Source: Escherichia coli (GTDB lineage: Bacteria > Pseudomonadota > Gammaproteobacteria > Enterobacterales > Enterobacteriaceae). Taken from it: a stretch of DNA of 64,000 bases. This document shows, piece by piece, positions 1 through 64,000 of this stretch (position 1 is the stretch's first letter; each line of letters starts with the position of its first letter). Where the stretch lies: NCBI RefSeq assembly GCF_003790525.1, contig NZ_CP033633.1. The stretch is one strand, 5' to 3'. Both the position numbers and the translations under genes were made by a program. The notes beneath the pieces are model-generated. The model was not told where the DNA came from. It worked only from the letters and a program-made list of their open reading frames with translations, and ran no database searches.

Positions 1-591
1 GTAGTTACGTGCTTTCCGGGAGAGTGGTACGTCGCGTGGTGAGCCATTTTTCGTTTCAGGAAGATGCGCCACGCCGTGCTGCAAATCGATGTGTTCCCAG
101 CGTAATGAGAGAATTTCTCCCTGGCGCATTGCTGTTTCCAGAGCCAGATGGAAGATAACGTAGAGCTGCGGATTTTTGTCCCTGAAATAGCGGGAAAGGC
201 GGCGTTCTTCACCAGAAGTCAGTCGGCGGTCGCGGCCATTACTGATTTTCGGTTTTCGGACCAGTTCAACAGGATTCATACGGCATGTTCCCCATTCCAC
301 ACGGGCGATATTGAATAATGATGATAAAAGGGCAAGTTCAAGACGGACGGTATTTCCGGTGATTTGACGCCCTGTTCGTGGGTTAATTTGAGCTAAACGC
401 TGATCCCGGTAACCGGCGATATCAATGGTAGTGATTTCATCCATATAGCGCTCGGCCATAGGGTGACGTTTAATCACATTGACGCGATAAAACTCCTGCA
501 GATGACCTTTTTTATGGACGGAAACGGTTTTCAAGTATTTGTCCAGCGCCCGGTTGAGAGTCATTTTGCGAATTTTGATTTTTCGAAACAT
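1..591 (-). CDS. rci: shufflon-specific tyrosine recombinase Rci, N-terminal ~197 codons (rest of gene lies beyond window start)
   Basis: Minus-strand frame from ATG at 589-591 reads [44 protein letters not shown]... and stays open to position 1; integrase-type N-terminus; directly adjacent to the 19-bp shufflon repeats. Confidence 0.8.
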
Positions 592-653
592 ATCTGCCTT
601 CCACGATAAAAACAGGGAAGGTAGGAATAGTGAAACGGAAATGCAATATCGCC

Positions 654-672
654 GTGCCAATCCGGTGTGTGG
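654..672 (+). repeat. shufflon 19-bp repeat (GTGCCAATCCGGTGTGTGG)
   Basis: Exact 19-mer; encodes CQSGVW leading into cassette 673-879. Confidence 0.85.
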
Positions 673-879
673 GTTGGAGGCAATAAAGTGAACTATTCTG
701 CCTGTAAATGGTATGAAGCGACCTCCGCACATTTTATCGGTGGCAGAAGTGGAGGTTCTATTTATTACAAGCCGATTCAGTGCCCTGCCGGGTACGTCAT
801 GACAGGTACAAGAATGTACGGCATCGGAGATGGTGTTGATGAAGAGCACGTCGATGCTTACTGTTGCCCTTTTGGTTAG
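673..879 (+). other. silent pilV C-terminal cassette
   Basis: In frame with repeat 654-672: ...[24 protein letters not shown]...DAYCCPFG stop; no promoter or start of its own. Confidence 0.7.
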
Positions 880-1121
880 ATTCCGGCACCAGGAAGGTTG
901 AGGCATGTCACTGTAATTGTGCCACCGGACTCATAATTTCCCCACGCATAATTATTCACATACCAAACCTTGTTTTGGTCGGCGTATATCTGCTGAAAAC
1001 CACCAAAAGGCGAGCCATTAAGGTATGTCCACGAGCAGTACGCATGTACGCCAATGCTCAGATTACGAGTATTTTTCCCGATATTGTATGTACTGGTAGT
1101 GAAGTTCATTTTTGTCGTTGT
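876..1121 (-). other. silent pilV C-terminal cassette
   Basis: In frame with repeat 1122-1140 on minus strand: [27 protein letters not shown]...; convergent with cassette 673-879. Confidence 0.7.
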
Positions 1122-1140
1122 CCAGATACCGGATTGGCAC
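1122..1140 (-). repeat. shufflon 19-bp repeat, variant GTGCCAATCCGGTATCTGG (reverse orientation)
   Basis: Reverse complement of 1122-1140; 8 bp from the next repeat; encodes CQSGIW leading into cassette 876-1121. Confidence 0.8.
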
Positions 1141-1148
1141 GGAGGCCA

Positions 1149-1167
1149 GTGCCAATCCGGTGTGTGG
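1149..1167 (+). repeat. shufflon 19-bp repeat (GTGCCAATCCGGTGTGTGG)
   Basis: Exact 19-mer identical to 654-672; in frame with cassette 1168-1539. Confidence 0.85.
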
Positions 1168-1539
1168 GTTGGCTTTGAATCCTACCCTGTGGGAAGCCCT
1201 ATCCCGTGGCCATCTGCCACTCCTCCACAAGGCTATCTGTTGATGAACGGCCAGTCGTTTTCCTGTTCCCGGTATCCTCAGCTTGCCCGTGCTTATCCTG
1301 GCTGTAAATTGCCCGATCTGCGCGGTGTTTTTATCCGTGGCTGGGATAACGGGAAGGGACTTGATGGTGATCGGAACAGACAACTCCTGAGTTATCAGGC
1401 CGATCAATCAGGCGTCTATCACGAACGTGGCGGATGGCTGAAAGGGCATCATAGTGGTATGCCATACTGGGCACAGGGGAGTACCACAGAAATGCGTCCC
1501 AAAAATATTGCATTCAACTACATTGTTAAAGCCAGCTAG
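1168..1539 (+). other. silent pilV C-terminal cassette
   Basis: In frame with repeat 1149-1167: [37 protein letters not shown]...; convergent with the expressed pilV tail 1544-1876. Confidence 0.7.
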
Positions 1540-1543
1540 GGAC

Positions 1544-2878
1544 TCACATCTGATAGGCATACACAGAGAAAACACCGTTACCACAGGCGTAATTTTGTGT
1601 TGGTCTGGAGATGATTTGATATGACGCTCCCACTGGCACGGCAAATGAAATAAATGCTGTCTTTCCGTAGGAGGGGTTATTGCTGGCATTCATACCAATG
1701 AAAGCGCCGTTCACATAGCCCTGAAGATTTGATGTGTTGGCGCAATCACCGCCACCGGCACCATTTCCACCGGAAGCGTACACAAACAAAGTTCCTCTGC
1801 CGTTATTTCTCCCGTTAAATGTTCCCCGGTGAGAACCCAGATTGCTGTAACTTCCGTCAGGTGCACCAATCGTTCGCCACACACCGGATTGGCACGAAAG
1901 TATTGCCCCTTTACTGTCGCGGCCTACAAGTCCGTCCGGTGAGCAGGAAGTACCTGCGGTGGCTGTTTTATCCAGCTGTAAATACTCACCCGTGGAAAGA
2001 CGCCCCTCAGACCGGACAGTTCCACCACTGACTTTTCCTCCTTTGAGCTCTCCTTCGGTTGTGATCCCTTTGTTGTTAACAGCACGTATCCATTGGCTGT
2101 CCGTCATGGTGAAACCGCCTCCGTGCGTCGTGTTCATCCACCCCTTGTTGTTTCTGGTGATAAGCCAGCCGTCTTCGCTGGTTATATCGCCTTTCACCGT
2201 GGCTTTCTGACCATTGAGGTTACCGGCGTTATTGATGTCATTTCCGCTCATGTTGATAGCTGTGTGCATCTGGTTCAGCTCTGGTCTCCCCGGGACCTGG
2301 AAACGATACAACCTGTCGCTTTCCTGCAGATCATCACCCGTCATGACGACGGCAATGTGACCTGCCGAACAGGTGAGTCCGTAATCCCCCGGTTTGTCTG
2401 TCCAGGCGCCGAATGCGCCGGTTGCTGTTCCGTTTTTACCAATATAACCACCCAGCCCGGGAAGCTGTCCTGCCACACTGCGCAGACCATCTTCTTTGAT
2501 ATTCTGCCCCCCTGTTGAGCAGGTCAGGGCTTCAAGACGTCCTGTAGTCTGGTTACGGCGGATACCCGTGATATAACTCTGCCCAAACGGAGAATGATTA
2601 AATCCCTGTTTCAGGTATCCCTTGCGAATCAAATCATCGGCTGTAAAGTTTGCCGGAAGGCTGCCGTTGTGCAGAGTGGCATTGTTATCGGCAATGTAAT
2701 TTCTGGCTGCGGTATTGTAGGCATCTGCATGAGAAGCAGCACTCTGGTAAAGCTGTTCATTCAGCCAGTTTTCTATTTCGGAATAAATCAGCGGCGTGGC
2801 GATACCAATCACTATCAGTCCCGCCAGTATTTCAAGCAGAATAAAACCTTTGTCGTCATCGTGTCTGAACTTTTTCAC
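1544..2878 (-). CDS. pilV: PilV, thin-pilus minor pilin/adhesin (prepilin-like) with shufflon-supplied C-terminus
   Basis: 444 aa; N-terminal prepilin-like KGFILLEILAGLIVIGIATPLIYS; shufflon repeat embedded at 1877-1895; last gene of the pil operon. Confidence 0.85.
   Translation of the reverse strand: MKKFRHDDDKGFILLEILAGLIVIGIATPLIYSEIENWLNEQLYQSAASHADAYNTAARNYIADNNATLHNGSLPANFTADDLIRKGYLKQGFNHSPFGQSYITGIRRNQTTGRLEALTCSTGGQNIKEDGLRSVAGQLPGLGGYIGKNGTATGAFGAWTDKPGDYGLTCSAGHIAVVMTGDDLQESDRLYRFQVPGRPELNQMHTAINMSGNDINNAGNLNGQKATVKGDITSEDGWLITRNNKGWMNTTHGGGFTMTDSQWIRAVNNKGITTEGELKGGKVSGGTVRSEGRLSTGEYLQLDKTATAGTSCSPDGLVGRDSKGAILSCQSGVWRTIGAPDGSYSNLGSHRGTFNGRNNGRGTLFVYASGGNGAGGGDCANTSNLQGYVNGAFIGMNASNNPSYGKTAFISFAVPVGASYQIISRPTQNYACGNGVFSVYAYQM
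1877..1895 (-). repeat. shufflon 19-bp repeat inside the expressed pilV (junction of constant and variable parts)
   Basis: CCACACACCGGATTGGCAC on plus = reverse complement of the 19-mer; encodes CQSGVW within PilV. Confidence 0.85.
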
Positions 2879-3582
2879 GTGAATATCTCCGAAGTGCGGA
2901 AAACGGAATCAGGGAGGAGGGTTAGTGCATACAGTGATGCGCAGAGAAACGGGGCGAACGGCAGTGCCTGCTGATGTCTGTGACGGCAGAAGAGGAGGAT
3001 AAACAGAAATGCCCCGGAAGCTGCGGCGGTGATTAGCAGCGGCGTGTGTTGTGGCTGTGTCCACATTGCAATTCCTGCTATCAGGAATACATCACCAAGG
3101 CCGAGTGCTTCTGTTCCTTTTGCCGTTATGAAAAACTGCCGTAGCAGGTATGTCATGCCGAACCAGAGTGATGCGTTGAGGAGGCTGTATGTGAGCTCCT
3201 CCAGGCTGTACCTGAACGCTGCCCCCAGAACAATCAGTGAAAGCGTGAATATCCGGGGAAGCCGACAGACGGCGATGTCCGTCAGCGTCATTACAGTTAA
3301 TAATCCCGTCAGAATGGAAAGGAATAACAGCCCCGTGGCTTCAACACCATATGCGCCGTTGAGGCTGACACTCACTATGGCCAGAAGGCAACACACGTAC
3401 ACCACCGGCCTGGGCGGCCGGGTGTCGTGTACTGCTGACAGGTAGAGAGCGGCGGTGATGTATGCAAGATAAAGAATAACCGCCAGGATGATGATTATTA
3501 TTGTCATGCTCAGTAATGCGCTCACCGTCACCTCGTATTTATTAATATTGTCTGAAATACCGGTTGTGGATTTTTCGGGCAT
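2875..3582 (-). CDS. pilU: prepilin peptidase PilU
   Basis: 235 aa polytopic membrane protein with GLGDVFLIAGIAMW-type motif; position between pilT and pilV. Confidence 0.75.
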   Translation of the reverse strand: MPEKSTTGISDNINKYEVTVSALLSMTIIIIILAVILYLAYITAALYLSAVHDTRPPRPVVYVCCLLAIVSVSLNGAYGVEATGLLFLSILTGLLTVMTLTDIAVCRLPRIFTLSLIVLGAAFRYSLEELTYSLLNASLWFGMTYLLRQFFITAKGTEALGLGDVFLIAGIAMWTQPQHTPLLITAAASGAFLFILLFCRHRHQQALPFAPFLCASLYALTLLPDSVFRTSEIFT

Positions 3583-4018
3583 ATATCATGCGCCGGGCTG
3601 TGTTATTTTTGCTGAAACCGGCGTTATAGCTGCCCAGGCATTCCCAGTTAACGCCGCAGCGTTGAAAATGGCGGGCCAGTATCCAGGCACCGGTATGAAT
3701 ATTCAGGCAGGGCTTTTTAAGCAGTTCATCCTTGTTTTTAATGACGCCCAGTTTTTTCAGTTCAGGAATATGCACTGAATTAATCTGCATTATTCCGTAA
3801 TCCGTACTGATGATTTTTCCGGATTTGTTTTTATTGTGATTTATCGCAGTGGCGACCAGGCCGCTTTCCTGCTGTGCAATGGTTTTCAGAAGCTCAGGGG
3901 CAATCAGGTAACGTTTTCCGGCCTGAATAAAACAGGAATCGAGATGATTATTATTCATCACAGATGCGATTGATGTGTTACTGAATAAAAGCAGGACAGA
4001 GAGATATAACCATTTCAT
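3542..4018 (-). CDS. pilT: lytic transglycosylase PilT (SLT domain)
   Basis: 158 aa; signal peptide MKWLYLSVLLLFSNTSIASV; SLT-type motifs GIMQIN and YNAGF. Confidence 0.75.
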   Translation of the reverse strand: MKWLYLSVLLLFSNTSIASVMNNNHLDSCFIQAGKRYLIAPELLKTIAQQESGLVATAINHNKNKSGKIISTDYGIMQINSVHIPELKKLGVIKNKDELLKKPCLNIHTGAWILARHFQRCGVNWECLGSYNAGFSKNNTARRMIYARKIHNRYFRQY

Positions 4019-4076
4019 TATGATAATCCCGGCAGTGACAGCATCCTCTGGTATTTAAGGATGCTGTCCGGAAACA

Positions 4077-4613
4077 TTAGCTGTTTGTTTCAAGGGTGAT
4101 GTTATTTTTGTCGTTACTACATACTGTTACGGGATCCACAGTAGCCGGGGCGGTATTCATGATTTTGGTAAACATGGATGAACTGCGCAGGCTGTTAATG
4201 AGTTCCACGCAATTTTCTTTCGGTACATTATTGCTGGTAATCGTATAACCATACTTATCTGCCGTTGCCTTAATGGTGACATCACCGCCCCAGGCATTTT
4301 TGGCCTTGTTACCACCGGCGATCATATCGGCCGGCAGGGAACCACTCTGCGTCAGCGTTTTGATATAATCACTGCTGGTATATTGTCCCTGGAACTTGTA
4401 CTGCTTCATTTTGGTTGCAATGGTCTGCAGGTTTTTCAGTTCGCGCTGGTTATCACTGGATGACATGGTACTGGACATCTGACTTATTGCGAGAGCAACC
4501 ACAATACCGATAATAATCAGTGCGCTGGCAATTTCCAGTAAGGTTAAACCTTTATCCTCCTCTTTCTCTTTTTTTAAAGCAAAATAAGAATAAAGACATG
4601 ATCTGAAGTTCAT
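4077..4613 (-). CDS. pilS: type IV prepilin PilS (major thin-pilus subunit)
   Basis: 178 aa; leader followed by KGLTLLEIASALIIIGIVVALAISQ hydrophobic N-terminal helix. Confidence 0.8.
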   Translation of the reverse strand: MNFRSCLYSYFALKKEKEEDKGLTLLEIASALIIIGIVVALAISQMSSTMSSSDNQRELKNLQTIATKMKQYKFQGQYTSSDYIKTLTQSGSLPADMIAGGNKAKNAWGGDVTIKATADKYGYTITSNNVPKENCVELINSLRSSSMFTKIMNTAPATVDPVTVCSNDKNNITLETNS

Positions 4614-4662
4614 ATATCACTCCTGGTTTATGGGATGTTTCAGAAATATTCTGTATGCGGGA

Positions 4663-5763
4663 TTATTGTTTCAGCATGTCGCTGATACTGTAGATGGCAG
4701 ATATCATGTTAAGAATAAAAAAGAAGACAAAACCTCCTGATATACCGGTAATAATTAATCCAATTCGTTTTACCCGTTTTTTTGCTTCCTCCAGCCACTG
4801 ATCGGCATAGAGTGCCATGGTTGCCACTCTGTCCTCCCTTTCGGAGTTCAGGAGCAGTTTATTGATGCATATTCTGGACGGAAAATCGTAACCGGAATTT
4901 CGCATTGCTGTGGCCAGATTCTGACCGGATAATACATGTTTTCGTATTGCCTGAATTCTCTCCTTTAACCATTTATTCTTTTCTGCACCTTTTTCCATTC
5001 GGAGCAGCGCCTGCGAAAGAGGAATATTAATCTGCAGCATGGATGAAATACTGAACAGATAATTCACCCCGTGTAAGGTCTGATACAGTGACCAGGGGGG
5101 AGCCTTGTCCAGCATCCTCCGGCCGGGGCCGGTATACCGGCTGAATGAAAAACGGATCAGAAGCGTCAGGGCGAAAATGGTCCCACAGAGCCAGAATCCG
5201 TACCCGATGAAAAATTCCGACATACCGGCAAGCAATTTCATCTGGAATGACCATTTATCTTCTGAAGCAAACGCACTGACGATGGGGATGATACGGGTAT
5301 GGGCGTTGTACATATTCACCACACAGAGCGAAAGCAGCAGAAGGGGGTAGAGGCAGACGGCAATGAGGCTGGATGTCATTTCCCGCCGGGCTTTAACGGT
5401 TCTGGCCACCTGGAAAAGGGCGTCGGCAATATTTCCGCGCTCTTCCCCGTTTCTGATTAACGTGGCTTCCTCCGGTGGCACCCAGGTTAACAGGGCACCG
5501 GATAACATGCCGCTGGCTTTGATGGAATCGATGCATTCTTTTGCCAGAAAATACATGCCGGATGTGCCTTTCTTTTCACCAAAATCGGTTTCGATCTCGC
5601 AGAGAAATTCGAGTGCACGCAGGGACGGCGTTCCGTCACGTATCATGCCGCCCAGGGCTTCGTAGAACTCCACCCGGTTCAGGGCAAAGGTTTTTCTGGC
5701 CATCCAGATGGTCAGCGCTGTCAGCTCAATGTCGGTGCTGTTGAGTTTTTCCAGAAATTTCAT
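4663..5763 (-). CDS. pilR: PilR, polytopic inner-membrane type IV pilus assembly protein (GspF-like)
   Basis: ORF track gives 4663-5829; start trimmed to ATG at 5761-5763 (MKFLEKL...), which overlaps the pilQ stop as TGATATG; multiple TM segments. Confidence 0.75.
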   Translation of the reverse strand: MKFLEKLNSTDIELTALTIWMARKTFALNRVEFYEALGGMIRDGTPSLRALEFLCEIETDFGEKKGTSGMYFLAKECIDSIKASGMLSGALLTWVPPEEATLIRNGEERGNIADALFQVARTVKARREMTSSLIAVCLYPLLLLSLCVVNMYNAHTRIIPIVSAFASEDKWSFQMKLLAGMSEFFIGYGFWLCGTIFALTLLIRFSFSRYTGPGRRMLDKAPPWSLYQTLHGVNYLFSISSMLQINIPLSQALLRMEKGAEKNKWLKERIQAIRKHVLSGQNLATAMRNSGYDFPSRICINKLLLNSEREDRVATMALYADQWLEEAKKRVKRIGLIITGISGGFVFFFILNMISAIYSISDMLKQ

Positions 5764-5764
5764 A

Positions 5765-7273
5765 TCAGTGCAGCAGCGTATAGCTGTCCTCATCGACGGG
5801 AGATATATAATGGGCCGCCAGCGGATCAACCTGTCCGCTGTTGATTTTTCCCAGCAGATGCTGATTACGGGTCATTCCGCCCAGTTCCCGGTGCCAGTAT
5901 GTTCTGGCCTCAATACGCCCCTTTTCCCGGTACAACTGGAAAAAACGGGCATCCGGGGAGATGACTTCTGCGATCACTGTTCGTCCTGTCACGCCACGCC
6001 AGCAGTGCGGGCAGCCTTCATGATTTCGCAGATATACCTGGTCCGGGTTGCAGACGCTTTCCACCAGGCGCCGTTCATTATCCGTGCGCTCGGTAGCCAC
6101 CTCATGCCAGGGGCGACGGCAGTGCGGACATATCAGCTGAACCAGACGCTGGCTCAGCAGGCCAATGAACAGTTGCGGGTCGGCAATCATCCTGGCCTGT
6201 ACCCCCTCCATCTCAAGACGTTCGAGGATGTTAATCGGGTCGTTCGCATGGATGGTGGTCAGCATCAGATGCCCGGTCATGGCGGCTTTTATTGCCGTAA
6301 TGGCGGAATCGTGGTCACGGATTTCGCCGTTCAGGATCCCGTCAGGGTCAAGACGTAGTGCTGATTTAATGGAGTCCACCCAGCCCTGTGCGGAATCCAT
6401 GACGGCAGTCTGAATGGCACCGGGTATACGGCCCTCTGGCGGGGATTCAATGGTGAACAGCCTGCGACGGGGCAGAAGAATACCGCCGGTATTGTTGAAG
6501 CCGTACTGTTCAAGGTACGCCGCAGAGGCGGTTCTCAGCGTGGTGGATTTTCCTGAACCTGTTGGTCCTGAGAGCGTGATAATACCTTCAGGGCGCTGCA
6601 GAATACGGCGCAGGGTGCGCTCCTGCTCAGGGTGGTAGCCCAGCATGCTGAAGGTCGGGATTTGCAGACTGTCATCCTTGATCAGACGGAGCACAGCATA
6701 GAGGCCGCCCACGCAGGGATAGTGGGAGTAGCGTGCACCAAACAGACCGGCCAGTTTCAGGTACTGCTCTGAAAGACGCGCATCCTGAGGCACCCCGGGA
6801 TCAAACTGTGTGCCCTTGATGACGTCGGTCATGCCGGAATAGGTGGCCCCCAGTAATTCGAGGCCTTCTTCTTTCCGGAGGATATCGAGCACTTCCAGTT
6901 CGCCGTGAACCCGGGCTTCCACATAGGTGAAGTCCGTGTTGTCTCGTCCCGGGGTCATATGAAGGTCTGAGGCACCAAGAGAGGCAGAATGGCGGATATA
7001 GCCGAGCATTTTCTGCTGTACCGGGTTAATGACGCTTTCATCACCGGCGGTTGTGGTGTCCTGTCTGAGGCGGGCTATCACATCCAGGGTGGTGAATTCA
7101 AAGTCTCCCACACGCCCCTGATGACGTGCGCGCAGGCGGGTCAGATATTCCTGGACGGCACGCAGATGTTTTTTTCCCTCCACGACCCTGACCCGCAGAT
7201 GACCGGTTTTATCTGTGTCGATAGCCACATAATCCAGAATGTCATCCGGTGGCAGGTCTGCAGGATCCAACAT
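5765..7273 (-). CDS. pilQ: PilQ, type IV pilus assembly ATPase (GspE/PilB family)
   Basis: 502 aa; Walker A LSGPTGSGKSTTLR; C-terminal CPHC...CPHC zinc-finger-like tetracysteine. Confidence 0.85.
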   Translation of the reverse strand: MLDPADLPPDDILDYVAIDTDKTGHLRVRVVEGKKHLRAVQEYLTRLRARHQGRVGDFEFTTLDVIARLRQDTTTAGDESVINPVQQKMLGYIRHSASLGASDLHMTPGRDNTDFTYVEARVHGELEVLDILRKEEGLELLGATYSGMTDVIKGTQFDPGVPQDARLSEQYLKLAGLFGARYSHYPCVGGLYAVLRLIKDDSLQIPTFSMLGYHPEQERTLRRILQRPEGIITLSGPTGSGKSTTLRTASAAYLEQYGFNNTGGILLPRRRLFTIESPPEGRIPGAIQTAVMDSAQGWVDSIKSALRLDPDGILNGEIRDHDSAITAIKAAMTGHLMLTTIHANDPINILERLEMEGVQARMIADPQLFIGLLSQRLVQLICPHCRRPWHEVATERTDNERRLVESVCNPDQVYLRNHEGCPHCWRGVTGRTVIAEVISPDARFFQLYREKGRIEARTYWHRELGGMTRNQHLLGKINSGQVDPLAAHYISPVDEDSYTLLH

Positions 7274-7369
7274 AAGGCCTCCTTACGGGCAGCGGCGCCC
7301 GGAAAATATGTTTTCTGTTATTAAGCGAGGGAAATAATCAGTTCTTCTGCGGAGAGAATCTGGACATTT

Positions 7370-8044
7370 TCAGCACAGGCTTAACAGTGTAAAAATGATT
7401 ACGCCTCCAAAAGCGAATAACAGGGGAATGTTTTTCTCCGGCTGTGTTGATCTCAGCGTTAATACCGGTGTGGCGAGAGCGTAAAAAATAATACCTGCGG
7501 TATAAATAAAATAAGGTGTGATGCCGGACAGATTACATACACTGGCGAATATCATAAGCATGACGGCAACTACCGATAAAATAATGGAAGTATTCTTCCA
7601 TTCACCAGATGGTGTAAGTGAAATGATATCGCCATCCTGTTTATAGTTCGTGTTCAGCTTCAGGAAATGACGGATATCTTTCAGCGTGTTCAGTTTCTGC
7701 TGGATCTCTTCCACAAGTTCCTGTCTGTCGGTTTTTTCACGGAGCAGCTGGAATTTTGTCTCCCTCAGTACAGATATAATACGGTCCACCTGGCCGGGGG
7801 AGGGATAGTAATGATGTTCGAGCATCCACCGGATATCGGCGATTAACCGGTCAGTTACCGGTGTATTACCGTTGTTAATGAGAGGTGTTTCGTGCATCCA
7901 CTGAAATATGCGGTAGATATGTCGCTTAACAAAAATAAAATCATCGGTGGTTTTATTCTCCAGCATGAGATATATCCCGTCGAGTGTTAATAATAAAACG
8001 TCCCGGGTGTGAGGTGATTTGTGATGTATTGTACGGAATATCAT
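7370..8044 (-). CDS. hypothetical protein with C-terminal transmembrane helices (unassigned, inside pil operon)
   Basis: 224 aa; soluble N-terminal ~150 aa then 2-3 hydrophobic helices; AT-rich relative to flanking pil genes; no recognisable motif. Confidence 0.55.
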   Translation of the reverse strand: MIFRTIHHKSPHTRDVLLLTLDGIYLMLENKTTDDFIFVKRHIYRIFQWMHETPLINNGNTPVTDRLIADIRWMLEHHYYPSPGQVDRIISVLRETKFQLLREKTDRQELVEEIQQKLNTLKDIRHFLKLNTNYKQDGDIISLTPSGEWKNTSIILSVVAVMLMIFASVCNLSGITPYFIYTAGIIFYALATPVLTLRSTQPEKNIPLLFAFGGVIIFTLLSLC

Positions 8045-8175
8045 TTCTGCACTGTAATCGTTTACGCAGGTGATATATCACACCAGAGTAAATACAGCGG
8101 AATGAAGCTGTAGAGTGACCAGAAAAGCCCGACGGGATCTTTTGCCCACAGGCATAAGAATGTCAGTCCGGTGCA

Positions 8176-8616
8176 TCATGCGCCGGCAAGTGCCGCGCAT
8201 AATTCAGCGCCTCCGGAATTGCCGCTCTTCATCATATAACAGAGCGCGATCAGCAGTGGGATAATGAAGACGAGCGGCAGGACAAAGGATTCGGCTGCGG
8301 ATATCCATTCCCGGTAACGCCAGCGGTCGTTTAATCTGTCGGCATCATATTTCAGACAGTTGCTCAGGAACGCCAGATCGTTCATGAGGGGGGCGTCCTG
8401 GCCATACTGCGCCGCGAGGCGCATTCTGGCACCCCACAACCGGGCACTCAGGGCACGGAGTTGTGCCGGGGTGACCTGTTTTCCCCGACAAAGTTGTACC
8501 TGTAATTGTGTTGCCTCGTGGACAATATCTGTGTGGTTCACCCCATATTCTGCAGCGGCTGTTTCCAGGTCACGGATGATCAGGCTGAGCCAGGATATCA
8601 GTTCACTGATGTTCAT
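8176..8616 (-). CDS. hypothetical protein with C-terminal transmembrane helix (unassigned, inside pil operon)
   Basis: 146 aa; soluble N-terminal part then FVLPLVFIIPLLIALCYMM helix; co-directional, between pilP and the 224-aa ORF. Confidence 0.55.
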   Translation of the reverse strand: MNISELISWLSLIIRDLETAAAEYGVNHTDIVHEATQLQVQLCRGKQVTPAQLRALSARLWGARMRLAAQYGQDAPLMNDLAFLSNCLKYDADRLNDRWRYREWISAAESFVLPLVFIIPLLIALCYMMKSGNSGGAELCAALAGA

Positions 8617-8664
8617 TGTCGTTCATCCTTTTGTACGGACAGCCGCCTGTACTGGCGGCCGGTT

Positions 8665-9117
8665 TCATGGTCGCAGGGTTTTTCTGATGCCGGACTGCTC
8701 CAGTACCACACTGTCCGGTGTGATTTTCTCCACGAGATAAGGGGTTCCGGGGATGTTCTGGCCCGTCTTCACATCGGTGATGTGTCCACCCGAAAGTTCT
8801 ATCCGGGCTCTCAGCTGAGGCTGTACACCAAATATTTCTGTCAGACGGGGGGATGTCGCCGTCGACGGGGCAGTCGGGATGGCGGACGTGCTTTCCTGCG
8901 GACGACCGGGCTCTGCGGGAATACCCTGCTCCAGCATGCGCAGTTCATGACGGATTTTCTCTCTCGCCAGCATGGCTTCATACAGGGCTGTTTCGTCCTG
9001 TATCCGCTCAATCTGCAGTTGCCGGGGACTCTGTTCCTCTGCGTTTCCGGTTGTGGCCATTGCCGTTGCCGGTAACAGCAGCGCTGAAACCAGAAGGGCT
9101 TTTGTTTTAGCGTGCAT
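8665..9117 (-). CDS. pilP: PilP, periplasmic pilus assembly protein
   Basis: 150 aa; signal peptide MHAKTKALLVSALLLPATAMA; overlaps pilO stop; operon position. Confidence 0.65.
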   Translation of the reverse strand: MHAKTKALLVSALLLPATAMATTGNAEEQSPRQLQIERIQDETALYEAMLAREKIRHELRMLEQGIPAEPGRPQESTSAIPTAPSTATSPRLTEIFGVQPQLRARIELSGGHITDVKTGQNIPGTPYLVEKITPDSVVLEQSGIRKTLRP

Positions 9118-10402
9118 AATATTTACCTGTAAATTGATAGTGGAAACGACCGTTCTCCAGTTGTCGTGTGACAGAGATAAAACGGACAGAAGGCGCCTTC
9201 AGACGTTCAACCAGCTGGTATGCCGGGAGTAGCGTCTGTATCTGAAGGTCATACTCTTTCCACGGAGGCTGGATAATATTTCCGTTTTCATCGGTGACGC
9301 TGTTACTGACCTCCTGCCAGTCCAGCGTCAGTGGCATTGACTGAGCAAGCGTGGTCAGTTGTTCTTGCAGGACAGAGCTTTCCGGCAGAGCATCAACGTC
9401 GACGGGATGTTCAGGCAGGCGGAAGCTGACTGGCAGGCCAATGCCGCCGGTCTTTCCTTCCGGCATCACAATAAAGGGGCGGGTACCCGTCATATCACTG
9501 ATGCGCCGGATGAAGTCAGTCACTGTCGCGCCAGCTGTATTAGTGTACGAGGCGCGAAGATTGCCGCTGCCGCCGTCAGTTGAACATTCAGCCAGCGAAT
9601 AACGCCATCCGGAGGCAGACAGTGGCAGTGACGTCCATATGTCAGCACATCCCTGGATAAAGGCGTCGGTTTCGGGGAGTCCGGGCCAGGGGGGACTGAT
9701 TTGTTCCTCTGTGACCTGTCGGGCAGCTGCTGCCTGCGCGGCTTGTTCAGTCTTCCACCGTTCATAATACTGCCAGCCGTACCATGCAGCGCCGAGAAGG
9801 GCGATGATCAGCGAGACAGTGATGAACTGCGCTCCCCGGGATACCGGATTCAGGCGCGCGGCAGCCGGATGTTTACCAGAGCCGGTCAGGGTGGACAGCG
9901 GCAGGGCCTGATTCTGATCGCCTGCTGAAAATGCCACCGGTTCATAGCGTGTCCAGCCCTGCTCCGGTTCGGTGTTGATGGAAAGAAAGGTATCCCGGGC
10001 TTCACGGACCTCTTCTCCGCTTCCCACCAGGTCACTGACGAGAACACCGTCGACAGCGGAAACAAAGCTGTAGCGCGGTGTTTCTCCGGGTAACGTCAGT
10101 TCCGTGATGGCATAGCCGCCATGTTCAAGCAGTGGCAGGATCAGCAGGGCGAGGGAGAAGCACTGACGGGGTTTTCCGGGCAGTATGCGGCGACTGACAG
10201 TGGCTACCATGGTGTGGGTATCGGCATCTTCATTACTGAGATACTGACAGGCCAGGAAAAGGTCGGCTTTCTGTGCCCGGGCAAAGTCGCGGGCATGCCG
10301 GTACTGTGAGGGCAGTGTTTTCCATTCCAGCCCGGCCAGAAACACATTGCGCCCTGCCGGCAGCGGAAACACCTGCCGCTCTGTCGGTGAAATATCCGTC
10401 AC
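9107..10402 (-). CDS. pilO: PilO, pilus assembly protein
   Basis: 431 aa; internal TM segment FITVSLIIALLGAAWYGW; operon position between pilN and pilP. Confidence 0.65.
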   Translation of the reverse strand: MTDISPTERQVFPLPAGRNVFLAGLEWKTLPSQYRHARDFARAQKADLFLACQYLSNEDADTHTMVATVSRRILPGKPRQCFSLALLILPLLEHGGYAITELTLPGETPRYSFVSAVDGVLVSDLVGSGEEVREARDTFLSINTEPEQGWTRYEPVAFSAGDQNQALPLSTLTGSGKHPAAARLNPVSRGAQFITVSLIIALLGAAWYGWQYYERWKTEQAAQAAAARQVTEEQISPPWPGLPETDAFIQGCADIWTSLPLSASGWRYSLAECSTDGGSGNLRASYTNTAGATVTDFIRRISDMTGTRPFIVMPEGKTGGIGLPVSFRLPEHPVDVDALPESSVLQEQLTTLAQSMPLTLDWQEVSNSVTDENGNIIQPPWKEYDLQIQTLLPAYQLVERLKAPSVRFISVTRQLENGRFHYQFTGKYYAR

Positions 10403-10422
10403 GATCGTCCTCCTTGTGAAAA

Positions 10423-12042
10423 TCAGATGATATTGGGCGTGATCAGCACCACGAGAATGGTGTCGTCGTTTTCACTGTTGATCCCACCGCCAAGACCGAA
10501 GAATCCCGGCGTGCCTACACCCTGTTTTCCGCTGCGACGTCCTGACTGCTGGAAGCCACTGATAATGACCGTCTGCCCGGATTTCAGATCCACGGTCTGA
10601 TTGATGGTTTTCAGATCCACATTCGGCAGCTGGGCTTTACTTCCACCGCTCTCATAATTCTCAATAACCGGTTTGTCGGAGAGACTCATGGAATAGAGCA
10701 ACTGCAGTGTCTGTGAGTCCGGGAGAATGAACGGCAGAAGGGTCATGTTAAAACCGGTGGTGATGGTGGCCGCATTCAGGGAGGTGGATGAGCCGACATT
10801 GGCAGTGGTATCCGTCGTCACACTCTCGATGTAACTCTGCTGATTGGCGATCTGCATTGGCACCGGCGTCAGGTTTTTGGTGACGGCAGAGTGCTGGGTC
10901 ACCACACTGACAACCCCCTGGGAAGACAATGCTTTCAGGAAGGCTTTTGAACCGGTGAGTTTACCGTCCACAATGGAAACACCACCTGTGATGGCATCAC
11001 TGGCTGCACTGGTGAATGTGCTGCCGAGACTCAGTCCCAGCGTTCTGTCGCTGAAGACTGCGTTCCAGTCGATACCGGCCTGCTCATTGCGGGTTTTCCG
11101 GATACTCAGAATTTCCACATTCAGCACCACCTGACGTTTCATCTCTTCATTGCGTTTTTCAATGAATGCCCGGACCGTTTCCAGAACCTGTGGATTATCT
11201 GTGACGGTTATAAAGCCCGTGGACATGAACATGCGTCCGATACCCGGGGTCAGCATTGATGTGACCGCATTTTTCACATCCTGATACAGCGCAGACTTCA
11301 TATCCACGGTGGTGGTCTGGGTATTGCTGGCATCACCGGAAATGGCATCTGATGCACTGCCTCCTGATGAGCCGTTTGAGGACATGGTGCCGCTGACCAC
11401 AGTGGCGTTATAGGTCACCTGACTGTCCATATAGGTGATGGGGAAGGTCTGTGTCTCGAGATAATAGAAGATGATATGCGAGCCGTCATAGCGCCAGGAT
11501 ATACCGAGACGGGAGGAGACCGCATTCAGCAGGGTCGTCAGGCCGGAGGCATTCAGTTCAGACAGTGCTGCGGTATTTCCCGGCAGACGGGATGATGGCG
11601 TGTCAGATGCGCCAATGGCGGCAAGGGGAACCATGCCGCTTGCATCCGGTGGGGGTAACGCGCCCTGGATTTGTTGTGTGCTGCCGGTTGTGGATGTATT
11701 CAGGTATGTCAGTACATCAGGTGTGATCCGTACAGGAATATGGCAGCTTTCCGTGATCCGCTGAACCACCTGCTGAAGGGTGATGCTCTGACGGGTATGA
11801 ATGACAATGGGACAACCGGGAACGGTTTTGCCGGTGTTTTTATCCATGACCGGACGGGGATTGATCCATTGTCGAGAGGATTCCTTAACAACCGGCGTCC
11901 GGGTTCGCAGATCAGACATCATTTCCCGTGCCCGTTGTTGTTCCGCAACGGCTTCCTTTCTTGTGCTCTCAAGCTGTCTGTAACTGGCACAGCCCTGTAA
12001 CAGAGCGGCGGCAATCATAATGGCAAGAATTTTTTTATTCAT
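10423..12042 (-). CDS. pilN: PilN, secretin lipoprotein (outer-membrane channel)
   Basis: 539 aa; lipoprotein signal MNKKILAIMIAAALLQGCAS; secretin-like C-terminal domain ending VLITPNII. Confidence 0.8.
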   Translation of the reverse strand: MNKKILAIMIAAALLQGCASYRQLESTRKEAVAEQQRAREMMSDLRTRTPVVKESSRQWINPRPVMDKNTGKTVPGCPIVIHTRQSITLQQVVQRITESCHIPVRITPDVLTYLNTSTTGSTQQIQGALPPPDASGMVPLAAIGASDTPSSRLPGNTAALSELNASGLTTLLNAVSSRLGISWRYDGSHIIFYYLETQTFPITYMDSQVTYNATVVSGTMSSNGSSGGSASDAISGDASNTQTTTVDMKSALYQDVKNAVTSMLTPGIGRMFMSTGFITVTDNPQVLETVRAFIEKRNEEMKRQVVLNVEILSIRKTRNEQAGIDWNAVFSDRTLGLSLGSTFTSAASDAITGGVSIVDGKLTGSKAFLKALSSQGVVSVVTQHSAVTKNLTPVPMQIANQQSYIESVTTDTTANVGSSTSLNAATITTGFNMTLLPFILPDSQTLQLLYSMSLSDKPVIENYESGGSKAQLPNVDLKTINQTVDLKSGQTVIISGFQQSGRRSGKQGVGTPGFFGLGGGINSENDDTILVVLITPNII

Positions 12043-12072
12043 GGGAGATCCGTGAGTTATTCAGATTCGTGA

Positions 12073-12510
12073 CTAATTCATCCAGAGGATGACGTGATCG
12101 GGGATCACCGACGGAAGTGTGACGGAAAGCGCTCTGCCGGCGGTGTCCAGCAGCCGGCCGTTTTCCACCCTGCCGAGGAGGGCAGAGTCATGACTCTGTT
12201 CCCTGAGGGCGGCCATCAGGCCCGGGGTTTCTGTGGCCCAGACAAAAACACGTTGCTGGCTGATGATATGACTGACGGTATCCGTCCCGGGAAGCCCGAG
12301 CTGAGCGGATGTCAGCCGCCCTCCGGCTGTCCGTCGTTCCGGATTCTGATGCAGGTAATCATTGATGGCGTTCATATAACGAATGAACGTTGCTGCCTGT
12401 TGTGTGTTTTCTGCGGCCTGATGACGGTGTTCGCTGCGGGAGAGCTGACTGGTGAACCAGAAATTGCCGGTGGTCGTGATGACCATGATGAACACGATGA
12501 ACCAGCCCAT
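12073..12510 (-). CDS. pilM: PilM, inner-membrane pilus assembly protein
   Basis: 145 aa; N-terminal TM helix MGWFIVFIMVITTTG; operon position. Confidence 0.65.
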   Translation of the reverse strand: MGWFIVFIMVITTTGNFWFTSQLSRSEHRHQAAENTQQAATFIRYMNAINDYLHQNPERRTAGGRLTSAQLGLPGTDTVSHIISQQRVFVWATETPGLMAALREQSHDSALLGRVENGRLLDTAGRALSVTLPSVIPDHVILWMN

Positions 12511-12514
12511 AAGG

Positions 12515-13585
12515 TTATTCCTGTGGACGATCTGTCACCCGCAGCAGACATTGTGCTGTGCTGGTCCGGGCATACAGCGGTTTTTCCACCGGGGTGTAGA
12601 GTGCAAATAGCTGTTCCAGCGCCTGGCGGAAACTGCCGGTGAAAACCAGAGGAGCATCGATGCTGTAGTTGACAGGTGTTTCCCAGCGCAGTGTCCATGT
12701 GCCGTGCGGGCATTTTTCGGATGATGTCCAGCGGGCCAGTCCGTCTTTCAGGGTGGTCCCCTTTTCCATTTTCCACTGCCGTGGCGGTATGACCTTCTGC
12801 GGTGGTGTCACTACCGGTTTCGTGGCCACCGGGGCTGGCGTGGTTGTTCTGCTCTCTGGTGTTCCGGATGTCCCGGTGGTGGTCTGAGCCCGGGATACGC
12901 TGACGGCAGGTGGTACCTGTGCCTGGTCTGCCGCTGTTCCGGTTGTGCTCCTGAACGGATTACGTGGTGTGTCCGCTGTTTTCTGTGAACCCTGCGGTGT
13001 CGTGACGTCGACCGGCGGTGTTGCAGAGGTCGTGACAGTCAGTATTTTCCTGTTCCAGTCCATATGTCCGTAAAGCTGCTGGCCGGCCAGCAGCGCATTC
13101 AGTGCCCGGTGCCACTGGTCATTAACGGACCAGGAAGGGAGGCGTTTGTTCAGTGCCGGTGTGGCGGCATTCTGCTGGCGGAACTGCCAGCCGGTTGGCA
13201 GCAGCTGGCGTATCCAGTCACTGACGGTGCGCTGACGTGCTTCACGTAAATAAACGACGGATGAGGGACCGGGCTTACCGGTCATAACCAGTGCAGACAG
13301 CGGTGTGGCCTGAAGAAGCGGGCGGGGAGGCAGTGCGGTACTCTGGCTGCTGACAGTGGTTGAGGGTGTCGCCGTTGTTGTCGGACGGGGCGGTGTCACA
13401 GGGCGGGTCACCGGTGGCGGAAGCAGACGTTTTTGCGTATGGGTGATAATGGCAGCACTTTCGCGAATTTGTCCGTCGACGAACACCAGAGCCGGAGGCG
13501 TGGTATCCGGAACAGGCGTGGCATTAAATGCCGTACAGCCGCTGAGTAATGACGGCAGAAGGAGTGTCAGTGATTTCTTTTGCAT
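12515..13585 (-). CDS. pilL: PilL, pilus assembly lipoprotein
   Basis: 356 aa; lipobox LLSGCTAF; Pro/Thr-rich linker; first large gene of the pil operon. Confidence 0.7.
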   Translation of the reverse strand: MQKKSLTLLLPSLLSGCTAFNATPVPDTTPPALVFVDGQIRESAAIITHTQKRLLPPPVTRPVTPPRPTTTATPSTTVSSQSTALPPRPLLQATPLSALVMTGKPGPSSVVYLREARQRTVSDWIRQLLPTGWQFRQQNAATPALNKRLPSWSVNDQWHRALNALLAGQQLYGHMDWNRKILTVTTSATPPVDVTTPQGSQKTADTPRNPFRSTTGTAADQAQVPPAVSVSRAQTTTGTSGTPESRTTTPAPVATKPVVTPPQKVIPPRQWKMEKGTTLKDGLARWTSSEKCPHGTWTLRWETPVNYSIDAPLVFTGSFRQALEQLFALYTPVEKPLYARTSTAQCLLRVTDRPQE

Positions 13586-13706
13586 AGAATATAATCCGGT
13601 ATATTACGGGTTACGGTATAAGACAGGTGGCGGGTAACTGGCCTTCAGATGAATATCATTTCATCGGGTTATTGATGATGAACCTTAAAAATCACAGAGG
13701 TGATGC

Positions 13707-14102
13707 ATGATAAAGAAGATGTGGCGTTATTTACGGCAAATTGATAAGTATGAATTGCTGCAGCAGGTGATTTCAGTACATGAAGTGGAACTGCTCAGGA
13801 AAATGATGACAGATTCATTATTAGGGTGCTCAGTAGGATATGTGTTTTCGAAAATACTGAAGATATTCTTTCTGCGTTTTATTCAGTCTGAGGGGGGATG
13901 GGATATTATTACTTACTTTTTGTGGATGCTGGGAATACTTATTGTCATGGCCGCGCTGTTTATCTGGATGTGCGCCGCTGTATGCTATGAGCTTCGGATG
14001 TATAAAATAAAAACAGGAAGGGAGAACGATATATTATTCTGGGTGTGGATTCTTCTTTTTGATGTCGCGGTTGTATTTTCGCTGGGTAATGTTATCTGGT
14101 GA
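13707..14102 (+). CDS. hypothetical small membrane protein (AT-rich)
   Basis: 131 aa; at least two hydrophobic helices; plus strand, opposite to surrounding genes; abuts ORF 14103-14534. Confidence 0.4.
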   Translation: MIKKMWRYLRQIDKYELLQQVISVHEVELLRKMMTDSLLGCSVGYVFSKILKIFFLRFIQSEGGWDIITYFLWMLGILIVMAALFIWMCAAVCYELRMYKIKTGRENDILFWVWILLFDVAVVFSLGNVIW

Positions 14103-14534
14103 TTATGGGTTCAGTGACATATGGAAAAAGATAAGTGCGAACATTGATACTGAAGAATAATATATCCAGGAATAGAAAAACATGAATTTCGGAGATGGTT
14201 TCTTCTGTCTCCTGTTTTTCAGGGGAGTCTGTGGGTCAAATGTTATCAGCGTCATTAAAGGATACCCTTTCATAAGAATAAAAATATAGACGCATAAATG
14301 AGCGTAAAGAGGTAACCTGTCCTGCCAGAACAGAATCATCATGATGACGGCAAGATGAAATGTCGTTACATTGATATAATAAAACCAGCTGTATTTACGC
14401 AGATACTGTTGGATATTCACGCTGTCAGCATGCGGTTCTGGTGAACAATTTATGCAAAAACAGAAGAAAGAAATGATGATGAACACGGTCAGAGTGACCG
14501 GTAATACAGTCACAAGCAGAAAGAGTATGGACAT
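14103..14534 (-). CDS. hypothetical polytopic membrane protein (AT-rich)
   Basis: 143 aa; 3-4 hydrophobic helices; convergent with 13707-14102. Confidence 0.4.
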   Translation of the reverse strand: MSILFLLVTVLPVTLTVFIIISFFCFCINCSPEPHADSVNIQQYLRKYSWFYYINVTTFHLAVIMMILFWQDRLPLYAHLCVYIFILMKGYPLMTLITFDPQTPLKNRRQKKPSPKFMFFYSWIYYSSVSMFALIFFHMSLNP

Positions 14535-14606
14535 AAAAATATCTCCGTCAGGATAGTGTGATTATTCCTTTATGGTTCCATAACCCGGCGTAGCTCCGTC
14601 GACTGG

Positions 14607-14924
14607 TTATAATTTTATCCGGGACCTGGCTTTAAGGGGTAATGCCACCTCTTTCCATTCACTACAGCTTCCGGGAATACGTTCTGTGCGTCGTATTATT
14701 CGTGTGTTCTGGCATACAATAATCAGGGCATTGTCTGCCGTCTGAAATGGCATTATAGCGATGTTTATATCTTCTGTTGCAGGAATATAACTGACTTTCT
14801 TTTCACATGTATTGGTGTATATGACAACTCTGAATTTTTCTGCGGACATTTTCAATCCTCTTTTAAGCCAGAATATCCCGTGAGGGCATTCTTTGTGAAA
14901 AAGATGCCGGAAAAATTCCGGCAC
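14607..14924 (-). CDS. hypothetical small protein (start may be the internal ATG at 14849)
   Basis: ORF track 105 aa; internal MSAEKFRVVIYTNTCEKK... is a plausible start; directly downstream of the SPFH gene. Confidence 0.4.
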   Translation of the reverse strand: MPEFFRHLFHKECPHGIFWLKRGLKMSAEKFRVVIYTNTCEKKVSYIPATEDINIAIMPFQTADNALIIVCQNTRIIRRTERIPGSCSEWKEVALPLKARSRIKL

Positions 14925-14929
14925 GGGGA

Positions 14930-16624
14930 TTAAACCTGTTGTGGTTCTGAGTTATCCGGAGTGGTTACCGGTTCGCTGACATCCGGAACCTTTTCCGGGG
15001 CAGGCATGACCAGTGGACGTGTCAGGGCTGTAAGTCCTTCACCGGATAAACCCACCTCTTTCAGCAGGGAGTCGATGAGCGGAGCCTGTGTACGGTAAGC
15101 CAGAGCGGCGGTTACTGCCTGTTCAGCGAGATTTCCGCCACTTATGTCGGTTGTTGCTGTTTTACCGCGGGTAACACCGCCATTCAGACCATCCACCTGA
15201 ATGATTTTAATACCGTCAATGGATTTCATTGGTTCTGTGGACTTCTCTATGACGGCAGGTAATGCATCCAGCAGGGCAAGACGGAAGCGGAGGCTGGTCT
15301 GCTCATCCGAAAGCACGTTAATGGCATCGTTCAGTGCGCGCTGTGCTTCTGCTTCTGCCAGACCTTTCTGACGGGTGGCCTCCGCCAGTTCAATAATTGC
15401 TGCTGCCTGGAGTTCGGCTGCTTCTTTTTCAGCCTGTGCGCGAACCGTCAGTTCAACCGCTTTCGTTTCAGCTTCCTGAGCAGCAGCAATCAGGGCAACC
15501 TGTTTGGTACGGCCGGCCTCTGCAGTCTGGCGGGTGGTTTCCACATCCTGCTGGGCCTGTACGGCCTCAGCCAGTGCTTTACTTGCCCGGGCTTCTGCCT
15601 GTGACTGCTCTTCCGATTTTGCCGCCACGGCAATGGCTCTGGCCTGGCTGGCGATTTCGGTTGCCTGCTGTTGTTCAATTTCCCGTATGGCCACTTCCCG
15701 TTCGGCTTCGACCTGGCGGGTACGCACTATCTGCTGTCGTTCGATTTCGGCTTCCTCTATCTTACGTTCAGCCAGAATTCGCGCGGATTCTGCTTCACGA
15801 CGTCGTTCAGCTTCAATAGCAGCAATACTGGCACTCTGCTCTGCCGTACGGGTTTTTACCCGTTGTTGTTGCTCCAGAGTCATGAAGGCTTCCTGCTGTT
15901 CAATCTCCAGACGTCGGGAGAGTGCATCCCGGTTTTTTTCCCTGATGGCCACTTCAACATCCTGCTCAACTTCGTTGCGTTCGCGGCGACGACGTTCTGT
16001 TTCCTGGGTCAGAAGGGTCAGGCCTTCAGCATCAAAGGCATTGTCAGGATTAAAATGTACCCGTGCAGTCTGGTTGAAACTTGTCAGCGACACACTTTCA
16101 AGCTCCAGACCGTTTTTGGATAAGTCTTCCGCAACGGTGTTCTGCACACCCTGAACAAAGTTCTCGCGGGCATCCTGTAAATCCTGCATGCTCATTCTGG
16201 CCGCCGTGGCCCGTAGGGCATCAACAAATTTATCCTCGACCAGACTACGCAGATCTTCAGGTGTGAGCGTGCGTTGTCCCAGCGTCTGGGCTGCAGTGGA
16301 TATTCCTTCGGCTGATGGTTTTACCCGAAGAAAAAAGGCAACGGCAACATCAACACGCATGCGGTCGCGGGTTATGAGACTTTCAGCCGCTGCACGACTG
16401 ACTTCCAGCTTCAGGGTGTTCATGTTGACGGGAATTGTTTCGTGAAAAATGGGCATAACAATTGCACCGCCACTCATTACCACTTTTTGGCCTCCCAGAC
16501 CTGTGCGGACAAAGGCCTGCTCTGCCGATGCCCGGCGGTACAGGCGGGCAAATATCAGCCCGATAACGAACAGGGTGAGGACCAGCGCTATAACGGTAAA
16601 CAACCATCCCGGAAGATTAAACAT
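14930..16624 (-). CDS. SPFH/band-7 (flotillin-like, YqiK-like) membrane protein
   Basis: 564 aa; N-terminal TM helix, SPFH-like region, then long Glu/Ala/Arg/Gln-rich coiled-coil; size and layout match E. coli YqiK. Confidence 0.75.
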   Translation of the reverse strand: MFNLPGWLFTVIALVLTLFVIGLIFARLYRRASAEQAFVRTGLGGQKVVMSGGAIVMPIFHETIPVNMNTLKLEVSRAAAESLITRDRMRVDVAVAFFLRVKPSAEGISTAAQTLGQRTLTPEDLRSLVEDKFVDALRATAARMSMQDLQDARENFVQGVQNTVAEDLSKNGLELESVSLTSFNQTARVHFNPDNAFDAEGLTLLTQETERRRRERNEVEQDVEVAIREKNRDALSRRLEIEQQEAFMTLEQQQRVKTRTAEQSASIAAIEAERRREAESARILAERKIEEAEIERQQIVRTRQVEAEREVAIREIEQQQATEIASQARAIAVAAKSEEQSQAEARASKALAEAVQAQQDVETTRQTAEAGRTKQVALIAAAQEAETKAVELTVRAQAEKEAAELQAAAIIELAEATRQKGLAEAEAQRALNDAINVLSDEQTSLRFRLALLDALPAVIEKSTEPMKSIDGIKIIQVDGLNGGVTRGKTATTDISGGNLAEQAVTAALAYRTQAPLIDSLLKEVGLSGEGLTALTRPLVMPAPEKVPDVSEPVTTPDNSEPQQV

Positions 16625-16650
16625 AGTGAGAACCTCTGTATATGTCGGGA

Positions 16651-17271
16651 TTAAAGAACATCCGGCCAGGGATTCAGTTCGCCCAGCCAGCGGGAACCGG
16701 AAAGACGGCAGACAATAATCACTTTGTCTCCTCGTCTGAATTCTTTCCCGGCCTCCGGCTCCAGCAACAGGTAATGAACCTGCCCGAAGCGGTCTGTGAA
16801 GCGACCTTCACAGGGGGAACCCGCCACTGCGTGATAACCGGTGATGGTGGCCATACAGCCGATGAATGCCTCCTCGGTGAGCGCCGTTGTTTCATCACGG
16901 GGTAACCAGGGGGCAATCAGTCTGCCGGTGCGGTGTACGAGAGGACATGTCAGCAGCAGGCAAAGTGGTGTAAGGAGAATGTTCGGGGCAGGAGCCTGCA
17001 GCAGATGAATAATAAGACCCTGCAGGAGAATGCCGGATATACCAAAAAAACCTGCCAGCATACAGAGGACGATCAGCAGGGGGATCCGTCCGATGTTCAG
17101 CCAGTCCAGCGCCTCTCCTGTCAGCCCCTCCGGTAAATCAGGTGTATCCATAGCTGAAGAGAGGGAGTGTCCGCAGAGCAGGGCGATAAGTTCAGCGATA
17201 CCAGTAAGCAGAACAAAAGTCAGGGCTGCCAGATAGGGTGCGTTATACGCGGTAAGTAACGCCAGTGTCAT
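16651..17271 (-). CDS. NfeD-like (YqiJ-like) membrane protein, partner of the SPFH protein
   Basis: 206 aa; N-terminal hydrophobic helices and C-terminal soluble domain; immediately upstream of the SPFH gene as in yqiJ-yqiK. Confidence 0.7.
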   Translation of the reverse strand: MTLALLTAYNAPYLAALTFVLLTGIAELIALLCGHSLSSAMDTPDLPEGLTGEALDWLNIGRIPLLIVLCMLAGFFGISGILLQGLIIHLLQAPAPNILLTPLCLLLTCPLVHRTGRLIAPWLPRDETTALTEEAFIGCMATITGYHAVAGSPCEGRFTDRFGQVHYLLLEPEAGKEFRRGDKVIIVCRLSGSRWLGELNPWPDVL

Positions 17272-17537
17272 TTTTCCTCCTGTGGCAGGTCAGTCAAACA
17301 ACATTATGGCGTGAAGCTTCCGCTTCTTTAATTGTCAGAAGAAGCATATCGTCAGTCATCAGAAGACAAGGGGATGTCTGCAGGAGGGGATGATAACAAC
17401 AGAAGCCTCACGCCGGAATGCGCTTTATGACAACCGGAGAGGACGGATAATCAAAAATGGGACATCCACATCAGCAAACCGCGATTTGCGAAAAAAAGTC
17501 AGCGGAGAGTGGCTGCCGTTGTGGCTGTCCCGGTATT

Positions 17538-18203
17538 TCAGTGTAACAGGTGATTGCTGTGATCTATGCCCCATTCGGCTTTCGGTAAACCTGAATGCCC
17601 CACATGAAGAATGCGTGACAGCATGTTTCTGCCGCTGCCGTTCAGGCTGCATTCGCGTCCGTGCGCGAGTATAAAACCTTCATCCCGGAATATATCTTCC
17701 ACTTCTGAAGATTCGAGGGATGCCGGATGAATTAATGAAAATGCCACCGGTCTGAGCATTCTGCCCGTGGTGGAAAAGGTGTCTCTGGTACTGTTCAGCT
17801 GCAGGATATGACGTTTACCTGTTTGCGCACGGGAAAGTGTCTCACTCAGCAGCTGGTCGTTCCATGCGCACGTGCCAATCTGCCATCCCAGACTTCTGCA
17901 CGCGGAAAGAGCCGAGCGGAAGCGGTACAGGTCGTATAATGCTGCGTTATTGCCACTTTCCAGCAGTGATTTCAACGTATTTGCTACCGGTATGTCCGTA
18001 TTGGTGGCCAGCAGTTTTCGCAGAGTCGTAAACTCTTCTGCCATTCCTCTGAACTCGCGCATCTGACGGGCAGTGTCAAGCCAGTTCAGCAGGTAACGCC
18101 GGCGACGCCGTTCGTTGTTTATGTTGTCCGGGGCGGTGGAGAGTGCTTCGAGCATATTCTCCAGTAACAGAATGACAGGGTTTTCCTGGGATAGAATGGT
18201 CAT
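17538..18203 (-). CDS. hypothetical protein, positionally TraC-like (IncI transfer regulator)
   Basis: 221 aa; no motif recognised; sits between the NusG-like gene and the pil region. Confidence 0.35.
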   Translation of the reverse strand: MTILSQENPVILLLENMLEALSTAPDNINNERRRRRYLLNWLDTARQMREFRGMAEEFTTLRKLLATNTDIPVANTLKSLLESGNNAALYDLYRFRSALSACRSLGWQIGTCAWNDQLLSETLSRAQTGKRHILQLNSTRDTFSTTGRMLRPVAFSLIHPASLESSEVEDIFRDEGFILAHGRECSLNGSGRNMLSRILHVGHSGLPKAEWGIDHSNHLLH

Positions 18204-18343
18204 AAAGGCGTCCTGAAAAAATGCCCGACAGCCGCTCTCCGTACACCCTCAGGTGTCACCGGTGCCGGGCATTGTGGAAACAGAAGGGAAAAAAATCCCG
18301 GCCATAAAGGCCGGGAAAAGTCGTCAAATTAAGACAGCAATTT

Positions 18344-18985
18344 TCATGTCAACGCTCCGTCATCAGATACCAGGTGCAGGAGCAGGGCGATCCTCGACTC
18401 CGGCAGAGGCTGTGCATCAAGCCGGAGGAGGTACTGGTAACGCGCTTTTGTCAGCCAGAGGGTGGAGGCAGCATCCAGCTCCTCCCTGGCTGCCGGATTG
18501 AGCGCAGGATCCGGGTACACTTTCATTAAAGACTGAACGATATCCTCCCTGACGGTTTTGATTTCACCGGCCATTTTCACGAAGCCCAGAAAGGCACTGT
18601 GACGGCGCAGGTGAGTGAAAGCGTGGCGTTCGGGGTCTGCTTTCAGAAAGAAGTAACCGGGAAACACGGCGTGTATATGACGACGGTAACCACAGACTTT
18701 ATCCGTGCGGCGGACCTTTTTCAGTATCAGGGGTGTCCAGGGAAGGACGTGTTGTTCGGAAAGCCAGGAAAAGAGATGTTCGCGGTTTTTGCCGGCAGGG
18801 ATGTACTGTGCCAGATACCAGTTGCGTTGATGTAATTCACTGATATTCAAAATCCGGAACGCTCCGCGAAAATCGATCCCCGCAGGGGGGCTTCGATGTT
18901 GTTGTGAACGGCGAATACATAAAGCATGTGTCGGAAACAGCGGCTGACCCACGTTCAGCCCGGCCTGCAGTTCTGACAGGCACAT
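18344..18985 (-). CDS. NusG/RfaH-family (NGN domain) transcription antitermination-like protein, TraB-like
   Basis: NWYLAQYIPAGKNREHLFSWLSEQHVLPWTPLILKKV...VFPGYFFLKADPE parallels RfaH SWYLLYCKRGQ...LFPNYLFVEFDPE; ORF track start at 19051 is probably too far upstream. Confidence 0.5.
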   Translation of the reverse strand: MCLSELQAGLNVGQPLFPTHALCIRRSQQHRSPPAGIDFRGAFRILNISELHQRNWYLAQYIPAGKNREHLFSWLSEQHVLPWTPLILKKVRRTDKVCGYRRHIHAVFPGYFFLKADPERHAFTHLRRHSAFLGFVKMAGEIKTVREDIVQSLMKVYPDPALNPAAREELDAASTLWLTKARYQYLLRLDAQPLPESRIALLLHLVSDDGALT

Positions 18986-19124
18986 GCACTGTGCACTCTT
19001 GTTAGCCTTGTGGACGGTTTCGAGGCGGGCGAAAACCGACAACTCCTGCAAACAGGATTAATGGCTGGCAAATATATTACATAAGGATGTATCTGTGGCA
19101 ATAGTGAATATAAGTAGTTGAATA

Positions 19125-19250
19125 GATCGTTATATTTGATAAATAAGCGTATTATGCTGATTTGTGTGCAGTGTCTGGAGGATTAGATCGCTTAAAAATT
19201 TTAGGCGATCTCTTCTACTAAAAATGATGAAAAAAACAGCATAAAAGATC
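19125..19250. promoter_or_regulatory. AT-rich intergenic region with four GATC sites in similar context (candidate Dam-sensitive control region)
   Basis: GATC at 19125, 19186, 19207 and 19247, three of them as AGATCG(C)TT; lies between the NusG-like gene and the rep leader. Confidence 0.3.
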
Positions 19251-27633: not shown

Positions 27634-28197
27634 ATGGATATAATAGAAAAAAGAATCACAAAACGACACCTCAGTGAAAGTGAATTATCAGGTGTAAATT
27701 ATTACAATTGTATATTTGAACGAATACAGCTTGACAACTTTAACTTTCGCGATTGTGAGTTCGAAAAATGTCGCTTCGTAAACTGCTCAATAAAGAATTT
27801 AAAACTTAATTTTTTTAAACTTATTGACTGTGAATTCAAAGATTGTTTATTACAAGGAGTAAATGCAGCAGACATTATGTTTCCCTGTACTTTTTCTCTT
27901 GTAAATTGTGATTTGAGATTTGTTGATTTTATTAGTTTACGGTTACAGAAATCTGTTTTTTTATCCAGTCGCTTCCGTGATTGTTTATTTGAGGAAACAG
28001 ACCTTCGTAAATCTGATTTTACTGGTTCGGAGTTTAATAATACAGAGTTCAGACATTCTGATTTGTCTCACTGTGATTTTTCAATGACAGAAGGTCTCGA
28101 TATAAATCCTGAGATAAACAGGATCTTATCTATAAAGATACCACAGGAAGCAGGTTTAAAAATACTTAAACGAATGGGAGTGGTTGTAGGGGGATGA
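27634..28197 (+). CDS. mcbG: pentapeptide-repeat protein, McbG-like (microcin B17 immunity / DNA gyrase protection)
   Basis: 187 aa; tandem pentapeptide repeats; exact length expected for McbG; upstream ABC remnant fits the mcbE-F-G order. Confidence 0.75.
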   Translation: MDIIEKRITKRHLSESELSGVNYYNCIFERIQLDNFNFRDCEFEKCRFVNCSIKNLKLNFFKLIDCEFKDCLLQGVNAADIMFPCTFSLVNCDLRFVDFISLRLQKSVFLSSRFRDCLFEETDLRKSDFTGSEFNNTEFRHSDLSHCDFSMTEGLDINPEINRILSIKIPQEAGLKILKRMGVVVGG

Positions 28198-28365
28198 GGT
28201 GAGTAGACCCGCCGGTTGCCCGGACGGGCCCCTCCTCAGAACCGGACCTGCGGAACTACCGCATCCGGCTCCCGACAGATCAGTGTCCTCACACATATTT
28301 CAGAAAGAATGGAACATTGACTGAGTTCTCCATCTCGATGGGTATCCCAGCATTTTGAGAATCGA

Positions 28366-29678
28366 GCCTGTTTAGGATTCTGTGTAAATGCCTTTTCTCA
28401 GAAGTGACCGTCCAGGCGGTCACCGAACTCGATAATAAAGCGGCTCATTGCCATTCGCCAGTCCTTCAACGGCATCGTCCATTTCTGGGACGCAGACTGG
28501 ATTGCCAGCCACACCACTTTTTTCACCGAGTCGTCTGTCGGGAACACTTTACGCTTTTTGATCGCATGGCGGATCACGCTGTTTAGCGACTCGATGGCAT
28601 TCGTCGTATAGATCACTTTGCGGATGTCCGTTGGATAAGCGAAGAACGTGGCAAGATTCGGCCAGTTAGCCTGCCAGCTTCGGCTTATCTGAGGATAGCG
28701 ACTGTCCCAGGCCGCAGCGAACGCTTCCAGTGCCTGCTGACCTGCCTCTTCCGTGGGAGCCTGATAAATCGCTTTCAGGTCGCGAGTGACGGCCTTGTAG
28801 TCCTTCCATGACACGAAGCGCAGGCTGTTGCGCACCATATGCACGATGCATAACTGGATGCGGGCCTTCGGATATACTGTGTTGATGGCATCCGGGAAGC
28901 CTTTCAGGCCATCCACACAGGCGATGAGGATATCGTTCAGACCGCGGTTTTTCAGTTCAGTCAGCACATTGAGCCAGAACTTCGCCCCTTCATTTTCGGC
29001 CAGCCACATACCCAGCAGTTCTTTCTGACCTTCGATATTGATGCCCAGTGCCAGGAACACCGATTTGTTGATGACGCGACTGTCCTGCCGAACTTTCAGG
29101 ACGATACAGTCAAGATAAACAATGGGGTAAACAGCATCCAGTGGTCTGTTTTGCCATTCTACAACCTGCTCCATCACGGCATCGGTGACCTTTGATATCA
29201 GTGCCGGTGAAACATCTGCGTCATACAGTTCTTTGAACGCAGTAGCTATCTCACGGGTGGTCATCCCTTTGGCATACAACGAGAGGATCTGGTTATCCAT
29301 CCCGGTAATACGGGTCTGATTTTTCTTTACCAGTTGTGGTTCGAAGGTACCGTCACGATCGCGCGGAGTACGCAGTTCCAGTGGACCGTCGCCTGTGATA
29401 ACGGTCTTTGTGTAATAACCGTTGCGGGAGTTAGCTCCTGGTCTGGACTGATTTTTCTCATACCCAAGATGGTGTGTCATCTCTGCATTGAGAGCGGCTT
29501 CAACGCTGAGCTTTTTCAGCAGCCGATCAAACTGACTGAGGTCTTCAGGGGTTTTGAGGTTTTTGGCCAGTTCGTTAGCCAGAGCCTGTAACTGTTTTTC
29601 GTCCATAAATTAACCTTCATTTGATGCTGGATTGAACATATCAAAATCAGGCAATTACACAAATCTATGTACAGGCTC
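28366..29678 (-). mobile_element. IS256-family insertion sequence, complete copy (~1.3 kb; IS1414-like)
   Basis: Imperfect terminal repeats GAGCCTGTTTAGGATTCTGTGTAAATGCC (28366-) and GGCAATTACACAAATCTATGTACAGGCTC (-29678); one transposase ORF; two truncated copies at 37253 and 42493. Confidence 0.75.
28398..29606 (-). CDS. IS256-family (Mutator-type) transposase
   Basis: 402 aa; DDE region with VYPIVYLDCIVLKV and CVDGLKGF. Confidence 0.8.
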   Translation of the reverse strand: MDEKQLQALANELAKNLKTPEDLSQFDRLLKKLSVEAALNAEMTHHLGYEKNQSRPGANSRNGYYTKTVITGDGPLELRTPRDRDGTFEPQLVKKNQTRITGMDNQILSLYAKGMTTREIATAFKELYDADVSPALISKVTDAVMEQVVEWQNRPLDAVYPIVYLDCIVLKVRQDSRVINKSVFLALGINIEGQKELLGMWLAENEGAKFWLNVLTELKNRGLNDILIACVDGLKGFPDAINTVYPKARIQLCIVHMVRNSLRFVSWKDYKAVTRDLKAIYQAPTEEAGQQALEAFAAAWDSRYPQISRSWQANWPNLATFFAYPTDIRKVIYTTNAIESLNSVIRHAIKKRKVFPTDDSVKKVVWLAIQSASQKWTMPLKDWRMAMSRFIIEFGDRLDGHF

Positions 29679-29946
29679 CTGTTTTGCGGTCCCTGTATAT
29701 GCCCATTTCTTTTTCCGTCTGTATTGCAGAACTGCGTAATAATCTGAAGGAGAACTCTTCCTGGCTGGTTGCTCTCTGTGATTTCATTTTTGCACGTTTC
29801 AGGCAGTGCTGTATCCGTCTCTGGATACAGATCCGATCATCTTCCTGCAGGTAGTTCAGCAGCAATTCCTGCCAGCGTGCAGCGGCTCTGCGCCATAATC
29901 CCCGCTGTTCGAGCTCTTCAGCTTTTTTATCAGTAATCATATTCAC
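29665..29946 (-). CDS. PerC-family-like small transcriptional activator (3' end possibly altered by the IS256-family insertion)
   Basis: 93 aa; N-terminal EELEQRGLWRRAAARW resembles PerC/Pch proteins from memory; stop codon lies within the IS terminal repeat. Confidence 0.4.
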   Translation of the reverse strand: MNMITDKKAEELEQRGLWRRAAARWQELLLNYLQEDDRICIQRRIQHCLKRAKMKSQRATSQEEFSFRLLRSSAIQTEKEMGIYRDRKTGACT

Positions 29947-29963
29947 CTCTGCTCTGGTCGGTC

Positions 29964-30764
29964 ATGCTTTCTTCCCGGTATGTTATAGTTATTAAGATAC
30001 TTTTGTCCCTGTTCTGTTCCGGAGTGAACATGATTTTTGTCTGTTCTGTTGTACTGGCTGACAGAGCATTCACCCTGCAGTTTGCCGGGAAAATGCTGTC
30101 CCTTTCTGCAGGAGATGTGCTTCTGATTGATGATACTGATCGTGAGGATTTTCAGCCTCATGCTGCGCATATCACTGAGGTGCGGCTGGATGAAAATATC
30201 ATCCGCAGATATCTGGAGAGTTGTGGCGGCAACCGGGAGGCCGACAACACGGTTTCTTCTGGTTTCATCAGAGTGGCCTTTGCTCATCCTGCGTTGTTGC
30301 GTGACGTTATGCATCATCTGAATTCGGGAGGATTTGTTCATCCCGGATTTTCCGAGCAGATGTTTTTTTCCTGCATTGCTGTCTTTGCATCAAAAAAAGG
30401 CTTTCTTCCTTTGTTGCTGGGCGGAATGCTTTCTGTGGCCGGGAGAGTGAGGCATATCATCTGTACTGACCTTTCACACCAGTGGAAGCTGCGGGATGTC
30501 AGCAGTCGTTTGTATATGAGTGAAAGTCAGCTGAAAAAGAAACTGAAGGAAGAAGGATGTTCGTTCACCGGAGTGCTTCTGGATGTGAGAATGGGCTATG
30601 CACGCCGTCTGTTACAGGCCCGTCTGCCGGTCAACAGGGTGGCCGCGCAGTGTGGTTATGTAAGCACATCTTATTTTATCTGCGTGTTCAGGGAATGTTT
30701 TGGCGTCACGCCTCACCGGATGCTGGCGCTTCAGGAGCACGGGCAGCATAAAAGTGAATGCTGA
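29964..30764 (+). CDS. AraC-family transcriptional regulator
   Basis: 266 aa; C-terminal double HTH (...QWKLRDVSSRLYMSESQLKKKLKEEG...VNRVAAQCGYVSTSYFICVFRECFGVTPHRM); true start may be internal. Confidence 0.8.
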   Translation: MLSSRYVIVIKILLSLFCSGVNMIFVCSVVLADRAFTLQFAGKMLSLSAGDVLLIDDTDREDFQPHAAHITEVRLDENIIRRYLESCGGNREADNTVSSGFIRVAFAHPALLRDVMHHLNSGGFVHPGFSEQMFFSCIAVFASKKGFLPLLLGGMLSVAGRVRHIICTDLSHQWKLRDVSSRLYMSESQLKKKLKEEGCSFTGVLLDVRMGYARRLLQARLPVNRVAAQCGYVSTSYFICVFRECFGVTPHRMLALQEHGQHKSEC

Positions 30765-30918
30765 GTTTGAATTATTCTGAAGAACGGCGGGTATTTTATG
30801 GAAACGGCACATTTCCGTGTCTCTGTGGTCATTCCCGATTGCTGTTGACGCATCGCCACTCACCGGAAATGTGCCGGAATATTTTAATCGTTCTTCACCG
30901 TCTGTGAAGGTCCTGTGC

Positions 30919-31133
30919 TTACATTGCTGAGCGGAAAATGGCCTCAATTTCCTCCTGTGTAGCCTGAATCGGGTTTGTCAGACCACATGCATCCTTCAGG
31001 GCATTAGCGGCCAGAACAGGGATATCCTCTTCTCTGACGTTCAGGGCTTTCAGACCTGTCGGGATATTCACTTTTCCGGCCAGTTCCCTGATTGCAGATA
31101 TACTGTCAGCGCCAGTGATATAAGACGGTAAAT
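30919..31133 (-). pseudogene. C-terminal fragment of an iron-containing alcohol dehydrogenase, truncated by the IS3-family element
   Basis: Minus-strand frame ...[68 protein letters not shown] stop; no start; abuts IS end at 31134. Confidence 0.45.
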
Positions 31134-32739
31134 GGGGATGCGGACGATTTCCTGGACTCTCAGGAGATAAAACATGTTTACTGAAGAAGAAAAAATCCGC
31201 GCCATTGAGCTTTATTTCAAATATGGTAAGAAGCTGGCTCCCGTCGTACGCGAACTGGGCTACCCTTCGAAAAGAAATCTGCGGCGTTGGAGCCGCTCAT
31301 GGGAAGCAGGTGGTGGCGCAAAAGAATCCATTCGTCATAAGCACCGTTACTCCGATGAGCAAAAACAGGTTGCCGTTGAACATTATCTTAACCACGGCTG
31401 CTGCCTGGCGTTTACCAGCAGAGCCCTGGGTTATCCCTGCACTGATGTACTCGCTCGCTGGGTTAATGAACTTTATCCCGACAGACGACGTATATTTACC
31501 AGTAAGGCCAACCCGGTTGCGCCCTTTGAACCAGAAGTCAAACGTCAGGCTGTCATGGCACTCTGTACACGACAAGTATCAGCCAGTGAAATCGCCAGGC
31601 GTATTGGTGTCAGTCGTGCGGTATTGTATAAATGGAAAGATAAAATTATCGGCAACAGTGCTTACCAGACTATGCGTAAACATAACGAACCTTCCCTGGA
31701 GGCAGAACGCGATGCGTTGCGGGAGGAAGTCGCCCGACTGAATCAGGAAATACGCCGCCGGCAGATGGAGCTGGATATTCTGAAAAAGGCGGAGGAAATC
31801 ATAAAAAAAGACCCGGGCATCAGTATCAGTCACCTGAACAACAGAGAGAAAACGAAGATCGCTGATGCCCTGAGACAAACATATCCCCTGACAGAATTAC
31901 TGCATGTTCTGGGCCTTGCCCGTAGCAGTTATTTTTATCACCGGGCTGCACTGAAAGCCGGTGATAAATACGCCACGATACGTACGATGCTGACAGATAT
32001 ATTTAACAGTAATTACCAGTGTTATGGCTATCGTCGCCTGCATGCGATGCTCAGGCATGAGGGGGGGGGCGGCTATCAGAAAAGGTTGTACGCAGACTTA
32101 TGGTGGAAGAACAGCTTGTCGTCAGCCGTAACCGTCGTCGCCGCTACAGCTCATATTGCGGAGAAATCGGACCGGCTCCGGATAACCTTATCGCCAGAGA
32201 TTTTAAGGCGGAGCAACCTAATCAGAAATGGCTGACAGATATCACGGAGTTCCACCTCCCTGCAGGTAAAGTCTGGCTATCATCGGTGGTGGACTGCTTC
32301 GATGGAAAAGTTGTGAGCTGGTCTCTCAGTACACGCCCCGATGCTGAACTGGTCAACACTATGCTGGATAGCGCTGTCGAAACGTTAAATGCTGGCGAAC
32401 GACCGGTGATACACAGTGACAGAGGTGGGCATTATCGCTGGTCAGGCTGGCTGGAAAGAGTGAATGCAGAAGGTCTTATTCGCTCAATGTCCCGCAAAGG
32501 ATGTTCACCTGATAATGCGGCATGCGAAGGCTTTTTCGGCAGACTGAAAACGGAAATGTATCATGGGCGTAAATGGTCGGGCATCACGCCAGAAAAGTTC
32601 ATGCAGCAAGTGGATACTTACATCAGATGGTATAACGAGCGGCGTATAAAATTATCGCCGGGTGCAGTCAGCCCCAAAATGTACCGCCAACAATGCGGGC
32701 TGGAATGATAAAGCAGTCCAGGAAATCGTCCGCATCCCC
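31134..32739 (+). mobile_element. IS3-family insertion sequence
   Basis: 24-bp terminal inverted repeats GGGGATGCGGACGATTTCCTGGAC (31134-31157) and GTCCAGGAAATCGTCCGCATCCCC (32716-32739); OrfA/OrfB transposase inside. Confidence 0.75.
31174..32708 (+). CDS. IS3-family transposase OrfA/OrfB (two overlapping frames, shift near a G10 tract at 32061-32070)
   Basis: HTH domains, leucine zipper, then DDE integrase core (HSDRGGHY...[16 protein letters not shown]); the 353-aa first frame is unusually long. Confidence 0.7.
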
Positions 32740-33110
32740 AGAACGGTCAAACATCGTGGCGTTGACAACGGGTTCCTGAGTCCGGTGAAGCGCCGGTTAC
32801 TGGAAAATGTTGTGTACGTCATAACAGAAACGGAGAGAAAAACGGCGATGCAAATCAGGCGGAGAAGGGTGTATCAGCGGTTACTGAAGGTTGACCCGCT
32901 GAAGTGCATCCTGTGCGGAGGTCAGATGCGGTTTACGGGGCTGAAGCGGGGCTACCGTCTGGCAGAGCTGGTCATGATGCATGAGCCACTGGCACGACAG
33001 CGGGTATACAGCTGAGAGCCGCAGAGGGGAAGTTGCGTCCATTTTTTGAGGAATGGAGCAAAAAATCATCACAGATATAAAAAATCAATCAATGAAAGCC
33101 ATTTAATTGC
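32740..33110 (+). mobile_element. 3' fragment of a second, diverged IS91-family element, truncated by the IS3-family insertion
   Basis: Encodes ...GFLSPVKRRLLENVVYVITETERKTAMQIRRRRVYQRLLKVDPLKCILCGGQMRFTGLKRGYRLAELVMMHEPLARQRVYS, homologous to the C-terminus of the tnpA at 25671-26846. Confidence 0.7.
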
Positions 33111-33600
33111 CGGTGCATTGTGGATGCAGTCCTCATGGTACGTAACCAGAGTTGAATAAACATCCATTTTTTTGTGTTTTTTTAACCTCCCCGGGTTTTT
33201 AATTCCTGTCGATTAAAAGTGTTAGATTATTTGGTTAAGAGTTCTCTCGTCCTATTTATTCAGGCGTTATCACGGATATGCAGATCGCTAAGTCAGTTGT
33301 AAGAAAACCAGACAGTGCACATCATTATACCTAGGTCTTCTCTGGAAAAATACTTAGGAATAATTTATGTAAAACAGGTTGTCGTCTTCATGATTTAAAC
33401 GCAGTACATATATATACTCTATAATAAATACAGGGAGTATCACGAGACGTCTGGATAAGAGGAATAACCAGAATAAATTGGTAAGGAATAAAGACACTTA
33501 TTTCTATTGAGAAAAAACATTCATCCTGATGTGATTAGTATCAATGAAATAATGTACTTGTATGGTTGATAAAAAAATGCATCACTAAAGAAAAAACAGT

Positions 33601-36600
33601 ATGAATAAGAATATACGAATTTTACAATTTCTGGTCAGTATACTTTATTCTGTGCAGTCTCATTTTTCTAGTGCGCAAACAATACAACTGAATGGTAATG
33701 GTATACCTGAAAGTATAACCAGGAGTATTACAGGTGTTGATGGAAACGCGGCGCTTAATATCAGCGTGCCGTATAAAACAAGTTATACTCAAAATATACT
33801 ATCTGTTGAAAGCAGTATTAACATCAAAGGAGGAACAAGCAATACATCAATCGGTGGTGCAGGTGTCTACGGTGAAAACTTTACGCTAAATAATAATGGT
33901 AGTGTTTGGGGAGGAGATGGATATAATGGTGGAATTGCTGTTAGTGGCAACAAAATATCTATAAACAATTACAGAAATGTATATGGGGGTAATGGTCTTG
34001 GTGGCTCAGGAAGTAGCGGAGGTGCAGGGTTAAGCGGGGATGATATTATAGTTGATAATTACAGAAGTATATACGGAGGTGATGATGTAGGTGGGACAGG
34101 TGGTTCCGGTGTAACCGGTAGCAATATTACAGTGCATAATTCCGGAGGAATATTGGGCGGTAATGGCGTAAACGGTGGTGATGGTATTAATGGTAGTAAT
34201 CTTTTCATTACTAACGACAACATGATATCTGGAGGATATGGAATAAAACAAGGGGGAGATGCTATTTCTGGAAATCAAATCACTTTGAATAATAACGGTA
34301 TTGTTCAGGGGGGATATGGCCCCGACGGTGGTTGCTCTGTTTATGGAGAAGATATCCATATTAATAATCATGGTAATCTTTCAGGATTATATAATAGCCA
34401 AAAAGATGCTTATAATACATCAATAATTTTTTCTGGCGGGTATAATTCATTAGATATTTATTCAGATTCTGTGATTAATGGTGATATTAAACTAGCTAGT
34501 ATACCTGTTAATGGTACAAATGAATTAATTATTAAGAACATCAATAACGCAACAGCAATTAATGGTGGGCTAATGATTGGGAATGGCTCATCTGTTTATC
34601 TGTCAGGCAAGAACTCCATTTTTAACGGAAATATAAGTATTGATGAAGACGCATCTATGAACCTGTCTGTAGGAAATGCTAATGTTCACGCAAATACTAT
34701 TACATTAAAAAGTGATTCATGGCTTAATATAGACACATCAATTAAGAACTGGACTCAGGACTATTACACATTATTGTCGTCAGACACAGGTATCTCGATC
34801 GCTGATAATAGTCACATTGTACAATACAATGTATTACTGACAGAAGGTGCTGAAAGTTATGTTTATACGTCTTTAAATGACGACGATAACAAACTGATAT
34901 CCATGCTGAGATGGAATAATACAAAAGGGATGGGATATGGAACCTTTAATATAGAAAAAGATGCCACTCTGAACATAGGCGTTTCTCTTTCCGATAATCT
35001 TTCACCTTTATTATATGATGGCTGGGACGGCAAAAGTCTGACAAAATCAGGTAATGGTACTCTTATACTTTCTGCAACAAACAATTATACAGGAAATACA
35101 GAGGTTAAATCTGGCGTATTAATTCTTGCTGCACCTGATGCTCTTGGTCGGACTGAGTATTTATATTTATCCCGTGGCGCAGAACTGGATATGAATGGGT
35201 ATCCTCAGACAATAAGCAAACTACTGACGGCTGCAGGCTCTGTGCTGAACATTCATGGCGGAAGTCTGATACTGAATAATGGAGGAGAATCTGCAGGTAC
35301 TATTGCAGGGGATGGTTCTCTGAACATAAATGGGGGAATGCTTGATATAACGGGTAATAATCGTAATTTTTCCGGTGTTTTTACCGTGAATAAGGGGGCT
35401 CATTTGGCTGTATCCACGGCTGATAATCTGGGGACAGCCTTTGTTGATAACTATGGCACATTAACTCTGAACAGTACATCAGCATGGCAGCTTACCAACA
35501 ATATCAGTGGTTATGGTAATGTTCGCAAGACGGGAGCAGGTGCACTGAACATTAGCGATAACGCAAAATGGAGCGGGATGACAGATATTATTCAGGGGAC
35601 AGTGATACTGGGGAACGCAGATTCACCGGTGATGCTCGGCAGTAACCAGGTCATTGTTGAAGAGCAGGGCAAACTCTCCGGGTTTGGGGGCGTTGCAGGA
35701 AATCTGAGCAATAGTGGTATAGTCGATCTCACTACATATATGCCGGGTAATATACTGACTGTCGGAGGGAATTACACTGGCAGAAATGGACTTATTCTCC
35801 TCCAGACAGAAACAGGTGGTGACAATTCGAAAACAGATCGTCTGGTGATTAAAGGTAATGCCAGTGGCCGTACCCGTGTCGCTGTTACTCAGGCCGGTGG
35901 TTCTGGTGCAGAGACACTTAATGGGATTGAAGTGATTCACGTCAGTGGCAATGCTGATAATGCTGAATTCATTCAGACGGAACGTATTACAGCCGGAGCT
36001 TATGATTACATACTGAAACGTGGTCAGGGGATTAACAGCACTAACTGGTATCTGATTAGCAGAAAAGACATTCCTGTACCACAACCTGAAGCTGTACCGG
36101 AAAACCATGATAATAATTTGCGTCCTGAGGCAGGTAGCTATGTTGCCAGTATTGCTGCTGCAAATAATCTGTTTGTAACGAATCTGTATGAACGACAGGG
36201 ACAGGAGTTGTATATCAGCCACATGACAGGAGAAGAAAATGAAGCAGGTATCTGGATGTATAATAAAGGAAAACATAATCGCTGGCGTGACAACAGTAGT
36301 CAGCTGAGAACCCGGGGGAATAGCTACGTTGTGTTAATAGGGGGAGATATAGCTCAGTGGAGCCTGAATGGTACCGATCGCTGGCATACAGGTATGATGG
36401 CTGGCTATGGTCATAATAATAACAGTACGAATGCCCTGAGCACCGGATACCATTCGGAAGGAAGAATGAATGGATACACAGCGGGTCTTTATGCAACATG
36501 GTATGCCAATGATGAAACACACAATGGTTCTTATCTTGATAGCTGGCTGCAATACAGCTGGTTTGATAATCATATAAATGGAGAACGGCTGCCTGCTGAG

Positions 36601-37098
36601 TCATGGAAGTCAAAAGGGTTTACGGTATCTCTGGAAGCAGGATATTCATGGAAGGCTGGAGAGTTTACCGACAATTACAAGGGAAGTCATGAATGGTATG
36701 TTCAGCCGCAGCTTCAGGTTGTCCGGATGAATGTAAAATCAGACAAATATCATGAAAGTAACGGAACCAGTATTGAAAATACCGGTAACGGAAATATTCT
36801 CACCCGCCTGGGAGCAAGAACATGGCTTACCAGCAAAAACGGTAAAAATACGCGGTATGCGGTTCCGTTCAGACCATTTGTGGAGGCACACTGGTTGCAC
36901 AATAGTCGTGTTTTCGGCACCAGTATGAATGGTGTAAGTATATACCAGGATGGTGCGCGTGATATCGGAGAAATAAATGGTGGTGTTGTGGGAATGATAA
37001 CACCAGAAGTAGCATTCCGGGCTGATGCAGGCATTCAACTTGGAGAACATGGATACCATAATACATCTGCCATGTTGAGTGTGGAATATCGTTTCTGA
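33601..37098 (+). CDS. autotransporter (type Va secretion) with large glycine-rich passenger domain
   Basis: 1165 aa; signal peptide; repetitive G-rich passenger; C-terminal beta-barrel ending ...AMLSVEYRF; AT-rich. Confidence 0.8.
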   Translation: MNKNIRILQFLVSILYSVQSHFSSAQTIQLNGNGIPESITRSITGVDGNAALNISVPYKTSYTQNILSVESSINIKGGTSNTSIGGAGVYGENFTLNNNGSVWGGDGYNGGIAVSGNKISINNYRNVYGGNGLGGSGSSGGAGLSGDDIIVDNYRSIYGGDDVGGTGGSGVTGSNITVHNSGGILGGNGVNGGDGINGSNLFITNDNMISGGYGIKQGGDAISGNQITLNNNGIVQGGYGPDGGCSVYGEDIHINNHGNLSGLYNSQKDAYNTSIIFSGGYNSLDIYSDSVINGDIKLASIPVNGTNELIIKNINNATAINGGLMIGNGSSVYLSGKNSIFNGNISIDEDASMNLSVGNANVHANTITLKSDSWLNIDTSIKNWTQDYYTLLSSDTGISIADNSHIVQYNVLLTEGAESYVYTSLNDDDNKLISMLRWNNTKGMGYGTFNIEKDATLNIGVSLSDNLSPLLYDGWDGKSLTKSGNGTLILSATNNYTGNTEVKSGVLILAAPDALGRTEYLYLSRGAELDMNGYPQTISKLLTAAGSVLNIHGGSLILNNGGESAGTIAGDGSLNINGGMLDITGNNRNFSGVFTVNKGAHLAVSTADNLGTAFVDNYGTLTLNSTSAWQLTNNISGYGNVRKTGAGALNISDNAKWSGMTDIIQGTVILGNADSPVMLGSNQVIVEEQGKLSGFGGVAGNLSNSGIVDLTTYMPGNILTVGGNYTGRNGLILLQTETGGDNSKTDRLVIKGNASGRTRVAVTQAGGSGAETLNGIEVIHVSGNADNAEFIQTERITAGAYDYILKRGQGINSTNWYLISRKDIPVPQPEAVPENHDNNLRPEAGSYVASIAAANNLFVTNLYERQGQELYISHMTGEENEAGIWMYNKGKHNRWRDNSSQLRTRGNSYVVLIGGDIAQWSLNGTDRWHTGMMAGYGHNNNSTNALSTGYHSEGRMNGYTAGLYATWYANDETHNGSYLDSWLQYSWFDNHINGERLPAESWKSKGFTVSLEAGYSWKAGEFTDNYKGSHEWYVQPQLQVVRMNVKSDKYHESNGTSIENTGNGNILTRLGARTWLTSKNGKNTRYAVPFRPFVEAHWLHNSRVFGTSMNGVSIYQDGARDIGEINGGVVGMITPEVAFRADAGIQLGEHGYHNTSAMLSVEYRF

Positions 37099-37252
37099 TG
37101 TGTCTTTACATTATAAATATCCTTCACAAAATATTGTTGATAAGACATGGTTAGGTGGTGAGCTGCCTCGGAAAATATGACGACAGTAATGATTTCTAAG
37201 AGATTTGAAATGCGTTGATAACAAAATCTGAAATATAGGAGTCTGTTTAGGA

Positions 37253-38030
37253 GAGCCTGTTTAGGATTCTGTGTAAATGCCTTTTCTCAGAAGTGACCGT
37301 CCAGGCGGTCACCGAACTCGATAATAAAGCGGCTCATTGCCATTCGCCAGTCCTTCAACGGCATCGTCCATTTCTGGGACGCAGACTGGATTGCCAGCCA
37401 CACCACTTTTTTCACCGAGTCGTCTGTCGGGAACACTTTACGCTTTTTGATCGCATGGCGGATCACGCTGTTTAGCGACTCGATGGCATTCGTCGTATAG
37501 ATCACTTTGCGGATGTCCGTTGGATAAGCGAAGAACGTGGCAAGATTCGGCCAGTTAGCCTGCCAGCTTCGGCTTATCTGAGGATAGCGACTGTCCCAGG
37601 CCGCAGCGAACGCTTCCAGTGCCTGCTGACCTGCCTCTTCCGTGGGAGCCTGATAAATCGCTTTCAGGTCGCGAGTGACGGCTTTGTAGTCCTTCCATGA
37701 CACGAAGCGCAGGCTGTTGCGCACCATATGCACGATGCATAACTGGATGCGGGCCTTCGGATATACTGTGTTGATGGCATCCGGGAAGCCTTTCAGGCCA
37801 TCCACACAGGCGATGAGGATATCGTTCAGACCGCGGTTTTTCAGTTCAGTCAGCACATTGAGCCAGAACTTCGCCCCTTCATTTTCGGCCAGCCACATAC
37901 CCAGCAGTTCTTTCTGACCTTCGATATTGATGCCCAGTGCCAGGAACACCGATTTGTTGATGACGCGACTGTCCTGCCGAACTTTCAGGACGATACAGTC
38001 AAGATAAACAATTGATAAACAGCATCCAGT
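37253..38030 (-). mobile_element. IS256-family element, truncated copy (interrupted by an IS66-family end)
   Basis: Identical to 28366-29140 of the complete copy; ends where GTAAGCGTACAGCC begins at 38031. Confidence 0.75.

Positions 38031-64000: not shown

Follow-up and report, generated by a model that had tools for sequence, protein, structure and literature searches.

Evidence for a reduced two-segment pilV shufflon on an IncK2/Z conjugative plasmid

Results

Gene Content of the Locus

The window, the whole stretch of 64,000 nt (64 kb) analysed here, opens on the 5′ part of rci, followed by a short cluster of sfx sites and cassettes, the constant region of pilV and a thin-pilus (type IVb) pil operon that is intact from pilL to pilU (Table 1). 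We read the locus, with high confidence, as a reduced two-segment pilV shufflon on an IncK2/Z conjugative plasmid of the I-complex. MOB-suite typing of near-identical records indicates an IncK2/Z backbone, and upstream of repA Rfam places a PK-repZ pseudoknot (19524-19673). The shufflon thus sits at the end of the pil operon on an I-complex conjugative backbone. The visible part of rci (codons 1-197, 591..1) adjoins the shufflon, encodes a recombinase of the tyrosine class and is identical over its 591 nt to the same part of the intact rci of p4FM-NDM-5 (1170 nt, 389 aa). No invertase ORF was found between rci and pilV, and a scan of 400-3000 for promoters and terminators gave nothing above the shuffle expectation.

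Table 1. Coordinates of the shufflon, its recombinase gene and the thin-pilus operon in the 64-kb window.
Feature	Coordinates	Strand	Remarks
rci (shufflon recombinase), codons 1-197 only	1..591	-	Pfam Phage_integrase E=1e-11; gene leaves the window at the left edge
sfx site 1, GTG type ('repeat g')	654..672	+	Adjoins rci; core GTGCCAA 654-660, right arm 661-672
Silent cassette, 74 aa, partner of C, presumably C′	655..879	+	In frame with sfx 1; stop codon 877-879
Silent cassette, 87 aa, C type	876..1139	-	In frame with sfx 2, from 1140(-) to stop at 876
sfx site 2, ATC type ('repeat f')	1122..1140	-	
Spacer, 8 bp	1141..1148		GGAGGCCA, between abutting sfx 2 and 3
sfx site 3, GTG type	1149..1167	+	
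Silent cassette, 129 aa, phage tail collar domain	1150..1539	+	Pfam Collar PF07484 E=2e-13
Expressed PilV tail, A type	1544..1876	-	116 aa including sfx-encoded CQSGVW (from 1895(-))
sfx site 4, GTG type	1877..1895	-	Junction of pilV constant region and variable tail
pilV constant region, 328 aa	1896..2878	-	Prepilin motif G|FILLE; Pfam Shufflon_N E=2e-106
Thin-pilus (type IVb) operon	2875..13585	-	ORFs and annotation of the collinear pPK8275-145kb
pilU	3582..2875	-	Thin-pilus operon
pilT	4018..3542	-	Thin-pilus operon
pilS	4613..4077	-	Thin-pilus operon
pilR	5829..4663	-	Thin-pilus operon
pilQ	7273..5765	-	Thin-pilus operon
pilP		-	Thin-pilus operon
pilO	10402..9107	-	Thin-pilus operon
pilN	12042..10423	-	Thin-pilus operon
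pilM		-	Thin-pilus operon
pilL	13585..12515	-	Thin-pilus operon

Four sfx Sites and One Abutting Pair

An sfx site comprises the 7-bp core GTGCCAA and a conserved 12-bp right arm (TCCGGTnnnTGG), next to a left arm that is not conserved (PMC9045228); site names follow PMC5350095 and PMC9045228. A search of the whole 64 kb with the pattern GTGCCAATCCGGTNTNTGG, allowing up to three mismatches, returned exactly four matches, against 0.22 expected by chance, and four or more were reached in none of 100 shuffles. They are the four 19-bp repeats of a preliminary description of this DNA, which had placed them correctly to the base and on the correct strands. That description had allowed for degenerate repeats that it might have missed; none further was found across the 64 kb. 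The sites are oriented + - + -, with those at 654, 1149 and 1877 identical (GTG type) and that at 1122 of the ATC type. Core and right arm are perfect in all four, so that variation is confined to the nnn triplet, and the left arms differ.

The repeats at 1122-1140 and 1149-1167 form an inverted pair with 8 bp between them, as had been observed before. Their spacer belongs to a 34-bp junction module (1128-1161) that recurs without change wherever two segments meet. The abutting pair is no peculiarity of this window: it is present in every multi-segment relative examined, one pair lying at every segment junction of the three- and four-segment relatives, and R64 has two. The pair forms the boundary between two self-contained segments. 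Since the 31-bp sites overlap each other's left arms, the two are not expected to recombine mutually and would recombine with distant partners only. The orientation of the spacer was considered as a sign of inversion between the abutting sites and found uninformative, because group inversions also flip it (R64 has two opposite orientations). The abutting palindrome folds strongly as single-stranded DNA.

The pilV Cassettes

The sites delimit two invertible segments, 654-1140 and 1149-1895, each of which holds a convergent pair of pilV 3′ cassettes, an arrangement that the preliminary description had recognised; every repeat (4/4), translated as CQSGxW, leads in frame into an open cassette. The 444-aa pilV ORF (2878..1544, minus strand) crosses the sfx site at 1877-1895, and its 3′ end is the cassette already proposed as the tail that is currently expressed.

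When the cassettes were set against the R64 tails, a comparison that had been suggested earlier, counterparts were found for three and none for the fourth. Both tails of the left segment have R64 counterparts at 83% identity (L004 28742(+) for the 74-aa cassette and L004 29216(-) for the 87-aa one); their stop codons overlap, and NCBI names the product of the C-type cassette 'shufflon protein C' in NZ_CP141229. The expressed A-type tail, for which the NCBI name is 'prepilin, shufflon protein A', is 71% identical to a 117-aa tail of R64. The collar cassette, which runs from the 1149(+) repeat to its stop at 1539, has no match in R64 and no counterpart among the A, B, C and D cassettes there. 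It occurs in 407 plasmid records at no less than 95% identity, and it is 42-47% identical to the C-termini of phage tail fibres and 40-50% identical to tail-fibre regions on E. coli plasmids of ~95-100 kb that carry several copies. Scanning the four tails with NCBIfam named none of them, and Pfam named the collar tail only. Proteins identical to each of the four predicted PilV fusions occur in public assemblies, many of which have the PilV-collar fusion, in this exact form, as a called gene.

Isomers among Public Relatives

We then compared the window with 40 de-duplicated public loci that have the same PilV constant region, gathered by exact-protein look-ups of the four PilV fusions. Many are short-read drafts, in which the order of the shufflon may be the consensus of a mixed population, a risk pointed out in earlier work (PMC5350095, PMC5430464). 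The prevalence of the two-segment form was not taken from BLAST match spans alone, an approach that we rejected, as coverage on one strand drops for the other isomers. A two-segment shufflon is present in 15 of the 40 loci, with both segments 100% identical to those of the window; examples are CP172175.1 (L014), a record described as a complete plasmid, and contig DADFOA010000029.1 of GCA_016944095.1, and one locus (L047) shares the isomer of the window. Together, these 15 loci cover all eight possible isomers. One-segment forms also occur among the public loci, and a 389-aa rci product is called in 40/40.

The closest complete record, pPK8275-145kb (NZ_CP080166.1), is 99.6-100% identical to the window, and its shufflon has the same four sites and two segments and differs only by inversion of 652-1142. 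The comparison reveals the position of the crossover: the left flanks are fixed, and the right arm and the variable triplet move with the cassette. As the inverted segment is itself 100% identical between the two molecules, the inversion is very recent in the lineage. The rci of pPK8275-145kb lacks one base at nt 962, and its annotation records a frameshift; the deletion could be real or a sequencing error.

Because the two-segment loci display all eight isomers, across assemblies rather than within one culture, the switch is active in this lineage. It might instead be a frozen relic, with sites and cassettes intact and an inactive Rci, so that pilV would be locked in the A-type state and the other three cassettes would be silent passengers. 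Inactive shufflons with an absent or interrupted recombinase have been reported for pO113, pO26_vir and pSERB1 (PMC3377399), rci is cut by the edge of the window, beyond which lie its 3′ half and the remainder of the recombinase domain, and the nearest complete relative bears the frameshift just described. We nevertheless consider a relic improbable: the visible part of rci is identical to an intact homologue, the full-length product is called throughout the comparison set, the window and pPK8275-145kb differ by an inversion at complete segment identity, the 15 two-segment loci occupy every isomer and all four cassettes have kept open frames. Rci is probably active in the window's own molecule.

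Even less probable is an assembly artefact, in which a true shufflon of three or four segments would have lost one or two to an assembler misled by the identical 34-bp junction modules. Assemblers are known to have difficulty with shufflons (PMC5430464; Brouwer 2015 as cited in PMC5350095), and near-identical backbones with three segments exist. Against this, the two-segment structure recurs in independent loci at the frequency given above, records described as complete plasmids (pPK8275-145kb and CP172175.1) among them; one-segment forms exist too, and IncK2 plasmids verified by PCR and Sanger sequencing have two, four or eight sites (PMC5350095).

The collar domain, the NCBI annotation 'phage tail protein' and the resemblance to phage and plasmid tail-fibre regions might have pointed to a phage-type tail-fibre inversion switch of the Gin/Cin/Min family, but we reject this on the class of the recombinase, which is tyrosine (Phage_integrase), and on the type of the sites, which are sfx; moreover, the collar cassette is read from the constant part of pilV (Shufflon_N), which lies within a type IVb pilus operon, and its fusion to PilV is among the called genes. 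The Gin and Cin tail-fibre switches use serine invertases and different crossover sites. The likeness of the shufflon to the switches of Mu (Gin) and P1 (Cin) is one of function, an inversion that swaps a receptor-binding C-terminus.

Discussion

Since the R64 work, shufflons have entered the textbooks (Komano review, 1999), and the locus shares with R64 (IncI1; NC_005014) the core and arm of the sfx sites, the CQSGxW frame through the repeat, the position of rci downstream of pilV and the 8-bp abutting pairs, the R64 spacer (TGGCCTAC/GTAGGCCA) differing by one base. Segment 654-1140 is the homologue of the R64 C segment (C/C′). However, R64 has seven repeats, as the preliminary description had stated, with four segments and seven tails (A, A′, B, B′, C, C′ and D′), compared with four, two and four here, and the window has no B, B′ or D′ cassette. 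The repertoire is smaller, as had also been proposed, with four tails and eight isomers against the seven tails of R64. The A-type tail is paired with a 73-aa cassette in R64 and with the 129-aa collar-domain cassette in the window, and the variable triplets are acg/acc/act/cgg in R64 and gtg/atc here. With these counts, and with one tail that has no R64 homologue, the locus is not a strict R64-type (IncI1) shufflon.

Close kin are the IncK2 shufflons (pTMSA1088, pDV10, pDV45, p4809.66 and others), which belong to the same plasmid group and have the same sfx types and cassettes, those of pTMSA1088 being 97-100% identical to the window's. They carry two to eight sites, which fall into types e, f, g and h, a four-site form included (Seiffert et al. 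2017, PMC5350095). The order of sites is g-f-g-g in the window, which has only segments C and A/collar, and e-e-e-g in the four-site p4809.66; the arm of the 74-aa cassette is g (GTG) in the window's sublineage instead of h (TTG). The IncI2 shufflons (R721, TP114 and mcr-1 plasmids; PMC9045228, PMC5430464) work by the same Rci/sfx mechanism but belong to a different plasmid group and have a different pilV constant region; the likeness is one of mechanism. A fusion of PilV with a phage tail collar under programmed inversion has been described in CP084655.1 (UCP91044.1; Milman et al. 2023, NAR, PMC9881135), a different record that has the same combination of Shufflon_N and Collar and is likened to ours by its domains. 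The window encodes such a fusion as one of four possible states.

The switch would work as follows. Rci, a tyrosine recombinase, would recombine inverted pairs of sfx sites within the 7-bp core, which would allow inversion of segment 654-1140, of segment 1149-1895 or of both together, the four sites giving eight possible DNA isomers. Inversions that involve the site at 1877-1895 would place a different 3′ cassette behind the constant 5′ part of pilV (328 codons), so that the adhesin at the tip of the thin type IVb pilus would carry one of four C-terminal domains: A, as at present, collar or either of two C types. In R64, the tails decide which recipients are mated in liquid, and they bind ligands in the lipopolysaccharide core (PMC9045228). 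By analogy, the tails encoded here may bind different lipopolysaccharide or surface structures and thereby set the recipients that are mated in liquid.

From sequence comparison, the window derives from its three- and four-segment relatives by a clean sfx-to-sfx deletion. In p4FM-NDM-5, an extra D′/B′ segment lies between two junctions, and the junction of the window, at 1100-1200, is their exact chimera. The two-segment form would have arisen from a three- or four-segment ancestor by precise deletion between direct sfx sites or between junction modules, and we infer such a mechanism in line with the report of an Rci that favours inversion yet lets some deletions through (PMC11850598). Near-identical IncI2 plasmids are documented to have gained and lost entire segments, segment C, for example, being lost in 16 of 21 (PMC5430464).

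A more speculative idea, which we think doubtful, is that the recurrent precise loss within one PilV lineage (from four segments to three, two and one) reflects a selected narrowing of the recipient range, for example in poultry-associated E. coli, rather than neutral decay, and that the collar tail was captured from a phage tail fibre and targets the same receptor as those phages. If this were true, the capture of the collar tail would link the recipient range of the plasmid to the host range of phages.

As a discovery, the two-segment shufflon matters little. It is an ordinary DNA-inversion switch of a well-described, already known kind, its exact form is common in public assemblies of the plasmid lineage, and both the variable number of sfx sites in IncK2 shufflons and the PilV-collar fusion have been published. 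For plasmid epidemiology, the shufflon is relevant because differences there between assemblies of near-identical resistance plasmids are legitimate. The two-segment lineage is limited to four adhesin tips, and the clean natural series of four, three, two and one segments, with all isomers, is material for studying how Rci avoids, and occasionally makes, deletions.

Recombination Sites and Machinery of the pilV Shufflon

The shufflon at 654-1895 is real and was correctly read in the preliminary description as a compact array of four repeats, two invertible segments and four tails. The 19-bp Rci recombination repeats (sfx) lie exactly at the coordinates and on the strands assigned to them, and when all 64 kb were scanned with GTGCCAATCCGGTNTNTGG, allowing up to three mismatches, only these four sites matched (0.22 expected by chance; four matches were reached in 0 of 100 shuffles). 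Degenerate repeats, which the preliminary description might have overlooked, were not found in the 64-kb window.

An sfx site consists of a 7-bp core, which holds the crossover point, and a conserved 12-bp right arm with variable positions 7-9 (PMC9045228; PMC5350095). In the window, GTGCCAA forms the core and TCCGGTnnnTGG the right arm; the sites at 654, 1149 and 1877 read GTGCCAATCCGGTGTGTGG and the site at 1122 reads GTGCCAATCCGGTATCTGG. Each is translated in the frame G/TGC CAA TCC GGT nnn TGG as CQSGxW, continuing into an open cassette. Seiffert et al. 2017 (PMC5350095) described shufflons of IncK2 plasmids that have from two to eight sites and gave the repeat types the names e, f, g and h; by these names, the site order of the window is g-f-g-g.

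The PilV protein matches the Pfam family Shufflon_N (E = 2e-106), starts with a prepilin motif (G/FILLE) and ends in the 1895(-) cassette, which bears out the tail described as currently expressed. Downstream on the same strand lies the first part of a Phage_integrase-family recombinase, identical to the corresponding part of rci in p4FM-NDM-5, where the gene is intact (389 aa). As the rest of rci is beyond the window edge, the activity of Rci in this molecule is something that we infer. Upstream of pilV, the thin-pilus operon is intact from pilL to pilU. Near-identical public records are typed IncK2/Z, and that the window contains an I-complex replicon is confirmed by the regulatory pseudoknot PK-repZ (Rfam RF01087, 177 bits), which directly precedes repA.

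Features of the window, with the R64 (NC_005014) counterparts of the cassettes
Feature	Position	Stop	Length	R64 counterpart	Identity
sfx site one	654-672(+)				
sfx site two	1122-1140(-)				
sfx site three	1149-1167(+)				
sfx site four	1877-1895(-)				
Cassette	from 654(+)	879	74 aa	28742(+), 76 aa	83%
Cassette	from 1140(-)	876	87 aa	29216(-), 87 aa	83%
Cassette, collar domain	from 1149(+)	1539	129 aa		
Cassette, expressed (tail 1544-1876)	from 1895(-)	1544	116 aa	30127(-), 117 aa	71%
pilV	2878..1544		444 aa		
rci, first part	591..1		197 aa		
Palindrome at abutting sites	1115-1175				
pilO2	9107-10402		431 aa		
Stretch absent from pPK8275-145kb	14903-17496		2.6 kb		
Flotillin-like and membrane ORFs	14930-17271(-)				
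Flotillin-like ORF	14930-16624		564 aa		
Membrane ORF	16651-17271		206 aa		
PK-repZ	19524-19673				
repA	19686-20558				
ALIL pseudoknot	39312-39428(-)				
ALIL pseudoknot	59237-59353(+)				

Cassettes and Their Tails

The two cassettes of each segment are convergent, with next to no non-coding DNA between them. When compared with R64, three of the four found a counterpart, while the 129-aa cassette matched none of the R64 cassettes. The partners of the 74-aa and 87-aa cassettes together make up one R64 segment and the 87-aa type is named "shufflon protein C" by NCBI; therefore, 654-1140 is the homologue of the C segment. The expressed type is named "prepilin, shufflon protein A". Defined LPS-core sugars are the ligands of the R64 tails A, B', C and C' (PMC9045228), and by analogy with R64 the window tails may have comparable receptor specificities.

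The 129-aa cassette, annotated by NCBI as "phage tail protein", matches the Phage Tail Collar domain of Pfam (PF07484, E = 2e-13). Its identity is 42-47% with the C-termini of phage tail fibres and 40-50% with the tail-fibre regions of E. coli plasmids of ~95-100 kb. At an identity of at least 95%, this tail occurs in 407 plasmid records, often annotated there as the end of pilV, and the fusion of PilV to a tail-collar domain under programmed inversion has been reported (Milman et al. 2023, PMC9881135).

Sites one and three are identical over 24 nt (654-677 and 1149-1172, GTGCCAATCCGGTGTGTGGGTTGG), which is 5 nt past the 19-bp repeat. The 74-aa cassette has instead an "h" arm (TTG) in the IncK2 plasmid pTMSA1088 (2716-2739), where the arm is followed by CTTGG, and in one two-segment locus (L016), so two substitutions gave the window cassette the same start as the collar cassette. 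Gene conversion between sites, rather than a crossover limited to the core, could be the source of these matching starts.

The Abutting Repeat Pair

The 8-bp-spaced abutting pair is no curiosity. R64 has two such pairs (28715/28742 and 29216/29243), with a spacer that differs from that of the window by one base, and the 34-bp module ACCGGATTGGCAC-GGAGGCCA-GTGCCAATCCGGT is identical at every segment junction of the three- and four-segment IncK2/Z relatives. Since a two-cassette segment carries its own two sites, neighbouring segments meet back to back, and since a site spans 31 bp in full, each abutting site has a left arm that overlaps the core of the other. Abutting sites would then pair with distant partners only; judged by this overlap, the earlier statement that nothing would be exchanged by inversion between them is in effect correct.

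The pair also forms a near-perfect palindrome, with a predicted fold as single-stranded DNA of -19.8 kcal/mol (z = -5.9 versus shuffles). On the transferred strand it could fold into a hairpin; alternatively, it could give rise to a cruciform. With no T-run after it, it looks unlikely to be an intrinsic terminator.

Origin of the Two-Segment Form

Among close relatives, p4FM-NDM-5 and pEC17CM7_NDM carry three segments with six sites, and pTMSA1088 carries four segments with eight. At 1100-1200, the window junction is exactly chimeric between the two junctions on either side of the extra D'/B'-type segment in p4FM-NDM-5; therefore, the segment was lost cleanly, by deletion between sfx or junction modules in direct orientation. 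Rci strongly prefers inversion, with documented leakage to deletion (PMC11850598); the deletion may have been made by Rci or, equally in keeping with the data, by the 34-bp repeat undergoing slippage or homologous recombination. Gain and loss of whole segments are documented among near-identical IncI2 plasmids (PMC5430464).

In many loci that share the PilV constant region of the window (L022, L026, L028, L030, L032, L034-L037 and L039), the A/collar segment is swapped for a different one, ~70 bp shorter, which lies between pilV and rci and whose two tails are an A-like one (CQSGVWRTSGSSNGSY...) and a second one (CQSGSWKGNKEKEHFT...). Differences in segment content therefore arise through replacement, not through loss alone.

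Inversion and Isomers in Public Records

Plasmid pPK8275-145kb (NZ_CP080166.1) is 99.6-100% identical to the window and mostly collinear. It has the same four sites, with 652-1142 inverted at 100% identity; across this inversion the left flanks are unmoved, and the arm and its variable triplet travel with the cassette. Its rci (27892-29060) has a single-base deletion (T missing at nt 962) and its pilO2 (37576-38870) a single-base frameshift, the window pilO2 being intact. Either thin-pilus function has been lost there or, as is plausible, these are homopolymer sequencing errors.

Elsewhere, pPK8275-145kb lacks the stretch with the flotillin-like and membrane ORFs; all that its annotation shows of it is a 180-nt remnant, a "flotillin domain" pseudogene. 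Two identical ALIL pseudoknots (an IS3-family frameshift element) lie inverted ~20 kb apart in the window; the surrounding DNA is in a different arrangement from that of pPK8275-145kb and several IS copies match in both orientations, a pattern that suggests that IS elements may have inverted or shuffled the accessory region.

The + - + - order of the sites allows eight isomers and four expressed tails. The four predicted PilV fusions (the constant 328 aa plus each tail), looked up by exact sequence, were all on record (340, 444, 159 and 222 index blocks). After de-duplication this gave 40 loci, of which 22 had six sites, 15 four and three two; many are short-read drafts, and in these the order of the shufflon can represent the consensus of a population. 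All 15 four-site loci, including the 94,475-bp contig CP172175.1, carry the two segments of the window at 100% identity and jointly cover 8/8 isomers; therefore, the two-segment shufflon is common and switches freely in this lineage. The isomer of the window (A>Col< C87>C74<, read from pilV, for the 116-aa, collar, 87-aa and 74-aa tails) recurs in L040-L042 and in L047 (GCA_016944095.1), the last being identical to the window in every piece compared. The window shufflon belongs, in reduced form, to a system that is thoroughly known, and its two-segment form has already appeared in the literature and is plentiful in databases.

Follow-up and report, generated by a model that had tools for sequence, protein, structure and literature searches.

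Paralogous membrane-protein genes as accessory cargo between pilP and pilQ in the thin-pilus operon of an IncK2 plasmid

We analysed the junction of pilP and pilQ in a stretch of 64,000 nt from Escherichia coli (contig NZ_CP033633.1), referred to here as the window, in which all features described lie on the minus strand. An earlier note, made from the sequence alone, had placed two co-directional genes at this junction, and ORF1 (8616–8176, 146 aa) and ORF2 (8044–7370, 224 aa) are indeed found there, flanked by pilP (9117–8665) and pilQ (7273–5765). The upstream neighbour pilP (150 aa), taken from the list of translated ORFs and annotated as PilP in identical plasmids, is the last pil gene ahead of the inserted cassette and is followed by a leader (8617–8664), in which a G+C-rich hairpin (approximately 8661–8640, GCCGCC-agtaca-GGCGGC) and the ribosome-binding region of ORF1 (AAGGATGA) can be read from the sequence. 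The GCCGCC/GGCGGC hairpin recurs in pSTEC636_2 and pCT, at their empty sites, and 5' of the ORF1 homologue in a chromosomal island. Translation of ORF1 ends at a premature TGA (8176–8178), leaving the former 3' part of the gene (8062–8175), which encodes the most conserved motif of the family (LWAKDPVGLFWSLYSFIPLY), untranslated in the window allele. ORF2, most likely confined to 7370–7966 within a frame that is open up to 8044, is followed by the 3' tail of the cassette (7315–7369), which is missing from the empty site of pSTEC636_2, whereas the pCT spacer and a plasmid bearing a toxin-antitoxin module (L002) still retain about 40 nt of this tail. The leader of pilQ (7274–7314) with its ribosome-binding site TAAGGAGG is common to filled and empty sites, and pilQ itself encodes a GspE/PulE-type ATPase of 502 aa as the downstream neighbour. 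Over approximately 2 kb of the cassette region the window is identical to six E. coli records, including pLH10-b-1-A. Since homologues of both ORFs are under constraint (dN/dS < 1), ORF1 and ORF2 are real protein-coding genes and not chance ORFs.

The extents given for the two genes in the note require revision. While the ORF of 146 aa is present, it represents a nonsense allele of a 184-aa protein, in which TGG has changed to TGA: in a base-by-base comparison position 8176 is A in the window and G in L001, turning Trp147 into a stop codon. The 184-aa form, with TGG at this codon, is annotated in pTMSA1088 and accounts for the two largest clusters of full-length proteins (53 and 213 members); pLH10-b-1-A is annotated with the 146-aa allele, and clusters of truncated proteins of 107–110 aa exist as well. 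Full-length ORF1 features one strong transmembrane helix and two weaker hydrophobic helices; the window allele keeps the N-terminal four-helix domain, the strong helix (111–129) and half of the next one. With dN/dS values of 0.44–0.63, ORF1 is under purifying selection, though constraint is relaxed. For ORF2, the frame of 224 aa is open, yet the most likely start is the ATG at 7966, giving 198 aa, the start chosen by PGAP and shared by all homologues, with the 26 additional codons ahead of it not conserved. Its product begins with a confidently predicted helical domain that bears the motif YPSPGQV...LRETKF..LRE, continues through a short beta-hairpin and ends in three transmembrane helices (128–146, 153–171 and 180–198), and its dN/dS of 0.17–0.29 indicates purifying selection. 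The description of both proteins as tail-anchored thus holds for the C-terminal position of the hydrophobic helices and not for their number, as tail-anchored proteins carry a single helix at the extreme C-terminus, an arrangement found only in a conserved, single-helix ORF2 form of 148 aa that occurs in some F-type plasmids. As this conserved short form shows that a truncated protein is not necessarily a non-functional one, it is uncertain whether ORF1 of the window is inactive.

Comparison with related plasmids confirms that the segment is an insertion with respect to R64, in which, as the note had stated, pilP is directly followed by pilQ with a gap of 10 nt. The junction is equally empty in pSTEC636_2 (84 nt) and in the IncK1 plasmid pCT (102 nt, containing no ORF). 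The cassette is carried by 110 of 461 related plasmids, far from the presence in most pilL–pilV operons by which ordinary pil genes would have been recognised, and in nearly all of the others (about 350) the two matches to the pil flanks adjoin each other with no intervening sequence. Relative to the empty site of pSTEC636_2, the extra DNA corresponds to 8616–7315, beginning precisely at the ATG of ORF1, with only an ACA microhomology at its ends. No terminal repeats or target duplications beyond chance-level short matches were found at 8616 and 7315, and the cassette contains no recombinase gene. An autonomous mobile element (IS, transposon or integron cassette) was consequently discarded as an explanation, there being neither inverted repeats, target duplication, an attC-like site nor an own recombinase. 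The segment 8616–7315 is accessory cargo within the thin-pilus operon of an IncK2 plasmid.

Relatives retain differing fragments of the cassette ends or a diverged remnant of ORF1, and the deletions in pCT and pSTEC636_2 are independent of each other. NZ_CP104082 carries an IS insertion in this stretch, and in pB16EC0630-3 a relE/parE module lies between pilP and pilQ, replacing the interior of the cassette. The differing scars indicate an old acquisition in the K/Z lineage, followed by repeated loss. The suggestion of a later acquisition, which had been based on AT-richness, was therefore not sustained with regard to a recent gain by IncK2. While the G+C content of ORF2 (0.43) is in fact low compared to pilP and pilQ (both 0.57), pilS and pilT show the same value of 0.43, and ORF1 reaches 0.55.

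A scan from pilP to pilQ revealed no terminator-like site except weak matches within the ORFs, and scans for promoters and terminators, run on the window and on the chromosomal island copy, did not exceed the expectation from shuffled sequences. The cassette is foreign cargo, positioned for predicted co-transcription with the pil genes. Since no terminator was detected, ORF1 and ORF2 would be transcribed together with the pil operon, and their products would be made only alongside the mating apparatus.

Profile comparison shows that the two products are not unrelated partners. Alignment of the ORF1 and ORF2 profiles by hhalign gave a probability of 90% with E = 1.5e-6 over 131 columns, and each profile matches members of the other's family (E = 1e-7 and 1.6e-5), so that on profile evidence the proteins are distant paralogues. 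Both consist of a helical N-terminal domain of about 100–125 aa without any catalytic-looking motif, followed by one to three transmembrane helices. AlphaFold models reached pLDDT values of 71–73, with 80–92 for the N-domain of ORF2. Hydropathy and loop charges are consistent with an N-terminus-inside topology, and the helical N-terminal domains are predicted to be cytoplasmic. As noted before from inspection alone, no recognisable motif is present: ORF1, ORF2, the third protein described below and divergent members of the family gave nothing significant in Pfam, NCBIfam, PADLOC, PHROGs or the sequences of the PDB, including known toxin or antitoxin domains in the first three of these libraries for ORF1, ORF2 and the opposite-strand gene, and the component models of PADLOC-DB 2.0 gave zero matches at E up to 1 for all three proteins. 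Fold searches returned only generic helical bundles or uncharacterised relatives, with Foldseek against AFDB50 finding uncharacterised Enterobacterales proteins only, and no paper in the literature searched names or discusses ORF1 or ORF2. We conclude that they belong to an undescribed family of small membrane proteins, confined to Enterobacterales.

Homologous pairs occur at seven or more junctions, on about 200 plasmids of known sequence as well as in chromosomal islands of E. coli. In F-type plasmids they lie between traU and trbC, in I-type tra operons at three junctions (traR–traT, traK–LPD7 gene and upstream of traH), and in an E. coli chromosomal island between pilO and pilP, while F itself and R64 are empty at the corresponding junctions. 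Elsewhere the pair is usually accompanied by a third gene, rich in AT and encoded on the opposite strand, where it lies head-to-head with the ORF2 homologue. This gene encodes a membrane protein with N-terminal transmembrane helices and a basic C-terminal domain carrying the motif LN(L/F)RYGG(K/R)TR, and is under purifying selection (dN/dS 0.22). A clean stretch of 724 bp, corresponding to this gene alone, distinguishes the Klebsiella plasmids L012 and L014. At every locus examined, about a dozen in number and several of them found via ORF2, presence of the third gene was accompanied by an ORF2 homologue, and ORF2 homologues were also observed without the third gene. In a small database the third gene gave a weak match to R64 'TraD' (E = 1e-3), centred on a shared SHLL motif. 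A possible remnant of the gene between ORF1 and ORF2 of the window was dropped, as tblastn gave only matches at chance level. With no third gene and a nonsense codon in ORF1, the window holds a reduced copy of the module, in which ORF2 is the sole intact member.

When both profiles were searched with hmmsearch --max against the R64 pil/tra ORFs of at least 40 aa, the best match had an E-value of about 0.8, and a profile search of the ORFs of the F tra region found nothing resembling ORF1 or ORF2. Because no similar ORF exists in these regions, the comparison supports the view that the two are not ordinary pil genes, and they are unlikely to serve the thin pilus specifically, since F-type and I-type T4SS operons contain such genes as well. 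Candidate assignments to known transfer proteins were rejected as well, for ORF2 as IncI TraS, since TraS of R64 comprises 62 aa and is unrelated, and for the pair as substitutes of pilJ/pilK, given that there is no homology and that pSTEC636_2 has neither the cassette nor pilJ/pilK. Close relatives with otherwise identical pil operons do without ORF1 and ORF2, and in broth the conjugation of IncK2 plasmids equals or exceeds that of IncK1 plasmids (PMC6803427), from which it appears that the thin-pilus operon does not need them. The module is a portable accessory of conjugation operons and most probably not a set of pilus-biogenesis genes.

On balance, we lean towards the view that ORF1 and ORF2 are accessory cargo encoding paralogous inner-membrane proteins of a probable protective or immunity-type module. 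Our best guess is that the products form a complex in the inner membrane that serves in immunity, in exclusion or in a toxin/immunity-type function. This complex would be hetero-oligomeric with the helical domains in the cytoplasm, and would target something common to all host elements, either the host envelope or an incoming phage or plasmid competitor, and not a particular pilus or T4SS component. A protective or immunity-type membrane module would be the most likely logic of such a system, in which the ORF2-type protein may be the immunity-like counterpart that the opposite-strand protein cannot do without, and may persist as an orphan once the gene of the latter is lost. As a more detailed and clearly tentative proposal, ORF1, ORF2 and the opposite-strand protein might form a portable, hitherto unrecognised three-gene membrane system, acting as mating-coupled toxin/immunity, exclusion or phage barrier, which is expressed by read-through and moves between unrelated conjugation operons of the type IVb pilus, F-type T4SS and I-type T4SS.

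Among the narrower readings, a mating-coupled barrier that protects piliated donors from pilus-specific phages, or that adds exclusion or fertility inhibition against competing plasmids, is rather unlikely on the present evidence, though several observations point in its direction. The module is found only in conjugation operons, and since these are of three mechanistic types, its benefit would be a general one to any cell in which a mating apparatus is expressed. In its patchy distribution and frequent loss the module resembles defence or competition genes, and small, poorly conserved, non-essential inner-membrane proteins typify exclusion functions, as known for F TraS and IncI ExcA, which are encoded in transfer operons. 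The likeness to F TraS and IncI1 ExcA extends to location in the transfer region, inner-membrane localisation, poor conservation and dispensability for transfer itself. However, no PADLOC model matches, and F TraS/TraT and R64 ExcA, all included in the searched set of ORFs, show no similarity. Exclusion genes normally occur once per element and are specific to the cognate T4SS, in contrast to the module, which crosses T4SS types and resides on host plasmids already equipped with exclusion genes such as excA.

That the module is a toxin/immunity or addiction system, in which the opposite-strand protein is a membrane toxin, the ORF2-type protein (with ORF1) is its antidote and only orphan immunity genes are left in the window, we regard as unlikely. 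It would account for the head-to-head arrangement of the ORF2-type and opposite-strand genes at five or more junctions, for their shared foreign, AT-rich composition, and for the persistence of ORF2-type genes without the opposite-strand gene, the reverse not being seen at any examined locus, although these loci are few and partly biased by the manner of finding. A bona fide relE/parE module moreover occupies the pilP–pilQ junction in another plasmid. Such toxin-antitoxin cargo (vapBC between traD and traI in F, relE/parE in pB16EC0630-3) resembles the module in being foreign, located at transfer-operon junctions and partly on the opposite strand, while vapBC and relE/parE are recognisable type II systems of small soluble proteins and the module consists of membrane proteins without a family match. 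None of the products is similar to a toxin or antitoxin family, neither the divergent gene orientation nor the protein size of about 200 aa is typical of known toxin-antitoxin types, and in two F-type plasmids (L030 and L031) an intact opposite-strand gene is paired only with the short 148-aa form of ORF2.

Frequent truncation, seen in ORF1 of the window, the 107-aa clusters and the third gene of L011, which is frameshifted, fits a module that is often dispensable or decaying, as does the relaxed constraint on ORF1. These same lesions, together with the IS insertion in NZ_CP104082, the independent deletions in pCT and pSTEC636_2, and a dN/dS of up to 0.63 in ORF1, could also reflect functionless hitch-hiking DNA in slow decay, which long operons protected by antitermination tolerate at their permissive junctions. 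We consider this improbable, since reading frames are kept down to about 30–40% amino-acid identity across several genera, ORF2 and the third gene have dN/dS values well below 1, motifs are conserved, and the gene pair is retained across several independent junctions.

The R64 thin-pilus genes pilI–pilV (Yoshida et al. 1999; Sakai and Komano 2002, as cited in PMC10286972) match ORF1 and ORF2 in position and orientation within the pilL–pilV operon and, for PilK, PilM and PilR, in predicted inner-membrane location. It is nevertheless highly improbable that ORF1 and ORF2 are overlooked biogenesis genes, for instance relocated equivalents of R64 pilJ/pilK, as which their sizes of 184 and 198 aa (R64 PilK: 196 aa) and the absence of annotated pilJ/pilK upstream of pilL in IncK2 plasmids might present them, because they are missing from R64 and most relatives, including pCT and pSTEC636_2, resemble none of the 14 pil products, occur in T4SS operons without a type IV pilus role, and in the window include a truncated ORF1.

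A close analogy is offered by the small, non-essential genes of the F tra operon (trbA, trbD, trbE, trbH, trbJ and trbF), whose products are likewise mostly inner-membrane and without assigned role, and which are embedded in a conjugation operon and co-transcribed with it, as is predicted for the module. These genes are patchy among relatives (PMC5102898), and artA, encoded next to trbA on the anti-tra strand, parallels the opposite-strand position of the third gene. The module differs in the larger size of its proteins (180–230 aa), in lacking similarity to any F tra ORF, and in not being bound to one operon type, as it occurs in thin-pilus, F-type and I-type operons.

IncK2 plasmids (blaCMY-2, poultry) and the IncFII-type plasmids of Klebsiella play an important part in carrying antibiotic resistance, and their transfer operons are usually assumed to hold transfer genes alone. 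A conserved, unnamed membrane-protein module riding within these operons would, if it affects donor fitness, phage sensitivity, exclusion or envelope stress, constitute a new accessory layer of conjugation biology and one concrete genetic difference between IncK2 and IncK1. Sigma-32 was raised in IncK2-carrying cells only if the plasmid was conjugation-proficient (PMC6803427). Should the module do nothing, it would still mark junctions at which transfer operons tolerate cargo. Besides relE/parE between pilP and pilQ and vapBC in F, an HNH gene between trbC and traN occupies a junction of this kind.

ORF1 and ORF2, the two co-directional genes that separate pilP from pilQ, are dispensable cargo positioned to be read with the thin-pilus operon. 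In sequence the stretch corresponds to E. coli conjugative plasmids of the IncK2/Z type, with six records, pLH10-b-1-A among them, 100% identical over the 2 kb from 7200 to 9200 and the IncK2 plasmid pTMSA1088 99.8% identical. The operon lies on the minus strand and runs from pilL (13585–12515), pilM (12510–12073), pilN (12042–10423), pilO (10402–9107) and pilP (9117–8665) through ORF1 (8616–8176) and ORF2 (8044 or 7966 to 7370) to pilQ (7273–5765), with pilR to pilV downstream. In R64 pilP and pilQ are only 10 nt apart, in agreement with the earlier note.

Both ORFs are present on this strand as the earlier note described them, but their gene models (146 and 224 aa) had to be revised. Four bases differ between the window and pTMSA1088 in the 2-kb stretch, and at position 8176 an A in place of the G of pTMSA1088 converts Trp147 (TGG) into TGA, so that the 146-aa ORF represents a shortened allele of a protein of 184 aa. 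The longer form is annotated in pTMSA1088 and found in two large full-length clusters of 53 and 213 member sequences; truncation removes the best-conserved segment of the family, LWAKDPVGLFWSLYSFIPLY. For ORF2, PGAP and all homologues place the start at the ATG of position 7966 (198 aa), and the 26 additional codons in the 224-aa frame are matched in no homologue. F-type plasmids of E. coli and Salmonella (L011, 6220–6666; L030, 1961–2404; L031, 1961–2404) conserve a 148-aa form of ORF2 that stops behind its first transmembrane helix, indicating that some lineages can do without the last two helices and that a truncated form is not necessarily inactive.

Judged from their sequences, ORF1 and ORF2 are real genes of an undescribed family. 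Nei–Gojobori dN/dS between diverged copies was 0.17–0.29 for ORF2 and 0.44–0.63 for ORF1, compared with 0.15–0.28 for pilO, pilP and pilQ. Both families are tiny and restricted to Enterobacterales, with 36 clusters among 5.8 billion proteins for ORF1 and 33 representatives among 1.84 billion for ORF2. That neither ORF carries a recognisable motif, as noted earlier, was borne out by searches of Pfam, NCBIfam, PADLOC, PHROGs and PDB sequences, which gave nothing significant; no paper naming the genes was found in a literature search. By profile comparison the two families are paralogous (hhalign probability 90%, E = 1.5e-6 over 131 columns; reciprocal profile matches at E = 1e-7 and 1.6e-5). The products are predicted to reside in the membrane and show no enzymatic motif, and both AlphaFold models (pLDDT 73 and 71, with 80–92 for the ORF2 N-domain) place an N-terminal helical bundle before hydrophobic helices. 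Hydropathy predicts three transmembrane helices in ORF2 (128–146, 153–171 and 180–198), whose loop charges agree with a cytoplasmic N-domain, and one strong hydrophobic helix (111–129) plus two weaker ones in ORF1. Fold searches returned only generic helical bundles or uncharacterised enterobacterial proteins.

The module is not tied to any one type of mating machine. An ICE-like island of the E. coli chromosome, carrying a TraI_2 relaxase, an integrase and pilL–V, has an ORF1 homologue indexed in about 200 collection blocks; its order is pilO, a truncated pilP', the ORF1 homologue (66% identity), an opposite-strand gene, the ORF2 homologue (76–78%), full pilP and pilQ. F-type plasmids of Salmonella, E. 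coli and Klebsiella hold the module at the traU–trbC junction, which a divergent trio occupies in 55 Klebsiella-group plasmids; in F itself 8 nt separate traU and trbC. In I-type (Dot/Icm-like) tra operons, ORF2-type genes occur at the traR–traT junction and between traK and the LPD7 gene, and the full trio immediately upstream of traH. In the Salmonella plasmid pAUSMDU00010532_01 an HNH endonuclease gene (7826–8245) at the trbC–traN junction of the F-type tra operon adjoins the cassette-bearing junction, another sign of tra-operon junctions gathering selfish or accessory genes.

The opposite-strand third gene stands head-to-head with an ORF2-type gene at each locus where it occurs. Its product (224–296 aa) combines N-terminal transmembrane helices with a basic C-terminal domain bearing an invariant LN.(R/K/W)YGG.TR motif, and searches matched no known family; its dN/dS was 0.22. 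A clean 724-bp stretch that holds this gene alone distinguishes two closely related Klebsiella plasmids. Composition follows the same pattern across all contexts, with GC of 0.50–0.55 for ORF1-type, 0.36–0.41 for opposite-strand and 0.42–0.44 for ORF2-type genes against 0.53–0.58 for flanking genes, in line with the AT-richness first noticed for the 224-aa frame. Since the third gene is absent and ORF1 truncated, the window copy is a reduced version. The third-gene family, searched as an alignment, weakly matched R64 'TraD' (13350–13916; E = 1e-3, small ORF set), a 188-aa protein encoded upstream of the pil operon with no assigned role; the two are similarly laid out, with hydrophobic helices at the N-terminus and an SHLL motif in the C-terminal domain.

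Compared with pSTEC636_2, the additional DNA spans 8616–7315 and begins at the ORF1 ATG; an ACA microhomology is the sole feature of its flanks, and terminal repeats are absent from the cassette ends. The 'empty' sites of relatives look like scars: pSTEC636_2 has the hairpin behind pilP together with the ORF1 leader and its ribosome-binding site but lacks the 3' tail of the cassette, whereas pCT (IncK1) retains the hairpin and about 40 nt of tail-homologous DNA but not the leader. In pB16EC0630-3 (CP088788.1), the first ~70 codons of ORF1 (a 72-codon remnant) and the cassette tail persist, with an opposite-strand relE/parE toxin–antitoxin pair (3589–4368) in place of the interior. The remnant has diverged to 84%, similar to the upstream pil flank (~86%), and recurs in three more plasmids; pB16EC0630-3 itself is a mosaic, like pSTEC636_2 upstream (94%) and like the window downstream (95%). 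The island copy keeps pilP', the same hairpin and leader, and the pilQ leader, and therefore derives from a plasmid-type pilP–cassette–pilQ arrangement. Its leader, directly upstream of the ORF1 homologue, contains two tandem copies of the 21-nt AAAGGATGAACGACAATGAAC (island locus 9950–10000), and further upstream the 5' end of pilP is duplicated over 34 codons. These undated scars are most simply read as a single ancient acquisition in the K/Z branch of the I-complex, with later deletions and replacements occurring independently; R64, where the gap is 10 nt, would never have had the cassette. The insertion proposed in the earlier note stands, but on this reading it is old and not recent.

The interpretation in the earlier note is supported in part: the segment is inserted accessory cargo and not a set of pil genes, but the proteins are paralogues of each other and this copy is what is left of a larger module. 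In broth, IncK2 plasmids match or surpass IncK1 in conjugation (PMC6803427), and the insertion is therefore not polar on pilQ–V. Expression would be coupled to the mating apparatus, and the paralogues might form a hetero-oligomeric inner-membrane complex, joined by the third protein where present, acting on a target that all hosts share, be it the envelope or an invader. Among the loci examined (a small sample, partly biased by locus discovery), ORF2-type genes remain where the third gene is missing but not the other way round, which favours a putative immunity-like role for ORF2. A further caveat is that in the F-type plasmids L030 and L031 an intact third gene is paired with the conserved single-helix 148-aa form. 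RfaH is required by the F tra operon, and I-complex plasmids carry a NusG paralogue of their own, annotated upstream of the pil region; this may account for the tolerance and expression of AT-rich cargo within these long operons. Although undescribed, the module falls in a familiar category, that of non-essential membrane-protein genes carried as cargo by transfer operons; it would gain in interest if a barrier or toxin/immunity function proves true.

Upstream of pilL, 13600–14600 is very AT-rich (GC 0.37–0.41) and holds a 131-aa ORF on the plus strand and a 143-aa membrane ORF on the minus strand, where pSTEC636_2 has a 295-aa ORF and R64 pilJ/pilK. In NZ_CP104082.1 (79620–82963), an otherwise near-identical plasmid, ISVsa5 (IS4-like) is inserted within the 2-kb stretch from pilP through the cassette to the start of pilQ. 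Between traC and the pil operon (14930–17271, minus strand), two genes, one for a flotillin-family protein (564 aa) and one for an NfeD/OB-fold membrane protein (~205 aa), also present in pSTEC636_2 but absent from pTMSA1088, constitute a second membrane-organising cargo adjoining the pilus genes.

Follow-up and report, generated by a model that had tools for sequence, protein, structure and literature searches.

Gene content of the pilL–flotillin interval

The window, a 64,000-nucleotide stretch of Escherichia coli contig NZ_CP033633.1, belongs throughout to an IncK2/Z replicon, a conjugative plasmid of the I complex. The interval between pilL and a flotillin gene contains three real genes, designated here ORF1, ORF2, and pilI (Table 1); this descriptive account can be taken as highly probable.

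Table 1. Features of the pilL–flotillin interval and its flanks (positions within the window)
Feature	Position	Strand	Evidence and remarks
pilL (TcpQ-family lipoprotein)	12515..13585	-	ORF, annotation, Pfam TcpQ on orthologues; left flank
pilL-ORF1 intergenic region	13586..13706	.	Kept in all slot types (alignment)
Shine-Dalgarno GAGGTGA of ORF1	13697..13703	+	Read from sequence
ORF1 (type A allele), 131 aa, ATG	13707..14102	+	ORF; PGAP "hypothetical protein"
G6 homopolymer in ORF1	13892..13897	+	Codons E-G-G; frameshift hot spot
ORF2 (type A), 143 aa, ATG	14103..14534	-	ORF; missed by PGAP
Terminator-like hairpin and T-run	14191..14212	+	~90 nt past ORF1 stop, inside ORF2; weak
Shine-Dalgarno GGAG of ORF2	14543..14546	-	8 nt 5' of ATG; read from sequence
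pilI, 80 aa	14607..14849	-	Pfam PF10623 PilI, E = 1.7e-31; PGAP "PilI type IV pilus biogenesis protein"
Promoter-like site TTCACA-16-GATATT	14872..14899	-	Upstream of pilI; resemblance to the consensus only, count within the shuffle expectation
Terminator-like hairpin	14904..14924	-	Directly 3' of flotillin stop
Flotillin/SPFH gene (YqiK-like)	14930..16624	-	ORF, annotation; Pfam Band_7 and Flot on orthologues; right flank

The gene next to the flotillin is pilI. An earlier note on this DNA had listed it as a further small ORF, 14607-14924, and could match none of the three ORFs to PilI, PilJ, or PilK. A GTG-started ORF of that length is present, but the real coding sequence is shorter and begins with an ATG preceded by AGAGGA. 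Both the NCBI annotation and the coverage of the Pfam PilI model (protein residues 5-79, model positions 2-76 of 77) agree with the shorter extent. The gene has a GC content of 0.403, and its product is 30% identical to R64 PilI. The profile comparison proposed in the earlier note thus identifies PilI; full-length similarity to the Pfam family is seen for this protein alone and not for ORF1 or ORF2, for which the failure to find a match holds.

ORF1 and ORF2 abut tail to tail, as had been noticed: the TGA of ORF1 (14100-14102) is directly adjacent to TTA (14103-14105), the reverse complement of the ORF2 stop codon TAA. ORF2 is oriented like pilI and pilL and starts 72 nt downstream of the pilI stop. 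ORF1 runs against the pil operon, so that one of the two genes is indeed on the opposite strand. No sigma-70 consensus promoter for ORF1 is found on either strand of the pilL-ORF1 intergenic region, and an Rfam scan of positions 13300-15200 shows no RNA family. A plus-strand hairpin similar to the one inside ORF2 lies 70 to 90 nt past the stop of the type C ORF1 in the related locus L008; the hairpin in the window is considered weak because hairpin counts do not exceed the shuffle expectation.

ORF1 and ORF2 proteins

ORF1 is predicted to consist of a basic cytoplasmic N terminus (7 Lys or Arg residues among residues 1-32) followed by three transmembrane (TM) helices, in an N-in/C-out arrangement. 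Its AlphaFold2 model has helices at residues 2-16, 24-60, 67-103, and 109-130, at a low-confidence pLDDT of 65. Foldseek searches with this model against PDB and AFDB50 give no match with E < 0.8, and a Pfam match of its TM segments to the C-terminal part of FtsX (i-E 0.0023) is taken as compositional. Type C and type D plasmids carry homologues with 34 to 37% identity, placed and oriented as ORF1 is here. The similarity between the type A and type C proteins (E = 8e-17) is seen at the protein level only; nucleotide identity is 54%, compared with 49% for shuffled sequence. The type C alleles carry an equivalent GGGGTGA or GGGGGA ahead of the ATG and show dN/dS values of 0.33 to 0.7.

ORF2 is predicted to have four TM helices, with both termini outside; its AlphaFold2 model places helices at residues 3-29, 49-70, 76-98, and 115-141, again with low confidence (pLDDT 51). 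At least 1000 public contigs encode this protein (P0086) unchanged. Six alleles, 90 to 97% identical, all have 143 codons and no indels, with dN/dS of 0.26 to 0.65, and this length is constant across 5% nucleotide divergence. A 295-aa paralogue is a tandem-fused double unit, each half of which is 28 to 30% identical to ORF2 (E values of 3e-12 and 2e-10), a similarity that again shows up in the proteins only. The start and stop of ORF2 coincide with the unit boundaries (MS...NP) of this protein, whose dN/dS is 0.30 to 0.55. ORF1 and ORF2 themselves are unrelated, and the extra 94-aa ORF of locus L014 does not belong to the ORF2 family.

The GC content is 0.36 to 0.43 over positions ~13500 to 14900 versus 0.52 to 0.61 on both sides. 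The description of ORF1 and ORF2 as AT-rich, hydrophobic, and devoid of motifs stands: their GC contents are 0.394 and 0.380, the residues ILVFMWAC account for 59 and 52% of their products, and NCBIfam, PADLOC, PHROGs (nothing at E < 0.05), and Pfam yield no credible family match for either. Most of the AT excess is at codon positions 1 and 2 (GC2 of 0.29 to 0.31), because of the hydrophobic amino acid composition, and GC3 is 0.47, near the 0.50 of pilS and pilT. The pilJ and pilK genes of R64 and ColIb-P9 are as AT-rich (GC of 0.355 to 0.38), so AT-richness belongs to the slot and is no proof of foreign origin.

Judged by their sequences, both ORFs are real genes, and the suspicion that they might be spurious ORFs in AT-rich DNA was not borne out and can be discarded, given dN/dS below 1, conservation of ORF2 on so many contigs, and homologues at 28 to 37% identity. 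When the 921-bp cassette is shuffled 2000 times, just 46 of the resulting sequences contain an ORF of 131 codons or more.

A cassette slot of I-complex plasmids

In related plasmids, other genes are found between the same conserved flanks, and the pilL–flotillin stretch is therefore a swapped cassette. To this extent the earlier proposal of a foreign insert is upheld; "foreign" is too strong a word, as R64 pilJ and pilK have the same AT-richness and the two families occur nowhere outside the slot. The slot of I-complex plasmids is hypervariable, a site where cassettes for small, unrelated membrane proteins are accommodated. Nucleotide identity to plasmids with other slot types is 93 to 94% for pilL, 96% for pilM, 95.5% for pilI, and 96% for the flotillin gene, yet the ORF1 alleles are only ~35% identical as proteins. 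The pilL-ORF1 intergenic region is still 83 to 87% identical to its counterparts in plasmids of types C and D, and in the alignment allele divergence begins at ~13685 to 13700, immediately 5' of the ORF1 start. A search for repeats around the cassette found no flanking repeats resembling recombination sites, just short chance-level matches. The pilI-pilL region of IncI1 plasmids has already been described as variable (PMC8004404); in the literature on IncK2, I-complex, and R64 pil genes, no description of ORF1 or ORF2 was found.

Database searches indicate that, outside the slot between pilI and pilL in I-complex plasmids, neither family occurs. When 1.84e9 protein representatives were searched exhaustively with a profile, six matches were returned, all from the plasmid family of the window, and word-index searches, with single sequences as well as profiles, found E. 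coli plasmid proteins only. None of 418 places in 5426 E. coli genomes is chromosomal, and each family is present in 148 plasmid records, all of them conjugative. Searches of PDB sequences with both family profiles gave nothing. The pair has been lost from about two-thirds of related plasmids: ~317 of 465 related plasmids in PLSDB lack both families and encode a soluble, Cys-rich 111-aa protein instead.

Pairing, architectures, and broken copies

The two families always occur together, and without exception one ORF1-type gene converges on an ORF2-type gene and abuts it, a layout kept in both allele types. The ORF2-type partner can be a single 143-aa protein, a tandem, or the fused double unit, and arrays of one to three divergent units are found among plasmids. 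This survey covered the window and loci L008/L031, L009, L014, L015-L020, and L023-L026.

In the sequences compared, many copies of ORF1 are broken next to an intact ORF2. With 15 members listed per cluster, an ORF1 frameshifted in the G6 tract is found on ~43 contigs versus ~190 with an intact copy, which gives rough frequencies; the frameshifted public variants P0020-P0023 and P0080-P0085 are all broken at this tract. Other damaged forms include a 5' deletion (L013), N-terminal frameshifts (L015-L017), and 94-aa forms (L020, L028, and L029). In pMbl536, codons 4 to 105 of ORF1 have been lost in frame next to an identical ORF2, and plasmids of the 111-aa type retain just a 5' remnant of the type C ORF1. 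Independent disruptive events are similar in number in ORF1 and ORF2, and part of the excess of ORF1 breakage may come from the mutable G6 tract alone. A role of G6 as a conserved phase-variation switch was considered and rejected, the tract being absent from type C alleles. In both cases where the 295-aa gene is broken, ORF1 is broken too. Loci with ORF1 alone broken, with both genes broken, or with both deleted agree with the rule that an intact toxin gene should not accompany a broken protector. The counterexample is L027 (representing 8 contigs), where an insertion sequence has eliminated pilI together with the 38 N-terminal codons of ORF2 next to an intact ORF1, an arrangement not expected of a simple toxin/antidote pair.

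Comparison with known systems

The best explanation for the locus as a whole, offered tentatively, is that ORF1 and ORF2 form a dispensable, lineage-specific, cognate membrane pair, an accessory cargo of the slot that would not be a core part of the thin pilus. The mechanism is proposed with at least as much reserve. ORF2 would be cotranscribed with pilI in the pil operon, under the control of TraB and TraC, and ORF1 would be transcribed against it, both being expressed reciprocally; with no intergenic space between the two genes, the 3' ends of their mRNAs would have to overlap. The products might be cognate partners in the inner membrane, although with only two allele types cognate pairing is inseparable from simple linkage. 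The ORF1 product may impose a cost on the cell, with the ORF2-type protein as its stable protector or neutralizing partner, such that the pair would act like a membrane effector/immunity or holin/antiholin pair. An extension of this idea, in which a polymorphic, codiversifying effector/protector system accumulates orphan and fused protector units as in immunity-gene arrays and is expressed, through convergent transcription, inversely to the activity of the thin-pilus operon, seems unlikely.

Known antagonistic systems offer partial parallels. Immunity genes of pore-forming colicins are small and AT-rich, code for proteins with three (E1/Ia type) or four (A type) TM helices, and are antisense to and convergent with a neighboring operon gene. 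ORF1 and ORF2 share the size, AT-richness, number of TM helices, and convergence, but in the window each of the two convergent genes encodes a small membrane protein; no immunity family in Pfam or NCBIfam matches them, and the annotation of 50 kb of the matching plasmid shows no colicin gene. CidA/LrgA holin/antiholin-like pairs and lambda RexB, antagonistic membrane partners of ~130 to 145 aa with three or four TM helices, are similar in size and TM number; there is no PHROG, Pfam, or PADLOC match to them, and the topology of class I holins is the reverse of the one predicted for ORF1. More generally, none of the toxin, antitoxin, or defense models of PADLOC, NCBIfam, and PHROGs matches ORF1 or ORF2 at E < 0.05.

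The location in the pil operon and the confinement to the slot fit a pilus-linked role equally well. ORF2, perhaps together with ORF1, could be a nonhomologous functional analogue of R64 PilJ/PilK, that is, a lineage-specific accessory of the thin (type IVb) pilus, a possibility that we regard as doubtful. R64 pilJ and pilK lie in the same slot between pilI and pilL and, like the corresponding genes of ColIb-P9, encode small membrane proteins whose divergence outpaces that of the backbone (R64 versus ColIb-P9 identity is 86% for PilK and 70% for PilJ). ORF2 resembles PilJ in position, as a small membrane protein encoded on the pil strand immediately 3' of pilI (the gap is only 27 nt in L015), though this is a positional analogy only; the positional match fails for PilK, because the neighbor of pilL is ORF1, on the opposite strand. 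In its N-terminal half, the 295-aa paralogue has a short motif, QYLQQY[KR], that R64 PilJ also contains, and the title of Sakai and Komano 2002, as cited in PMC10286972, names pilK as one of the genes that the R64 thin pilus requires. However, there is no detectable homology: in hhalign comparisons with PilJ the probability is 3.5% for the ORF2 family and 0.1% for the ORF1 family, and with PilK it is 0.2% for both, while BLASTP against the R64 and ColIb-P9 proteins finds nothing except a 29-residue match of ORF2 to PilJ at E = 4.5. PilJ and PilK of these plasmids have two N-terminal TM helices and a soluble domain, unlike ORF1 and ORF2. Further points against such a role are the loss of both families from most related plasmids, the antisense orientation of ORF1 and its frequent inactivation, and the working pilus of the IncI2 plasmid TP114, which lacks pilI, pilJ, and pilK (PMC9045228). 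IncK1 and IncK2 plasmids are also equal in liquid mating at 37°C (PMC6803427), which would count against the role if the IncK1 plasmids mated there have the 111-aa type of slot seen in the IncK1-typed L006.

Alternatively, these genes might be allele-specific determinants of exclusion or protection, comparable to F TraS, SXT Eex, or a phage or colicin exclusion protein, which appears improbable. Units of ORF2 in the inner membrane would block an incoming plasmid, a pilus phage, or a membrane-acting toxin, and tandem or fused units would broaden the specificity. F TraS and SXT/R391 Eex are polytopic inner-membrane proteins of ~140 to 170 aa that are encoded in transfer operons and are nearly unrecognizable between related elements. 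ORF2 is similar in size, topology, and variability; its AT-rich gene likewise lies within a transfer operon, is nonhomologous or highly diverged between close plasmids, forms arrays, is dispensable, and is confined to one plasmid family. Against this, I-complex plasmids already possess ExcA/TraY entry exclusion, the invariably linked ORF1 is left with no role and has no counterpart in the TraS and Eex systems, and neither a sequence relation to these proteins nor a match to exclusion or defense families in Pfam, NCBIfam, PADLOC, and PHROGs is seen. The last alternative, that both genes are decaying leftovers without current function in a slot that is a hot spot of recombination and deletion, with ORF1 perhaps unexpressed, is quite improbable. 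It would accommodate the high dN/dS values (0.3 to 0.7), the many truncated forms, the frequent complete loss, the apparent lack of an ORF1 promoter, the codon adaptation of ORF1, which at 0.55 is the lowest of the region, and the omission of ORF2 by PGAP. Yet dN/dS is consistently below 1, the ORF2 protein is widespread and of invariant length, frames and unit boundaries are kept across paralogues and alleles of 28 to 37% identity, both genes have good Shine-Dalgarno sites, and the convergent touching layout persists in both allele types.

Implications

Plasmids of the IncK2/Z and IncB/O groups rank among the main carriers of blaCMY-2 and blaCTX-M in E. coli from poultry and humans, and the rules for their transfer genes have been largely extrapolated from R64. 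The "pilJ/pilK" part of the R64 model does not carry over to the IncK2/Z locus. ORF2 has been missed by automatic annotation; it is among the most widely sequenced uncharacterized proteins of these plasmids. The practical gain will be modest until a phenotype is found. If ORF2 is an analogue of PilK, the locus would represent the nonhomologous replacement of a pilus assembly factor. Should the pair prove to be a module of antagonism or specificity, the biology of plasmid competition would gain a new element, and an effector/protector system would constitute a new module of plasmid-plasmid or plasmid-host conflict, built from two families without relatives elsewhere.

Gene content of the pilI-pilL slot

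The window is 99.9% identical to the E. coli plasmid pE16-3 (IncK2/Z, MPF_I), and its matches are found exclusively on plasmids (418 places across 5426 complete E. coli genomes, none on a chromosome). The minus-strand gene order is traB (NusG-like), traC, a yqiJ-like NfeD gene, a flotillin gene, pilI, and ORF2; beyond ORF2 lie ORF1, on the plus strand, and then pilL, pilM, pilN and onward. All three small ORFs of the earlier note are present as described. ORF1 and ORF2 indeed abut tail to tail, with adjacent stop codons (TGA/TTA), each encodes a protein with >50% hydrophobic residues, and the GC content is 0.36 to 0.43 over ~13500-14900 versus 0.52 to 0.61 on both flanks. The third ORF, which had been extended to 14924 and left without a match to PilI, PilJ, or PilK, exists, but the true gene is the shorter pilI, so a match is available after all: residues 5-79 of its product match PF10623 (E=1.7e-31), and the NCBI annotation gives the same extent. 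The longer, GTG-started version overlaps a putative terminator-like hairpin downstream of the flotillin gene; a possible promoter-like site precedes pilI.

ORF1 is labeled “hypothetical protein” by PGAP, ORF2 is uncalled by PGAP in every record examined, and pilI is missing from the current RefSeq annotation of pE16-3 and listed in its PLSDB copy. Good Shine-Dalgarno sites are found upstream of both ORF1 and ORF2. The search for signals revealed neither a consensus promoter for ORF1 nor a minus-strand terminator downstream of ORF2, and Rfam yielded no RNA family. In both allele types, a plus-strand hairpin with a T-run might be recognized within the partner gene, 70 to 110 nt past the stop codon of ORF1. 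ORF1 and ORF2 leave no gap between them, so their mRNAs must overlap at the 3' ends.

Features of the slot and related regions (L-numbers denote slot regions from related plasmids or contigs)
Feature	Location	Strand	Remarks
ORF1	window 13707-14102	+	131 aa
ORF2	window 14103-14534	-	143 aa
pilI (third ORF)	window 14607-14849	-	80 aa; Pfam PF10623
G6 homopolymer inside ORF1	window 13892-13897		codons E-G-G
Direct repeat ACCGGTGGCGG	window 13410-13420		inside pilL
Direct repeat ACAGGTGGCGG	window 13623-13633		conserved pilL-ORF1 intergenic region
pilQ-pilP slot, two genes	window 7370-8044; 8176-8616	-	224 aa; 146 aa
pilQ-pilP slot, pMB5823_2	L009 262-784	opposite	small gene and RelE/ParE-family toxin gene
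ORF1-C remnant	L004 1602-1949	+	also in L003, L006
111-115-aa protein	L003 1657-1992; L004 1727-2062; L009 7843-8190		soluble; several conserved Cys, including CPVC
169-aa (or 121-aa) protein	L008 6783-7292; L014 1535-1900		two TM helices, then charged tail
ORF1-A in-frame deletion, pMbl536 (NZ_KY689635)	L030 2495-3263		29 codons left
IS insertion, GCA_902849685 contig	L027 1-742		HTH_Tnp_1 transposase

The direct repeat in pilL and the pilL-ORF1 intergenic region may be due to chance. The pil operon has a second cargo slot, between pilQ and pilP, which adjoin each other in R64 but are separated in the window by two hypothetical genes without an NCBIfam or PADLOC match. The gene pair in the same slot of pMB5823_2 is likely a toxin-antitoxin pair.

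Coding status and composition

Judging from comparative evidence, ORF1 and ORF2 are genuine genes; a reading as spurious ORFs was rejected because ORF2 is widely unchanged, frames are kept, dN/dS is <1, and homologues exist in related plasmids. Public contigs carrying the ORF2 protein unchanged (variant P0086) number at least 1000, and other 143-aa variants occur on hundreds more. Nucleotide divergence among six ORF2 alleles reaches ~5%; all are free of indels and stops and retain 143 codons (dN/dS, 0.26 to 0.65). Each half of a 295-aa protein, a tandem-fused double ORF2 unit that occupies this slot in related plasmids, shares 28 to 30% identity with ORF2 (E values of 3e-12 and 2e-10). Each aligned unit begins with M-S...LPV.L and finishes with N-P, so that the ORF2 start and stop coincide with the unit boundaries of this paralogue. 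ORF1 shares 34 to 37% identity (E=8e-17) with an ORF of matching position and orientation in the plasmids with the 295-aa gene. The dN/dS values of 0.30 to 0.55 for the 295-aa gene and 0.33 to 0.7 for ORF1-C, the diverged ORF1 allele, indicate purifying selection that is relaxed but real. Of shuffled versions of the 921-bp cassette, 2.3% contain a stop-free run of >=131 codons.

The suggestion of a foreign insert holds as far as a swapped cassette is concerned but not for AT-richness as its sign: pilJ and pilK of R64 and ColIb-P9 have a GC content of 0.355 to 0.38, so AT-richness is a property of any slot occupant. The GC deficit of ORF1 and ORF2 falls mainly on codon positions 1 and 2 (GC2, 0.29 to 0.31), as expected for membrane proteins rich in Phe, Ile, Leu, Tyr, and Lys. 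Their GC3 is 0.47, near the 0.50 of pilS and pilT.

Predicted topology and sequence relationships

AF2 predicts helical structures for both proteins, with low confidence: ORF2 (pLDDT 51) has helices at residues 3-29, 49-70, 76-98, and 115-141, and ORF1 (pLDDT 65) at 2-16, 24-60, 67-103, and 109-130. Fold searches of PDB and AFDB50 with the ORF1 model returned nothing below E=0.8. In ORF2, loops 30-48 and 99-114 contain 7 K/R residues versus 1 elsewhere outside helices, which, with the predicted helices, suggests four TM segments and an N-out/C-out topology, compatible with head-to-tail fusion into an 8-TM 295-aa form. ORF1, where residues 1-32 contain 7 K/R and loop 95-108 contains 4, is predicted to be N-in with three TM segments and C-out; its conservation is highest in the juxtamembrane helix LLQ..S...V.LLR..MTDSLL.CSVG.VF.

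In R64, pilI, pilJ (150 aa), and pilK (196 aa) are all on the pil strand, and ColIb-P9 carries diverged alleles of the latter two. The earlier failure to match ORF1 and ORF2 to PilJ or PilK is upheld: BLASTP against both plasmids' proteins shows no resemblance, and profile comparison gives a probability of 3.5% or less. The lone echo is a short motif, QYLQQY[KR], found in R64 PilJ and again in the N-terminal half of the 295-aa protein. The description of both as lacking motifs also stands, with nothing credible in NCBIfam, PADLOC, PHROGs, or Pfam, nor in a PDB sequence search with the two families. An exhaustive profile search of the ORF2-family alignment against 1.84 billion representative proteins returned six matches, all from this plasmid family; when ORF1, ORF2, and the ORF1 alignment served as queries in word-index searches, E. 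coli plasmid proteins alone were retrieved. Both families are ORFans confined to the pilI-pilL slot; literature searches on IncK2, I-complex, and R64 pil genes turned up no description of them.

Variants of the slot

The flanks match 465 PLSDB records, only 90 of which have the window arrangement; ORF1-family and ORF2-family members each occur in 148, with an identical species split. Type A (window, L001, L002, L013) has pilI, ORF2, oppositely directed ORF1, and pilL. Type C (L008, L031, L009) has the 295-aa double unit and a convergent ORF1-C, their ends overlapping by 8 to 11 nt. Type D (L015-L020; also L014 and L023-L026, which have an additional 94-aa ORF) has pilI, ORF2-A (the type A allele), the 295-aa gene, oppositely directed ORF1-C, and pilL. 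All ORF1-bearing arrangements contain one ORF1-type gene that is convergent with an ORF2-type gene and in contact with it. Between types, the backbone (pilL, pilM, pilI, flotillin) is 93 to 96% identical, ORF1-A and ORF1-C are 54% identical (shuffled sequence gives 49%), and similarity breaks off at the ORF1 start codon.

A further type, found in L003, L004, and L006 (IncK2/Z, IncB/O, and IncK1), carries a single gene for a soluble, Cys-rich 111-aa protein. It keeps the first ~32 codons of ORF1-C, together with the start codon and the Shine-Dalgarno site, and here they are joined to antisense sequence of the 111-aa gene. The remnant is the scar of a deletion and shows the ORF1 module to be ancestral in these plasmids. 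The 111-115-aa protein has no family match except a marginal one to PADLOC PDC-M07B (E=0.047). In type C plasmids without flotillin and NfeD, the 169-aa (or 121-aa) protein is encoded upstream of the module; its layout recalls R64 PilJ, but the similarity is insignificant (E values of 0.1 to 0.6).

Decay of ORF1 and ORF2

ORF1 has been inactivated in many independent ways next to an intact ORF2-type gene. All frameshifted ORF1-A variants retrieved from public assemblies, in at least 3 different forms, break exactly at the G6 tract (~43 contigs versus ~190 intact, among cluster members listed). The tract, which type C alleles lack, is therefore a mutational hot spot; a role as conserved switch was rejected. 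ORF1 is also lost through a 5' deletion in L013, in pMbl536 through in-frame loss of ORF1-A codons 4-105 (ORF2 is identical to that in the window and pilI is truncated by IS66), and in L015-L017, L020, L028, and L029 because ORF1-C is frameshifted or truncated at its N terminus. Among cluster members listed, broken ORF2-type genes are rare: variant P0095 (13 contigs, in a context without ORF1-A), P0099 (5 to 8 contigs), and a few singletons. Disruption of the 295-aa gene coincides with disruption of ORF1-C (2/2 cases). This pattern is to be read with caveats: the G6 tract raises the ORF1 mutation rate, and in L027 (8 contigs) an IS replaces pilI and the first 38 ORF2 codons, leaving ORF1-A intact.

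Possible functions

The conserved convergent pairing, the deep codivergence of alleles, the existence of orphan and fused ORF2 units, and the repeated loss of ORF1, as well as joint loss of both genes, tentatively point to a cognate pair that the plasmids can dispense with, in which the ORF2-type protein would be produced together with the pil operon and might partner or neutralize a costly ORF1 product encoded on the opposite strand. Rather unlikely, though the main competitor, is a nonhomologous functional replacement of PilJ and PilK in thin-pilus biogenesis, which would fit the position in the pil operon and the confinement of both families to the slot; however, two thirds of related plasmids lack these genes, the pilus of the IncI2 plasmid TP114 works in the absence of pilI, pilJ, and pilK (PMC9045228), and liquid mating at 37 C is equal for IncK1 and IncK2 (PMC6803427). 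Exclusion-type protection seems improbable, and functionless decay slightly more so.

Variability of pilI, pilJ, and pilK has been reported among IncI1 plasmids (PMC8004404). The feature firmly comprises pilI and a two-family, lineage-restricted inner-membrane gene pair in the hypervariable pilJ/pilK slot: part of what had been observed is pilI itself, and ORF1 and ORF2 are a new, nonhomologous variant of an already known variable slot.

Follow-up and report, generated by a model that had tools for sequence, protein, structure and literature searches.

Flotillins of Gram-negative bacteria are still without a clear function, and the occurrence of a flotillin gene and its membrane partner on a conjugative plasmid raises the question of what such a pair does there. 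The 64,000-nucleotide Escherichia coli window analyzed here belongs to an IncK2/Z conjugative plasmid. It contains a yqiJ-like gene (16651..17271, minus strand; ORF of 206 aa with Pfam YqiJ_N and YqiJ_OB) and, after an intergenic gap of 26 nt, a yqiK-like gene on the same strand (14930..16624; ORF of 564 aa with Pfam Band_7 and Flot). The two genes are located between the transfer regulators and the thin-pilus genes, within a conserved block ordered traB-traC-yqiJ-yqiK-pilI. A sequence-only reading of this locus, whose open reading frames, coordinates, strand and sizes (206 aa and 564 aa, 26 nt apart) were matched exactly, had proposed an NfeD-like and SPFH/flotillin-like pair transcribed with the thin-pilus cluster and suggested that it serves pilus or transfer-apparatus assembly or envelope stress.

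Both genes are already annotated in RefSeq. Annotated identical or near-identical copies in hundreds of plasmids, together with dN/dS values of 0.05-0.12, indicate that they are real genes and not chance ORFs. The searched literature yielded passing mentions in two papers on such plasmids, with no functional study of plasmid yqiJK or of a flotillin on a conjugative plasmid, in agreement with the earlier statement that the pair has not been characterized. The new points are the conserved block, the co-divergence of the pair with traBC under strong purifying selection, the lack of a terminator toward traC, the hairpin before pilI, and the loss of the pair on at least two occasions.

Predicted YqiJ and YqiK proteins

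Plasmid YqiJ is predicted to be a 206-aa inner-membrane protein of the short NfeD-like type, in which three long hydrophobic helices are followed by an OB-fold barrel at the C terminus. The Pfam scan gave YqiJ families only (YqiJ_N, PF21001, E 3.4e-15; YqiJ_OB, PF07290, E 2e-14), with neither a canonical NfeD domain (PF01957) nor a ClpP-like protease domain. The C-terminal beta-barrel resembles NfeD soluble domains and the gene adjoins a co-oriented SPFH gene, as an NfeD partner does; YqiJ is NfeD-like by fold and context, and is not a canonical or long NfeD.

The 564-aa YqiK consists of an N-terminal membrane anchor (hydrophobic segment at residues 1-30, Kyte-Doolittle), a Band_7/SPFH domain (PF01145, E 1.3e-18, residues 35-183), an A/E/Q/R-rich coiled-coil region, a flotillin C-terminal domain (PF15975, E 1.3e-38, residues 402-526), and a divergent Pro/acidic tail. 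The long charged coiled coil described earlier is borne out by residues 195-430, which are 36% charged and 64% A/E/Q/R. Assignment of YqiK as a FloT equivalog (NCBIfam NF058507) was rejected at 80.5 bits against a curated cutoff of 700, the two being related and not orthologous. A PDB sequence search returned no solved relative of either protein.

The chromosomal yqiJ-yqiK of E. coli shares with the plasmid pair the two-gene order, the 26-nt gap and the Pfam architecture. Full-length identity is 55% for YqiJ and 81% for YqiK, the latter collinear with 0 gaps over 541 aa, which together with the Pfam domains confirms the NfeD-like and SPFH/flotillin identities. Both YqiK proteins have the same predicted topology of N-terminal anchor, cytoplasmic SPFH domain and coiled coil, while identity is 60% in the anchor and 32% in the C-terminal tail. 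The plasmid pair has a GC content of 54% compared with 48% for the chromosomal genes, which reside in the glgS/ribB neighborhood and not between traC and pilI. E. coli YqiK expressed from a plasmid is reportedly punctate, and chromosomal YqiK-GFP at native expression is undetectable (PMC10434171).

B. subtilis FloT (YuaG) with the NfeD2 protein YuaF and S. aureus FloA-NfeD likewise combine a flotillin bearing the Flot C-domain with a short NfeD-like OB-fold membrane partner. Unlike these systems, the plasmid pair has a Gram-negative host, its YqiK is no FloT equivalog, and YqiK has no known experimental link to kinases, FtsH or secretion. In E. coli QmcA-YbbJ (PDB 8z5g), an SPFH protein is also paired with an NfeD-family operon partner, and the complex forms a cytoplasm-facing cage; however, QmcA is a stomatin-like SPFH1 protein with no Flot domain, and its gene order is reversed.

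Because yqiJ and yqiK are accessory genes for membrane-associated proteins and are carried by a plasmid, they could be thought to act in membrane-based defense or exclusion against phage or incoming plasmids, that general description being the sole basis for the idea. It is highly improbable: the architecture is that of the housekeeping yqiJK operon, no PADLOC model matched the pair or five neighboring proteins, and, according to R64 annotation, the plasmid already possesses an excA-type exclusion function at another place in its I-complex backbone.

Genomic context and transcription signals

Immediately upstream of the pair is traC (17538..18203, minus strand; RefSeq label 'traC'), a positive transfer regulator whose product is 37-38% identical to R64 TraC. 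It is preceded by traB (18344..18985, minus strand, from the RefSeq start; the mechanical ORF reaches 19051), which encodes a NusG/RfaH-like transcription elongation factor with 65% identity to R64 TraB and with NCBIfam RfaH and LoaP matches under cutoff. In a TraDIS study of the related plasmid pMS7163B, traBC was required for conjugation (log2FC -5.3; PMC10286972). Downstream on the minus strand is pilI (14607..14849, RefSeq annotation), the last gene of the block, with a product 30% identical to R64 PilI, and then pilL, pilM and pilN; the pair is indeed co-oriented with the pil genes and immediately upstream of them, as had been described. Cross-lineage DNA homology stops at or inside the 3' end of pilI, with breakpoints in the window at ~14626-14638. 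The two short ORFs of low GC content that separate pilI from pilL matched no Pfam family significantly.

The IncI1 plasmid R64 shares this backbone of NusG-like traB, terminator hairpin, traC, a variable slot, pilI, pilJ/K and pilL-V. Its slot is occupied by traD, a PilK paralogue unrelated to YqiJ/YqiK, so the R64 tra/pil set holds no homologue of the pair; TraD was also considered as a degenerate YqiJ/YqiK homologue and rejected (BLASTP E 1.9-4). The slot of pESBL contains neither traD nor yqiJ-yqiK (PMC4288162).

In the 266-nt spacer between traC and yqiJ (17272..17537, minus strand), yqiJ is preceded by a strong Shine-Dalgarno sequence, AGGAGG. A consensus scan of the minus strand of this spacer found no terminator-like site and no usable promoter; in the sole minus-strand promoter match, the -10 hexamer and the yqiJ ATG overlap. 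In a diverged relative, contig L008, the entire spacer is missing and traC overlaps yqiJ. An Rfam scan of 12000-20000 gave only the repZ pseudoknot and a CopA-like RNA near repA, with no match in the spacer or 3' of yqiK.

A stem-loop that is terminator-like or of the attenuator type separates yqiK from pilI (14904..14924, minus strand; -13.4 kcal/mol, z -3.4), beginning 5 nt past the yqiK stop and followed by CUUUUUC. L008 has a hairpin at the same site with pairing kept by compensatory change, the stem GUGCCGGAA/UUCCGGCAU being replaced by GUGCCGGAG/CUCCGGCAC. A second, GC-rich hairpin between traB and traC (18296..18316, minus strand; -18.1 kcal/mol, z -4.5) is followed by U7, resembles an intrinsic terminator, and is also conserved in L008 and R64.

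With no terminator toward traC, an overlap with traC in L008 and a hairpin toward pilI, the closer tie of the pair is to traC, and the earlier description of the pair as transcribed with the thin-pilus cluster is not upheld. Consensus scans and gene spacing suggest that yqiJK may be co-transcribed with traC. Recruitment of the NusG-like TraB through an RfaH ops element (GGCGGTAGnnTG) was considered and rejected, as the three 1-mismatch matches equal chance expectation and none is nearby. TraDIS enrichment in the pMS7163B scar ORF (described below), pilI and pilK (log2FC +2.6 to +3.2) was set aside as evidence for one transcription unit, because the authors of that study filter pre-existing insertion bias, report no validated repressors, and do not name these genes among their candidates (PMC10286972).

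Distribution and loss among I-complex plasmids

The pair is intact in 256-268 of about 539 B/O/K/Z-type plasmids, defined by a K/Z-type TraC, and is found in none of ~1533 IncI1-type plasmids, not one of which contained any flotillin match. Absence from most related plasmids, which the sequence-only reading had named as evidence against itself, is largely what was observed in the I-complex as a whole (intact in ~13%), and in the closest group it applies to half (intact in ~50%). Two types of deletion scar were found, type A in 75 records and type B in 96; the pair was deleted at least twice, and at least 171 close relatives, mostly typed as conjugative, are scarred. The type-A deletion has its endpoint at the exact 3' edge of the hairpin after yqiK. 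Type B is bounded by a 10-bp repeat, CAGCCCTGAC, with the left copy at 17219..17228 (minus strand, yqiJ codons ~15-18) and the right copy at 15021..15030 (minus strand, near the yqiK 3' end). Its scar is an in-frame 47-aa YqiJ'-'YqiK fusion ORF (WP_072105535.1) present in L003, L014 and pMS7163B. The pil genes are intact in all four of the scarred loci inspected. Apart from these deletions, an IS2 insertion in the pair was seen in one record, and truncated copies of the pair occur in STEC plasmids.

Repeated deletion and absence from IncI1 plasmids show that the pair is dispensable. The scar-B plasmid pMS7163B is conjugative on surfaces, with poor mating in liquid (~2e-6; PMC10286972). Since many deleted relatives are typed as conjugative and one transfers in the laboratory, the pair is best regarded as an optional accessory and not as a part of the transfer machine.

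These data bear directly on the possibility that the pair is a dedicated scaffold for assembly of the thin type IVb pilus and/or the T4SS, and as such a part of the pil operon. The co-oriented position directly upstream of pilI-pilV, linkage kept in the diverged L008 lineage, and the presence of Agrobacterium T4SS proteins in detergent-resistant membranes (PMC8656257) are consistent with such a role. The liquid-mating deficit of the pair-less pMS7163B is a weak hint in the same direction, since the pilus matters chiefly in liquid. However, the IncI1-type plasmids lacking the pair include R64, in which thin-pilus biogenesis was defined, and close relatives have deleted it while retaining pil genes in the four inspected loci. 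The conserved hairpin lies between yqiK and pilI, and in L008 the pair has stayed with traBC-pilI, whereas pilK-N there derive from a different lineage. Furthermore, localization and function of the Agrobacterium T4SS are independent of SPFH proteins (PMC8656257). A dedicated assembly scaffold is improbable, and it is unlikely that assembly of the pilus or transfer apparatus needs the pair, in light of the IncI1 absence, the deletions and the surface transfer of pMS7163B.

Divergence and selection

Between the window and L008, yqiK has a dN/dS of 0.048 at dS 0.75 and yqiJ a dN/dS of 0.12 at dS 0.58, compared with dS values of 0.50 for traB and 0.82 for traC. By dN/dS in the same comparison, constraint on yqiJ and yqiK is stronger than on traB or traC. 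Gene order in L008 is identical to that of the window block, though its pilK-pilN are R64-like. On this sequence comparison, yqiJ-yqiK have co-diverged with traBC under strong purifying selection. The pair is shown to have resided for a long time in the traB-traC-yqiJ-yqiK-pilI block of those I-complex plasmids that form the IncK/Z/B/O branch. Against every chromosomal YqiJ sampled, the plasmid protein has 56-65% identity, compared with 67-86% among the chromosomal proteins themselves; it is an outlier to all of them, and no recent chromosomal donor was found, the best chromosomal YqiJ being 63-65% identical.

A pair captured once from a chromosome and now decaying as a neutral passenger, with no plasmid function, would account for at least two independent losses by simple deletion, one of them at a 10-bp microhomology, as well as for the IS2 insertion and the truncated STEC copies, and the host already carries a chromosomal copy. 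Such decay is improbable, given low dN/dS accumulated over dS ~0.6-0.75 while plasmid-borne, tighter constraint than on traB/traC, intact reading frames in ~260 records, and a conserved RBS and downstream hairpin.

Proposed role of the pair

The reading that we favor, at a probability of roughly 0.45 and by analogy with other SPFH-NfeD pairs, is that the plasmid carries a copy of the enterobacterial yqiJ-yqiK operon that may act as an accessory scaffold of the inner membrane, made together with the transfer regulon. The yqiJK genes would be transcribed at the distal end of the traBC regulatory unit, such that the proteins would be made once the transfer regulon switches on, and the hairpin 3' of yqiK would end or attenuate this transcript ahead of pilI. 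YqiK would be held in the membrane by its N-terminal helix, face the cytoplasm, and oligomerize with YqiJ to form a scaffold or cage at the inner membrane. As the chromosomal copy appears to be very weakly expressed, the plasmid copy could supplement it. The scaffold might buffer the inner membrane or its protein quality control while the cell builds the Dot/Icm-like T4SS and the type IVb pilus with its secretin, in which case the benefit would be to fitness or transfer under certain conditions, and not an essential assembly function.

Several observations argue against a scaffold role. E. coli ΔyqiK and quadruple SPFH mutants are almost phenotype-free (PMC10434171), and T4SS function is retained in Agrobacterium SPFH mutants (PMC8656257). 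Chromosomal yqiK is present in 5423 of 5426 E. coli genomes, so that the need for a second copy is not obvious, and frequent recent loss of the pair implies that any benefit is small or niche-specific.

The pair could instead be cargo that manipulates the host, with extra YqiJK dosage changing host behavior, for example by lowering motility or biofilm and altering envelope properties, and favoring plasmid persistence independently of conjugation. Nesse et al. named plasmid yqiK as a candidate for reduced biofilm after blaCMY-2 plasmid transfer and cited enhanced swimming in a yqiK mutant (PMC7824781). Overexpressed YqiK alters cell morphology (unpublished observation quoted in PMC2636767), and weak expression of the chromosomal copy also fits. 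However, sugE and unknown genes are equally possible causes according to PMC7824781, and the pair lies in a transfer-regulator block where no separate promoter for it was detected, which suggests that its expression is tied to usually repressed transfer genes and is not constitutive. We consider host manipulation unlikely.

A more specific form of the accessory scaffold, in which a TraB/TraC-switched module improves thin-pilus-dependent liquid mating or cuts the envelope cost of secretin and T4SS expression, is unlikely. If it were true, loss of the pair would be one cause of the very poor mating in liquid seen for scarred plasmids such as pMS7163B, and a Gram-negative flotillin would for the first time have a clear function selected on a plasmid.

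Implications

For plasmid biology the message is a negative one: the pair lies outside the core machinery of conjugation and of the pilus, and is best viewed as optional cargo of the backbone. Plasmids resembling p866, in which the pair is intact, and pMS7163B, in which it is deleted, provide near-isogenic natural variants for testing. That the pair is kept under strong purifying selection within the transfer-regulator block of such a widespread family of resistance plasmids indicates that its cost is repaid in some circumstances.

Identity and plasmid setting of the pair

The sequence-only reading had described adjacent NfeD-like and SPFH/flotillin proteins of the YqiJ/YqiK type, and both ORFs were confirmed on the minus strand at 16651-17271 (yqiJ-like, 206 aa) and 14930-16624 (yqiK-like, 564 aa), separated by a gap of 26 nt. 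Pfam domains were YqiJ_N and YqiJ_OB in the first protein and Band_7/SPFH and the flotillin C-domain in the second, and identity to the E. coli chromosomal proteins was 55% for YqiJ and 81% for YqiK (0 gaps across 541 aa); the label is therefore correct. YqiJ is NfeD-like through fold and context, with canonical Pfam NfeD ruled out.

The window was 100% identical to IncK2/Z (I-complex, MPF_I) E. coli plasmids, e.g. pE16-3. The minus-strand order is traB (NusG/RfaH-like), traC, yqiJ, yqiK, pilI, a low-GC 1-kb segment, pilL, pilM, and pilN onward, while repA precedes traB on the opposite strand. Upstream of repA, the repZ regulatory pseudoknot (19523-19673; 177 bits, Rfam) and an overlapping CopA-like antisense RNA constitute standard I-complex replication control, and a Phd/YefM-RelE/ParE type II toxin-antitoxin pair (21505-22040; ORFs and RefSeq annotation) adjoins the replicon.

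The pair is already annotated in RefSeq ('OB-fold-containing protein' or DUF1449, and 'flotillin family protein'), it is shown on the map of a Shigella sonnei IncB/O/K/Z plasmid (PMC8549364), and plasmid yqiK was proposed as a candidate behind reduced biofilm following plasmid acquisition (PMC7824781). One rival reading is that the pair modulates host behaviour. The literature searched yielded no functional study of plasmid yqiJ-yqiK, in agreement with the earlier statement that the pair had not been characterised.

Distribution and repeated loss

A TraC homologue was present in 2072 PLSDB records, and TraC was less than 60% identical (IncI1 type) in 1533. The intact pair occurred in 256-268 records, confined to the group with K/Z-type TraC, with replicon calls of both IncK2/Z and IncIγ/K1 and with E. 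coli, Shigella, and Salmonella as hosts; the PLSDB search gave no flotillin match in IncI1 plasmids. Among 5426 complete E. coli genomes, 227 contained the plasmid pair and 5423 the chromosomal yqiK. In the IncI1 plasmid R64 (locus L006), traD (19350-19916) fills the slot that yqiJK occupies in IncK/Z plasmids. TraD was rejected as a relative of the pair, being unrelated to either protein; it is paralogous to PilK (pilK at L006 17693-18283), with 27% identity across 180 aa (E ~1e-13).

Two deletion scars were identified. Scar B (96 records) fuses yqiJ at codon ~17 to the 3' end of yqiK via a 10-bp microhomology, CAGCCCTGAC, with copies at window 17219-17228 and 15021-15030, and leaves an in-frame 47-aa ORF. 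Scar A (75 records) lacks window 17495-15413 and 15231-14904 and retains a 181-bp internal yqiK fragment. As the scars are distinct, the pair was ancestral in the K/Z branch and lost independently. The pil genes were intact at 4/4 scar loci inspected, and records matching the scar searches were mostly typed conjugative. An IS2 inserted within the yqiJ-yqiK-pilI stretch of one plasmid (NZ_CP029742.1) is a further route to inactivation. The STEC O121:H19 virulence plasmid NZ_CP031911.1, which is non-conjugative (mobilizable), carries a remnant of the traB-traC-yqiJ-yqiK-pilI block (locus L015 1871-4205) that keeps traB-traC-yqiJ before the region breaks off, with espP ~0.9 kb downstream.

Selection and the traBC-yqiJK-pilI block

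A diverged metagenomic contig, L008 (1-10166; ENA ERZ27268043 k141_149405), has the window's gene order traB-traC-yqiJ-yqiK-pilI. Comparison of the two gave dN/dS (dS) values of 0.048 (0.75) for yqiK, 0.12 (0.58) for yqiJ, 0.22 (0.50) for traB, and 0.20 (0.82) for traC; the pair has therefore co-diverged with traB and traC under tighter constraint than both. These low ratios are evidence that the pair is functional despite its losses, and they contradict the rival reading of a neutral passenger.

L008 is a mosaic I-complex contig, K/Z-like from traB to pilI (70-93% amino acid identity) and R64-like from pilK to pilN (65-95% identity), with the junction immediately after pilI. DNA homology of the window to other lineages likewise stops at the pilI 3' end, and thus the pair is part of a traBC-yqiJK-pilI block, outside the pilL-V structural cluster. 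Plasmid YqiJ shared 56-65% identity with each of the chromosomal YqiJ proteins sampled, and these were 67-86% identical among themselves; no recent chromosomal donor was found in this sample.

The low-GC (0.38-0.42) segment separating pilI from pilL (13586-14606) is apparently a position of variable content within the pil operon. Its two small hydrophobic ORFs, 14103-14534 (-), which lacks RefSeq annotation, and 13707-14102 (+), matched no Pfam family, and the segment had no homology to the pilK-like gene of plasmids p866 and pMS7163B or to R64 pilJ/pilK.

Predicted transcription layout

A strong GC-rich hairpin followed by U7 (-18.1 kcal/mol) lies between traB and traC (window 18296-18316, minus strand) and is conserved in L008 (771-789, plus strand) and R64 (L006 20840-20857, minus strand). 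Its position points to a terminator which TraB, a NusG paralogue, may itself overcome; no RfaH ops site for TraB recruitment was found. A scan of the 266-nt traC-yqiJ spacer detected nothing resembling a terminator on its coding strand, and the -10 hexamer of its single promoter-like match overlaps the yqiJ ATG. L008 has no such spacer, with traC overlapping yqiJ. A second hairpin, 5 nt past the yqiK stop, has a stem of 9 bp with CUUUUUC behind it (-13.4 kcal/mol), and recurs in L008 with two altered base pairs, A-U to G-C (compensatory) and G·U to G-C; its 3' edge coincides exactly with an endpoint of the scar A deletion. The predicted transcription unit would be traB|traC-yqiJ-yqiK, ended or attenuated ahead of pilI, with NusG-like TraB possibly promoting read-through.

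Functional readings and a natural comparison

Earlier studies suggest that SPFH-NfeD pairs form membrane scaffolds or cages and act in membrane-protein homeostasis (PMC8656257, PMC10434171, PMC2636767); chromosomal YqiK is hardly expressed and its deletion nearly silent (PMC10434171). A defence function is a rival reading for which PADLOC models gave no match. The best-supported reading is that the pair would be an accessory inner-membrane scaffold made with the transfer regulon and of conditional benefit.

The IncB/O/K/Z plasmid pMS7163B, dissected by TraDIS, carries the scar B ORF (WP_072105535.1) and transfers on surfaces in a traBC-requiring manner (PMC10286972). Together with the distribution of the pair, this contradicts an essential role in pilus or T4SS assembly. 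The sequence-only interpretation as a whole was borne out in part. Liquid mating of pMS7163B is poor (PMC10286972), for which many other causes are conceivable, but the pair may act in liquid mating only. After mating, TraDIS insertions were enriched (log2FC +2.4 to +3.2) in the yqiJ'-'yqiK scar ORF (L019 2121-2264; locus 00160 in S1 Table A), pilI, pilK, and pilO; the authors filter for pre-existing insertion bias, report no validated repressors, and name other candidates than these four (PMC10286972).

TraC and the pilK-like protein of pMS7163B are identical to those of p866, which has the intact pair. The loss in pMS7163B is thus a recent event, and p866 and pMS7163B are natural near-isogenic variants, identified here as a ready-made comparison for experiments. 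What this analysis adds is the evolutionary status of yqiJ-yqiK as an old pair under constraint, tied to traBC and lost more than once.
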